Part shown: positions 1-64,000 of the stretch, in pieces
Position numbering within the stretch: position 1 is the first letter of the stretch
Layout of the letters: each line of letters begins with the position of its first letter
Source of the DNA: Squalus acanthias
Lineage: Eukaryota
Reading direction: 5' to 3'
Length of the DNA stretch: 64,000 bases
Assembly (NCBI GenBank): GCA_030390025.1
Contig: CM059432.1
Span: 56,794,001 to 56,858,000 of the forward strand
The notes under the pieces: generated by a model
Seen by the model: only the letters and a program-made list of their open reading frames with translations
Told to the model about the DNA's origin: nothing
The model's database searches: none
Position numbers and translations under genes: made by a program

Positions 1-730
1 ATCCACGACGTCCTCAGCATCGCGAATGCTCCAGTATGTATCCATTTGCAGCTCCAGCGCCGCAATGCGGTCTGCCAGTAGCTGCAGCTGGATATACTTC
101 CCGCATACATGGTCGTCAGGGACACAGGAAGTGTCCCTGATTTCCCACATAGTGCAGGAGGAGCATGCCACGGGGCCGAGCTGTGCTGCCATGACTTACC
201 CTTTAATTAATTTAAATTAAATTAAATCAAATCAATACCACAAATTACACTACAATTAAATGATATAGTCAAGGGCCCTTGTTTACTCGCACTCTCCGCT
301 ACACAACTGAGACCTTAGAAACTATAACCACAAAATTAAGACCTTCTAAACTTATTAAACTATTAACCTTAACTGTCAAACGATAGAGTTGTATAAATAC
401 TCACCTGGCCGTACTCACCCAATCAGCTGCTTCCTCTTGCCCGCGTCACTTTTTGAATCGTGACGTGGCTCTGGAACGCCGCTGCCAGTCTGCAAGATTG
501 GTAAGCCTCTGAGGAAAAAAGCCCGCGAAAGTGAGTTTAAATACTCACTGTACTTCTGCTCTCTCCGCTCCTGACACCAGCCTCTGGAAAAAAAAAGCCC
601 GCAAAAGTGAGTTTAAATACTCACTGTACCATTGCGCTCTCCGCTCCCGACACCGGCCTCTGCAAAAAAAAAAAAAAAGCCCGCGAAAGTGAGTTTATAT
701 ATTCACTGTACCGTCGCTCTCTCCGCTCCC
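1..730 (-). mobile_element. 5' end of a CR1-clade LINE (5' UTR plus start of ORF1); runs off the window edge
   Basis: Minus-strand frame from ATG at 192 reads MAAQLGPVACSSCTMWEIRDTSCVPDDHVCGKYIQLQLLADRIAALELQMD. This is homologous to the ORF1 N-terminus at 47074 (MAGQAMCCSCSMWELEDPSVIHSDHICSKCLQVEELRLRVDELE): Cys zinc finger plus leucine zipper. Confidence 0.8.
506..730. repeat. About 75-bp tandem repeat x3 in the CR1 5' UTR
   Basis: Three copies of gcctctg..(a)n-gcccgcgaaagtgagtttaaatactcactgtac..ctctccgctcc. Each has an AGTGAGT/ACTCACT inverted repeat (imperfect in the third). Confidence 0.85.
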
Positions 731-732
731 GC

Positions 733-1852
733 TTTCTGGATATTAGCATGGATAGAGAATTGGCTAACTAACAGAAAACAGAGAGTCAGGATAAATGGGT
801 CATTTTCCGGTTGGCAAACGGTAACTAGTGGGGTGCCACAGGGAATCAGTGCTGGGGCCTCAACTATTTACAATCTATGTTAATGACTTGGATGAACGGA
901 CCGAGTGTAATGTAGCCAAATTTGCTGCTGATGCAAAGATAGTTTGGGAAAGCAAGTTGTGAAGAGGACTCAAGAATCTGCAAAGGGATATAGACAGGCT
1001 AAGTGAGTGGGCAAACATTTGGCAGATGGAGTATAATGTGGAAAACTGCGAGGTTATCCACTTTGGTAAGAAAAATAAAAAAAGCGAATTATTATTTAAC
1101 TGGAGAGAGATTACAAAATACTGCAGTTCAGAGGGAGCTGGGGTCCTTTGTGCATGAAACACAAAAAGTTAGCATGCAGGTGCAGCAAGTAATCAGGAAG
1201 GCAAATGGAATGTTGGCCTTTATTGCAAGGGGGTTGGAGTATAAAAGCAGGGAAGACCTGCTACAACTGTACAGGGTATTGGTGAGACCACACCTGGAGT
1301 ACTGCGTACAGTTTTGGTCTCCTTATTTAAGGAGGGATATACTTGCATTGGAGGCAGTTCAGAGAAGGTTCACGAGGTTGATTCCTGAGATGAAGGGTTT
1401 GACTTATGAAGAAAGGTTGAGCAGGTTGGGCCTATACTTATTGGAGTTTAGAAGAATGAGAGGGGATAATATTGAAACATATAAGATACTGAAGGGGCTC
1501 GACAAGGTAAATGCAGAGAAGATGTTTCCCCTCATGGGGGAATCTAGAACTAGGGGGCATAGTTTCAGAATAAGAGGTCGCCCATTTAAAACTGAGATGA
1601 GGAGGAATTTCTTCTCTGAGGGTCGTAAATCTGTAGAATTCTCTGCCCCAGAGAGCTGTGGAGGCTAGGTCATTGAATATATTTAAGGTGGAGATAGACA
1701 GATTTTTGAACAATAAGGGAATGAAGGGTTATGGGGAGCGGGCAGGGAAATGGAGTTGAGACCAAGATCAGATCAGCAATTATCTCATTAAATGGCGGAG
1801 CAGGCTCAAGGGGCCAAATGGCCTACTCCTGCTCTTATTTCTTATGTTATGT
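733..1852 (+). mobile_element. CR1/HER1-like LINE, 5'-truncated (RT C-terminal half plus 3' tail), frameshifted
   Basis: WIENWLTNRKQRVRINGSFSGWQTVTSGVPQG, FAADAK, LVRPHLEYCVQFWSPY motifs. Tail ggcctactcctgctcttatttcttatgttatgtt. Confidence 0.95.
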
Positions 1853-1944
1853 TAGGGGAATAGATTGATACAAGCATGGTGGGAAGAGTTGGGGGGAGGC
1901 TCATCTGGAGTATAAACAACGGCATAGACAAGTTAGCCTGAATG

Positions 1945-2065
1945 GCGTTTCCCACATTACAACAGTGACTACACTCCAAAAGTACTTCATTGGCTGTAAA
2001 GCGCTTTGAGACGTCCGGTGGTTGTGAAAGGCGCTATAGAAATGCAAGTCTTTCTTTCTTTCTTT
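1945..2065 (+). mobile_element. 3' end of a Deu-domain SINE (SacSINE1/AmnSINE1-like)
   Basis: cattacaacagtgactacactccaaaagtacttcattggctgtaaagcgctttg...aaaggcgctatagaaatgcaagtc(tttc)n. Matches the reverse complement of 55403-55520. Confidence 0.8.
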
Positions 2066-2569
2066 TCTCCCTTTCCTCTGTTTCTCCTCTTGAAATCTAG
2101 AATGTACACCAACAATGGGATTTTTCCACAATATGTTAGCAGCAGATGATAATAGGTACAGATTTTTGATGACTCCATTGAAATGCAGCATGTTTTAAAT
2201 ACATTTATCTTTTTATATTCAAATTTTCAGCAGACAATGCGCTTAAGGGCAAGATGGAAAAGTTTTCACTGATGGGATTGACCTATTAAGGATCACTTTG
2301 ATAAGCAGTGTGGCATCTTAGGTTTAATGGTGTTGCCTGTAATGTCCAATATCTAACTATACGATAGCATAACCCAAGGGTGTAACAATAGTATCTCCAA
2401 TGATCTGAATTGGACATTCGTGTAATTCGGGTGTGTGCTTCGTCAATCTCTTTAAATGTGGACCGAAAAACACTTCTTAAGGCAAGGCCAGAAACAAATC
2501 ATTAAAATGCTTTACCTCATAGGAAGAGCAACAGTTAAGATCAAATTCACTTAGTTTAATCAGAATAGC

Positions 2570-3345
2570 ACTGCACCCTGTAGATAGTACACACTGCAGC
2601 CACGGTACGCCATTGGTAGAGGGATGGATGTTTAAGCCAGTGAATGGGGTGCCGATCTAGTGAACTGTTGTGTCCTTTGTCATACTGTGGTGTCGAGCTA
2701 CTTGAGTGTTATTGGAGCTGCACCCATCCAGGTTAGTGGAGCGTATTCCATCACACTCCTGACTTGTGTCTTGAGGATGGTAGCGCCTTTGGGGAGTCAG
2801 GAGGTGAGCCATTCGCCATAGAATACCCAGCTTCTGACCTGTTCTAGTAGCCACGGCATTTATGTGGCTGGTCCAGTTGAGTTTATGGTTAATGGTGACC
2901 CTTGGATTCTGATGGTGGTAATCCCATTGAATGGCATGGGGAGGTGGTTATGCTTTCTTGTTGGATGTGGTCATAGCCCGGCACTTGTGTGGCGCGAATA
3001 TTATGTGGAACACATCAGCCCAAGCCTGTATGTTGTTCAGGTCTTGCTGCAAGCAGGCATGGACTGCTTCATTATCTGAAGAATTGCGAATGGAGCTGAA
3101 CACTGCATTCATCAGCGAAAGACAACCTATATTTACACAGCGCTTTTAACGTAATAAAACGTCCCAAACTCCTGCAGTGATATCCTGGGGCTAAGAAGAT
3201 TGACTCCAAAGACCACAACCATCTTCCTTTGTGCCAGCTATGACTCCAGCCACTGAAGTGTTTTCCCCCGATCCTATTAACTTCAGTTTTACTAGAACTT
3301 CTTGGTGCCACACTTGGTCCAATGCTGCTTTGATGTCATGAGAAC
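2570..3345 (-). mobile_element. Decayed fragments of a Zenon-like (CR1-group) LINE RT
   Basis: ATRTGQKLGILWRMAHLLTPQ and HDIKAALDQVWHQEVLVKLK match the family at 56560-58380. Confidence 0.75.
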
Positions 3346-6300
3346 ATAACATAATAATCAGGAGCAGGAGTGGGCCATACAGCCCCTCGAGCCTGCTCCA
3401 CCATTCAATAAGATCGTAGTTGATCTTCGAACTCAACTCCACTTTCCCACCCGATCTCCATATCCTTTGATTCCCCTTGAGTCCAAAAATCTGTCTATCT
3501 CAGCCTTGAATATACTCAACGATTCAGCATCCACAGCCCTTTGGGATAGATAATTCCAAAGATTCAAACCCATGACTGAAGAAATTCCTCCTCCTCTCAG
3601 TCTTAAATGGCCGACCCCTTTTTTCCTGAGACTATGCCCCCTAGTTCGAGACACCCAGCCAGGAGAAACAACCTTTCCGCATCTACCCTGTCAACCCCCC
3701 TCAGAATCTTATATGTTTCACTGAGATCACCTCTTATTCTACTAAACTCCAGAGAGTATAGGCCCAATCTACTCACGCTGTCCTCATAGGGCAACCTTTT
3801 CATCCCAGGAATCAGTCTACTGAACCTTCATTGCATTGCCTCTAAGGCAAATATATCCTTCCTTAGATAAGAAAACCAAACTGTGCACAGTACTCCAGGT
3901 GTGGTCTCACCAAAGCTCTCTACAATTGTAGCAAGACCTCCTTACTCTTGTTTTGCAACCCCCTAGCAATAAAGACCAATATTCCATTTGGCTTCCTAAT
4001 TGCTTGTTGTACCTGCATGCTAACTCTCTTTATTTCCTGTACCTAAATCTCTCTGAACACCAACATTTAATAGTTTCTCACCATTTAAAAAAATTCTATT
4101 TTTCTATTCTTCCTACCAAAGTGAATAACCTCACATTTCCCCACATTGTACTCCATCTGCCACCTTATTGCCCACTCGCTTAACCTGTCTGTATCCCTTT
4201 GCTGGCTCTTTGTGTCCTCCTCACAGCTTACTTTCCCACCTAGCTTTGTATCGTCAGCAAACTTGGATACTTTACACTCGGTCCCTTCATCTAAGTCATT
4301 AAAAAAGATTGTAAATAGCTGAGGCCCAAGCACTGATCCTTAGGGCACCCCACCAGTTACAGTCTGCCAACCTGAAAATGACACGTTTATCCCTACTCTC
4401 TGTTTTCTGTCCATTAACTAATCCTCTATCCATGCTAATACATTACCCCCAACCCCATGTGGCCTTATCTTGCGTAACAACCTTTTATATGGCATCTTAT
4501 TGAATGCCTTTTGGAAATCCAAATATAATACATCCACTGGTTCCCCTTTATCTACCCTGCTAGTTACATCCTGAAAAAAAACTTGATTAAATTTGTCAAA
4601 CACGACTTTCCTTTCATAAAACCATGTTGACTCTGCCTAATCATTGGAGTTCAGAAGAATGAGAGGCGATCTTATTGAAACATATAAGATTGTGAAGGGG
4701 CTTGATTGGGTGGATGCGATAAGGATGTTCCCAAGGATGGGTGAAACTAGAACTAGGGGGCATAATCTTAGAATAAGGTGCTGCTCTTTCAAAACTGAGA
4801 TGAGGAGAAACTTCTTCACTCAGAGGGTAATAGGTATATGGAATTTGCTGCCCCAGGAAGCTGTGGAAGCTACATCATTAAATAAATTTAAAACAGAAAT
4901 AGACAGTTTCCTAGAAGTAAAGGGAATTAGGGGTTACGGGGAGTGGGCAGGAAATTGGACATGAGGCTGAGTTCGGATCGGTCACGGCCCTGTGGGTGGC
5001 GGAGCGGGCCCAGGGGCTGAGTGGCCGGGTCCTGCTCCTACTTCTTGTGTTCTTTAGATTCGAGGTTAGGATCAGATCAGCCATGATCTTATTGAATGGC
5101 GGAGCAGGCTCGAGGGGCCGATTGGCCTACTCCTGCTCCTATTTCTTATGTTCTTATTATGTTCTTATATTATTTTCTAAGTGCCCTGTTACCACTTCCT
5201 TATAATGGATTCCAGCATTTTCCCGACGACTGATGTCAGGCTAACTGGCCTGTAGTTCCCTGTTTTCTCTCTCCCTCCTTTCTTGAATAGCGGGGTTACA
5301 TTTGCTAGCTTCTAATCTGCTGGGACCGTTTTAGAATCTAGGAAATTTTGGAAAAACACAACCAATGCATTCACTATCTCTGGAGCCACCTCTTTTAGAA
5401 ACCTGGGACGTAGGCCATCAGGTCCAGGGGATTTGTCAGCTTTTAGTCCCATTAGTTTCTCAAGTACTTTTCCTCTGCTGATATTAATCACTTTAAGTTC
5501 CTCACTCTCATTATTTCTGGTATGCCTTTTGGGTTTTCTGCTGTGAAGACAGATACAAAATATTTGTTTAAAGTCGCTGCCATTTCCTTATTCCCCATTA
5601 TAATTTCTCCTGTCTCAGCCTCTAAGGGACCAATGCTTACTTTTGCTACTCACTTTCTTTTTACATACATGTAGAAGCTCTTACAATCTGTTTTGATATT
5701 TCTTGCTAGTTTACGCTCATGTTCTATTTTCCCCTCTATCAATTTTTTGGTCATCCTTTGCTGGTTTCTAAAGCTCTCCCAATCCTCAGGCTTACTACTA
5801 TTCTTTGCAACATTATACGCCTTTTCTTTTAATCTAATACTATCCTTAACTTCTTTAGTTAACCACGGATGGATTACTCCTTCCCATGGAGTTTTTATTT
5901 CCCAATGTAATGTATATTCATTGAGAATTTTTAAATATTTCTTTAAATGTTTGCCACTGTTTATCTACCGTCATACGTTTTAATCTAATTTCCCAATCTA
6001 CCTTAGCCAACTCGCCCCTCATATCTATGTAATTGACTTTATTTAAGTTTAAGACTCTAGTTTCGTACTTGTGTATTTCACTCTCAAACTCAATGTGAAA
6101 TTCGATCATAATATGATCACTCTTCCCCAGTGGAGCTTTATTATGAGATTACTAATTAATCCTGTCTCATTGCACAGTACAAGATCTAAAATAGCCTGTT
6201 CCCTGGTTGCTTCCCTGACGTATTGTTCTAGGAAACTGTCTCGAATGCATTCCTGAACTCGTCCTCCAGACTACCTTTGCCAATTTGATTTGCCCAGACT

Positions 6301-7230
6301 ATATGAAGATTAAAGTCCCCCACGATTATTGTATTACCATTGTTACAAGCTCCTCTAATTTCTTGATTAATACTCTATCCAACCGTATAGCTATTGTTTG
6401 GGCTCCTATAAACTACTCCCAATTGTGTTTTCTTCCCATTGTTATTTCTTATCTCCACCCATACTGATTCTATTTCCTGATCTTCCAAACCAAGATCCTT
6501 TCTCACTACTGTCCTTATCATCCTTTATTATCAGGGCTACCCCCACCCCCCACTTCCCCATTCTGCCAGTGTTTTCGAAATGACAAGTACTCTGGAATAT
6601 TTAGTTTCCAACCTTGGTCACCTTGCAACCATGTCTCTGTAATGGCTATTAGATCAAACCAATTTATCGTTATTTGTGCCACTAATACATCTATATTGCT
6701 ACGGATGCTTCGTGCATTCAGATCGAGATTTTAATTTTAACTTTTCACCATTATCCCCTGCTTTCACCTTATTCGCTGATGCACTATTACCGTTAAACTC
6801 TCTGTCCCTTTCTGTCACACTCTGCTTATCTTAACCCAAATGCTCCACTGCCTTGACTTTTCTCTTTATATTTCTAAATTTCCCCTCACCTGAGCCACCG
6901 CCCCCCCTTTTTAATTTAAAGCCTAGTTATTCGATTCACCAGGACACTGGTCCCAGCCCGGTTTAAATAAAGCCCGTCCCAACAGAACAGCTCCCTCTTT
7001 CCGCAGTACTGGTGCCAGTGCCCCATGAATCAAAATCCCTTCCTCCCACACTACTCTTTGAGCCACGCATTTAACACTCTAATCTGCTTGTCCCTATGCC
7101 AATTTGCGCGTGGCTCAGGTAACAATCCAGAGATTATTACCTTTTGAGGTTCTGCATTTTAATTTGGACCCTAGCTCCTCAAACTCTCTCGGCAGAACCT
7201 CATTCCTAGTTCTACCTATGTTGTTTGTTC
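3345..7230 (-). mobile_element. Long decayed CR1 LINE (3' tail, RT, endonuclease region, end of ORF1 esterase), interrupted at 4644-5164
   Basis: Tail at 3345. LGPQLFTIFFNDLDEGTECKVSKFADDTK, VDVLYLDFQKAF, and TNNIGRTRNEVL (ORF1) near 7200. Colinear with the 43541-47533 element. Confidence 0.9.
4644..5164 (+). mobile_element. CR1 3' fragment nested antisense inside another CR1; carries a duplicated 3' tail
   Basis: EFRRMRGDLIETYKIVKGLD...GYGEWAGNWT, then two tail-like units. Host sequence ctctgcctaatca|ttatattattttctaagtg rejoins across it (compare 19460-19498). Confidence 0.9.
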
Positions 7231-7349
7231 CTCCTCTCTCTGCACCGAATTCCCACTCTCGCCAAATTCCCAACTTTAACACTCTGTTTAGAAGCACTCT
7301 GTTTAAGACCATTCTGTGCAGACCACTCTCTGCGTCAGCAGATACTGTT

Positions 7350-7580
7350 AACTTGTCAAAGGGCAGTCACTGTCACCTCATTTCTGGAATTCGGCTCTTT
7401 TGTCCATGTTTGGACCAAGGCTGTAATGAGGTCTGGAGCCACGTGGTCCTGGCGGAATCCAAACTGAGCATTGGTGAGCAGGTTATTGGTGAGTAAGTGC
7501 CACTTAATAGCACTGTTGACAACTCCTTCCATCACTTAGCTGACGATTGTGAGTAGACTGATGGGGCTGGAATTGGCTGG
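7350..7580 (-). mobile_element. Zenon-like LINE RT fragment
   Basis: tgtccatgtttggaccaaggctgtaatgaggtctggagc...ccttccatcactt is similar to 51770-51910 and to the reverse complement of 57100-57290. Confidence 0.65.
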
Positions 7581-8844
7581 GTAATTGATGTCATAGCTTC
7601 TTAGTTATGCTGTCCCATGGATTTTTTCCCACACATCTGTACATAGTGTAACCCCTGAGGAGTTTAGAGAGTTCTTGCAACGTGAAGTCTGAAGGTATCT
7701 AACTCTTTTTTTTTTAGCAAAGTAGTATATATTAAGAAACAAAAATAGCTTTTTAAAATAGTTGCTGTTTCTTTTTGTTCTAAAATTTAATATATTTTTT
7801 AAATTAGAGTGATTGACCTTAGATGAAAGTCAGGGATTGCAATGTCATGCTTTAATATCTTGCTGAGTTGCATAAGATTTACTTCACGCTACTATGATGC
7901 TGGACATAGTAAAATTTATTTAAGTAGGGGAAATCAATATCACTGTTTTCATCAATCTAACATTACCTTCAGTACATTAATTTCCATAGACACCCACAAG
8001 CACATGCTTCATTATCATGACTTTTATGGAGTTTATGCTACTTTTGGCTCCAAACTGATTGTCAAAGGAATTTGCCTGCTATTTTTAGAAGTAATTGCAT
8101 CCATTCATTACGTGTCTAGATCTGTGATGAGACTTAATAAATCTAGTCTTGCACTATTTATTGCTTAGTTCAGCAGCTATGTATACATTCCATTGTACAG
8201 TATTCATGGTTAATCGTTTGATACAATATTTGTATCAGCAGTAAGATTTTTTACATTCTGTAGTAAATTATGCTACATAGGATGCACAATGTTTATGATA
8301 TAGTCAAGACACTAAAGCCTGCTACAGAGTGGTGGATTGTGCTGCCTTCTCTTTCATTAGCTGTTCTCTATTTTAAGAAAATTCTCCTTAGTTGCCCTCA
8401 CTCCATCTGAATAAAACAAAGATAATATTAATTTGCTATAGCTCAGCTATATAAACCATATGTAAACCATAAAACATGAAGAAATGAAATTTAAACTAAA
8501 TAAGTAATAAATTATTCTGAATACAAAATGATTTGACTATTTAAAAGTTATTTTCTTGATTAAAATTTCTTCAGACTATGTGATAGATTATATGGGGTAG
8601 GATAGTATAGTGGTTATTTTACTGAACTAGTAATGTTGAATGGTAATCCGGAGAACATGAGCTTGAACCCACTGACTCTGAGGCAAAATTGCTACCACTG
8701 GGCCAAGCTGGCAGTTGAACATTGGATGGACAAAAAGTATGACAATATTTATGAATATATTTTTGTTTTCTTCATTGGGAGACAAAGTTTAACATTTTTA
8801 TTGACCTTTCCCAATGACTCAGTACTTAAATATATTACATGATA

Positions 8845-9118
8845 CTGTCCCCCAATTTTGATTATTCCACTATTGGTGGCCGTGCCTTCAGCTGCCTAGG
8901 CTATAAGCTCTGGAATCCCCCCCCCCCCGCCGCCCACACAAACCTCTCTGCCTCTCTTTCCTCCTTTAAGACGCTCTTTAAAACCTACCTCTTGACCAAG
9001 CTTTTGGTCATCTGTCCAAATGTCTCCTGATGTGGCTCAGTGTCAAATTTTGTTCGGTAACGCTCCTGTGAAGCGCTTTTGAACGTTTTACTATGTTAAC
9101 AGTGCTATATAAATGCAA
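8845..9118 (+). mobile_element. L2-clade LINE 3' end
   Basis: STIGGRAFSCLGYKLWN...SLSSFKTLFKTYL, then tail gtgaagcgctttt...gtgctatataaatgcaa. Same family as 55850-56327. Confidence 0.85.
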
Positions 9119-9149
9119 AACCTGGAAGGCTCTTGGTTTGATTTTTGTT

Positions 9150-9460
9150 CCTTGCTGTATGAACCAATTGCACCCGGTGCATCAGTGGAGATACTTCACT
9201 TGGCCTCGGGGCAAGGATAAGAGAATCACCTAGAGTTCTCCGTCCTGATCACTAACTAGTGACCTGTGCTGGCACTGCAAGGATGTGGACATCAGATGAG
9301 GATAAATTAGCTGTAAGTCATTCTTCCCCACCCCCCCCCCCCACCCACCCTTGTCAAATCCTCACTACCTAGACTGTCCAAATAGGACTTGGGTGCGGTC
9401 ACAGAAAGCTGCTACATCTGTGGAACCATGTGCCAGTGTGAGTTACAGCCTTCAAGGGAA
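9150..9460 (+). mobile_element. Old SINE-like repeat; related copy at about 38380-38690 (minus)
   Basis: cctgatcactaactagtgacctgtgctgg...gatgaggata resembles the reverse complement of cctgtcctcag...gcaggggtcactggataatgatg at 38495-38545. Confidence 0.4.
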
Positions 9461-10520
9461 CAACGATGAACGAGAATATTTGAAAAGAAAAAAAACTAGG
9501 ATAAAACTGCTCTTTTTTTAATAGTTAATATAATATTTTTAATATAGCATATTTTATATCCTACATTATAACATTTTTCCTCAGTTTATTTCTGAGAGAT
9601 ACAAATATATTGTGCTAGAAGTTGAAGTCTGTAATATGTTCAACTTTTTTTAAGCTTTAAGTAATCAAATTTTGAGTGTATGGATGTGGATGTTGCTGCT
9701 GCTCGGAACTTGATTGTAGAGTTAAAGATCATAGCAGATGAATTTGATTGCAAATTTTGCATGAAAGTGTACTATCTTCACATCTGAATTTGTCAATCAT
9801 GTGTTGCAAAAGTTGCATCAGTCTTGTTTTATTTACTGTTATTGCCGATATTAATAACTTGGTTTCTTGCTGAATAATAATGCAAACGTGAGTTTTTGGC
9901 CTGCATGTACAAAATGAAAAGTATGATATAATCCAGTTAAGATATATATGCCTTGCAATCATGAAATCTTTGAATGATTTGGTTTAACTTCCCACTGCTT
10001 TGGAAAGCACCTTGGGACATTTTCTACATTAAGCACATATTATAAGTGCAAGTTGTTTTGTTTATCATCAATGTTACCTGAAAGGTATATGCGCACACAT
10101 TTTAAAAGGTTGAATTCAGCAAATATCTAAGGCACAAAGGATTTTGGATAAGTATTTGAAACAGGTAAAAGGATACAGTGAAGGGGCAGGGAAATGGCAT
10201 TAGCGAAGCTGGCTCTAGTTGAAGAACTAACACCACTACAGGTGTGATGGGTCAAATGGCCTCCTTCTGTGCTGTTATTTCCTTCATTCTTCGTCCATAC
10301 TTTAATCCCTTTTAACTATTGTTTCTCCCATTCCCCCCCCCTCCACCTAGTAAAGGACCGTGGAACAAGTTTTACATTAAAGGTGTTACATAAATACAAA
10401 TTGCTGTTCTATTATGGGAATCTACAGTCAGATCTGCCTGGTTATAGTTTATAAACATATCAAAATGAAGGATAGGAAAAGTATAGCAGGTCCATTGACT
10501 CTATCCTACACTGTAATATT

Positions 10521-11257
10521 GGCCCAAAAATTCATGAGGAAGCCTTCGTGCGAGGGTAAGGCTTCCCCGCGATCTCTCACTGCGCGTTGGCTTTTCAGTT
10601 CCAGCTCGCACGAACTTGATGTTCTGGACAGCTGCTGTGCTGGGCTTGCGTATCCCACAGGCGTTGTTAATTTGTGCGAGCTGTGGGATCACGTGACTCA
10701 GTTAGAGCCAATGGCAGCACACCATCTTCCATTCATAACTTTCACATAAGTGCTGTGAAAGCTATGAATACTATAGCCCCCCAAAAGAACAGCTAAACCT
10801 CAATTAAATAAAAAAAAAAATCACATTAATAAAATAAGTATAGTTAAATAAATTAACCATTTTAAATAAAAAATTAAATTTTTGAAAACATTTAAAATCT
10901 TTTAAAAAGTTATAAAAATAAACTTACCTGTCTTTAAAGTCTCTAAAAAAGATATACCTGTTAAAAAAATTCAAAATAATACTTAATTCACTACTTACCT
11001 TGTTAAAAGTGGGTCTTACTCCTCCTTTTTTATGTGTAAAATCTTCCATACTTACCTGCGTGTTGAAACCACTAAGTGCACTGCATGCGCGCAGCCTGTA
11101 GTGGGCACGCGGTTCACCTAGGAACCGCCCCCTTTTCCATTCACCAAGTGCCGGTTTTCAGCGCATGCGCAGTGCATGCAGAAAACCGGCAATTGGAGAC
11201 AGAATACGCGAGAGTACACAGTGCGTACTCTCGCGTATCAACACAAATTTTTGGGCC
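10521..11257. mobile_element. Non-autonomous PIF/Harbinger-type MITE, family A copy 1
   Basis: TIRs GGCCCAAAAATT / AATTTTTGGGCC, 3-bp TSD ATT on both sides, GC-rich ends, AT-rich core. Reverse-oriented relative at 60939-61686. Confidence 0.85.
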
Positions 11258-11395
11258 ATTGTAACTTCTGCACACCATTACCCCCATCCGCTTCCCCCAC
11301 TTGTCCCCACCAGACATGCAATCTCCTATGAGAAAGAAAGAAAAACCTGAAGCCAATTGTAGGATGTGTGGAATTACCCCTCGCCCCATCCAACA

Positions 11396-11965
11396 GGTTA
11401 TAGAGTTCGGACTTGAGACTTATGAGAAATTACACCAGACACATGGGTTCTGCCTTTAACCTTTTATTGTTCCTAAGACAGATTCAAAACCCCAACCACT
11501 ATTCGAGCAGTACACCAATAATGTTACAAGAAATCATACATACAACCACCCGCAGATGATCAGTCCAGCGTTGATTTTAGACCACTTGCTTTCGACTGCA
11601 GCTCATCGAGTTGAGGCGATCAGCCAGGCCCCTTCTTCCAACTGCAGTGCCAATATTTTTAGTCACTGGTTTTTATACAGTTTTCCTTGCCCTTTTCAGT
11701 AAATCAATCATTCCGAGATTGTGAGATGTTCCTTTTAATGTTCGACTTAAGTTGTTTGAGCTGTCAAACTTTCGCACCCGCACATTCTGTATGGTTATCC
11801 GTTAGCTGCCTTTATGAAAGCCCAAAATTGTTCATTCACTCAAAAGCTTACAAAAGTGGCAGTGAACCACTTGGTCACATTTCACGTGTTACGTTGCATC
11901 CTGTATTTCAGAACTTCAAAGGCTTGACTCCTCCCGTTTAGCCACCAAAAGTCGTTCTACAACCT
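11396..11965 (-). mobile_element. Possible solo LTR or other unclassified insertion
   Basis: Minus strand starts TGTAGAA, with TATAAAAA at about 11677 and AATAAA at about 11467. Imperfect terminal IR aggttatagag / ttctacaacct. No TSD found. Confidence 0.35.
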
Positions 11966-12273
11966 TGTGGCCTGTTTTGTTGTAGACACGAAGGGCTAGA
12001 TTTTGCCAGTGTGGGTGGGCTGGGGCATGTCAGGTGGCATTCGTGTCAGGACCCCGACTCCGAAGTGAAGTGGAGAAAAAAGTGCGATTTTCCCCTAATT
12101 GGGCAATTGATTTCCAGCATGTGGGAACCCCTGGCCCAATCAGTCTTTTCATACAGAAAGTCGCCTCCGATGACGTCATCATTGCTGCTGGATTTAAGGC
12201 CTGCAAGCAGCCTTGCTTCTTCTGGAGACTGCAAACTTTATGGTGATTGTAGTAAGGAATTCATTGATCGACT

Positions 12274-14230
12274 ATGTCCAGCAGCACGCAAAAGTGTGCA
12301 CCACGCTCCGATGAGCCCTCCCTCCAAGCTCTGGTGGAGGGAGCAAGATCGAATAAGAAGATGCTCTTCCCTTCCTCAGGGAGGAAAAAGCCAGCCCAGC
12401 AGACTAAAGCTGTGTGGCTGCAAGTGGCCCAGGAGGTCAACTCCATATCGATGAGCCGCAGAACCTGGCTGCAATGCAGGAAGAGGTTTCATGACCTTAT
12501 CTGCACAGGAAAAGTGAGTATGACTTTCCCATCACCCTCAATCTGATCCCCATCGCCTCTCCTCACCAGCACTCTGCTTTGCTAACCTCTTCCTCCACAT
12601 CCCACTTGACACTTACATCCCTGCACCCTTACCCATTGCCTCTCTCTCTATGGTCACATTCACTTAACTATTCCACCATGTAGCCCTCACACTCCCTATC
12701 ACTGTGATGCAACAACAACAACATACAACACTCAGGGAGGGCCCTTTGTCTCCTAAGCATCTATGCTGTGTATTCTCTACACTCAATCCTTCATTCTCAC
12801 TCAAACTCCACTTGTGTCCCTCATTGCAGGAAAAGAGAGCCCACAATAAGAGGGAAAGAGCCATGACAGGAAGAGGGCCACCCTCAGTAGCCCAGCTCAC
12901 CGCCTGGGAGGAGGCGGCCCTGGAAATCGCCGGGATCGAGGAGGATTCCCAAGTGGGGGACGGACAGACGGGCGCATCACAGCAAGCTGGTGACAGAACA
13001 GTTTGGCATCTCTCTCATTGACATTGCATGAGTCACTGATAATGAATCTGATGCTCTAACAGATTGACTTATGATCATCTGCACTATTCAATGTGCATGT
13101 AACCTTGACCTCACATCTCTAACTCCTTTACTCCCCCACAGGACCATCGAAAGCCCCCGTCCCCACTGTCCAGGAGGAAGAGCCTGAGCTTGCAGACTCC
13201 TCAGAGGAAGCTGCAACCTCTGAGGGCGTAGCGTCAGCAGAATTCAGCGCACCCAGCACCAGCGCAGACACTCACACCTCGGTGGGACCTTCGCAAGATA
13301 GAGTAGTGTTGGCACCTGGTGTATCACAGCTCACAAGTGAGCATCAGCAGATGGTGGAGACAGGGACAGCAGTGGAGAGTCCTCGTCGGAGGGCGCAGGA
13401 CTCTGCCAGCTCGGCTCAGCTGCATGTCGACCCTGTGCTTCCGGGTCCATCCAGAAGGAGAGCGGTGCTGGAACTCCAGGAACAGGTGCAAGAGTCTCTG
13501 GTAGGTTTTGTCTCCAGGGTTGCTGTGAGTGTGGAGTGAATGGAGGAGTCCATCGCGAACATGAGCAGAGCCTTTGAGGAGGCATTGACGCGTGAACACA
13601 TTACCGCGGAAAGGATGGCAACCTCCATGGAAAGGATGGCTAACTCAGTGGTAAGGCTGGCTACCATAGAGGAGAGGATGGCTACGGCCATGGAGGAGCT
13701 TAGTCGCCAGGGTCTTGAAAACATGTTCATTGTTCAGAATAGAATGACATCTCTTGAGGAGCGATGGTCAGCTATTGAGCATACAAACCAGACCTTCATG
13801 GAAGTCCTCTGGAATAGGACTTCCAGTGCAGAAACGCGTCTTCATGGCCCCCCTGAAGTGCAGCAAGGTGCTGTCAAGCCACTTGCTAGCTCTGAAAGTG
13901 GGGCTGACCCATGAGAGGGATGTTGGTGGCAGACAACAAGGAAGTGGGGGCTCCTCTCCAAGCGCTCACATGACCATGCCACTGCATAGCCCTTGGTCAG
14001 AGCCCCACCAGAGTCCTCACCCAACTGAGATGGGCGTCTCAGCCCCTGCACAGCCGCAGGAGCAGCAGACTGTTGCCGAGCCCTCACAGGTTTGCAACCC
14101 CAGAGGACGCCCACCAAAGGCGTCGAGACAGGAGCAGCAAGAAAGTGAGCAAGAGGCCTCCACATCTGCTGTAGCCACAGGGGAAGCACCATGTAGGAGC
14201 ACGCTTAAGAGGAAGATAAAGCACAAGTAG
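12274..14230 (+). pseudogene. Harbinger Myb/SANT-like DNA-binding protein gene, 3 exons (12274-12513, 12830-12989, 13142-14230), one in-frame stop and one frameshift
   Basis: Exon 1 has the trihelix/Myb pattern (AVWLQVAQEVNS...RRTWLQCRKRFHDL). Both introns are GT-AG with consistent phases (0 and 1). Coiled coil MEESIANMSRAFEE..., AT-hook-like PRGRPPK, basic C-terminus KRKIKHK. TGA at 13537-13539; frame change near 13860-13915. Confidence 0.85.
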
Positions 14231-14488
14231 TCACAAGGGTAGTTACTTCGGTGCTGTGATGTATTGTATTTGGACCAGCCATCCTTGTCATGGTATCATA
14301 AACAGATTTGATGGCAAACTGTTGAAGTTGTGGTCTGTGTCATTTCGCAAATGGAACTTTCACATTGAGGGCTTCGGGCGACTTGCAATTGTCAGTATGG
14401 TGGTCAGAGTGATAGGAATCCGCAGGTTCTTGTCCATTGTCGATGCTGTGGTAAGAAGGTGCGAGACAAAAGTGTTTGATTGTGCAGG

Positions 14489-14702
14489 CTAAGCAAATCT
14501 GGCCAACATGAGTGCGTCCCTTGCATCCCGGGCAACAATGTGGTCGCCCTCTGGCGCCTTCTGGCCTGTGCAGCTTCAGGTGGGTGAGCAGCAGCTTGGC
14601 GCTCCTGTTGTTGCTCCTGCTGTTGGTGCTGCTGTTGTTCAGGGTTCTGCTGCTGCCGCGGCTGGTCTTCGTCCAGGAGGAAAGGAAATAAATGGTTCCC
14701 AT
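14489..14702 (-). pseudogene. Putative Harbinger transposase remnant: N-terminus fused to C-terminus, catalytic domain absent
   Basis: Located convergent to the Myb gene, where Harbinger transposases usually lie. Reads MGTIYF/FLLDEDQPRQQQ...ARRRQRA, then in another frame HIVARDARDALMLARFA*. No DDE domain in between. Confidence 0.55.
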
Positions 14703-15508
14703 GCTTCTGCTATATACCTCAGTTGAGGAAGCTCAGTCAAGGTGGGGAGAGGGGTTTCCAAGGAGGTCACACTGGAGATGGGTCTCAGGCTCCAAACTTC
14801 CACAACAATGAGTAGGCCTGCTAAAAGTTCCCCCAGACCTGAGAAAACAAAGTTCTGCCACCTGCAAATGATGATTGCTGAAAACTCCTTTTTAATGGTG
14901 GAGCTGCAGCTGTTACTAAGCAATCCACTTGTGAGGCCGCCAGGATTACCTGGCGTGTTCTAGAGGAGGCGTGTAGGATGGGGGAAATGTCTAAAAATCA
15001 GAAAGGCCTCTCAAAATTGGATTATAGAGGCAATTAACTGGTTGTTAAGGGTCTATCCCATCTCTTGGAGGCGGGATGGAAATGGGGTCTGAAACCCCGA
15101 TTCTGGGAAAATTGCTCGGAGGCGGGATCGGGCCCGCACTCCATTTTTAGCGATTTTAACACTTCACACGCCTCCAATTCCGCCTCCTCGGGCCTGGCAA
15201 AATCGAGCCCGAAGGGAGTTTGTTTATCTCTCTTGTCTATGACTACCCCCTGCAGTCACAACCATTTGTTCTGCCATTTCTACTATCTGACACCCAGCTC
15301 TTGAAATATCTCCATCACAAAGTAGCTTTCAAATACAACATTTCCTTTTGAAAGCACATCTGCTCCCAAATGTTTGCTGCCTTTTAGTAAAGTACATTAA
15401 GCACATTCCATGTCCACTTATCAGTGAAAGACAGTCTTATTTCTTTATTTTACTTCGAAAAAACTTTTTGGCCTGGCAAAGCATTTAAATAGATGCCAAA
15501 ATTAAGGG

Positions 15509-17215
15509 AAATAACAACAGAAAACGCTGGAAAAACTCAGCAGGCCAGGCAGCATCCGTGGAGAGAGAAACAGAGTTAACGTTTCAGGTCGAAGACCTTT
15601 CGTCAGAACTGGAAAAAAGCAGGAAATGAAATAGATTTAAAGCACGTATAAAGCTTTAAGTAAAAAGGGGGAGGGGATGAAAGAACAAAGGGGAAGGTCA
15701 GTGGTGGGATAGAAAGCAGGAGAGATTAAGAGACATTGAGAGACATTAAGAGATAATCAAGGCAAGAGGAGGTGTTAATGTGACAGGTTGAGGCTAGATG
15801 AAGTGTGAGAGGCGCTGGCAGAATGAAGGACAGCTGCCAGCTTCTGGGAGGGAAAAAAAAGGCCAAACAAAAGGGTGGATGAAAAAATTTTAAAAAATTA
15901 AAAATATAAATGTGATCGGGGCCGAGCATATGATCTGAAATTGTTGAACTCGATGTTGAGTCCAGAGGGCTGTAGGGTGCCTAAACGAAAGATGAGGTGC
16001 TGTTCCTCGAGCTTACGCTGAACTTCCGTGGAACAATGCAAGAGGCCGAGGACGGTGAGGTCAGAGTGGGAGTGGAGCGCAGAATTAAAGTGACAGGCCA
16101 CCGGGAGCTCAGGGTCCCCCTTACAGACTGAACGGAGGTGTTCCGCAAAGCGGTCACCCAATCTGCGTTTGGTCTCCCCAATGTAGAGGAGACCACATCG
16201 TGAGCAGCGAATACAGTATACTAAATTGCAGGAAGTACAAGTAAATCGCTGTTTCACCTGGAAGGGGTGTTTGGGGCCCTGGACAGTGGGAAGAGGGGAG
16301 GTATAAGGGCATGTGTTGCATCTCCTGCGCTTGCACAGGAAGGTGCTGGGCGAAGGGGAAGGGGTGGTAGAGGAGTGGACTAGGGTGTCGCGGAGGGAGC
16401 GGTCCCTGCGGAATGCTGAAAGAGGAGGTGAGGGGAAGATGCGTTTGGTGGTGGGATCACGCTGGAGGTGGCGGAAATGGCGGAGGATGATCTGTTGAAT
16501 GTGGAGGCTGGTGGGGTGAAAGGTGAGGACAAGGGGAACTCTATCGTGGTTCCGGGAGGGAGGGGCAGGGGTGAGGGCAGAAGTGCGGGAGATAGAATGG
16601 ACACGGTCGAGGGCCATGTCAACCACAGTAGAGGGGAATCCTCGGTTGAGGAAAAAGGAAGACATGTCGGAAGCACTGGTATGGAAGGTGGCATCGTCAG
16701 AGCAGATGCGGCGGAGACGGAGAAACTGGGAGATTGGAATAGAGTCCTTACAGGTGGGAGGAAGTGTAGTCCAGGTAGATGTGGGAGTCAGTGGGCTTGT
16801 AGTGAATGTTAGTCAATAACCTATCCCCAGAGATGGAGATGGAGAAGTCGAGGAAGGGAAGGGAAGAGTCGGAGATGGACCATGTGAAGGTGAGGGAAGG
16901 GTGAAAATTGGAAGCATAGTGAATGAAATGTTCTAGTTCAGGGCGAGAGCAGGAGACGGCACCGATACAGTCATCAGTGTACAGGAAAAAGAGGTGAGGG
17001 AGGGGACCCGAGTAGGACTGGAACAAAGAGTGTTCCACATATCCCACGAAAAGGCAGGCATAGCTAGGACCCATGTGGGTACCCATAGCAACACCTCTCT
17101 CTCTCTCCACGGATGTGTTTCTCTCTCCATGGATGCTGCCTGGCCGGCTGAGTTTTTCCAGCGTTTTCTGTTGTTATTTCGGATTTCCAACATCCGCAGT
17201 ATTTTGCTATCGTTA
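15509..17215 (-). mobile_element. Penelope-like element (Neptune-like), 5'-truncated, with inverted terminal arm and tail
   Basis: RT GVAMGTHMGPSYACLFVGYVE..YTDD, Cys-rich linker CKRRRCNTC, GIY-YIG NLVYCIRCSRCGLLYIGETKR..EH. 15509-15572 is inverted at 17116-17180, followed by a tail of about 35 nt. TSD AAAATTAAGGG at 15498-15508 and 17216-17226. Confidence 0.95.
15574..15610 (-). ncRNA. Minimal type I hammerhead ribozyme in PLE pseudo-LTR
   Basis: Minus strand AGUU-CUGACGA-A-AGGUC-UUC-GACCU-GAAAC-GUU-AACU: conserved core, stem II, stem I AGUU/AACU, loopless palindromic stem III (AACGUU). Confidence 0.8.
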
Positions 17216-18187
17216 AAAATTAAGGGTCTGTGTTTACTTACAGAATTAAGGATAAATCGCTGGGAATAACACAATCTGCTCTGTGACACTGCCAGTAAGT
17301 TCCTTTACCATATTATACAAAGATAAATGCGGTTTTGATTACCATTTCTTTTACTGTGTTGTCATTGCCAAGCCAGTTTTATCTACTGCCTATTGGTTAT
17401 ACTACATGTAACTTCGGTTTAGCTTTGATGTTGCATCAGCAGTTCATTTGGAATGAAATGATGCATCTCAAAGAATGGAGCTAACCACTTTTTGTATGGG
17501 CTTTATAGGCCTTTTGCTGGTGTGTTTCAGTTTTGTAACGTCACACAGCTGAATCCTGATAAAAGACAGAATCGGTTTGCCAACAAATGTTCTGCTTTGA
17601 TCAGGGTATTACAAACATGAAAAGCTTATTTGCAATTCTTTACACTGCAGCCCATTTAATCATTCATTCAGCAATTCAGTCTAAACCCCAACATAAAACA
17701 TGAAACAGACACATAACATTTTACACAGAAGTAAGTAGATGTCTGAAATGTGTTGCTACTTCTTGGTGAAATTTGGCAGTGAATTGATTATGTTTAGTGT
17801 GTTGACAATCAATTACCAGATAATTTTGTTTCAAAGTGTTCCTTATTTTTGTTTTTCACCTTTATAGATTTCTGGCTGATTTCATTAGCTTATTTACAGC
17901 CAGCTTTGCAGAGTCCTGAACCAAATTGCCTCAAAATGAAGAACTGGCCATTGCAGTGACGAGTGGCCTGAAAGGATTTAGCTACCTTAACATTATGCGG
18001 AAGGTCTTGTAAATCACTTAATAACAAGGCAATGCATCAAATTTTGCAGCACACTCTCTCTGGGTCACTACATTGATCTGATATTGATGTGGTGCTGGAC
18101 AGAACTGAAAACCGAAGCAGAAAGTGATAGGTTTGACTGTTTGGTACTGGATGATGTACGTCAATCAAATTGCCTTCCAGGTGAATG

Positions 18188-20090
18188 AACATAAGAAATA
18201 GGAGCAGGAGTAGGCCATTTGGCCCTTCTAGCCTGCTCCGCCATTCAATAAGATCATGGCTGATCTTCTACCTCATCTCCACTTTCCTGCACTATCCCCA
18301 TATCCCTTGATTCCCTTAATATTCAAAAATCTGTCGATCTCTGTCTTGAATATACTCAATGACTGAGCCTCCACAGCCCTCTGGGGTAGAGAATTCCAAA
18401 GGTTCACCACCCTCTGCGTAAAGAAATTTCTCCTCATCTCAGTCCTAAATGGCCGACCCCACATTCTGAGACTGTGACCCCTGGTTCTAGACTCCCCAGC
18501 TAGGGGAAACACCCTCCCTGCATCTACCCTGTCAAGCCCTGTAAGAATTTTGTATGTTTCAATGAGATCACCTCTCATTCTTCTAAACTCTAGAGAATAT
18601 AGGCCTAGTCTACTTAATCTCTCCTCATAGGACAATCCCCCCATCCCAGGAACCAGTCTGGTGAACCTTCGTTGCACTCCTTCTATGGCAAGTATATCCT
18701 TCCTTAGGTAAGGAGACCAAAACTGTACACAATACTCCAGGTGTGGTCTCACCGGGGCCCTATATAATTGCAGTAAGACGTCTTTACTCTTATACTCAAA
18801 TCCTCTTGTAATAAAGGCCAATATACCATTTGCTTTCCTAATTACTTGCTGTACCTGCATGTTAACTTTCTGTGATTCGTGTACAAGGACACCCAGGTCC
18901 TTCTGAACACCAACATTTCCCAATCTCACCATTTAAAAAATACTCTGCTTTTCTATTTTTCCTACCGAAGTGGATAACTTCCCATTTCTCCACATTATAT
19001 TCCATTTACCATGTTCTTGTCCACTCACTTAGCTTGTCTATATCCCCTTGAGGCCTCCTTGCATCCTCCTCACAACTTACATTTCCACCCAGCTTTGTAT
19101 CATCAGCAAACTTGGTCCCCTCATCCAAATCATTGATGTAGATTGTGAATAGCAGAGGCCCAAGCACTGATCCTTGCGGTACCCCACTAGTTAGAGCCTG
19201 CCAACCTGAAAATGACCCGTTTGTTCCTACTCTCTGTTTTCTGTCCGTTAACCAATCCTCAATCCATGCTAGTATATTACCCCCAATCCCATGATCCCTA
19301 ATTTTGTTTAATAACCTCTTGTGTGGCACCTTATCGAATGCCTTCTGAAAATCCAAATACACCACATCCACTGGTTCCCCCTTATCTATTCTGCTAGTTA
19401 CAACCTCAAAAAACTCTAACAGATTTGTCAAACACGATTTCACTTTCATAAATCCATGTTGACTCTGCCCAATCCTATTATTATTTTCTAAGTGCCCTGG
19501 GCAGCACGGTGGCGTAGTGGTTAGCACTGGTGCCTTACAGCGCCAGGGACCCGGGTTCGAATCTGACCTCGGGTGACTGTCTGTGTGGAGTTTGCACATT
19601 CTCCCCGTGTCTGCGTGGGTTTCCTCCGGGTGCTCCGGTTTCCTCCCACAGTCCAAAAATGTGCGGGTTAGGTTGATTTGGCTTTGATAAATTGACCCTT
19701 AATGTTAGGGGGGGATTAAATATGTGGGGTTATGGGGATAGGATGGGATATGTTAGGGGGAATTAAATACGTGGGGTTACGGGGGTAGGGTGGGATATGT
19801 GTACTGTGGGGATTAAAACAGGGACGGGGTGCTGGATTTGGATGATCAGCCATGATCGTATTGAATGGTGGAGCAGGCTCGACGGGCCGAATGGCCTACT
19901 CCTGCTCCTAGTTTCTATGTTTCTATGTTTCTATGATACCAAGTCCTTAATAATAGATTCTAGCATTTTCCCTGCTACTGATGTCAGGCTAGCTGGTCTG
20001 TAGTTCCCCGTTTTCTCTCTCCCTCCTTTCTTAAATAGTGGGGCTACATTTGCTACCTTCCAATCCGCGGGAACCGTTCTCGAATCTGAT
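18188..20090 (-). mobile_element. CR1 LINE RT region plus tail, interrupted by a HE1-like SINE
   Basis: ORFs 18273-18932, 19006-19498 (YLDFQKAFDKVPH, GVPQGSVLGP, KFADDTK) and 19935-20090 (VPADWKVANVAPLFKKG..NYRPASLTS). Confidence 0.95.
19499..19934 (+). mobile_element. HE1-like V-SINE (tRNA head, V domain, CR1-type tail)
   Basis: A box tggcgtagtgg, B box ggttcgaatc, V domain gtgtggagtttgcacattctccccgtgtctgcgtgggtttcctccgggtgctccggtttcctccca, tail (tttctatg)n. Confidence 0.9.
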
Positions 20091-20807
20091 GAAATCTGAT
20101 TATGCTGGGGTGTTCCCATGAATTTGTATTTTGCTGCTGTCTTTGTGGATAAAAATAAATAGAACTCACTTACACATCAGTGGAGGCTGATTGTATATTT
20201 ATATTTTAATCCATAAATAAACATTGCATTCAGTGACTACATTTTGTCTTGTGTGACTGGTGGGTTGTTTTGAGGCTGTTATAGATGATAGCCTGGAATT
20301 TGCAGTGGGTAATTACGACGAACTAACAGAGTTCGCCGTTATTAACCCTTTGAAACTGACTGCAACATCAGGATGTAGCGCATGCACATCTAAATGCGGA
20401 AATCCTGAAGTTGCTGTCAGTCATTCACTGCTCCAACACTGTGGACTTGCCCCTCCCCCCATAGCCAGCAATCAGTGAAACTGATGAAAACTTGGGCTTT
20501 TCCACAGTAATCTCGCTGTTAAATGTCCCATTAAAAGATAGACCTTGTTGGATTAAGTGTAATTGGGGTTTCTTGAATGATTGTAGAATTTTTGCCTATT
20601 CTATTCTACTTGGAAGTCCATTTCATGCATTAGTTACTCTGTGAAGAGGAATTTCTTGACATCAGTCTTAAATTTGCCTTTTACTAGTTTGTCCTAATCT
20701 CTGTTCAGTTTGAAGAAATTTCCTGGAAATATCTTTCATACCATTTATTATCTTATACTTCTATATGATCATTCCTCTGTCATTGTTCAAAGCTGAGAAG
20801 CTCAATG

Positions 20808-22140
20808 TCATCTCGCCTTTAGTTCTTTTACCAATTCCATTAAATTTGTGTCCTCTGGTTATGGATCCTTCTACCACTGATAACAGTTTCTCCTTATTTA
20901 CTCTATCAAAACCATTCATGATTTTGAACACCAACATTAAATCTCCCCTTAACCTTCTCTGCTCTAAGGAGAACAACCCCAGCCTCTCCAGTCTCTCCAT
21001 GTAACTGAAGTCCTTGATCCCTGGTACGATTCTTGTAAATCTCCTCTGCACCCTCTCTAAGACTCTGACATCCTTCCTATAGTGTGGTGCCCAGAATTGG
21101 ACACAATACTCCAGCTGGGGCTTAACCAGTGATTTATAAAGGTTTAGCATAACTTCCTTGCTTTTGTACTCAACACCTCTGTTTATAAAGCCAAGGATCC
21201 CATATGCTTTTTTAACAGCCTTCTCAATTTGTCCTGCCACCTTCAAAGATTTCTGTACTTACACCCTAGATCTCGCTGTTCCTTCATCCCTTTTAAAATT
21301 ATACCATTTAGTTTAGATTACCTCTCCTCATTCTTCCCACCAAAATGCATCACTTCACACTTCTCTGCATTAAATTTAATCTGCCATGTGTCTGGCCATT
21401 TCACCAGTCCATTTATGTCCTCCTGAAGTCTGTTACTGCCCTCTTCACTGTTTACTACATTTGGGTCTTGTGTTATCCGCAAACTTGAAATAATGCCCTG
21501 TATACCCTAGTCCAGGTCATTAATATGCATCAAAAAGAACAGTGGTCCTAATACCGATGCCTAAGGGCGACCACAATATATGTCCCTCCAGTATGAAAAA
21601 CAACCGTTCATCACAACTCTCTGCTTTCTGTCCCTTAGCCAATTTTGTATCCATGTAGCCACTGCCCCTTTAATCCCATGAGCTTCAATTTTGCTAACAA
21701 GTCTATTTTGTGGTACTTTATCAAATGCCTTTTGAAAGTCCATATACACAACATCAACCGCACTACCCTCATCCACCCTCTCTGTTACTTCGTCAAAGAA
21801 CTCAATCAAGTTAGTCAAACACAATTTGCCTTTAACAAATCTGTGCTGGCTTTCATTTATTAACATACATTTTTCCAAGTGCCAATTCATTTTGTCCCGG
21901 ATTAATGCCTCTAAAATTTTGCCCGTTACCGACGTTAGACTGATTGGTCTGCAATTGCCAGGTTTATCCCTCTCCCCTTTTTGAACAGGGGTGTAACATT
22001 TGCAATCCTCCAGTCCTCTGGCATCACTCCCATACGTAAGGAGGATTGGAAGATTGTGGCCAGAACCTCTGCAATTTCCAACCTTACTTCCCTCAGCAAC
22101 CTATAATGCATCCCATCTGGATCAGGTGACTTTTCTACTA
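20808..22140 (-). mobile_element. CR1 LINE RT fragment
   Basis: ORFs 20761-21246 and 21561-21890 (VDVVYMDFQKAFDKVP; LVKPQLEYCVQFWAPHY). Confidence 0.9.
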
Positions 22141-22477
22141 TTAGAATTTAATAATGTTACTAACAAAACTAGTAATATTAACATAGATGAACATATTGTT
22201 TTAGAAAGAATTAAGAACTTGAAAATAGATAGAGCAACCGGGCCAGATGATATCCACCTGAGGGTCCTCAGGGAGATGGGACGTGTGCTATGTGAGCCCC
22301 TAGCCTGTATTTTTCATAGTTCACTGCACTCTGAAATGGTTCCTGTAGACTGGAAGGAGGCTAATGTAGTCCCCATCTTTAAAAAAGGTGACAAGACAGA
22401 CCCGGGTAACTATAGGCCCATTAGTTTAACATCAGTAATGGGTAAGATGCTTGAGGGGATCATTAGGGATGAAATAA

Positions 22478-22785
22478 GGGCAACACGGTGGCATAGTGGT
22501 TAGCACTGTTGCCTCACAGCGCCAGGGACCCGGATTCGAATCTGGCCTTGGGTGACTGTCTGTGTAGAGTTTGCACATTCTCCCCGTGTCTGCGTGGGTT
22601 TCCTCCGGGTGCTCCGGTTTCCTCCCACAGTCCAAAGATGTGCGGGTTAGGTTGATTTGGCTATGATAAATTGACCCTTAGTGTTAGGGGGATGAAATAC
22701 GTGGGGTTACGGGGATAGGGTGGGATATGTGTCGGTGCAGGCTCGATGGGCCGAAATGGCCTCTATCTGCACTGTGGGGATTCTG
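22478..22785 (+). mobile_element. HE1-like V-SINE, full length
   Basis: Near-identical head and V domain to 19499. TSD TGAAATA at 22470-22476 and 22786-22792. Confidence 0.92.
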
Positions 22786-23755
22786 TGAAATATATGAATG
22801 CTTGGATGGAGAGGGACATATTCGGGACATCCAACATAGCTTCATAAAAAGGAGGTCATATCTTACAAATCTAATGTAGAAGTTACAAAATTGGTGGAAG
22901 AGGGAAGTCAAGTAGTCATTGTCAACTTAGACTTCCAAAAACCATTTGATAAGGTACCGCACAAGAGGCTTCTATAAGTTCGAAGCCTTTGGTATTCGTG
23001 GTAATATATTGAGCTGGATTGAGAACTGGCCGGCAGGATGTAGGCAAAAAGTAGTTACAGATGGATTTGGATCTGTTTGGAGACCAGTGGTGTCCCGCAG
23101 GGATCTGTGTTGGGATTGTTGCTCTTTACTATTTTTTATTAATGATCTGGATGTAGGTGCTGGGGGCACAATCTGCAAATTTGCAAATGATACCAAGATC
23201 TGTGTGAGTTTTCGGACTGTATACGACGCTCGTTTGCTTCGGGCAGATCTTAATGTGTTGGGAAATTGGGCTCATGACTGGCAAATGATGTATAACTTAG
23301 ATAAGTGCAGTGTTATGCATGTGGGCAGGGCAAGTGCTCAACATTCATACACCCTTCAGGGAAAATTATTAAAGAAGATGGAGAAAGAAGGAGATTTGGG
23401 CATTCTAGTGCATACATCTTTAAAGGTACATGAGCAATGCCACGAAGCGATAGCTAGAGCAAATAGGGTATTGGGTTGTATCCATAGGACAATTAAGTAT
23501 AAGACGAGGCATACTATTTTGTCCTTGTACAAGTCAGGCCGTACTTGGAATACTGTGTCCAGTTTTGGTCTCCTCACATGGTAGGTGATATTGAGGCTTT
23601 GGAAAGGGTGCAGAGGAGGGACACTAGACTAATTCCCAGTTTAAAGCATTTTAGTTATCAAGATAGGCTAAAAGAGTTGGGACTCTGCACTTTAGAGAAG
23701 CGTAGACTTAGAGGTAATCTGGTTGAGGTTTATAAGATAATGAAGGGAATAGATT

Positions 23756-23979
23756 GAAAGAAAAGAAAAACTTGCATTTATATAGCGCCTTTCATGACCA
23801 CCGGACGTCCCAAAGCGCTTTACAGCCAATGAAGTACTTTTTGAAGTGCAGTCACTCCCTCAGTACTGCACTGGAGCGTCAGCCTAGATTTTTGTGCTCA
23901 AGTCTCTGGAGTAGGACTTGAACCCACAACCTACTGACTCAGAGGCAAGGGTGCTACCAACTGAGCCACTGGCTGACAC
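23756..23979 (-). mobile_element. Deu-SINE family member with tRNA head and tail but internally deleted Deu domain
   Basis: Minus strand: tggctcagttgg (A box), ggttcaagtcc (B box), ctaggctgacgctccagtgcagtactgagggagtg joined directly to actgcacttcaaaaagtac...gcgctatataaatgcaag. Confidence 0.85.
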
Positions 23980-24609
23980 ACAATTCTGTTCCACTTGACA
24001 GTTTGTTTCAATTAAATATGTTAGGGAGAACCAGGGGTCACAAATTTAAGTTGTACAAGGCTAGATCTAGTTTAGATGTCAGGAGGTGGTTCTTTTCCCA
24101 GCAAATAGCGGACCTCTATAACAGGCTGCCGTCTCGTTGGATGCTGATTCACTGAATTCCTTCAAGCGAGAGCTGGACCTGTTTCTGGCTGGGGTGAAGA
24201 TCACCTCTTACAGAAGGTAGCTACTGCAGGGAATTAAGCGCCAGAGTGATCTCCTGGACTAGTTTCGATCGCCTAGATGGGTCGGAGAGGAATTTACCAG
24301 ATTTTTCCCCCCAAATTGGCCTGTGTTTTTTAGCTTTTTTTTTTTGCCTCTCCCAGGATATGACATGGTTTCAGATAGGGTGGAGTGTATATATTGTGAT
24401 ACACAAGGTATCCCAATTGTGTGGGACAGGCTTGATGGACCAGAGGGTCTTTACCTATCCGTCATTGTTCACACTTTCAGTGTTGCCAACCTTTTAAGTA
24501 CCTCCTCGTTTATCTATTTTTATCCTATCCAATTTCTGTACTATCTCCTCCTTTACTGTGATATTAGCAGCATCTTTTTAAAAAAAAAACATGCCTAAAT
24601 AGCACATAG

Positions 24610-26362
24610 GGGGTTGAAACCCAGTTTATTGACCATAGCACCAATCCAGTGAGGCAGTAGGCAGCAAATTCAGAATTGGAACAGTGGTCCCCATGCTAAC
24701 TTCCTTTGACGGTGTGCCGCCTTCTTCTCCTTCACTCTCCTCCATTACTTAGGGGACAGGCTGTGCAGGTGGCAAATCTTGGTCACCTGAAAGCAGAAAG
24801 GCACAAGAGTCGGGTTATGGTGAGGGGAGGGGGGGAAAGCAAGTTAATGATACATACAGCATCACCAGTTTGTAAGTGAGAAGAGATTGTGGAATAAGTG
24901 GGAAGTGTGATGTGAGAAGCAGGATTAGGAATGAGCATACCGTTATTGTCCCCAAGGGCTTCAACTTCGCCCGTTGCCATGGCCTCGGTGACTTCTTCTC
25001 CGATGATGTCAAGCACCGTCTCCTCCAGTTGGCTCAAGGTCTCTAAGGCAACTTAACCACCTCCCGTCTGCCGCTGCTCGCGGCGATTCTGAACCACCTT
25101 TGTCAGCAAGAGAAAGGGATGTGTGTCAGTGAATGTGGTGCAATGTGTTTGGGTTATGTGTCTACTGTGGTTGAATAGCTGGCAGCGTATGGAAGGTGTG
25201 ATATGTGGGTGAGTTTTGCAGCAGTGGTAAGGTTGTGAGGGTGAAGTAAAGCTATGATTGTGAGGTCTGAGTGGTGAAAGGTAGAGATTGTTGGAAGGTG
25301 AGTGATGGGGGTGTGGTGCATTGGGCAGTGTGTGAGGCTTGTGGAGCAGATGGTGGGGTATGGCATTTGTTGAAGCCTTCACTTACCTTGACCTGTTGTG
25401 TGTGGTCATTAAACTTCTTTTGGCACTGGATCCATGTTCTCAGTACAGGAAACTTTCGTTTATCCGGCATCGACGGGACCGGCGTGGTGCCGGTTTATCG
25501 AAAGTACCGGATAACAGAGAGTTATATCTACCGAGGCTATTTTTAACAAAGAGACTCCAAGCAGCACAGGAGAATCTACTCCTGCTACTGCAATGTTTCG
25601 GACTTGCGACAGCGCCAGGAGGCCGAGTAGTGGCACTTTTGAAAAGTGCCCCTACTGACTAAATCGGCGTTCTCGGACTCGGACTCGGGATCGGCAACAT
25701 TGCCGGTTATTTGAGAGGATTTTTCGGAGCACTCGGCGTTCGCGGAGACTCGACTGCGACTCGGCAACATTGCCGGTTATTTGAGAGGAGTTTTCGGAGG
25801 ATGATTTTTGCCGGTTAAGCGAGAATTCCGGATATTTGGGTGCCGGATAAACGAAAGTTTCCTGTACCACACTGTTGGCCATCACGTATCCAACTATCTC
25901 TTGCCACAGCCGATTCGATGTATGCGCTGATGGCTACCTGCCACCCTGCGGGAACAGGACAAGCCTGCCTCCTCTCCATGGCCTGTATCAATGCCTCCAG
26001 AGCCACATCGAAGAACTTTCTGGCTCATTCTCTTTGCTGGTGCTCAGCCTTGTGTTCAACAACAACTGCAATTCCAGTTCCAACTCCAATGACAATGAGG
26101 CGCTGCTGCATCAAAGTACCGCCCCTTTAAGTAGTGGAGAAAGACAAGGCCAAGCATTGCTGGCCATTAGACTGCCATTGGCTCACCTGTTGAGCGGTAA
26201 GCCAATCAGCAGCATGTTTAGCACTGAGATCAGCATTACAATCATGTAAATGAGCAGGCAGTATGAATTTTGCATGCTGCTTGGACCATTTTGAACTAAC
26301 GCAGCTAAATAGCGCTGGGCCATGACACCGCCCGTTTTCGGGCCATATCCAATTTCTAGGTC
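24610..26362 (-). mobile_element. Decayed Harbinger remnant with Myb/SANT pseudogene
   Basis: ARKFFDVALEALIQAMERR...RLWQEIVGYVMANSVV|LRTWIQCQKKFND..VK/gtaagt (donor at 25386). Exon 2 KVVQNRREQRQTGGG..LSQLEETVLDIIG../gtatg (24940). Acceptor at 24787. Harbinger-like end caatttctaggtc at 26362; left boundary uncertain. Confidence 0.8.
25446..25864. mobile_element. Tc1/mariner-pogo (Tigger-like) MITE, copy 1
   Basis: Perfect 24-bp TIR CAGGAAACTTTCGTTTATCCGGCA, TA TSD. Removing it restores the host Myb reading frame (NSVV-LRTW). Confidence 0.92.
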
Positions 26363-26489
26363 TATGTGTTCATAAAATCTTCTAGTTCTTTTTTTTTAAC
26401 TCGCCAGCCTTTCTTCATCCTTCTTGGACTTTCTGATCTTTATTGCCCCCTTCATATTTTCTATACTCTATTTGATTTTCTTATGCGTT

Positions 26490-27182
26490 CTTCGGCTAGC
26501 GTGGTTAAACGCGGAAATCAGCAAGTTGCTGTCTAAGATGCCCTGCTCTTCCAGAAGTTATGTGATAATGGTATTTCTCCGAGAGAGTCTGCATTGAAAC
26601 ACATGGAATGGCGTGAAGTTGCAGTACTTGTGTGATAGACACCCACTAAACTTGCCAGAAAAAGTTAGGGCTTGTCCATTGCAGTGTAAGTAAATTTGTA
26701 ACGGCATGATAAGTCTTAATTACTGCCAAATAACCTCTTTGGCATGGAAAATTAACTTTTACAAGTGTGGCATCTCATTCCTTCAGATTTTAATTATTGT
26801 TGGAGATTTAAAAAAACAAAAAAATGTAATTTTTAAAAAACTTTTTCTTTGTCTCTTTTATCTCGCTCTCTTAATCCCATCTTTCTTTCCCTCTCTTTAT
26901 TTCGCTTTCTGTACCTGATTTGACATTGAATTTAATATTCTAACTGACACTTCCTGGTTCAGACTTTGCACGCCTCATTAACGATTCTTCAATCTGATTG
27001 GTTAAGTAGATACACAGTTGCTTGCCCTGTTCACATATGTCCCAGATCCCCTGTAGAGGTTGCTGTGCCGAAACAGCTCTCTAATTACAGTAAGTTCTAG
27101 TGCAAAATCCCTTGAAAGTCTGTGGGTAAGTGTAATGAACGGCTGGCACTGTTCGTTCGCCACTGAGAGCAAAATCCGGCCC
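26490..27182 (-). mobile_element. Harbinger-type MITE family B (one end visible)
   Basis: Ends gcaaaatccggccc followed by AAT. Reverse complement matches 39538-39650 plus 42365-42900. Confidence 0.75.
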
Positions 27183-28021
27183 AATGTTTATTTGCAGTCT
27201 TGTAGGAAACTCATTTTTCGAAATGCTTTGCTAAATATAATAGACAAGTTGCCTTCATTTATGCTTTTCAGCAAAAGGTTTACAGCTGCAGAACCCCAAA
27301 GCCCTTTTTTTTAAATCAAAAAGGAACTAAAACCGTTAACATAAAAATGGACAATGGCTTTTCCCTTCCTCTTTTCTCTCTTTGAGGACTCTACTGTGAA
27401 CACTTTTTTAGTAAAATTGGATTATAGTGTATTAGATTATTCAGAATACACTTGTAACCAAGTACAACAAACCATTTGTAATAATACCTTAGAAGAGCAC
27501 CAAAAGCGCAATGTGTTATGTTCCTTATTAGGAAGCTATAACTGATGTGGGTTATATGAAAGGTCATGGTATATAAGACCGTGCTTTAAGGAAGTGTTCT
27601 GTAGTTTTAAGACCAGCTGATCTTTGTAGTTCTTTGCCTATGTTTTACATTGCTCTGATCTCTGCAGTGTTTCATTACTTCAGCTCTGCAGATACACTAT
27701 TCAATGCAGATTGTCAACTTTGTACTACAAAATTGGTTCTTTTAAAAGGGCAATGCTTTATATTCTTGGAGGTAAGAGCAGTGCTTTATTTTAAGCATTC
27801 GTTACAAAACAGTAAATAAGCTATCGTATCACAACTGCATAGTTGTTTAATAATGCTGTAAATAATTAACCCAAATTTGCATTTTTTTAAATTTCTTGGG
27901 ATGGTGACTATGCTGGCAAAGCCTCATTTATTGTCCATCTTTAGTTGCCCTGAGAAGGTGGTGGGCCATCTTCTTGAACCACTGCAGTCCTTGTGCTAAT
28001 TGTGTTTCTGCAATGTTTGGT

Positions 28022-28867
28022 TGACAGGGTTAAGTGAGTGGGCAAGAATAGGGCAGATGGAATATAATGTGGAGAAATGTGAAGTTATCTACGTTGGTAG
28101 GAAAAATAGAAAAGCAGAACATTTTTTAAATGGTGAGAGATAGGGAAATGTTGGTGTTCAGAGGGACCTGGGTGTCCGTGTACATGAATCACAGAAAATT
28201 AAAATGCGGGTACAGCCAGCAATTAGGAGAGCAAATGGTATGTTAGCCTTTATTACAGAAGGATTACAAAAGAGTAAAGAAGTCTTACTGCAATTTTATG
28301 TGCGTTGGTGAGACCACCCCTGGAGTACTGTGTACAGTTTTGGTCTCCTTACCAGGGAAAGATATACTTGCCTTAGTAGGGTGCAACAAAGGTTAACTAG
28401 ATTGATTCCTGGGATGGGGGGATTGTCCAATGAGGAGAGATTGAGTAGACTAGGCCTATATTCCCTAGAGTTTAGAAGAATGAAGGTGATCTCATTGAAA
28501 CATACAAAATTCTTAAGGGGCTTGACATGCTGGGAGGATGTTTCCCCTGGCTGGGGAGTCTACAACTCGGGGTCATAGTCTCGGGATAAGGGGTCGGCCA
28601 TTTAAGACTGAGATGAGAAATTTCTACACTCTGAGGGTTGTGAATCTTTGGAATTCTCTACCCCAGAGGGCTGTGGATGCTCAGTCATTGAGTATATTCA
28701 AGACAGAGACTGATAGATTTTTGAATATTAAGGGAATCAAGGGATATGGGGATAGTGCAGGAAGGTGGAGTTGAGGTAGAAGATCAGCCATGATCTTATT
28801 GAATGGCGGAGCAGGCTTGAAGGGCTGAATGGCCCACTCCTGCTCCTATTTCTTTTGTTCTTATGTT
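28022..28867 (+). mobile_element. CR1 3' fragment with tail
   Basis: FPLAGESTTRGHSLGIRGRPFKTEMR..GYGDSAGRWS. Tail cctgctcctatttcttttgttcttatgtt. Confidence 0.9.
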
Positions 28868-29743
28868 TGGTAAGTGTGATTATGGGTCGTCTGGGACCTG
28901 TAGCATGTTTTCCAATGCAACAGCCTAAAACCAAAGAGGCTTGCCTATTACTGTAATACATCAAATTTAATGAAGAAATATATCACACGACTGACATAAT
29001 TGAAAAATATTACACATGCTACTGATAATTAAAGATACAGCCTCATGGGGCTACTATTCACCTTTTTAATATAATTAATATAATATAAAATATAATATGG
29101 TGGATTTGATGTGTTTGCTTATGACGTAAACTGTATAACAATTTTTAAAAAGTGAAAATATTTTACCTATTTTAATGTTATTTGTAGTTTTTCTGCCTGA
29201 TTATCATGTGACACAGGTATTAAAGTATATGCTGGGAATTGTAGTTCCAGAGGAGCAGGGGGAAAAGCACAGCTCCCATAATGTATCTTTCTCGCAGGCA
29301 ATATTTGTCCATAATAACTAGAAATTCCAAGTACCCGAGGTTCAAGTGAAATTTCCAACCAAAGCTTCAAGCCCCAAACAAAAGGAGAGGCCAAAGCGGG
29401 AGAAATGTTTTGTGACTTTCTAATATTAAATGACAAATTTTAGTGGTTTTTCTTTAGAACTGTGCAACTTTTTATGCATTTCAACTGTTTGATTTTTTTT
29501 TGGAAAATAACATTTTGGGATACAGTATATGAGTAGTTAGAGACATGACATGGTAAATGTAGCAGGCTTGGGCAGAACAGGTGACTTTGGACCTATGGTT
29601 CGGTGTAGACTTATTTAAAGAGATTGATTGCTATGATTAGTCAACAACTCCATTATCATTGTATCATGCAGCTACCATGATGGTAGAAGGCAAACTAGAT
29701 GAACTGTGGTCTATTATCGTCTAACAATTCCTATGTTCCTATT

Positions 29744-29915
29744 GTGAGAAGTCGCACAACACCAGGTTATAGTCCAACAGCTTTATTTGAAATCACAAGC
29801 TTTCGGAGCACTGCTCCTTCGTCAGGATTTCAAATAAAGCTGTTGGACTATAACCTGGTGTTGTGCGACTTCTCACATTTGTCCACCCCAGTCCAACACC
29901 GGCATCTCCACATCA
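29744..29915. mobile_element. 172-bp non-autonomous PLE-type hairpin element with a hammerhead core in the loop
   Basis: Perfect 52-bp inverted arms 29743-29794 and 29826-29877, 31-nt spacer, 38-nt one-sided tail. Flanking direct repeat TATGTTCCTATT at 29732-29743 and 29916-29927. Confidence 0.85.
29795..29825 (-). ncRNA. Minimal hammerhead ribozyme core
   Basis: Minus strand CUGACGA-A-GGAGC-AGU-GCUCC-GAAAG-CUU-GU: intact core, 5-bp stem II closed by G-C, palindromic stem III AAGCUU. Confidence 0.8.
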
Positions 29916-29984
29916 TATGTTCCTATTAGCTGTATACACTGGCTAAATTAATAAATAAGGAAAATAGTGCCCAAAAACAATATA

Positions 29985-30406
29985 CAGGAAACTTTCGTTT
30001 ATCCGGCATAGACGGGACCGGCGTGGTGCCGTATCGAAAGTACCGGATAACGGAGAGTTATATCTACCGAGGCTATTTTTAACAAAGAGACTCCAGGCAG
30101 CGCGGGAGAATCAAATCCTGCTACGGCAGTGTTTCGGACTTCCGACAGCGCCAGGTGGCCGAGTAGTGGCACTTTTGAAAAGTACCCCTACTGACTAAAT
30201 CGGCGTTCGCGGACTTGGTCTCGGTCTCGGGATCGGCAACATTGCCGGTTATTTGAGAGGAGTTTTCGGAGCACTCGGCGTTCGCGGAGACTCGACTGCG
30301 ACTCGGCAACATTGCCGGTTATTTGAGAGGAGTTTTCGAAGGATGATTTTTGCCGGTTAAGCGAGAATTCCGGATATTTGGGTGCCGGATAAACGAAAGT
30401 TTCCTG
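29985..30406. mobile_element. Tc1/mariner-pogo (Tigger-like) MITE, copy 2
   Basis: Same 24-bp TIR and TA TSD. Highly similar to 25446-25864 and in the same orientation. Confidence 0.92.
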
Positions 30407-33400
30407 TAATAAAATTATTTGAATAACTTGAATCATTTTGTGGTGGTTTCTGGTTCCACGTTGCTGAATTTGAAAAATTGCAAATCATTTGATTGGGTTG
30501 TTTTGCGGTGCTTGTAGGTTGCTGATGGAAACTTTCAAATCTGTCCTGTGAATAGAACTTGTTTTTGTTTGGCTGAGTTAACTAAATGTGAAGCAATCAG
30601 TATGATTTAATTTAACAGTAGTTATTTGCACATTTTATTTTGCCCAGACATGTGATGACTTGAACGTGTCACATTCTGAACCTTTTGAGAGGTGTGGCGC
30701 TTTCTCTCTCCCTCTCTCTCTATCTCACTCTCATTTCCCCCTCACACTATTCTCATTATAGTGGCCTGGGATAGATATGGACAGAAACAGTGACAGTGGG
30801 GAGGACTGGGAATGAGTCAGTGGTGTATTAGGAAGGAATTGTTTGTGTAGGCTGGGGTCTGGCAGCACTTTGGGGGGTGGTGGGGGTAGGGTTTGCTGCT
30901 CTGCTTGTGAGTACTGTTTATCGGGTGGGGGGGCAAAAGCACAAAGTTTCTGTAAGTGCACTGTAGGATTGGGGTGGGGGGGCGGTGGTGTGAGGAGCAC
31001 AAGGGTAGAAATAATCAAAGATGGGGAAACGTCTCCATGGGTTGGAGGAGAAGCCCAAGAGCAGGTGGATGTCTGTGGAAAAACTTTCAATCGTGTGCAC
31101 ACACAGACTGGGGTTTACTGAGCTCTCAAGTAGCCCATGCATGGAGGCATGGGAACATTACAACCCAATGTCCAGTTGATTGATCAAAGCTATTGAAATG
31201 GAGCAGAAAACAAGATTGGGGTCCCTGAGAGGAAATTCCTGTATGGTGGAAAGCTGTTGGTGAGATTGAAGAATGAAATGGCTACATTTATCAGTAAGTT
31301 TTATACTTATTTTTTAAGATTGCATGGGGACCAACATGGCCATTCAAATAACTTTGAATTTTTTTTTTCAGGGACATAGTTTATTCTGAGATAAATGTTT
31401 GAGTAGTGCAATAGGTTCCTTTTTCTGAATAGGTTTTGTTGAGAGATGGTGCAGTGCACTTCATGTGTGAGTGAGTATTATCTGACCAGTTGCTTTTCAG
31501 TATGTGGAATTTGAGCCAATCAGAACGCTTTGTGTTTTATAGCGACGTCGGACACATTCCCTTGCCTTATGGACAGTTTGTCCTATGGACACTTGCCAGA
31601 TGCAACACGTTTAATCATATAGATATGTGTTAATTGTTTATTGCACCATCATTATACTGCAACTGGTAATTAGTTGTTTTGGGGTTTGTTAAAGCTTTGT
31701 TTAACATTAAGTGCTAGCTAACAGTGGGTGTTTAAAATGAAGTGCTACCCAAGTGACAAATTGGATGTTATTGCCAGTGACCTTCCATTTGGAATGCCTT
31801 GTTAAACGATGCTCTTCCAAGTTTTTCCACACATTATCTGGCTGTCCTAAATGGCTGGAAGGAAGAGATTTTCTTGTAGCTGCTTTGCATTGTAAATCTG
31901 TGAGATTTAAGATTGCTTACAGTGGTCTGAAGCGATTATTCCTCCGTTCTCTAAGTCTTTTTTAATGTTTTCTTCGGTTATTCAATTGAATTTATTGTGT
32001 TCTTTTCCATTTGCATTTTTGCTAACTGTTTTACTATATTAACAGAAACTGTCAACCTTAAACAGTAATTAATATAAAAACATTTTTTTTGTTAATTGTT
32101 CTTTTGATTTGGATGACATTGGCAAGACAGTATTTATTGCCCATCCCCAGTTGCTCTGAGGGCATTAATAGCCAACCACGTAGTGTGGTACTGGAGTCAC
32201 GTATAGGCCAGACTGGCAGGTTTGCTTTCTGAAGGACATTAGTGAACTAGTTGCCTTAATGAAGAAGTGTTTGATCACCTTTTTAGCATTTGTTTAGAAT
32301 CTCAATCATCTGATATAAATAATGCTGCAATATGTCATTGTGCAACTTAAATATGATATTTTACTCTCCTTCAAAGAAAAGCAGGTTTGTCAAATGTATA
32401 TTCATGAAGAGGATACTCCTTTTTAAAAATAAGTAAAATTCAATTTTGTGTACAAATCTAATTAGCTGACGGGAGACAATTTTTTTCTTGTAATTTTATC
32501 TAAGACATGGAAATATATATTGTCAAGTAATGCTTGAAACAATTAAAATACAAAGAAACGTTTTTGTTTTATGTGTGGCGATAAGGGTAAGAAATGTTGG
32601 CGCTGAGAAATGGAAAATAATTTTGCACCCAGTGTCAGTACTGAATACTGTTAGGTCAGATCAATCACAGAGTAAGCCCCAATAATACATTTTAGTTTCA
32701 ACCTCAGAAGAGCTGTCTGTGACATCTCTGTTTACACCACTCATTCTTGTAGTCTGTGACTGATTTAGTCATTTAGTACTAATTATTGTCCTAGTCATAC
32801 CCATTAGGAATTTTGCAGATCGAAAATTGATAAACTCATTTCACTTGTATAAGATTATTTTCAGCAGTTTTTGATGGATTCAGATCAAGATCCCAGAGGT
32901 GAAAGATGAACAATTATCCAATGTCTTGCAAACAAGCAGCTTAAATAGAGTTCTTAAAAAATCAAAGATCACATTCTGTGGAGCAATACCAGAATGCTTT
33001 CTCCTGTAATTTAGTCTTGCAATTGTGCATCACTCTGAAAAATACAAACCTAGGCCTCGTCATCGCAGCCATGAATATGCTTGATTTATTTTACTGTTAC
33101 GCCTAAAATATTAATTCTTTTAGATGTAAAAAATGGTGAATGATCATCTATAAAATGTATTCTTCCTTTGTTGATGCTAACAAAAGGTAGATGAACAGAT
33201 GAATGATCTTGGTTAATTTGATACATGAATAAATCAAGACTTCTTTATGACATAGATTATTGCAAAGTAGAATTGCAGCAATGTATATATATTAAGTCAG
33301 TAGAGCCACACAGACTTTCACATGCAACATTTTTTGAAAATGTCACTGGTTAATGGGAATAAATCTTGTAAGAACAGTGGTAAAGATTTGTATATATTTA

Positions 33401-34613
33401 ACTTTTTTAATTAGGAACACGATCATCGGCAATGGGAAATGACATGGAAGTGTATTCTACATTGAAGAATTTCTTTGTTCTTCATCATTACCAAATTATT
33501 TTCAACAGTTATAACATAATAACTTCTGAAGCTTCACATGCTTACTTGTGCTCTAAGAATTACAAATATATATATTTGAGAAGATGAGGCATTTTAGAAA
33601 ATTAAATTTGAGAATGGGAAAGATATCCGATTAACAAATTTAAATCCAGTCATGGATCTCTTGTAGAATTGTTCACAGTGGGTCAAAGGATATCCTGTTG
33701 CAATTTGGACGCTAAGGTGTAGGGGAGGGGGTACGCCTGATCATTAAAGGGATTTGGAATGAAATTTGTGGCAGATGTGCTGAGAGAGAGTTTGTTATTT
33801 GACCGGCACAAATTTCCCAGGAACCAGTGAGCTATTAAGAATTTTTTTATATGTGACAAGCATGTTCGCATGTGTGACAAGCATATGACAGCTCATGGAA
33901 AAAATTTAATAACATGTAGAGTATATAAATAGTGTTTTGTTCACTGCAAGTAGATAAATCTATCTTTCTTGTCATAGAGCAGTACAGGACCCTATTTAAT
34001 GGCTGCCAGGAGAGATTTACAGCTGCATGATGTAGATACAAGGGAGATTGTCCTGTTTCACACACCAAGGCATCCTCCCCAGATGTCAGAAGTGCACCAT
34101 TCCTGACAGCAGGTGGTGATCACGCTTAATGCTCTGTGCACTACCTAGAGACAAATTGATAAGAAAACAGCATACTTTAAGGAATCTGACAGTATCAGAC
34201 TACCGAACAGTACTATGTATTGGGTAGATGGCCCAAGATTGAATGGCAGCAAGTGAAGCCTGTCAACTGTTCAGCACAAGTCTTCACCTATGTTAATCCC
34301 TCACACAAATTTTTGGCTTTCATTGAATCTCATGCATACCCATTCTCGTGCACACTTTTAAGATGCAATACACAATTGAAAACGTGCCACACTCATATCT
34401 TCCAAGGGCATTACACCTCAAGATATTGTAAAACCTAGCTGCATGATGAGTAGTCACTTACTGACACCTGCGTGGGCATGCACATTGTGCACTTGTCTGT
34501 CACCATGAATGTGCTCCTTCAACTACTTCATCTCAAGAACACTTTTCTACTTGTACAACAGGGGGGCACATTGAGAGCACAATCCCAGCCCGGAGAGGGC
34601 CTCCCTGATGAAG

Positions 34614-35930
34614 TCATAGAATCATAGAATACTACAGCACAGAAGGAGGTCATTCAGCCCATCGAGTCTGCGCCGGCTTTTGTGAAGAGCAATCCAGTTT
34701 GTCCCACTCCCCTGCTCTTTACCCATAATGCTGCAATTTTTTCTCCTTCAAGTATTTATCCAATTCCATTTTGAAGGCTACTATTAACTCTGTATCCATC
34801 ACCTCATCAGGCAGCGCATTCCAAGTTTTCCTTGTGTTGCCGCTGGTTCTTTTGACAATCACCTTCAATCTGTGCCCTCTTGTTATTGGCCGTTCAACCA
34901 TTGGAAATCGCTTCTCTTTATTTACTCTATCTAAACCCTTCATGATTTTAAACACCTCTATCAAATCTCCTCTTAGCCTTCTCTGCTCCAAGGAGAACAA
35001 CCCCAGCTTCTCTAGTCTATCCACGTAACTGTATTCCCTAATCCCTGGAACCATTCTAGTAAACCTCTTCTGTACCCTCTCTAAAGCCTTCACGTCCTTC
35101 CTAAAGTGTGGTGCCCAGAATTAGACACAATACTCCAGCTGGGCTGAACTAGTGTTTTATATGGATTTAGCATAACTTCCTGGCTTTTGTATTCTATGCC
35201 CCTCTTTATAAAGCCCAGGATCCCATATGCTTTATTAACTGCTTTGTTAACCTGTCCTGTCACCTTCAAAGATTTGTGCACAAACGTCCCCAGGTCTCTC
35301 TGTTCTTGTACCCCCTTTAAAATTGTACCATTTAGTGTGTATGGTCTCTCCTCATTCTTCCTACCAAAATGTATCACTTCACACTTCTCTGCATTGAATT
35401 TTATTTGCTATGTGTCCGCCCATTTCACCAGCCTGTCTATGTCTTCTTGAAACCCATTACTATCTTCCTCACTGTTTACTACACTGCTAAATTTCGTTTC
35501 ATCTGCAAATTTTGAAATTGTGCCCTGTACCCCCAAATCCAAGTAATTAATATACAGCAGTAGTCCCAGTACTGAACCTTAGGGAACGCCACTGTATACC
35601 TCCCTCCAGTCTGAAAAACTGCCATTCACCACAACTCTCTTTTCTATCCCTTAGTCAATGTTGTATCCATGCTGCTACTGCCCCTTTTTTCCCATGGGCT
35701 TCAATTTTGCCAACAAGCCTAGTCTGGTACTTTATCAAATGCCTTTTGAAAGTCCATATACACAGCATCAACTCACTACCCACATCCACCCTCTCTGTTA
35801 CCTCATCAAAAAACTTAATCAAGTTAGTGAAACATGAATTTGTCCTTAACAAATCTGCTGGATCTCCTTTATTAGTCCATGCTTGTCCAAGTGGCTGTTA
35901 ATTTTCTCCCGGATTATTGTTTCTAAAAGC
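34614..35930 (-). mobile_element. CR1 LINE RT fragment with tail
   Basis: ORFs 34719-35093, 35090-35377, 35655-35852. Tail (catagaat)n at 34615. Confidence 0.9.
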
Positions 35931-38379
35931 CACTGCTCCCCTCTGCTTATTTCTCTGCAACTCCTCGACAAGCTCAAGCTCTGTAAGGTTGAGAGGAATT
36001 CCATGAAGAGTGCCCATTGTAACACTTTAGGGTGCCCAAGATGAGTTTTATGCTCACTGAAACATTATAAGGTGGAAAAAAAACAAGCTTACTCAGAAAC
36101 ATAAAGTCAAAAAGAAATTAATAAACAAATCCACCGAGCGAAATGCAGACAGGGGTCTTTTGCGGGGTTTAGAGAGTTGCCTTCACACATCTGAGGCAGA
36201 CCTTGGGGAAATTAATGAGGCACTACATAATCATAATTTTTGTGGGCTTAACAGGTCTATTGTGCGTTCCCAGCGAGAATATCAAGTGAGCCCAGCACAG
36301 CCCGGACAAAAATAAGTGGCTGGGTCATCTTGGCACGATGCAAGTGCAAAGCCCACTCAGATGCTTTTCCATGCACTCCTATCTGTGCCAGCGATGTACA
36401 TATGCGATTGGTGCATCAGAGCAGAAAATTTACCCTTAAGTTTTGTTTTTAGGGAAATGAATGCTTTGTTTACCCACTAAAATTGAATAAATAAAAAAAT
36501 ACCACAGTTACTTAAATAAATCTCTGCATAAAATATGGAGAGCAGCTCTTTACTGTATGTTTAGATGATGTATTTTTTTTATTACAAAAACAAAGAAATA
36601 TATAACAATTTTAGTTAAATTCTTTTATTATGCCCATTTCCCTCTTTATCAGCTAACTCTGCAACAGTAAAGACTTTTAAACTCAAGACCACTTTTTCAA
36701 AACCTCCCTCCAAACTTGAATAATGGTACAGAACTTCCAGGAATTGCTACCTGTTGATATAAACATAAATGAAAGAAATGCGATGTATTTTTAATTGTCG
36801 TTAGACAAAGACTGAAGTATTTCTCATTTTGAATCACATCACTAGCCAGTAATCAATTGTCAAAACAAATTTCAGACCATGTTCACCATTTTCACAAGAT
36901 GGTGTCATGTCGAATCCTTTAGGCATGTGGTTTAAACAATAAATATAGATCATCATCAGCAGCATTATGTGCATGATCGACAATACACGGCAACAGAAAT
37001 GCTCTGGAACAAATCATTATTTTACATTAAACAGTCACAAAACTTCAAAGCCTACATCTAGATACTCCTGTTTATATTAATAGTGTCATCTACCAGTTAC
37101 TGTTCAGTTCTGCTAAATTCATAATTTCTTGTGTGGTGAGATCAGCTATCAGCTCTTTTCCTCCTCCCCATCTCTGGCTGCAACCTTGGTTATTATGGCC
37201 ACTGACCTTTTATAAACTATGCAAGAATAAGTAGTATCTATGAAGTTGCTGGTAATATGAGACATCTATGCACGCAACACCCATAGTGCATAATATTTTT
37301 AGTGTCTTTACTTCCACATTTACCTGATGGTAGTATTCTGTGCATTACAAATGAATAATTAAGCTGTTTCGATTGAATGTTTTAAGCATCATTCACAATT
37401 ATTCCAATTTACATTGCATCAATAATATAATTGAAAAGTGTAAAATATTTTCTACATGCTTTTGTTCAGTTGGAAAATAGTGATTACTTCATCATGTTTC
37501 ATTCAGTGCACAAACATTGGGTGAAATGGAGATGTAATTAAACTAATCAAGTTTCTAAAACAAGGACAAGACCTATTGATCTTGTATTGCTTGACATATT
37601 TTGCCATTCATGAAAACTATTGATCTTAGCTGTAATTAAAACAAAATGTCATTGTAAAATAAAAGATAATTGTGTTATGTCTTCTGAAAGCATGTTGAAT
37701 GCCCAATGTCTTTTTGAATCAATAATACATAAGCAGAAGACATTTTGATAAAGGAAGAAAAAAAATTGATGTTTAGAGACCAATATTATTTTAAGCTTGG
37801 TTACTTAGAATTCTTTTAAAAAAAAAACTCTTTTTACTGAGCAACCTTTATTCACTCATCCAATTTATTGGAACCTGCAGAATATATGGGGAATGATTGT
37901 TTCATCCATTAAACCATCTTCTTTCAAAAGTTGTAAAAAAAAGCTTACAGGATGGCATAATATGGTTTCTCTTACTTCCCCCAAAATTGTTTAATAATGA
38001 GAATTACAATACCAGTTTTAAAAGGCACTCCAACAAACCTATTTCATTCTCTACTTTATACCTATAATTTCTTTGCCAGACAGTTTACACTAAGCCCATT
38101 ATATGTTCACCAAAATAAAGGTGTTTGTCGAAACTCTAAATGTTAATCTATTGAATACAAATTACCCAAGTACCATACATCCTTTTTCCTGAAGTCCACA
38201 TTTGATATACAGTGTTGTTGACAGGAACCATATAAATGCACAATTTTATAGTAACCACTGTTTAGTTGAAGCATGCTGTCTCTAGTTTTTATTATCGTTG
38301 ATTCCTTTGCAATTTGTCTCGTGTATTATTGTTCTCTCATGCTCGCGCTCTATTTCTCTCACTTCCTGGGATATGGGTC

Positions 38380-38690
38380 CATTGGCACTGTTCACACCAT
38401 GGTATCTTGCCCAAGTGGGCCTTATTCATGTGCGAGCCTTGATAGTGAGGGTCATTAGCTAATCAACTGCAAGAGCATCACGGCTGAGCCCAATCCTGTC
38501 CTCAGCTAATGTTCATGCAGGCAGGGGTCACTGGATAATGATGAAGAAGGGAACCCTCTTTGATTTTCTCCTCCCTAACTCAGCACTAATGTCAATTGTA
38601 GCAGGCCTACCATCACACCCATCTTCCCAGCTGAGATCAGCTAACCGAGAGTGCGGGGATCATACTCGTAACTTTGCTGATCAGTATGCC
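38380..38690 (-). mobile_element. Old SINE-like repeat related to 9150-9460
   Basis: Local similarity between the two loci only. Confidence 0.4.
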
Positions 38691-39653
38691 CGCTGGAGGA
38701 GCACTTCTCAGTAAGCACCACCAGCACAATTGGAGAAATAATAAAAGATGAATGTTATGTAAAAAAAAATTGGCATTGAACAGTTAAAATGCCCTTTACT
38801 TAAAAACATTTAAAAGGGACGAGGTTGATGCTTTGCAACCCAAGCACCCCATGATTTTTGATTGCAACTTCTGATTTTTTTTAATAACTCACAGGCATAG
38901 AAATTCAATTGCACAGTGCCTCTTTTCCAGGCAAACAACAGGCTATGCAGGGCCCAATACAGCGTGCAGCACGAGTGCGCTCAGTCCACACTAGAAGTGT
39001 GTCACACACCGTATTGGTTATTGTAGTTGTCCAAGGCGCCCGCCTGAAACTAGCGTTAGTCCCTTCAGCAAATCGGGGCGTAACGTCTGTTTCAGGCCCC
39101 TTTGTGAAATTGGTTGGCGACTGAGTTTTCTCAGGTGCACAGCAGAAAAAGCAGTGGTCGTTAAAAAGACTGCTGGAGGCCGTCATCCAAAAGGATGAAC
39201 GTTAAATGTTAAAAAGTTCAATGTTTTTTACTTGCCTAAATGTGGAGCCAGGAGGATCAGGAAGCTCCACATTAAAACTGCAGGCCGCAGTACTCCCAAA
39301 ATCTTCCAAAAGTAGTAAGCCATGCAGCTATACAATTGTAACTATTTAAAGACATTACAATTCAAGAATCATCCCTACCTAACAAACAAAGGCTAAAAGG
39401 TAATATTACTACAATATAAAGACAAATCATTAGCAGTATTATATTTGCACACTTCATCAGATCACATCAAATCAGTTAGCAACACTCTTCTGCCAGCCTG
39501 ATTAACCCTTTCCTTACACCTTGAGTTCCATCATAATGGGCCGGAGTTCGTGGTCAGTGGTGAATGAATGGCGCTTGCACTTACACTTGCCCATAGACTT
39601 TTTATGGGCTTTTGCAATGGGAGTTCCAGTCAGGCAACTATTGAAAAAGCACA

Positions 39654-42348
39654 AAATAACAACAGAAAACGCTGAAAAAACTCAGCAGGCCAGGCAGCGT
39701 GGAGAGAGAAACAGGGTCAACGCTTCAGGTCGAAGACCTTTCATCAGATCTGGAAAAAAGCAGGAAATGGAATAGATTTTAAAGCAAGTTTAGGGGCTGG
39801 GAAAAGGGGGAGGGGATGAAAGAACAAAAGGGAAGGTCAGTGACAGGATAGAAAGCAGGAGAGATTAAGAGACATTGAGAGACATTAAGAGATATTCAAG
39901 GCAAGAGGAGGTGGTAATGGGACATGTTAAGGAACAAAGGATGGCTCGAGATGAAGTGTGAATTGCGCTGGCAGAATGAAGGACAGCTGCCATGTGGGAG
40001 GGAAGAAAAAAAGGCCAAACAAAAAGTGTGGATAAAAATATATATATATAGGATAGGGGCCGAGGTTATGATCTGAAATTGTTGAACTCTGTGTTGAGTC
40101 CAGAGGGCTGTAGGGTGTCTAATCGAAAGATGAGGTGCTGTTCCTCGAGCTTACGCTGAGCTTCCATGGAACAATGCAAGAGGCCGAAGACGGTGAGGTC
40201 TGAGTGGGAATGGAGCGGTGAATTAAAGTGACAGGCCACCGGGAGCTCGCGGTCCCCCTTACGGACTGAACGGAGGTGTTCCGCAAAGCGGTCACCCAAT
40301 CTGCCCAATGAAGAGGAGACCACATTGTGAGCAGCGAATACAGTATACTAAATTGCAAGAAGTACAAGTAAATCGCTGTTTCACCTGGAAGGGGTGTTTG
40401 GGGCCCTGGAAAGGGGGGGAGGTATAAGGGCATGTGTTGCATCACCTGCGCTTGCACAGGAAGGTGCCGGGCGAAGGGGAAGGGGTGCTGGGGGTGGTAG
40501 AGGAGTGGACTAGGGTGTCGCGGAGGGAGCGGTCCCTACGGAATCCTGAAAGGGGAGGTGAGGGGAAGATGGTGGGATCACGCTGGAGGTGGCGGAAATG
40601 GCGGAGGATGATCCGTTGAATGTGGGGTGAAAGGTGAGGACAAGGGGAACTCAATCGTCATTCCGGGAGGGAGGGGCAGAAGTGCGGGAAATAGAACGGA
40701 CACGGTCGAGGGCCGTGTCAACCACAGTAGAGGGGAATCCTCGGTTGAGGAAAAAGGAAGACGTGTCGGAAGCACTGGTATGGAAGGTGGCATCGTCAGA
40801 GCAGATGCGGCGGAGATGGAGAAACTTGGAGAATGGAATAGAGTCCTTACAGGAGGTGGGGTGGGAGGAAGTGTAGTCCAGGTAGCTGTGGGAGTCAGTG
40901 GGCTTGTAGTGAATGTTTGTCAATAACCTATCCCCAGAGATGGAGACGGAGAAGTCGAGGAAGGGAAGGGAAGAGTCGGAGATGGACCATGTGAAGGTGA
41001 GGGAAGGGTGGAAATTGGAAGCAAAGTGAAAGAGATTTTCTAGTTCAGGGAAAGAGCAGGAGACGGCACCGATACAGTCATCAATGTACCGGAAAAAGAG
41101 GTGAGGGAGGGGACCCGAGTCGGACTGGAACAAAGAGTGTTCCACATATCCCACGAAAAGGCAGGCATAGCTAGGACCCATGCGGGTACCCATAGCAACA
41201 CCTTGATTTGGAGGAAATGAGTGGAGTCAAAGGAGAAGTTGTTCAATGTGAGAACAAGTTCAGCCAGGCGGAGAATGGTGGTAGTGGATGGGGACTGGTT
41301 GGGCCTCTGTTCAAGGAAGAAGCGGAGCGCCCTCAGGCCATCCTGGTGGGGGATGGAGGTGTAGAGGGATTGTACGTCCATAGTGAAAAGTAGGCGGTTG
41401 GGGCCAGGAAACTGTTAAAGTGGCGGACGGCGTCGGAAGAGTCACGAATGTAGGTGGGAAGAGACTGGACAAGGGGAGAAAAAATAGAGTCGAGATAGGA
41501 AGAGATAAGTTCCGTGGGGAAAGAACAGGCTGAAACGATGGGTCTACCAGGGCAGTCCTGTTTGTGGATCTTGGGAAGGAGGTAGAAGCGGGCTGTGCGG
41601 GGTTCGGTGACTATGAAGTTGGCGGCCGTGGGAGGGAAGATCTCCAGAGGAGATGAGGTCAGTGACAGTCTTGGAAACGGTGGCTTGATGTTCGGTAGTG
41701 GGGTCATGGTCCAGGTGGAGGTAGGAGGAGGTGTCGGAGAGTTGGCGTTCAGCTTCCGCTAGGTAGAGGTCGGTTTGCCAAACAACAACAGCACCACCCT
41801 TGTCAGCCGGTTTAATGACAATGTCGGGGTTGGATCTGAGAGAATGGAGTGCTGCAAGTTCAGAGGGAGGTAGGTTGGAGTGAGTGAGGGGAACAGAGAA
41901 ATGGAGACAGCCGATGTCACGGGCCGTGGATTTTTTTATCCACACTTTTTGTTTGGCCTTTTTTTCTTCCCTCCCACATGGCAGCTGTCCTTCATTCTGC
42001 CAGCGCAATTCACACTTCATCTAGAGCCATCCTTTGTTCCTTAACCTGTCCCATTACCACCTCCTCTTGCCTTGAATATCTCTTAATGTCTCTCAATGTC
42101 TCTTAATCTCTCCTGCTTTCTATCCTATCACTGACCTTCCCTTTTGTTCTTTCATCCCCTCCCCCTTTTCCCAGCCCCTAAACTTGCTTTAAAATCTATT
42201 CCATTTCCTGCTTTTTTCCAGTTCTAACGAAAGGTCTTCAACCTGAAACGTTAACTCTCTTTCTCTCTCCACGGATGCTGCCTGGCCTGCTGAGTTTTTC
42301 CAGCATTTTCTGTTGTTATTTCGGATTTCCAGCATCCGCAGTATTTTG
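39654..42348 (-). mobile_element. Penelope-like element with inverted pseudo-LTR arms of about 385 bp and a tail
   Basis: IVIKPADKGGAVVVW, RFYLLPKIHK..GRPIVS, MDVQSLYTSIPH, FFRYIDDC, GIY-YIG remnant. 39654-40039 is inverted at about 41933-42321. TSD CTATTGAAAAAGCACA at 39638-39653 and 42349-42364. Confidence 0.95.
42220..42256 (+). ncRNA. Degenerate hammerhead motif (core CUAACGA); partner at 39714-39751 (minus) is also mutated (GAAG)
   Basis: agttctaacgaaaggtcttcaacctgaaacgttaact compared with the intact copy at 15574-15610. Confidence 0.65.
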
Positions 42349-45300
42349 CTATTGAAAAAGCACAGTTCCCTCTACAAAGCATCTGGGACCTATGTGAACA
42401 GGGCAAGCAACTGTGTATCTCCTTAACCAATCAGATTGAAGAATGATTAATAAGCAGCGCAGAGTCTGAACCAGGAAGTGTAAGTTAGAATATTGAATTC
42501 AATGTTAAATCATGTACAGAAAACAAAATAAAGTGAAGGAAAGAAAGATTGGATTAAGAGAGAGCGAGAGATAAAAGGGACAGAAAGAAAAAGTCAATAA
42601 AAATGTTTTTAAAATTTTTTAAAATCTCCAACAATAATTAAAATCTGAAGGAATGAGACGCCACATTTGTTAAAGTTAATTTTCAGCGCCCGAGAGGTTG
42701 TTTGGCAGTCATTAAGACTTATCACACCATTAAAAATTTACTTACATTAGAATGAACAACCCCATCTTTTTCTAGCTAGTAAGTACAGGAACTTCACGCC
42801 ATTTCATATGTTTTAGTGCCGAGTGAGATACCATTCTCGCGCAGCTTTTGGAGGAGCAGAGCATCTCGGATAGCAGCTTCCTGATTTATGCATTTAACTG
42901 CGCATGTGTGGTCGCTGGAAGTTGCTGTCCGAGTTATATGTTAATAACGGTGATCGCCGTGGCAGGCTCAATGTTCAAACAGAATGGAGTAATAGAGAAA
43001 GTTTCTGTATCGAGATCAAAATGCGAGTTGGAGGAGAAAAGTAAACCTAAAAAGTCAGCTTTCTCTTTCCAAGACGGAGGAGGGTTAGAAAGGAAGGTTA
43101 ATTAAAGTTACAAGAGACAGCTTTGGCAAGGCAACAGATGGAACAACTCTACTGAAAGAGCAGGAAGACAGCAGTTAACCCAGTTTTGTTGCAGTGAGGT
43201 TCCTCATTTGTATCTTGTTCAAGGTGTCTTTGCTATTGTTTTTACCTGTGTACAAAAATATTGTTGCAGCCTTCAAATAATTTATTTTTTCTGTTTAATG
43301 AAGCACTGTTTCTTTGCTTTGCAATCAGCAAAATCTTGAAGGACTATCAGGCTGTGTAATGTAACAGTTTTGATGCAGTGTTGAGTTTCACCTCCGTTGC
43401 CCCCGCAATGTGCCTTAAGGCAACCATGTGATGTGTCAATGTTAAATTTTCAATTCTCAAACTATCTATTTTGAGAGACAGTCAGTTATCTTGCCCAATT
43501 AATGCCAATTCTGAGCATATTTTTTGGTCTTGCACCTGTTACATAAGAACATAAGAAATAGGAGCAGGAGTAGGGCATTCGGCATCTCGAGCCTGCCCAA
43601 CCATTCAATAAGATCATGCCTAATCTGATCTTGGCCTCAACTCCACTTTCCCGCCCGCTCCCCATAACCCTTGACTCCCCTGTAGCTCAAAAATATCTCT
43701 ATCTCCACCTTGAATATATTCAATGACTCCGCCTCCACAGCTCTCTGGGGTAGAGAATTACAAAGATTCACAACCCTCTGAGAAGAAATTCCTTCTCATC
43801 TCCATTTTAAATAGGCGACCCCTTTTCCTGAAACTATGCTCCCTAGTTCTAGATTCCTGCACGAGGGGAAACATCCTACCTGCATCTACCCTGTCAAGCC
43901 CCCTCAGAATCATATATGTTTCAATAAGATCACCTCCTATTCTCCTAAACTCCAATGAGTATAAGCCCAACCTTTCTTCATAAGACAACCCCTTCATCTC
44001 AGGAATTAACCTAGTGACCTTCTCTGAACTTCCTCCAATGCAGGTTTTTCCTTCCTTAAATAAGGAGACAAAAACTGCACGCAGTACTCCAGGTGTGGCC
44101 TCACCAACGCCCTGTACAGCTGTAGCAAGACTTCCCTACTTTTATACTCCATCCCCCTTGCAATAAAGGCCAACATTCCATTTGCCTTCCTAATTACTTG
44201 CTGTACCTGCATGCTAACTTTTTGTGTTTCATGTACGAGGACCCCCAGATCCCTCTGTACCACAGCATCATGTAGTCTCTCTCCATTTAAATAATAATTT
44301 GCTTTTTTATTTTTCCTACCAAAGTGGATAACCTCACATTTTCCCACATGATACTCCATCTGCCAAATTTTTGCGTACTCACTTAACCTATCTATATCCC
44401 TTTGCAGACACTTTGTGTCCTCCTCACAACTTACTTTCCCACCTATCTTTGTATCATCAGCAAATTTGGCTACAGTACACACAGTTCCTTCATCCAAGTC
44501 ATTAATATAGATTGTAAATAGTTGAGGCCCCAGCACTGATCCCTGTGGCACCCCACTAGTTACAGTTTGCCAACTAGAAAATGATCCATTTATCCCAACT
44601 CTCTGTTTTTGTTAGTAGCCGATCCTCTATAGATGCTAATATATTACCCCCAACCCCGTGAGCTCTTATCTTGTGCAGTAACCTTTTATGTGGTACCTTA
44701 TCGAATGCCTTCTGGAAATCCAAATACACTACATCTACTGGTTCCCCTTTATCCACCCTGCTCGTTACATCCTCCAAGAACTCTAGTAAATTTGTCAAAC
44801 ACGATTTCTCTTTCATAAAACCATGTTGACTCTGCTTTGATTGTATTATGATTTTCTAAATGTCCTGCTATTACTTCCTTAATAATGGATTTCAGCATTT
44901 TCCCAATGACAGATGTTAGGATAACTGGCCTATAGTTTCCTGCTTTCTGCCTCCCTCCATTCTTGAATAGGGGCATTACATTTGCGGTTTTCTAATCCGC
45001 TTGGACCTCTCCAGAATCCAGGGAATTTTGGTAGATTAAAACCAACGCATCCACTATCTCTGCAGCCACTTCTTTTAAGACCCTGGGATGCAGGCCATCA
45101 GGTCCAAGGGACTTGTCAACCTTTAGTCCCATTAGTTTGCCTAGTACTTTTTCTCTAATGAGAGTCATTGTTTTAAGTTCCTTCCTCCCTATAGACCCTT
45201 GATTATTATTGGGATGCTTTTAGTGTCTTCTACCGTGAAGACCAATACAAAATATTTGTGCAAAGTCTCTGTCATTTCCCTGTTTCCCATTATTAATTCC

Positions 45301-46149
45301 CCAGTCTCATCCTCTAAGGGACCAACATTTACTTTAGTTACTCTCTTTTTTATATACCTGTAGAAGTGCTTGCTGTCTGTTTTTATATTTTTTGCTAGTT
45401 TACTTTCATAATCAATCTTCTTCCTCTTTTGTTTTAGTCATCCTTTGCTGGTTTCTAAAAATTTCCCAATCCTCTGGCCTATCACTAATCTTCGCAACAT
45501 TGTATGCCTTTTCTTTCAATTTGATACCATCCTTAACCTCCTTCGTTAGCCACGGATGGTTCATCCTTCTCGTAGAGTCTTTTTTTTTCACTGGAATAAA
45601 CCTTTGCTGAGAGTTATGAAATATCTCCTTAAATGTCTACTACTGCTTATCTACCGTTTTACCCTATAATCTATTTTCCCAGTCCACTTTAGCCAACTCT
45701 GTCTTCATACCTTTGTAATTGCCTTTATTTAAGTTTACGACACTAGTTTCAGACCCAAGTTTCTCGCCCTCAAACTGAATTTGAAATTCTATCATGCTAT
45801 GATCACTCTTCCCTAGAGGATCCTTTACTATGAGATCATGAATTCATCCTATCTCATTACACATTACCAGGTCTAAAATAGCCTTCTCCCTGGTTGGTTC
45901 CACAACGTATTGTTCTAAGAAACCATCCCGAATACATTCTATGAACTCGTCCTCAAGGCTACCTTTGCCAATTTGATTTGTCCAATCTATATGAAGATTA
46001 AAATCGCCCATGAATATCGCAGCACCTTTCTTAGAAGCTCCTATTATTTCTTGATTTATACTCTGTCCTACAGTGTAACTAATGCCTTCTCCTTTCTCTT
46101 TGACTTTCTAAATGCCCCTTCACCTGAACCCTCCCCTCCCACTATTTAG

Positions 46150-47074
46150 TTTAAAGCCCTATCTACCGCCCTAGTTATTCGATTTGCCAGGACACTGGTC
46201 CCAGCATGGTTCAAGTGAAGCCCGTCGCAATGGAACAGCTCCCTCTTTCCCCAGTACTGGTGCCAGTGCCCCATGAATCGAAACCCATTTCACCCACACA
46301 ATCTTTGAGCCACGCATTCAACTCTCTGATCTTATTGACCCTTTGTGAATTTGCTCGTGGCTCAGGTAGTAATCCAGAGATTATTACCTTTGTGGTTCTG
46401 CTTTTAAATTTGGCTGCTCATACTTCCTCAGCAGAACTTCTTTTTTAGTCCTACCTATGTCGTTGGTACCTACGTGGACCACGACAACTGGATCTTTCAC
46501 CTCCCACTCCAAGTTCCTCTCTAGCCCCGAGGAGATGTCATTAACCCTGGCACCGGGCAGACAACACAGCCTTCGGGACTCTCGCTCTCGGCTGCAGAGA
46601 ACAGTATTTATCCCCCTAACTATACTGTCCCTGACCACTACTACATTCCTTTTTACTCCCCCAACTTGAATGGCCCCCTGTACCATGGTGCTGTGGTCAG
46701 TTTGCTCATCCTCCCTGCAATCCCTGCTCTCGTCCACACAGGCTGCAAGAACCTCGTACCTGTTGGACAAGTGCAAGGGCTGAGGCTCCTCCAATGCTAC
46801 CTTCTGGATCCCCATACCTGCCTCACTTGCAGTCACACCCTCCTGACCACAGACCTGATTAACCTAAGGGGTGTGACTGCCTCCTGGAACAAAATATCCA
46901 GGTAATTTCCTCCCTGATGTATCGCAGTGTCCGAAACTCGGACTCCAGCTCATCAACTCTGAGCCGAAGTTCCTCGACCTGCAGACACTTACTGCAGATG
47001 TGATCGCTGTGGATCACACTGGGGTCCTCCAGCTCCCACATGCTACAGCTGCAACACATCGCCTGCCCTGCCAT
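46150..47074 (-). pseudogene. CR1 ORF1: zinc finger/leucine zipper plus SGNH esterase-like domain, frameshifted
   Basis: CxxC..CxxC, LSNRYEVL, VVVVRDSIVRG (GDS block), CLPGARV, VVVVHVGTNDIG (GxND block). Confidence 0.85.
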
Positions 47075-47204
47075 CTCTATTGTATTTTATTTAACTAATT
47101 AGGCTTTCAAGTTTTGGAATATCACTCAATTGTCTATATATAGTTTTTAATCTATAATCACGGCTCTTAATTTAAACCAATGCCCTAGTTTAGAGAAAAA
47201 GAGA

Positions 47205-47533
47205 AATACTCACAGAATCTCCCGCCCGCTCTGTATACTCGCAGAATCTCCCGCTCTTTATACTCGCAGAATCTCCCACTCTGTATACTCGCAGAATCTC
47301 CCGCTCTGTATACTCGCTGAATCTCCCGCTCTGTATACTCGCTGAATCTCCCGCTCTGTATACTCGCTGAATCTCCCGCTCTGTATACTCGCAGAATCTC
47401 CCACTCTGTATACTCGCTGAATCTCCCGCTCTGTATACTCGCAGAATCTCCCACTCTGTATACTCGCAGAATCTCCCGCTCTGTATACTCGCAGAATCTC
47501 CCGCTCTGTATACTCGCAGAATCTCCCGCTCTG
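47205..47533. repeat. 25-bp minisatellite, about 13 copies, at the CR1 5' end
   Basis: Unit AATCTCCCGCTCTGTATACTCGC(A/T)G. It produces the 25-aa periodic spurious ORFs. Confidence 0.95.
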
Positions 47534-49497
47534 TTGAGAGATGGACTGAACCCTCTCCAAAAATATTACACTTGATAATCCTCAGCAGACATTATGGAAA
47601 TGAGACCAACCCTTCTGTCTGGACTGAATTTGAACCTCGGTCCCAGATTATATTGTTTTAACTCACTGTTACCACCCATTTGCTCAAAACAGCGTTGGAT
47701 CTACTGCACTTCTGATCTCAGAGAAAAAAATCCTTTTTTTCCACTAAGGAGCACTTATTGTTTGAATAATGCAGCACACTTCTACCAAAAATTTGGTCAT
47801 TAAATGATCAATGTTTTTGTGGTTCCAGAAACCGGTTTGGAAAAACAATATTTTAAAACTGTCATTTTATCCATTGAAATCATTTTGTCACTATTTTAAC
47901 ATCTGCAATCAGATGCAGTAGGCTGCATTATTATATAAATAAGTTGTTTTGCTGCATCTTAATCTTATTGTAGACTCAATCAGAATCCAACTGTCTGCTT
48001 CAATCAAATATTAAAAACTTGAACTATGTCTTTGTTACCTTTTTTAAAAAAAAAAGTAAAGTTGCTGTTTTGACCGTATATGGATGCTAGGATTAATGGC
48101 TATGCTAAGTCGTTAGTTCTGGCAAGTGATTTGCTATTTTTCAGATCTTTTCAGAAATCAACAAAATTGTGTACTTTGATGCAGCAAATTGTGCTACATG
48201 TGAAAAGTGTAGACTTTTTTGCAATTTGTCACAGGTATTGTGCCTTACCAAATCAGTAACTCTCCTAGTTGGAGCAGGACTGTGGACCTTTAAAACCAGC
48301 CGTTGCTGGCATAATATTTTCTTTTATGTTGCTGGTTAGTTCTATGAAAACAACAAGAATAACAATGATGCAGAATGCAATGAGAATTAAAAAAAATTCT
48401 GTACCCAAGTACAAAAATTGACAATGTTGATGCTCACTAATGCAATTTAGTTTTAGTTACCCTTTTTAGCAGATATTCTCAGATTTTCGTTATTTTGGTA
48501 GATTCTATAAATGTGTTGTAATTTTAGCTGCAGTGTTGACTATTCCAAGCTACTATTTGGATTTCTCTTTGCCTCTCTCCTCTCTCAGGAGCTGCTCACT
48601 GTAATGCAGCTTCCTTCAATTGAGTGCATTTTGGCACAACAAACACACCTCCCAACAGCTTGCTTAAATTATTGACAAGCAAAGTGAAAAGCTTTTCTCC
48701 CCTTCCTTACCCTGCCTTAGTGTGGCACTCCATAGCACCTTGAATAAGATTTGATAGAGTGCAGTCCCACCAGCAGCAAACATCAAAGAGTGACCAGCAG
48801 TTCTGGGCTTGTAACATGCAATCACAAGATGGGACTGTAGCTGTTCTGTTGTTCATACAACTGGCTGCCAGACTTTTATTTAGTAAGGCTTGAAAGGAAT
48901 CACAACTCATTTCTCTTTATTAGTCTGCGACACTTATATGCCTAATAGTTTTAAATATCTTTTGAATTAATAATTGACCTGATAATTTGGATCCTGAAAT
49001 TGATTTTTCTGTCTATTATTTATGATCACATCAAATCTGAAGTACATTTACACTACAACTGCTTTGCACCATTGCTAAGAAATTGTAATATGAAGCTAGA
49101 ATCAGACTCAACCTCCAGGGACTCTCACTCCACTTTGTCCTGTAGTTGGGTCTGGTTGTGACTCCAATTTTGCACTGGTCCAGTTTTTGCACATTTGAAC
49201 GTCACGAATGTTGGGACCCCTTGCCTCGGCGGCAATGGCTGAAAGGCAAGTCTCGGGAAGGGGGTTTGAGTGGACAATGGAAGGGGTGGTGAGTAGCACC
49301 GACTGTGGAGTCAGGGCAGTGCATATGCTTCTCCTGGCTCCATGGGAAGGTTTTTGGAAAAAAAATCTTTTTTTTAAACTTACTTTTAGTTGGTGACTGC
49401 TGAAGAAGCCTGAGCGGTTAGGCCTGTGCCCAGCTTGGCCATCGCTGTCCAATTTCTATGAGGGGACCTAAAACCGGCATTAGGCCCCTTATTTACA

Positions 49498-50217
49498 AAA
49501 GCAAAATACTGCGGATGCTGGAAAAAAATCTGAAATAAAAACAGAAAATGCTGGAAATACTCAGCAGGTCAGGCAGCATCTGTAGAGAGAGAAACAGAGT
49601 TAACGTTTCAGGTCGATGACCCTTCGTCAGAACTGGAAAAAGTTGGAGATATAACAGATTTTTAAGCAAGTGTAGGGGCAGGGAGGGGAGGAAAGAACAA
49701 AAGGGAAGGTCTGTGATAGGATGGAAGGCAGGAGAGATTAAAAGACAAAAGGGATGATGGTGCAAGGCAAAAGGAGATGGTAATGGGACAAGTTAAGAAA
49801 CAAAAGATGACTCTAGATGAAGTGTAAATGGCAATGGCAGGATGATCAACAGCTGCCATGTGAAAGAGAGAGAAAAAAAAATGATAGGGGTAGAGATGAT
49901 GGTCTGAAATTGTTGAACTCGATGTTGAGTCCAGAAGGCTGTAAAGTGCCTAATCGAAAGATGAGGTGCTGTTCCTCGAGCTTACGTTGAGCTTCATTGG
50001 AACAGTGTAAGAGGCCAAGCACGGAGAGGTCAGAGTGGGAGTGGAGCGGAGAATTAAAGTGACAGACGACTGGAAGCTCGGAGTCACGCTTACGGACTGA
50101 ACGGAGGTGTTCCGCAAAGCGGTCACCCAATCTATGTTTGGTCTCCCCAATGTAGAGGAGACCGCATTGTGAGCAGCGAATACAGTATACTAAATTGCAA
50201 GAAGTACAAGTAAATCA
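49498..50217 (-). mobile_element. Penelope-like element, 3' fragment (GIY-YIG C-terminus plus pseudo-LTR with tail), inserted in a GC-rich MITE-like host
   Basis: GDRFAEHLRSVRKRDSELPVVCHFNS..KLEEQHLIFRLGTLQPSGLNIEF. TSD CCCCTTATTTACA at 49485-49497 and 50218-50230. Confidence 0.92.
49598..49634 (-). ncRNA. Minimal type I hammerhead ribozyme in PLE pseudo-LTR
   Basis: AGUU-CUGACGA-A-GGGUC-AUC-GACCU-GAAAC-GUU-AACU. Confidence 0.8.
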
Positions 50218-51479
50218 CCCCTTATTTACATATGTTTAGGACCGACCGCCTGTTTTAGGTGGCTGGCAAGTACTCCTGAAAAATTGCTGAACCCAATTTT
50301 GGTTTTGGATGTTTTTCAGGCGTCTTTAGGGCGCAGGACATTGGTCCCCAAAATTAGGTCTTGTCGCGCCCATTTTATGTCACGTGTGCAAATTTGATCA
50401 GGCCCACCAATTGGACAAATATCTCCAATTTGCTCTGTAATCAATTTATTATGTTTTGAATCTCGTCAGAACTATTCAGCAGTCTTTAATAAATAAATTG
50501 TGTGTCTGTGTATGATCAGAGTTGTGACATGATCTTGATGCTATGTGGTGGCACCATACACTGTGAGTATAGTCAGACCTGGATAATCAGTATGCTTTTG
50601 AGAAAATTTGATTTTGTTATGCATTAAAAATCAATGGACATTGCATTCATTTTCATGGAAATAATAACGTCCTGAAACTGCACAAAAAATATAAAAATCT
50701 TCAAGCAACTTGGTGAAAGATTCATTTTGGTTGTTCTGTCTTTGTTGTATCCTTGAACTGTTGATAAATTTAAAAGTCCATTGGGTATTGTTCCACCTAA
50801 AGAAAAAATGACAGTTTGAAGACCTTTGAGGCTTTTTCTAGGTGGTCTTTCTATAATAATAACAGTTTACTCATCTTATCTCCTGAGTTCCCAAAGTCCT
50901 GCTTAGCTGTTTAAAGTGCCAGCAAGCTATTATTGAATCTACTTTAACTAGCCAGTATTATCTCAAAAAATGTGTGTTTGCTCAACAGCCGACCAACATA
51001 TTGAACCACAACAGCAAACTGTTTAAAAGCTCCCACTCCTGATGCACTGGCCATCCTTCTCCCTAAGGCTCAATTGTTTAAAGTGCCAGTGAACTGAGTG
51101 TTTGATTAACATCAGCTGGTTACTGTACATTTAACAATGAATGTTCAGCATCCAGCAATTTAAACAGTTGAGCAATACTTCGGGAACTCGGAGGCTAAGT
51201 ACAATGAACTGCAAAGGACCAGGGAATGAAAACCTGGAACAATTGGATCCTTTACCTGCAGTAAGCCTTTACGATGCCTGTGATGGTCTTCAAACAGTGG
51301 TAATTGATAAATTTCTATTAAATATTGCCATTCCTCATGGTACACAGCCAGGTCAGATGAAACTTGTTAATTGGCTTTCCTATTAAAAAGAGACAAGTAC
51401 TGATATCTGATATTTTGGTGTGGGCTGGCCATTAGAGGAGTTGTAAATGGAGCCAAACATTGTAGAATTGCCAACAAAC

Positions 51480-53150
51480 AGCCTCACTCTGGACCTTATG
51501 ATGCAGGAAAAGTCATTGATGAAGCAACTGAAGATCATTGGGTTGAGGACACTCGCTGAAAAACTCCTGCAGTGATGTACTGGAGCTGTAATGATTGACC
51601 TCTAATAATCACAACCATATGCCTGTGTGTCACGTATTGGAGAGTTTGCCCATTGGCCACCATTAATCTCAGATTTGCTAGGGTTCCTTGGTGCTGTACA
51701 TGGTTGAATGTTGCCTTGATGTCAAAGGTAACTACACCCACCTCTCTTCTGCCATTCAGCTCTTGTATCCATGCTTGGGATCAAGGCTGTGATGAAGTCT
51801 GGAGCCAAGTGGTACAGGTGCAACCCAAACTGACTGCTAGCAAGCAGATTAATGGTGAGCAGGTGTCTCTTGATGGCATTGTTATTGACTTCTTCCATCA
51901 CTTTGCTGATGATTTGGAGGAAGCTGATAGGGCAGTAATTGGGTTGATTCGGTTCATAGACTCATACAGCACAGAAGTAGGCCATTTGGCCCATTAAGTC
52001 TGTGCCAGCTCTTTGAAAGAGCTATCCAATTAGTCCCACTCCCCTGCTCTTTCCCATAGCCCTGCAAATATCTTTTTACTTTTACTTTTTGTAGCTATGA
52101 CATACCTCGACAATTTTCCACATTGTCGGATAGACGACAGTGTCACATCTGCACTGGAATAGTTTGGCTGGGAGGTGGCTAGTTCTGGTGCACAAGTGTT
52201 CAACACTACAGCCAGGATGTTATCAGGGCCCATAGCCTTCTCTATGCCACTTCTTAATTCCACGCAGAATGAAATGAATCAACTGGATTTTGGCATCTAT
52301 GATGGTGGGGACCACAAGATAGGATTTTTCATTTGGCATTTTTGGCTGAAGATATTTGCAAACACTTGAGCCTTCTCTCTGAATTCATGCTGGGCTCTGC
52401 AGTAATTGAGGATGGGAATGTTCCTGGAATATCATCCTCCCTTTAGTTTCCTGATTGTTCGCCATCATTCTCAACAGGTTGTGGTAAAGTTACAGAGACT
52501 TGCTCTGATCTGTTAGTAGTGGTACCACTTTGCTCTGTCTATAGCCTGATGCTTAAATAGGGTTCACTATTGGTGCCTTATTCTAAAGTATGTCTATTGC
52601 AGCTCCCATACTCTCCAATGAACTGGATTGGCTTCTGGCTTGATGGTGATGGAGGGATGTACCAGACCAACAGCTTACAGGTGGTGGTGGTGGTGGCGGC
52701 ATACAATTTTGCTGCTGATGTGCAGTTTTGGGCTACTAGCTCTGTGTTTAGTCTGTCTCACTTAACATAGTTGTAGTGCCACAGTACATGATGGAAGGTA
52801 TCCTTGCTTTATTTTCACAATGACTGTCCAATGGTCACTTCTGCCACTGCTATCATTGACACCTGTGGCATGGTTCTAGCAGGTTACTCTCTTCTGTTGG
52901 TTCCTTCATCTGTTGTCAGTGGAAGTATTACCAAGCCACAGTTGGTGGCGGAAGTGCCCCATCTAGAGTTTGCCCTCGCTTCCTTTGCTTCTTCCAATTG
53001 GTGTTCAACAGTTGGGTGTGGGTGGAGTAGGGGGAGAGACAATAGATAGTAATCAGCAGGAGGTTTCCTTGGCCTTGTTTGACGTGAAGTCGTAAAACTT
53101 CATGAGGCTGGAATCAAAGTTGAGGACTCCTAGGGCCAAGCCCATCCGAC
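51480..53150 (-). mobile_element. Heavily decayed Zenon-like LINE, with a CR1 tail nested at about 51955-52075
   Basis: VVTFDIKATFNHVQHQGTLANL and KAMGPDNILAVVLNTCAPELA. The nested tail matches 34615-34740. Confidence 0.7.
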
Positions 53151-53329
53151 TGTATCCAGCTATGTCCCACAGGTATGTTGGATGATAGACTAGTCACCAA
53201 TCTGGGACCCAAATGTTAATGAGGTGGACTTTCCAGGATCAGATAGGCTGGAATTGCTTGAATTTTGTTTTATCTGATACCAGAGTCATTGCCAAATAGG
53301 TCCATCTGATATTTATTTTATTGTTGTAG

Positions 53330-53590
53330 TTATTTTACAACTGAGTGATGTGCTAGGCCACTTCAGACATACATTAAGAGTCAACCACATGTTGTGAAAC
53401 TGGAGTCACATGTAGCCCAAATCAGCTAGGGGCAGCAGGTTCACTTGCTTGAAGAACTATTTGGGATTTTATTAGCTTTCATGGTCATTTTTCAGGTCCT
53501 GCAAGTTACCGGTTTTACTGGTGACATTTTCACAACTTGCATGGTGAGATTTGAACTCCTAACTTCTGGGTTGTAAGTCCAGTAGCATAA
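53330..53590 (-). mobile_element. Old tRNA-derived SINE; related pieces at about 8595-8660 and 32100-32250
   Basis: Minus strand agtggttatgctactggact..gagttcaaatctcacca (B box-like) and gtgactccagt..catgtggttgactcttaatg. Confidence 0.5.
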
Positions 53591-54021
53591 CCACTTTACT
53601 TCTGTACCCACTAGAAACCGAGCCTACAAATGATCACGCTCAGAGAACATACCTAAAAAGACACAGAATAACAAGAACTGGATGTCTGCCCCCCCAAAAA
53701 TGGTACACAGTTTATCTAAAATATATGTTAAAGCTGCTTGAAGGCACTACGTGCCTTGAGCAGTCACTGTTTTTAGAGAGAGAACAAAAACGTGCCCATT
53801 TTAGTTTGATTTACATATTCCATAGTTTTAGTTAATAAACATAAAAGGCATCAAACACTCACTGGTGGTTTGGTGGATTACATCAGTGACTTTGTACCTT
53901 GAGCACCTGAGCATAAATGTGGTTAAAATGGTAAGGGGCATTTTTATCAATATTCAGCTGTTAATGGACCAAACCAAAATAAATTTGAGACCTTTTTATC
54001 TTTCTTCCCTGGGAAGATTCT

Positions 54022-54620
54022 GGCCTTGAAAATACATGGGCCACAATTCCAGCGGTTACATTGGGATTGCACCCGTCGCTGTCCACCAGCACTGGAGTTA
54101 GCAGGGTCAACAGGAGGGCCATTTCCAATCTGGCCAAGAGGCATTCGCACCAATACATGCACATCTCTGGCCCACGTGGCCAGAAAATCTGGCATCTGGC
54201 TGCCATTGGTGCGGGGTGGGGGTGTTCCCATGCTGCCCCGAAGACCAACTGTAAAAGGGCGATTATCCAAATTTTTAAAAGTCCACTGACATTTGCTTGA
54301 GAGTCCAGAGCTCTTCCCTTGGTGTGGAGCCTCACCCCACCTTGGTGTGACCCAAATGCACCCATTTGGAGGCACATCTCATTTCTCTCAGCATATTTCT
54401 CTCCAGTAATATACCGGGTCCCTTCTGAACTAGGAAAGTGTGTGCTCTCAGCTTAGGAGTCCTTGGCCTTGTCAGGGGAAGGCAGAGGCCCCTTACCAGG
54501 CTGAACGGGAGCTCCTAAGGTCGACTGGCACCTAGCATGACCAGGTCCTTGCCGTTTTCTAGTGGATTTCACCGAACTCTTATCAGAGTTATGGCAGAAT
54601 CTTCAAGGAAATTCAAGGCC
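54022..54620. mobile_element. Probable Harbinger-type MITE
   Basis: GC-rich island bounded by GGCCTTGAA / TTCAAGGCC. TSD imperfect (tct/ttt). Confidence 0.5.
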
Positions 54621-55402
54621 TTTCTTTGAATTGGTACTGAAATAACGGTTCAAAACATATTGCTGACACAGTTCATATTTTTTGATTTGATTTTTGTAAG
54701 CAATACTCTAATGTTATGGGAATGTCTGTTTAACAGAAGATCAATAACTCCCTCACCCAACAACGCACCTGGCCCCCCACCACACGCACACACACACATT
54801 TTCTAATATTGGACTGAAGATAAGAACCTGAACTTTGAAATGAGGGAAAGAGAAATTATAGATGCAAACGTGAAAAACTAGTTATTCATTTCCCTCAACT
54901 TGGAAAATACTCTAAGTGAACTTCTCTAAAGTGCAGTTCGGTTATGCAAATGACATCCATTTAGCAACTTGCATCTGAAATAATTTGACAAAATTATAAA
55001 AATGAACAATGAAGGTTATATAAAAATTCCTGCATATGGGTTGGGGCATTTGTCATGGTTACATAATTTCAACGTGACTTAATTTTGAATACTTGGACCC
55101 TCAGGTGTTGTAGCATGCTTCTGTTTGATTTCTTGCTCACTTATTTTTGTCAAAGAAGAAATAAAGTCAGGATGAATAAATGTAAAAATTAGTCATGCTG
55201 CAAGGATCTTTTACTGCATGACTCCTACCTAATAGTTACATCACTACTAAATCTGTCACAGCCAAACCAATTATAAGTACAAAAAAGTAGGTGTGGTTCC
55301 GGGGATCAGCTCTCACTTATCCTCCTGTATACTGTGCACAACTCCTTGTTGAAAGACTCCATGAAAAGCTGCTTGGCAGCAGTTCCTAGATCATCAAGTA
55401 AC

Positions 55403-55786
55403 AGAAAGAAAGAAAGACTTGCATTTATATAGCACCTTTCACGACTACCGTACGTCCCAAAGCGTGTTACAGCTAATTAAATACTTTTTGAAGTGTAGTC
55501 ACCGTTGTAATGTAGGAAACGTGGCAGCCAATCTGCGCACAGCATGTTCCCACAAACAGCAATGTGATAATGACCAGATAATCTGTTTTAGTGATGTTGA
55601 TTGAGGGGTAAATATTGATCAGGACACCGGGGATAACTCCACTGCTCTTCTTCAAAATAGTGCCATGGCATCTTTTACATCCACCTGAGAGAGCAGGCAG
55701 GGCCTCGGTTTAATGTCTCATCCAAAAGAAGGCACCTCCGACAGTGCAGCACTCCCTCAGTACTGCACTGGAGTGTCAGCCTAGAT
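55403..55786 (-). mobile_element. Deu-domain SINE (SacSINE1-like), head truncated
   Basis: Minus strand gaagaagagcagtggagttatccccggtgtcctg..aacagattatctggtcattatcacattgctgtttgtggga..gtgcgcagattggctgcc is the Deu-domain pattern. (tttc)n tail. Confidence 0.88.
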
Positions 55787-55849
55787 TACATTGCTTACAA
55801 CAGAGGGAGGTTGGAGAGAAGTTCGGAGACAAATGATAACGGTCAACAT

Positions 55850-56327
55850 GTTACAACAACAACTTGTATTTATATAGCGCCTTTAACGTAGTAAAACGTC
55901 CCAAGGCGCTACACAGGAGTATTTTAAGACAAAAAACCGAGCCACAAGGATAAATTCGGGCAGGTGGTCAAAGAGGTAGGTTTTAAGGAGTGTCTTAAAG
56001 GAGGAAAGAGAGTTAGCGAGGCGGAGAGGTTTAGGCAGGGAATTCCAACGCTTAGGGCCGAGGCAACAGAAGGCATGGTCATCAATGGTTGAGCGATTAT
56101 AATCAGGGATGCTCAAGAGGGCAGAATTAGAGGAGTGCAGATATCTCGGGGGGGTTGTGGGGCTGAAGGGGATTACAGAGATAGGAAGGGGCGAGGCCAT
56201 GGAGGGATTTGAAAACAAGGATGAGAATTTTGAAATCGAGGCGCTGCTTAACCGGGAGCCAATGTAGGTCAGCGAGCACAGGGGTGATGGGAGAACGGGA
56301 CTTGGTGCGAGTTAGGACACGGGCATT
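55850..56327 (-). mobile_element. L2-clade LINE 3' end
   Basis: ARVLTRTKSRSPITPVLADLHWLPVKQRLDFKILILVFKSLHGLAPSYL and AFCCLGPKRWNSLP..FKTLLKTYLF. (ttg)n tail. Confidence 0.92.
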
Positions 56328-56559
56328 ACAGTAACATACGAGAGATCTAACAAAATTGTACACGAAGCATACCATACCACACAGGCTGCACAGAGTTCAT
56401 CTCTTCCTGTCTGATGAGTGCAGTGGAGACTGTGGCCAGATACATATACTCATGCACATTATCTAGTCCTGTGTTCAAATCCACTTACTCAAACCCTGAT
56501 CCAGTCACACACTCACTCCTATCTGGTTGCATGGGAAGTGTAGAAAGGCATGCAAAGAG

Positions 56560-58382
56560 CAGCAGTAGGCATACCTTAGTATCACTCTAGTGAAGCTACA
56601 ACATCCTGTACACGAAAAGTAACATGCTAAAAACAGCTAAGTGGTTCCACGATCAACGAATCGGAGCAAAGCTCTATAGCCCTACTCCAACGAAACCAGA
56701 ATGTTGATGAACAAAATCAGGCAACCAAGAACCATCCTCATCCTATGAGTGCAAGAGACAAGGCTGAACTGTCAGTTAATAATGCCAAGTTAATGATCCT
56801 GCTTGGCCACTTCCGAGTTCCCCACCATCATAGATGCCAGTGTCCAGCCAGTTTGGTTAACTCCACATGCTGTTAAGAAGTGGCCAAGTGCACTGGGCAC
56901 GGTGAAGGTTATGGTACTTGACAATATCCTGTCTGTAGTGCTGAAGACTGCACTAGATTAACTGTGGCCCCAGTCACATTGTTGCAGTACAAATAAGGCA
57001 TGGGTGTCTACCCAATAATGTGGAAAATTGCCCAGATGTGTGTTCTCCACAAAAAGCAGGACAAATCTAACCTGGCCATTTACTGCCCCTTTCTGCTCAT
57101 CAGCAAAGTGATGGAAGGAGTCATTAATAGTGGCATTGAGTGGCACCTACTCACCAACAACCAGCTGGCTGTTGCTTAGTTTGTTTTTTGCTGGAATTGC
57201 TCACCCTCAGACCACATCACAGGACATGGACGAAAGAGTTGAATGCCAGAGGAAAGTTGAGAGTAATTACCCTTGACATCAAGGCAGTAATCAACCAAAT
57301 AATGCATCGAGGAGCCCCATCAAAACTGAGGTTAATGGGTGTCGAGGGGAAAACTCTCTACTGGCTGGAGTCACACACAAGAATATGGCCAATCATCAAA
57401 GACCCTGGACATCGCTGTAAGAGTTCCTCAGGGCAGTGCTCTCACCCCAATGATCATCAGCTGCTTCATCAATGGCCTCTTTCCATCATAATCCATCAGT
57501 GCCATTCACAACTCCTCATAATGAAACAGTCCATGCCCGCATGCAGCAAGACCTGGACGACATTCAGGCTTGGGCTGATAAGTGGCAAGTAACATTTGCG
57601 CCACACAAGTGCCAGGCAATTACTTTCTCCAACAAGCGAGAGTCTAACCACCGCCACATGACATTCAACGGTATTACCATTACCGAATCCCCCACCATCA
57701 ACATCCTGGAGGTCACCATTCACCAGAAACTCAACTGGTCCAGCTGCATAAATACTGTGGCAACGAAAGCAGGTCAGAGGCTGGGTATTTTGCGGCGATT
57801 GTCTCACCACCTGACTCCCCAAAGCCTTTCCACCATCTACAAGGCACAAGTCAGGAGTGTGATGGAATATTCTTCACTTGCCTGGATGAGTGCAACTCCA
57901 GCAACACTCAAGAAGCTCGTCACCATCTAGGACAAAGCAACCCGCTTGATTGGCACCCCATCCACCACCTTAAACATTCACTCCCTCCACCACCGGTGTA
58001 CCGTGGCTGCAGTGTGTACCATCTACAAGATGCACTGCAGCAACTCGCCAAGGCTTCTTCGGCAGCACCTCCCAAAACCGCGACCTCTACCACCTAGAAG
58101 AACAAGGGCAGCAGGAGCATGGGAATATCATCACCTGCAAGTTCCCCTCCAAGTTACACACCATCCTGACATGGAAGTATATTGCCGTTCCTTCATCGTC
58201 ACTGGGTCAAAATCCTGGAACTCCCTCCTTAACAGCACTGTGGGAGTACCTTCACCACATGGATTGCAGCGGTTCAAGAAGGCGGCTCACCACCACCTTG
58301 TCAAGGGCAACTAGGGATGGGCAATAAATGCTGACCTTGGCAGCGATGCCCACATCCCATGAACTAATATAATAAAAAATAA
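56560..58382 (+). mobile_element. Zenon-like (CR1-group) LINE, RT and 3' end
   Basis: QQDLDDIQAWADKWQVTFAPHKCQ, AGQRLGILRRL, IYKAQVRSVMEYS. 3' end gggcaataaatgctgaccttggcagcgatgcccacatcccatgaa plus A-rich tail. Clade name is from recall only. Confidence 0.8.
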
Positions 58383-58585
58383 TACCAAACGTGGATGTTC
58401 ACTCAATTCTACAGTTTTCAGCCCCATTCAAAGCTCCACAGATAATGAAGCAGTCCATTCAAGCCTACAGCAGGAACTGGACAATATCCTGCTTGGACTG
58501 ACAAGTGGAAGGTAACATTCATGCCACATAGGGCCAAGCAATGACCATCTCCAACCAAAAAAATCCCAACCACCTCCCCCTGAAA

Positions 58586-60100
58586 TAAGAACATAAGAAA
58601 TGGGAGCAGGAATAGGCCAATCTCATTGAAACATACAAAATTCTTATAGGACTTGACAGGGTAGATGCAGGGAGGATATTTCCCCTGGCTGGGGAGTCTA
58701 GAACCAGGGGTCACAGTCTCAGAATGTGGGGTCGGCCATTTAGGACTGAGATGAGGAGAAATTTCTTCACTCAGCGGGTGGTGAATCTTTGGAATTCTCT
58801 ACCCCAGAGGGCTGTGGAGGCTCAGTCATTGAGTATATTCAAGACAGAGATCGATAGATTTTTGAATATTAAGGGAATCAAGGGATATGGGGATAGTGCA
58901 GGAAAGTGGAGATGAGGTAGATCAGCTATGATCTTATTGAATGGCGGAGCAGGCTCGAAGGGCCAAATGGCCAACTCCTGCTCCTATTTCTTATGTTCTT
59001 ATTCAGCCCTTCGAGACTGCTCCGCCATTCAATAAGATCATGGCAGAGCTTCTAGCTCAACTCCATCTTCTCGCACTATTCCCATATCCCTTAATTCCCT
59101 TAATATCTAAAAATATATCGATCTCTGTCTTGAATATACTGAGCATTCACAGCCCTCTGGGGCAGAGAATTCCAAAGATTCACAAGCTTTTGAGTGAAGA
59201 AATTTCTCCTCATCTCAGTCCTAAATGGCCGACCCCTTATTCTGAGACTATGACCCCAATTTTAGACCCCCAGCCAGGGGAAACATCCTCCCAAAATCTA
59301 CCTGTCAAGCCCTGCAAGAATTTTATATGTTTCAATGAGATCACCTCTCATTCTTCTAAATTCTAGAGTCTATAGGCCTAGTCTGCTCAATCTCTCCTCG
59401 TAGGACAATACCCCCCCCCCCCCCCCCCCCCCCATCCCAGGAATTATTCTGGTGAACCTTGGTTGCACTACCTCTAAGGCAAGTATATCCTTCTTTAGGT
59501 AAGGAGACCAAGACTGTACACAGTACTCAGGTGTGGTCTCACCAAGGCCCTATATAATTGCAGTAAGACGTCTTTAGTCTAATACTCAAATCCTTTTATA
59601 ATAAAGGTTAACATACCATTTGCTTTCCTAATTGATTACTGTAACTGCATGTTAACTTTCAGTGATTTGTATACAAGGACACCCAAATCCCTCTGAACAC
59701 TAACATATCCCAATCTCTCACCATTTAATAAATATTCTGCTTTTCTATTTTTCCTACCAAAGTGGATAACTTCACATTTCTCCACGTTATATTCCATCTG
59801 CCATGTTCTTGCCCACTCGCTTAACCTGTCTATATCCCTTTGCAGCCTCCTTGCATCCTCCTCACAACTTAATTTCTCACCTAGCTTTGTATCGTCAGCA
59901 AACTTGGATACATTACACTCGGTCCCCTCATCTAAGTCATTGATGTAGATTGTAAATAGCTGAGGCCCAAGCACTGATCCTTGCGCTACCGGACTAGTTA
60001 CAGCCTGCCAACCCGAAAATGACCCGTTTATTCCTACTCTCTGTTTTCTGTCCGTTAACCAATCCTCAATCCATGCTAATATATTGCCCCCAATCCCATG
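58586..60100 (-). mobile_element. CR1 RT fragment whose 3' tail is interrupted by an antisense CR1 piece
   Basis: HGIGGNILAWIEDWLTDRKQRVGING..KFADDTK. Tail aggaataggcca|ttcagccc is split at 58619/59001. Confidence 0.9.
58620..59000 (+). mobile_element. CR1 3' fragment nested antisense in a CR1 tail
   Basis: ORF 58724-58915 is identical in translation to the C-terminus of ORF 18273-18932. Ends in its own tail tttcttatgttctt. Confidence 0.9.
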
Positions 60101-60938
60101 ACTTTCAAAGGCTACCTTGACTAGTCTCCCACTATCAACAGGCAGTATATGTGACTTTGCCAGCGCTGGCCACATCCCGAGATCAAATCCAAGAAAATGC
60201 TGATGTGCAGAAAGGTTTCCCCACAGAGACGAGAGAAAAGGCAAAAAGGGAGCATCACTCCAGATGCACTTATGCACTTCTGGGTGGCTAGTTCAAAGTG
60301 GGAATAAAAGGTGAAGAAATAAGACAAGAAAAGACCATTTAATCCATTGAGTTCATCCCTAAAGATATTAATGTGTGGTAATCGCTGCAGGAAAAGTAGA
60401 AGAAATGCAAAAAACTAAAATGCCCACTGCCCCGCCCCCCAATAACCAGCACTTTCGGGAGAAAGAACCTTCTGACATATTTAAACATTGTTGGTGAAAT
60501 GTCTCAGGTCTTTAACAAAAAGTCAGAGTACTTTGTGTGTAGAAATCTGGCCCCCTGCAGAGTTTTGTTTTAGTGGCTGTCCCTTTAATTCCAGTCAAAA
60601 TGCACAAGAATAATTCAGAGAACAATGCTGTATGATTGGTTCAGTTTGTATATAATTGCTGATTCCTTTTTAAATAGTGTAGTGGGATATTCAAAATCCA
60701 GGCAGTCCTAGTAACTCTTCTGGGATATAAAGGACCAATTCTGTCTGAATGGGGTAGGCAGCTTGAAAATCTTAAAAGAACTGGCCAGTTTTAGAGTTTT
60801 GAAAGAGACAAAAAATCTGATTCAATTTCCAGAAAAATAGCTTGGATTAATTAGGCTTCCACTGTAGTAAGAAATTCAAAGAATTGAAACATTATTTAAA
60901 CGTTATTCGCAAAGTATTAGAGTTGCAATCTTTATATT

Positions 60939-61686
60939 GGCCCAAAAATTCGTCCGTTCTCGGGTGAGTACTCAGTGCGTACTCACCCGTATTCATTCCC
61001 GAAGTGCCGGTTTCCTGCATGCACTGCGCATGCGCGGGAAACTGGTGAAGGGGGCGGTTCCTAGGTGAACCACGTGCGCACTACAGGCTGCGCGCACGCA
61101 GCACACTTAGGTTTTTTTTCAGGTTTCAACGCGAGGGTAAGTATGGAAGATTCTACACAAGTAACAAGGAGGCGTAAGACCCCTTTTGAACAAGGTAAGT
61201 AGTTAATTAAGTATAATTTAAAAAATTTTCAACAGGTTTATCTTTTTTAGAGACTTTAAAGAAAGGTAAGTTTATTTTTATAACTTTTAAAAAGAATTTA
61301 AATTTTTTCAAAAATTTAAATTTTTGTTTAAAGTTGTTAATTTATTTAACTATAGTTATTTTATTAATGTAATGGTTTTTTAAAAAATTTATTTGAGGTT
61401 TAGCTGTTCTTTTGGGGCCGATTTCAATTCATAGATTTGACAGGTCTCTGTCAAATCTATGAATGAAAGATGGTCTGCTGCCATTGGCTCTCCATGGCCC
61501 ACGTGATCCCAGGGGTCGCATCGCACTAACTGCGCCCCTGGAACACGCAAGCACTGCGCGCCGGCACTAGGGAGAGGCCCAGGACCCGAAGTTCCTGCGG
61601 GGACAAACAAGGACGGCAGACGCGGTAGGTGATATCGTGCGCGATCCTTCCCCCCGCAGCAAGCCGGCCACCCGAATTTCTAGGCC
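60939..61686. mobile_element. Harbinger-type MITE family A, copy 2 (opposite orientation)
   Basis: Ends GGCCCAAAAATTCG / CGAATTTCTAGGCC, TSD ATT. Interior is the reverse complement of 10521-11257. Confidence 0.85.
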
Positions 61687-62127
61687 ATTATTTTGTCTAC
61701 TGGAGAATTTAGATAATATTTTCTATTGTAAATACATAATTGTATTATCAGCAATTATCGCTTGTTTGTTTAATGAATTTGTTTCATATTTTAATCTTAG
61801 AGCAAGGTCTAGTGTAATGCTGTATTGCTCTCGAAGACTGGAGTGAGGACTTATGGAGGAATAGGATGGGTCCAGCAGCTAGAAGCAATTATCAGACATA
61901 GCTTAATTTCCTGGGCATTTTACTGAAAGTTTAACTAGATCTCTCAGCAAATATGAACACTTTTGAAGGTATGGAGAGTTGGCACTTGCCCTTGAGAATG
62001 ATCTAAGATACTGGAGCTCAAATAATCTAAAGGTAGAATGGTAGAAAAGATCCAAAAGTGTCAGATTCAATCTTCGTTGTGGTCTTATTAAATGAGTACA
62101 ATCTTATAAATTATGTTTAAAAAACCA

Positions 62128-63055
62128 GATGACTCAAAACTTGGAAGTATAGTGACCAGTGAGGAGGATAGTGATAGACTTCAGGAAGACATAGACAGGC
62201 TAGTGAAATGGGCAGACACGTGGCAGATGAAATTTAACGCAGAAAAGAGTGAAGTGATGCATTTTGGTAGAAAGAATGAGGAGAGGACATATAACCTAAA
62301 TGGTACAATCCTAAAGGGGGTGCACGAACAGAGAGACCTGGGGGTATGTGTGCATAAATCGTTGAAGGTAGCAAGGCAGGTTGAGAAAGCAGTTAAAAAG
62401 GCTGACGGGATCCTGGGCTTCATAAATAGAGGTATAAAGTACAAAAGTGTGGAAATTATGATGAACCTGTATAAAACACTGGTTCAGCCCCAACTGGAGT
62501 ACTGTGTCCAATTCTGGGCACCACACTTTAGGAACGATGTGAAGGCCTTAGAGAGTGTGCGGGAAAGATTTATGAGAATGATTCCAGGAATGAGGGACTT
62601 CAGTTACGTTGATAAACTGGAGAAGCTGCGGTTGTTTTCCTTGGAGCAGAGAAGATTGAGAGGAGATTTGATAGAGGCGTTCAAAATCATGAGGGGTCTG
62701 GACAGGGTAGATAGAGGGAAACTGTTCCCATTGACGGAAGGGTCGAGAACCAGAGGACACAGATTTAAGGTGATTGGCAAAAGAACCAAAGGCGACACAA
62801 GAAAAAACTTTTTTACACCGCGAGTGGTTAAGATCTGGAATGCACTGCCTGAAAGGGTGGTGAAGGCAGATTCAATCTTATCTTTCAAAAAGGTGTTGGA
62901 TAAGTATCTGGAGGAAATAAAAATGCAGGGCTACAGGGAAAGGCCAGGGGAGTGGGACTAGCTGAGAGTCGGCACGGGCTCGACGGGCCGAATGGCCTTC
63001 TTCCGTGCTGTGTAACCATTCTATGTTATAGAATCATAGAATCCATGATTCTATC
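62128..63055 (+). mobile_element. CR1 3' fragment, open RT C-terminal frame (62113-62961) plus tail
   Basis: DDSKLG..LQEDIDRLVKWADTWQMKFNAEK..LVQPQLEYCVQFWAPHF. Tail attctatg..atgattctat. Confidence 0.92.
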
Positions 63056-64000
63056 ACGTTTCTTTGGATTTTTAACATTGGTGTTATTACCTTTGTTACT
63101 GATGGATGGAAAAATGAAGTTTGCAATTGTGAAATTTATATACTTATACGTTGTGATACTTGTATAATGATTCCAGCTGAGGCGTGAGCATAACTCATCT
63201 TTGATTAAGTAATAATAAATGGATAATGACTTTTTTTGTTGTGCTAAGTACATTGCTCATGATTCTGTTGGACCTTTACGCTGCTTGACCCACACATCCC
63301 TACAATAAGATGATGTAGTCTGGGAAGGCAAATATGTAAGATTAGATTAAATATAATATTACTGCTTAACGCTATTTTTATCGAATTTTTTTGCTTTTTA
63401 TAAACATATGTATATTCTCAAGAATTATCGCAACTTTAACTATGGGTTCAAAACAATGTAATTTTTCATTATTCCATGCTCCAGATTTTTAAAGTAACAC
63501 ATCACTTACAAATTATCTTCACCAGCACAAGCGCAGGTAAATTTCAGTGTAGGTTAGTATGAATGATTCTTTTCATAGGTGTTGATTATAGTTAATTAGA
63601 TCTAAGTAGAACAGTAGAGCTAAAAATAGCATCAGGCGAGAGAAATGAAAATGCATATGTAAATACTGAAGCAATTTTCTACTGAGATTTTCATAAAATG
63701 GCATGCACTGAAAACTAGGGATGACCTGTGATTGAATCTCTTCTCAGAATTCTGGTTATATACTCTGGTATTAAAGAGAGGAATAAAATTGAAGACCACA
63801 GTGTTAAAGGAGCAATTGCTTTGGAAAGGCATTAAAAGTTTGAGGAAATGGCAAGCTGATTTTTCTGTGAAATCAAATATAACTTAATAGAATGTCACAG
63901 ACACAAATTGATTCAACATTTAAATTATCAGAAAAATTAGTAATCATTAACATAAAAGCACACCAAACTCTACTTTGTAGTTCTTTTATAATAGTGCGAC

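Follow-up and report, generated by a model that had tools for sequence, protein, structure and literature searches.

A 172-bp hairpin with a hammerhead motif in its loop, probably two head-to-head truncated ends of an abundant PLE

Within the 64,000 nucleotides of Squalus acanthias DNA analysed here (the window) lies a 172-bp hairpin unit that very probably consists of two head-to-head, 5'-truncated ends of a very abundant Penelope-like element (PLE), likely placed by one recent insertion, and that carries in its loop a hammerhead motif predicted to be inactive. The length of 172 bp is the span between the two copies of a flanking 12-mer. In positions of the window, the unit is made up as follows:

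29732..29743, plus strand: left copy of the target-site duplication, 12 nt, its final T common to the arm
29743..29826, minus strand: inverted, tail-less, 5'-truncated copy of the PLE end, comprising C2.1 of stem I, the core and the 52-nt arm
29795..29796, minus strand: the two bases at +1 and +2 past the predicted cut, paired in the native stem I and unpaired here beside the arm helix
29797..29825, minus strand: minimal hammerhead core, recognised from the readout of the loop, the motif pattern and the layout given in PMC4209133
29826..29877, plus strand: arm of the tailed, 5'-truncated sense copy, its first base at +3 counted from the predicted cut
29878..29915, plus strand: one-sided PLE tail, 38 nt
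29916..29927, plus strand: right copy of the target-site duplication, its first T ambiguous

Much of this anatomy had been recognised from the letters alone in the original prediction, and it holds. The arms (29743-29794 and 29826-29877) are 52 nt each, with 100% complementarity and 31 nt of loop between them; the 38-nt tail adjoins the right arm only; and the unit is without coding sequence, in that the ORF listing of the window contains no ORF of at least 120 aa across it. The minus-strand fold has a z-score of -14.9, and none of 200 shuffles is equally stable. The flanking direct repeat, put at 12 bp, is present, and the 12-mer occurs at only two sites in the window (29732-29743 and 29916-29927), but T29743 and T29916 can be assigned to element or repeat alike, so the length of the duplication is better given as 10-12 bp. 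Its left copy lies at the 3' end of a multi-copy repeat, labelled CR1 in the original prediction. The tailed arm and the inverted copy overlap by a single nucleotide, G29826. No tandem repeat is listed across the unit, the hammerhead count is one, and a tRNA scan of 29000-30600 found no tRNA-like head. An AATAAA at 29833-29838, 10 nt past the predicted hammerhead cut, is a candidate polyadenylation signal.

On the minus strand the loop reads as first given. The core runs from C3 (29825) to A9 (29819) and is followed by an extra A (29818); stem II has 5 bp (29817-29813 with 29809-29805) and the closing pair G10.1-C11.1; G12 to A15.1 occupy 29804-29801, the palindrome AGCU occupies 29801-29798, and H17 is U 29797, which places the predicted cut between 29797 and 29796. 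In PMC4209133 the minimal hammerhead is characterised by an extra base after position 9, G10.1-C11.1, a palindromic 15.2-16.2 and a helix I of 4-5 bp. The conserved core and the first three of these features are all present in the hairpin loop, and the identification as a minimal hammerhead with palindromic stem III is borne out. The further statement that the loop is exactly a hammerhead core is right as to the core, which is intact, but leaves out two extra nucleotides (29796 and 29795) that separate H17 from the arm helix. The combined pattern of core, stem II and palindrome has three matches in the window vs none in 100 shuffled windows. The Rfam hammerhead models, put forward with the original prediction as a means of confirmation, do not recover the motif: no Rfam family reaches its gathering score anywhere in the window, and none of the seven matches at E<=10 within 29500-30100 is a hammerhead. 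Five of the seven are microRNA models far under their cut-offs, and we rejected a microRNA precursor, as the best of them, MIR5062 (47 bits vs 140 for gathering), is accounted for by the long hairpin. A 22-letter stem II pattern had one match among metagenome contigs (L001) and none among viral contigs; L001 was rejected as a relative, being without the CUGA core and without the arm, and is a chance match.

The element to which the arms belong was traced in public contigs, those of 4 of the 24 listed runs aligning to 29650-29982 at 85% likeness. Two of the runs, X2 and X5, are samples of organism A, X2 being possibly the source of the assembly; X8 is from organism C, and X9 is from organism A and, by guess, RNA. 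What follows draws on the best 15 of 78 joints, on 24 loose-end rows out of 672 and on 32 pieces out of 32,305; X5 was 55% read, with 29938-29982 uncovered. In X2, 13,585 contigs aligned to 29650-29982, with a summed depth, which is not a copy number, of 0.5-3.5 million on the unit vs 10.1 on the unique right flank, and about 3,500-14,000 on the left flank vs 10 on the right. The PLE family of the hairpin unit is plainly very abundant. Family contigs are present in X9 as well, with zero cover on the unique right flank. Among accessible papers, a search that left Repbase and most subscription papers outside, we found no report on this family.

The places at which family contigs depart from the window outline the element in its other copies. 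Loose ends lie behind 29916-29917 in all four runs (136 contigs in X2, 112 in X5, 71+29 in X8, 21+6 in X9); others lie behind 29880 (69 contigs in X2, 41 in X5), with counterparts at the mirror sites, 29740/29745 (30/22 in X2, 23/24 in X5). The sequence beyond all of these, taken from 24 of 672 rows, is unrelated (agreement 0.37-0.54). The family has, in other words, two kinds of 3' end about 36 nt apart, which is the signature of the tail. Behind 29826 there is one common native continuation in 4 of 4 runs (62, 52, 54 and 13 contigs), with an upstream consensus of up to 30 letters, from which the native partner of 29795-29796 was taken. This continuation restores a native 4-bp stem I, UCAC/GUGA, of which the hairpin copy keeps C2.1 alone, and the native short stem I has indeed been lost, as originally proposed. 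The origin from a PLE likewise stands, on the anatomy of inverted copy plus tail, the two 3' ends of the family and the hammerhead in the terminal repeat.

The window also contains three insertions of a second PLE family:

15508 to about 17215: insertion A, inverted copy plus tail, duplication of 11 nt (span 15508-17226)
39654 to about 42352: insertion B, inverted copy plus tail, duplication of 16 nt (span 39638-42364)
about 49495 to 50217: insertion C, duplication of 13 nt (span 49485-50230)

The inverted form is found in two of the three (A and B) and duplications of 11-16 nt in all three. The hammerheads of this family have the layout seen in the hairpin loop, with intact minimal hammerheads at 15606 and 49630 on the minus strand and point changes in both cores of B. 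Of six ORFs scanned, one in insertion A gives a GIY-YIG match, which is weak (E 0.0008) and falls under the cut-off. The hairpin had been said to have no similarity to the other three PLEs. That is true of sequence, since blastn found no match between the hairpin unit and the other PLEs in the window, but not of build: the hammerhead layout is common to both families, and two of the three insertions share the anatomy and the duplication. The hairpin unit is the second family's insertion anatomy shrunk to 172 bp. Insertion A has a 21-nt partial duplicate of the arm directly before the tailed arm (17095-17115), as if synthesis had restarted. Other repeats in the window include a MITE-like pair of roughly 425 bp, 94% identical (29983-30408 and 25444-25866), in which the terminal inverted repeats measure 26 bp and a 70-bp stretch is duplicated internally; one copy stands 55 bp to the right of the hairpin, and the organism C cover ends at about 29973. 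Tandem arrays occupy 47225-47534 (25 nt x 12.4, 95% matches) and 504-731 (76 nt x 2.9).

The arrangement of the hairpin unit has described counterparts. According to PMC8557442, PLE insertions are 5'-truncated and often come with an adjoining inverted copy, truncated likewise at its 5' end, and with a tail of 30-40 bp at one end. Like the canonical complex insertions of EN+ PLEs set out in PMC8557442 and PMC8969392, the hairpin unit has head-to-head 5'-truncated ends, a one-sided tail (38 nt), a hammerhead in the terminal repeat and an AT-rich target; unlike them it is only 172 bp long and without an ORF, and its ends nearly touch, forming one hairpin. A biochemical parallel is offered by PAc, of the Poseidon clade from Anolis carolinensis, which according to PMC11167929 acts on both strands of AT-rich DNA, cutting and extending them from two RT start sites with the tail lying between these. 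The family of the hairpin unit similarly has two 3' ends one tail apart and a hammerhead shortly upstream of them, and by analogy priming on both strands as in PAc would yield the structure of the hairpin, with the difference that PAc is known by protein biochemistry and the hairpin unit by DNA sequence only.

We propose, following the PAc model, that the element's protein would have placed nicks in the two strands of an AT-rich site, staggered by 10-12 nt. From one of the ends thus freed, reverse transcription would start at the internal site and give rise to the tail-less copy of 84 nt, which runs through the hammerhead; from the other it would start at the tail end and give rise to the tailed copy of 90 nt. 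Both cDNAs would halt early and be joined across their one common base, G29826, and gap filling would create the target-site duplication. Because both cDNAs copy the same 52 nt, the template would presumably have been a tandem transcript or a pair of RNA copies. The hammerhead would come to lie in the loop because every family copy carries it 54 nt upstream of the internal start, and one cDNA is some 30 nt longer than the other. Lacking an ORF and a second hammerhead, the product is most likely a dead end.

The tail can also pair with the arm, in that 29890-29898 is complementary to 29841-29849 over 9 nt, a length that 9 of 2000 shuffles reach. Such pairing occurs in the second family over 9 nt within 42262-42352 and over 7 nt within 49495-49596 (2 of 2000 and 53 of 2000 shuffles, respectively), and over 5 nt only in the mutated copy A; it sets the tail-less end within a loop. 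The resulting stem-loop may, by analogy, correspond to the stem-loop at which PAc starts reverse transcription. Whole-fold z-scores of these regions are weak, from -1.0 to -2.0, and +0.65 for A.

Several observations bear on the age of the insertion. The arms and the duplication show no differences over 64 sites (95% bound 4.6%), and X2 record 8 contains the filled right junction, 29893-29982, with no differences. For organism C, X8 record 19, which is 1,890 nt long at depth 8.7, shows 1 difference over 29650-29731, compared with 9-13 in the other 14 flank pieces listed (among 32 of 32,305 pieces); it ends one base short of the 12-mer and extends beyond that end for 1,806 letters, and the X8 depth over 29926-29973 is 10-17. 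The end of this contig piece at 29731, together with the cover on the right flank, makes it likely that in organism C the site is empty and holds one 12-mer, from which we infer, in agreement with the original prediction, that the flanking repeat is probably a true target-site duplication. At 29866/29874 the hairpin copy has C/C, the majority state of organism A (T makes up 3.5% and 0.2% of the X2 depth), and in organism C T accounts for 98% of the depth at 29866 and 87% at 29874; these near-fixed different alleles suggest that bursts of the family were separate, after the split of organisms A and C. The recent date first proposed is supported by the unchanged arms and duplication and by the organism A alleles, and the sequence record as a whole fits a recent, lineage-specific insertion.

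Other copies of the family also fold back on themselves, and their junctions indicate whether the hairpin moves as a unit. The joints counted are junctions other than the hairpin's own, which matches the reference and so yields none; perfect hairpins, moreover, break contigs into short pieces, and missing junction-crossing pieces were given no weight. Each joint shown (the best-supported 15 of 78) links a point in the left arm or the loop with one in the right arm or the tail, as in head-to-head copies. Among these best 15 of 78 all 15 differ from one another, support is 1-2 contigs per run, 7 of the 15 are common to X2 and X5 and none is found in X8 or X9, and their positions are compatible with a uniform distribution (KS p-values of 0.69 and 0.13). 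These 15 junctions are scattered, which is the pattern that the original prediction had associated with a one-off truncation rather than a family. Several of the same 15 joints stand at an X2 depth of 50-74, 5-7x that of the unique flank, and modest recurrence of some fold-back junctions is possible.

One alternative to early halting of both cDNAs is that hammerhead cleavage came first and its 3' product served as template for the tailed arm, with run-off at +1 and two bases lost in joining. There is a weak lead towards such an origin: the tailed arm of the hairpin begins at +3 past the predicted cut and that of insertion A, in the second family, at +6, the native stem I supplies 4 nt of complementarity precisely at the place of the junction, and 4 of the 15 listed joints (best 15 of 78) have tailed arms that start at +6 to +10 vs 1.7 expected (p=0.083). 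However, none of these 15 starts at +3 to +5 and the remainder are spread up to +58, in a test that is one-sided, the reference being unable to show tailed arms longer than +3. The tailed copies of B and C in the other family read through their hammerheads, that of C through an intact core, and the in-register junction, with two more bases behind 29826, is absent from the variant list at a 1% threshold. PAc with a dead hammerhead inserts equally well; according to PMC11167929 its hammerhead cleaves only with protein, insertion in vitro can do without it, and no RNA reads were found to end at the cut. Taken together we regard a cleavage footprint as unlikely. Among accessible papers, most subscription papers being excluded, we found no study of hammerhead-cut breakpoints in genomic PLE copies and, apart from the negative RNA-read check in PMC11167929, no test of a cDNA end set by the cut; PMC8557442 calls the function of the hammerhead in EN+ PLEs unclear. 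If the footprint were real, tens of thousands of fold-back junctions would record germline cutting by PLE hammerheads and would provide in vivo evidence of a cleavage step that the cited PLE papers leave unshown.

The long arms had been expected to substitute for stem I, but they are 2 nt out of register: in folding computations C2.1 pairs with the G at +3, in the register of the arms, with a probability of 0.997, vs 0.0003 for its catalytic partner at +1. Forcing the active register costs 4.4 kcal/mol relative to the arms' own, and the active register with an open core has an ensemble share of 4.5e-5. The hairpin copy has one stem I pair in register (C2.1) vs the 4 bp native to the family. 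Stem III, too, is still missing from the monomer, in which A15.1 and U16.1 are two bases apart regardless of arm length; it is stem III that is the real limit on cleavage. In the double-hammerhead geometry, with which the legend to Fig. 1 of PMC4209133 is consistent, each active core unites the 5' half of one molecule with the 3' half of another, and because each core thus spans two molecules the 52-bp arms must swap partners in an active dimer. The active dimer, at -191.9 kcal/mol, is uphill by 11.5 kcal/mol from two hairpin monomers (-203.4), and the best dimer is at -215.0; these nearest-neighbour energies leave out the tertiary contacts of the hammerhead core. With the arms 2 nt out of register and the active dimer uphill, self-cleavage of the hairpin's hammerhead is unlikely, and the motif is predicted to be inactive. 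According to PMC4209133, minimal hammerheads need a dimer because stem III is missing, and for S. mansoni the single motif showed no cleavage and dimers cleaved at a low level. The loop resembles the min-HHR of metazoan PLEs described there in its full core, its extra base at 9/10.1, its lack of helix III and, for the family, a helix I of 4 bp, and departs from it in the single in-register helix I pair of the hairpin copy and a helix II of 5 bp vs 7-8 bp in S. mansoni.

These results speak against the original proposal of a non-autonomous, retrozyme-like hairpin family, mobile as a 172-bp unit and with the arms as stem I of a self-cleaving RNA, which we consider very improbable. Its core is intact and its arms are perfect, C2.1-G1.1 could pair if two bases bulged, and some other junctions lie at 5-7 times single-copy depth; against this stand the absence of any shared junction among the best 15 of 78 listed, the register and stem III of the monomer, the arm swap required of the dimer and the inactive single motif of S. 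mansoni. The hammerhead strand is, in addition, opposite to the tailed copy, and a transcript with the sense tail therefore holds an antisense hammerhead. In animal non-LTR retrozymes each unit of a tandem array has its own hammerhead (PMC7229834 and bioRxiv 10.64898/2026.07.22.740005). The hairpin is like them in being short, non-coding, PLE-related and hammerhead-bearing, but they are arranged head-to-tail in tandem and expressed as linear and circular RNA, whereas the hairpin unit is single and head-to-head, with one damaged minimal hammerhead and neither a tandem unit nor a tRNA-like head.

Least probable of all is that an ordinary truncated copy acquired its second arm after insertion, through template-switch or local fold-back repair. 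Such repair would leave the arms matching at each family-variable site, as indeed they do, but the inverted copy has 30 nt (the hammerhead) missing from the tailed copy and the tailed copy has 38 nt missing from the inverted one, so that neither can be a plain duplicate of the other, each holding sequence that the other lacks, and the left end falls 2-3 nt from the family's preferred tail-less ends while a single duplication encloses the entire unit. We also rejected a MITE or fold-back DNA transposon, as the right arm is 38 nt (the tail) away from the duplication and the arm sequence runs on into native element sequence in other copies.

As an ordinary insertion of two truncated PLE ends the single, well-preserved copy matters little, being a compact example of an insertion pattern already described. 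Host read-through on either strand, if it occurs, would give a 52-bp RNA hairpin. Of wider interest is the abundant young family to which it belongs, the fold-back breakpoints of which bear on both-end priming at two RT start sites and on a possible role of the hammerhead cut in fixing cDNA ends in vivo.
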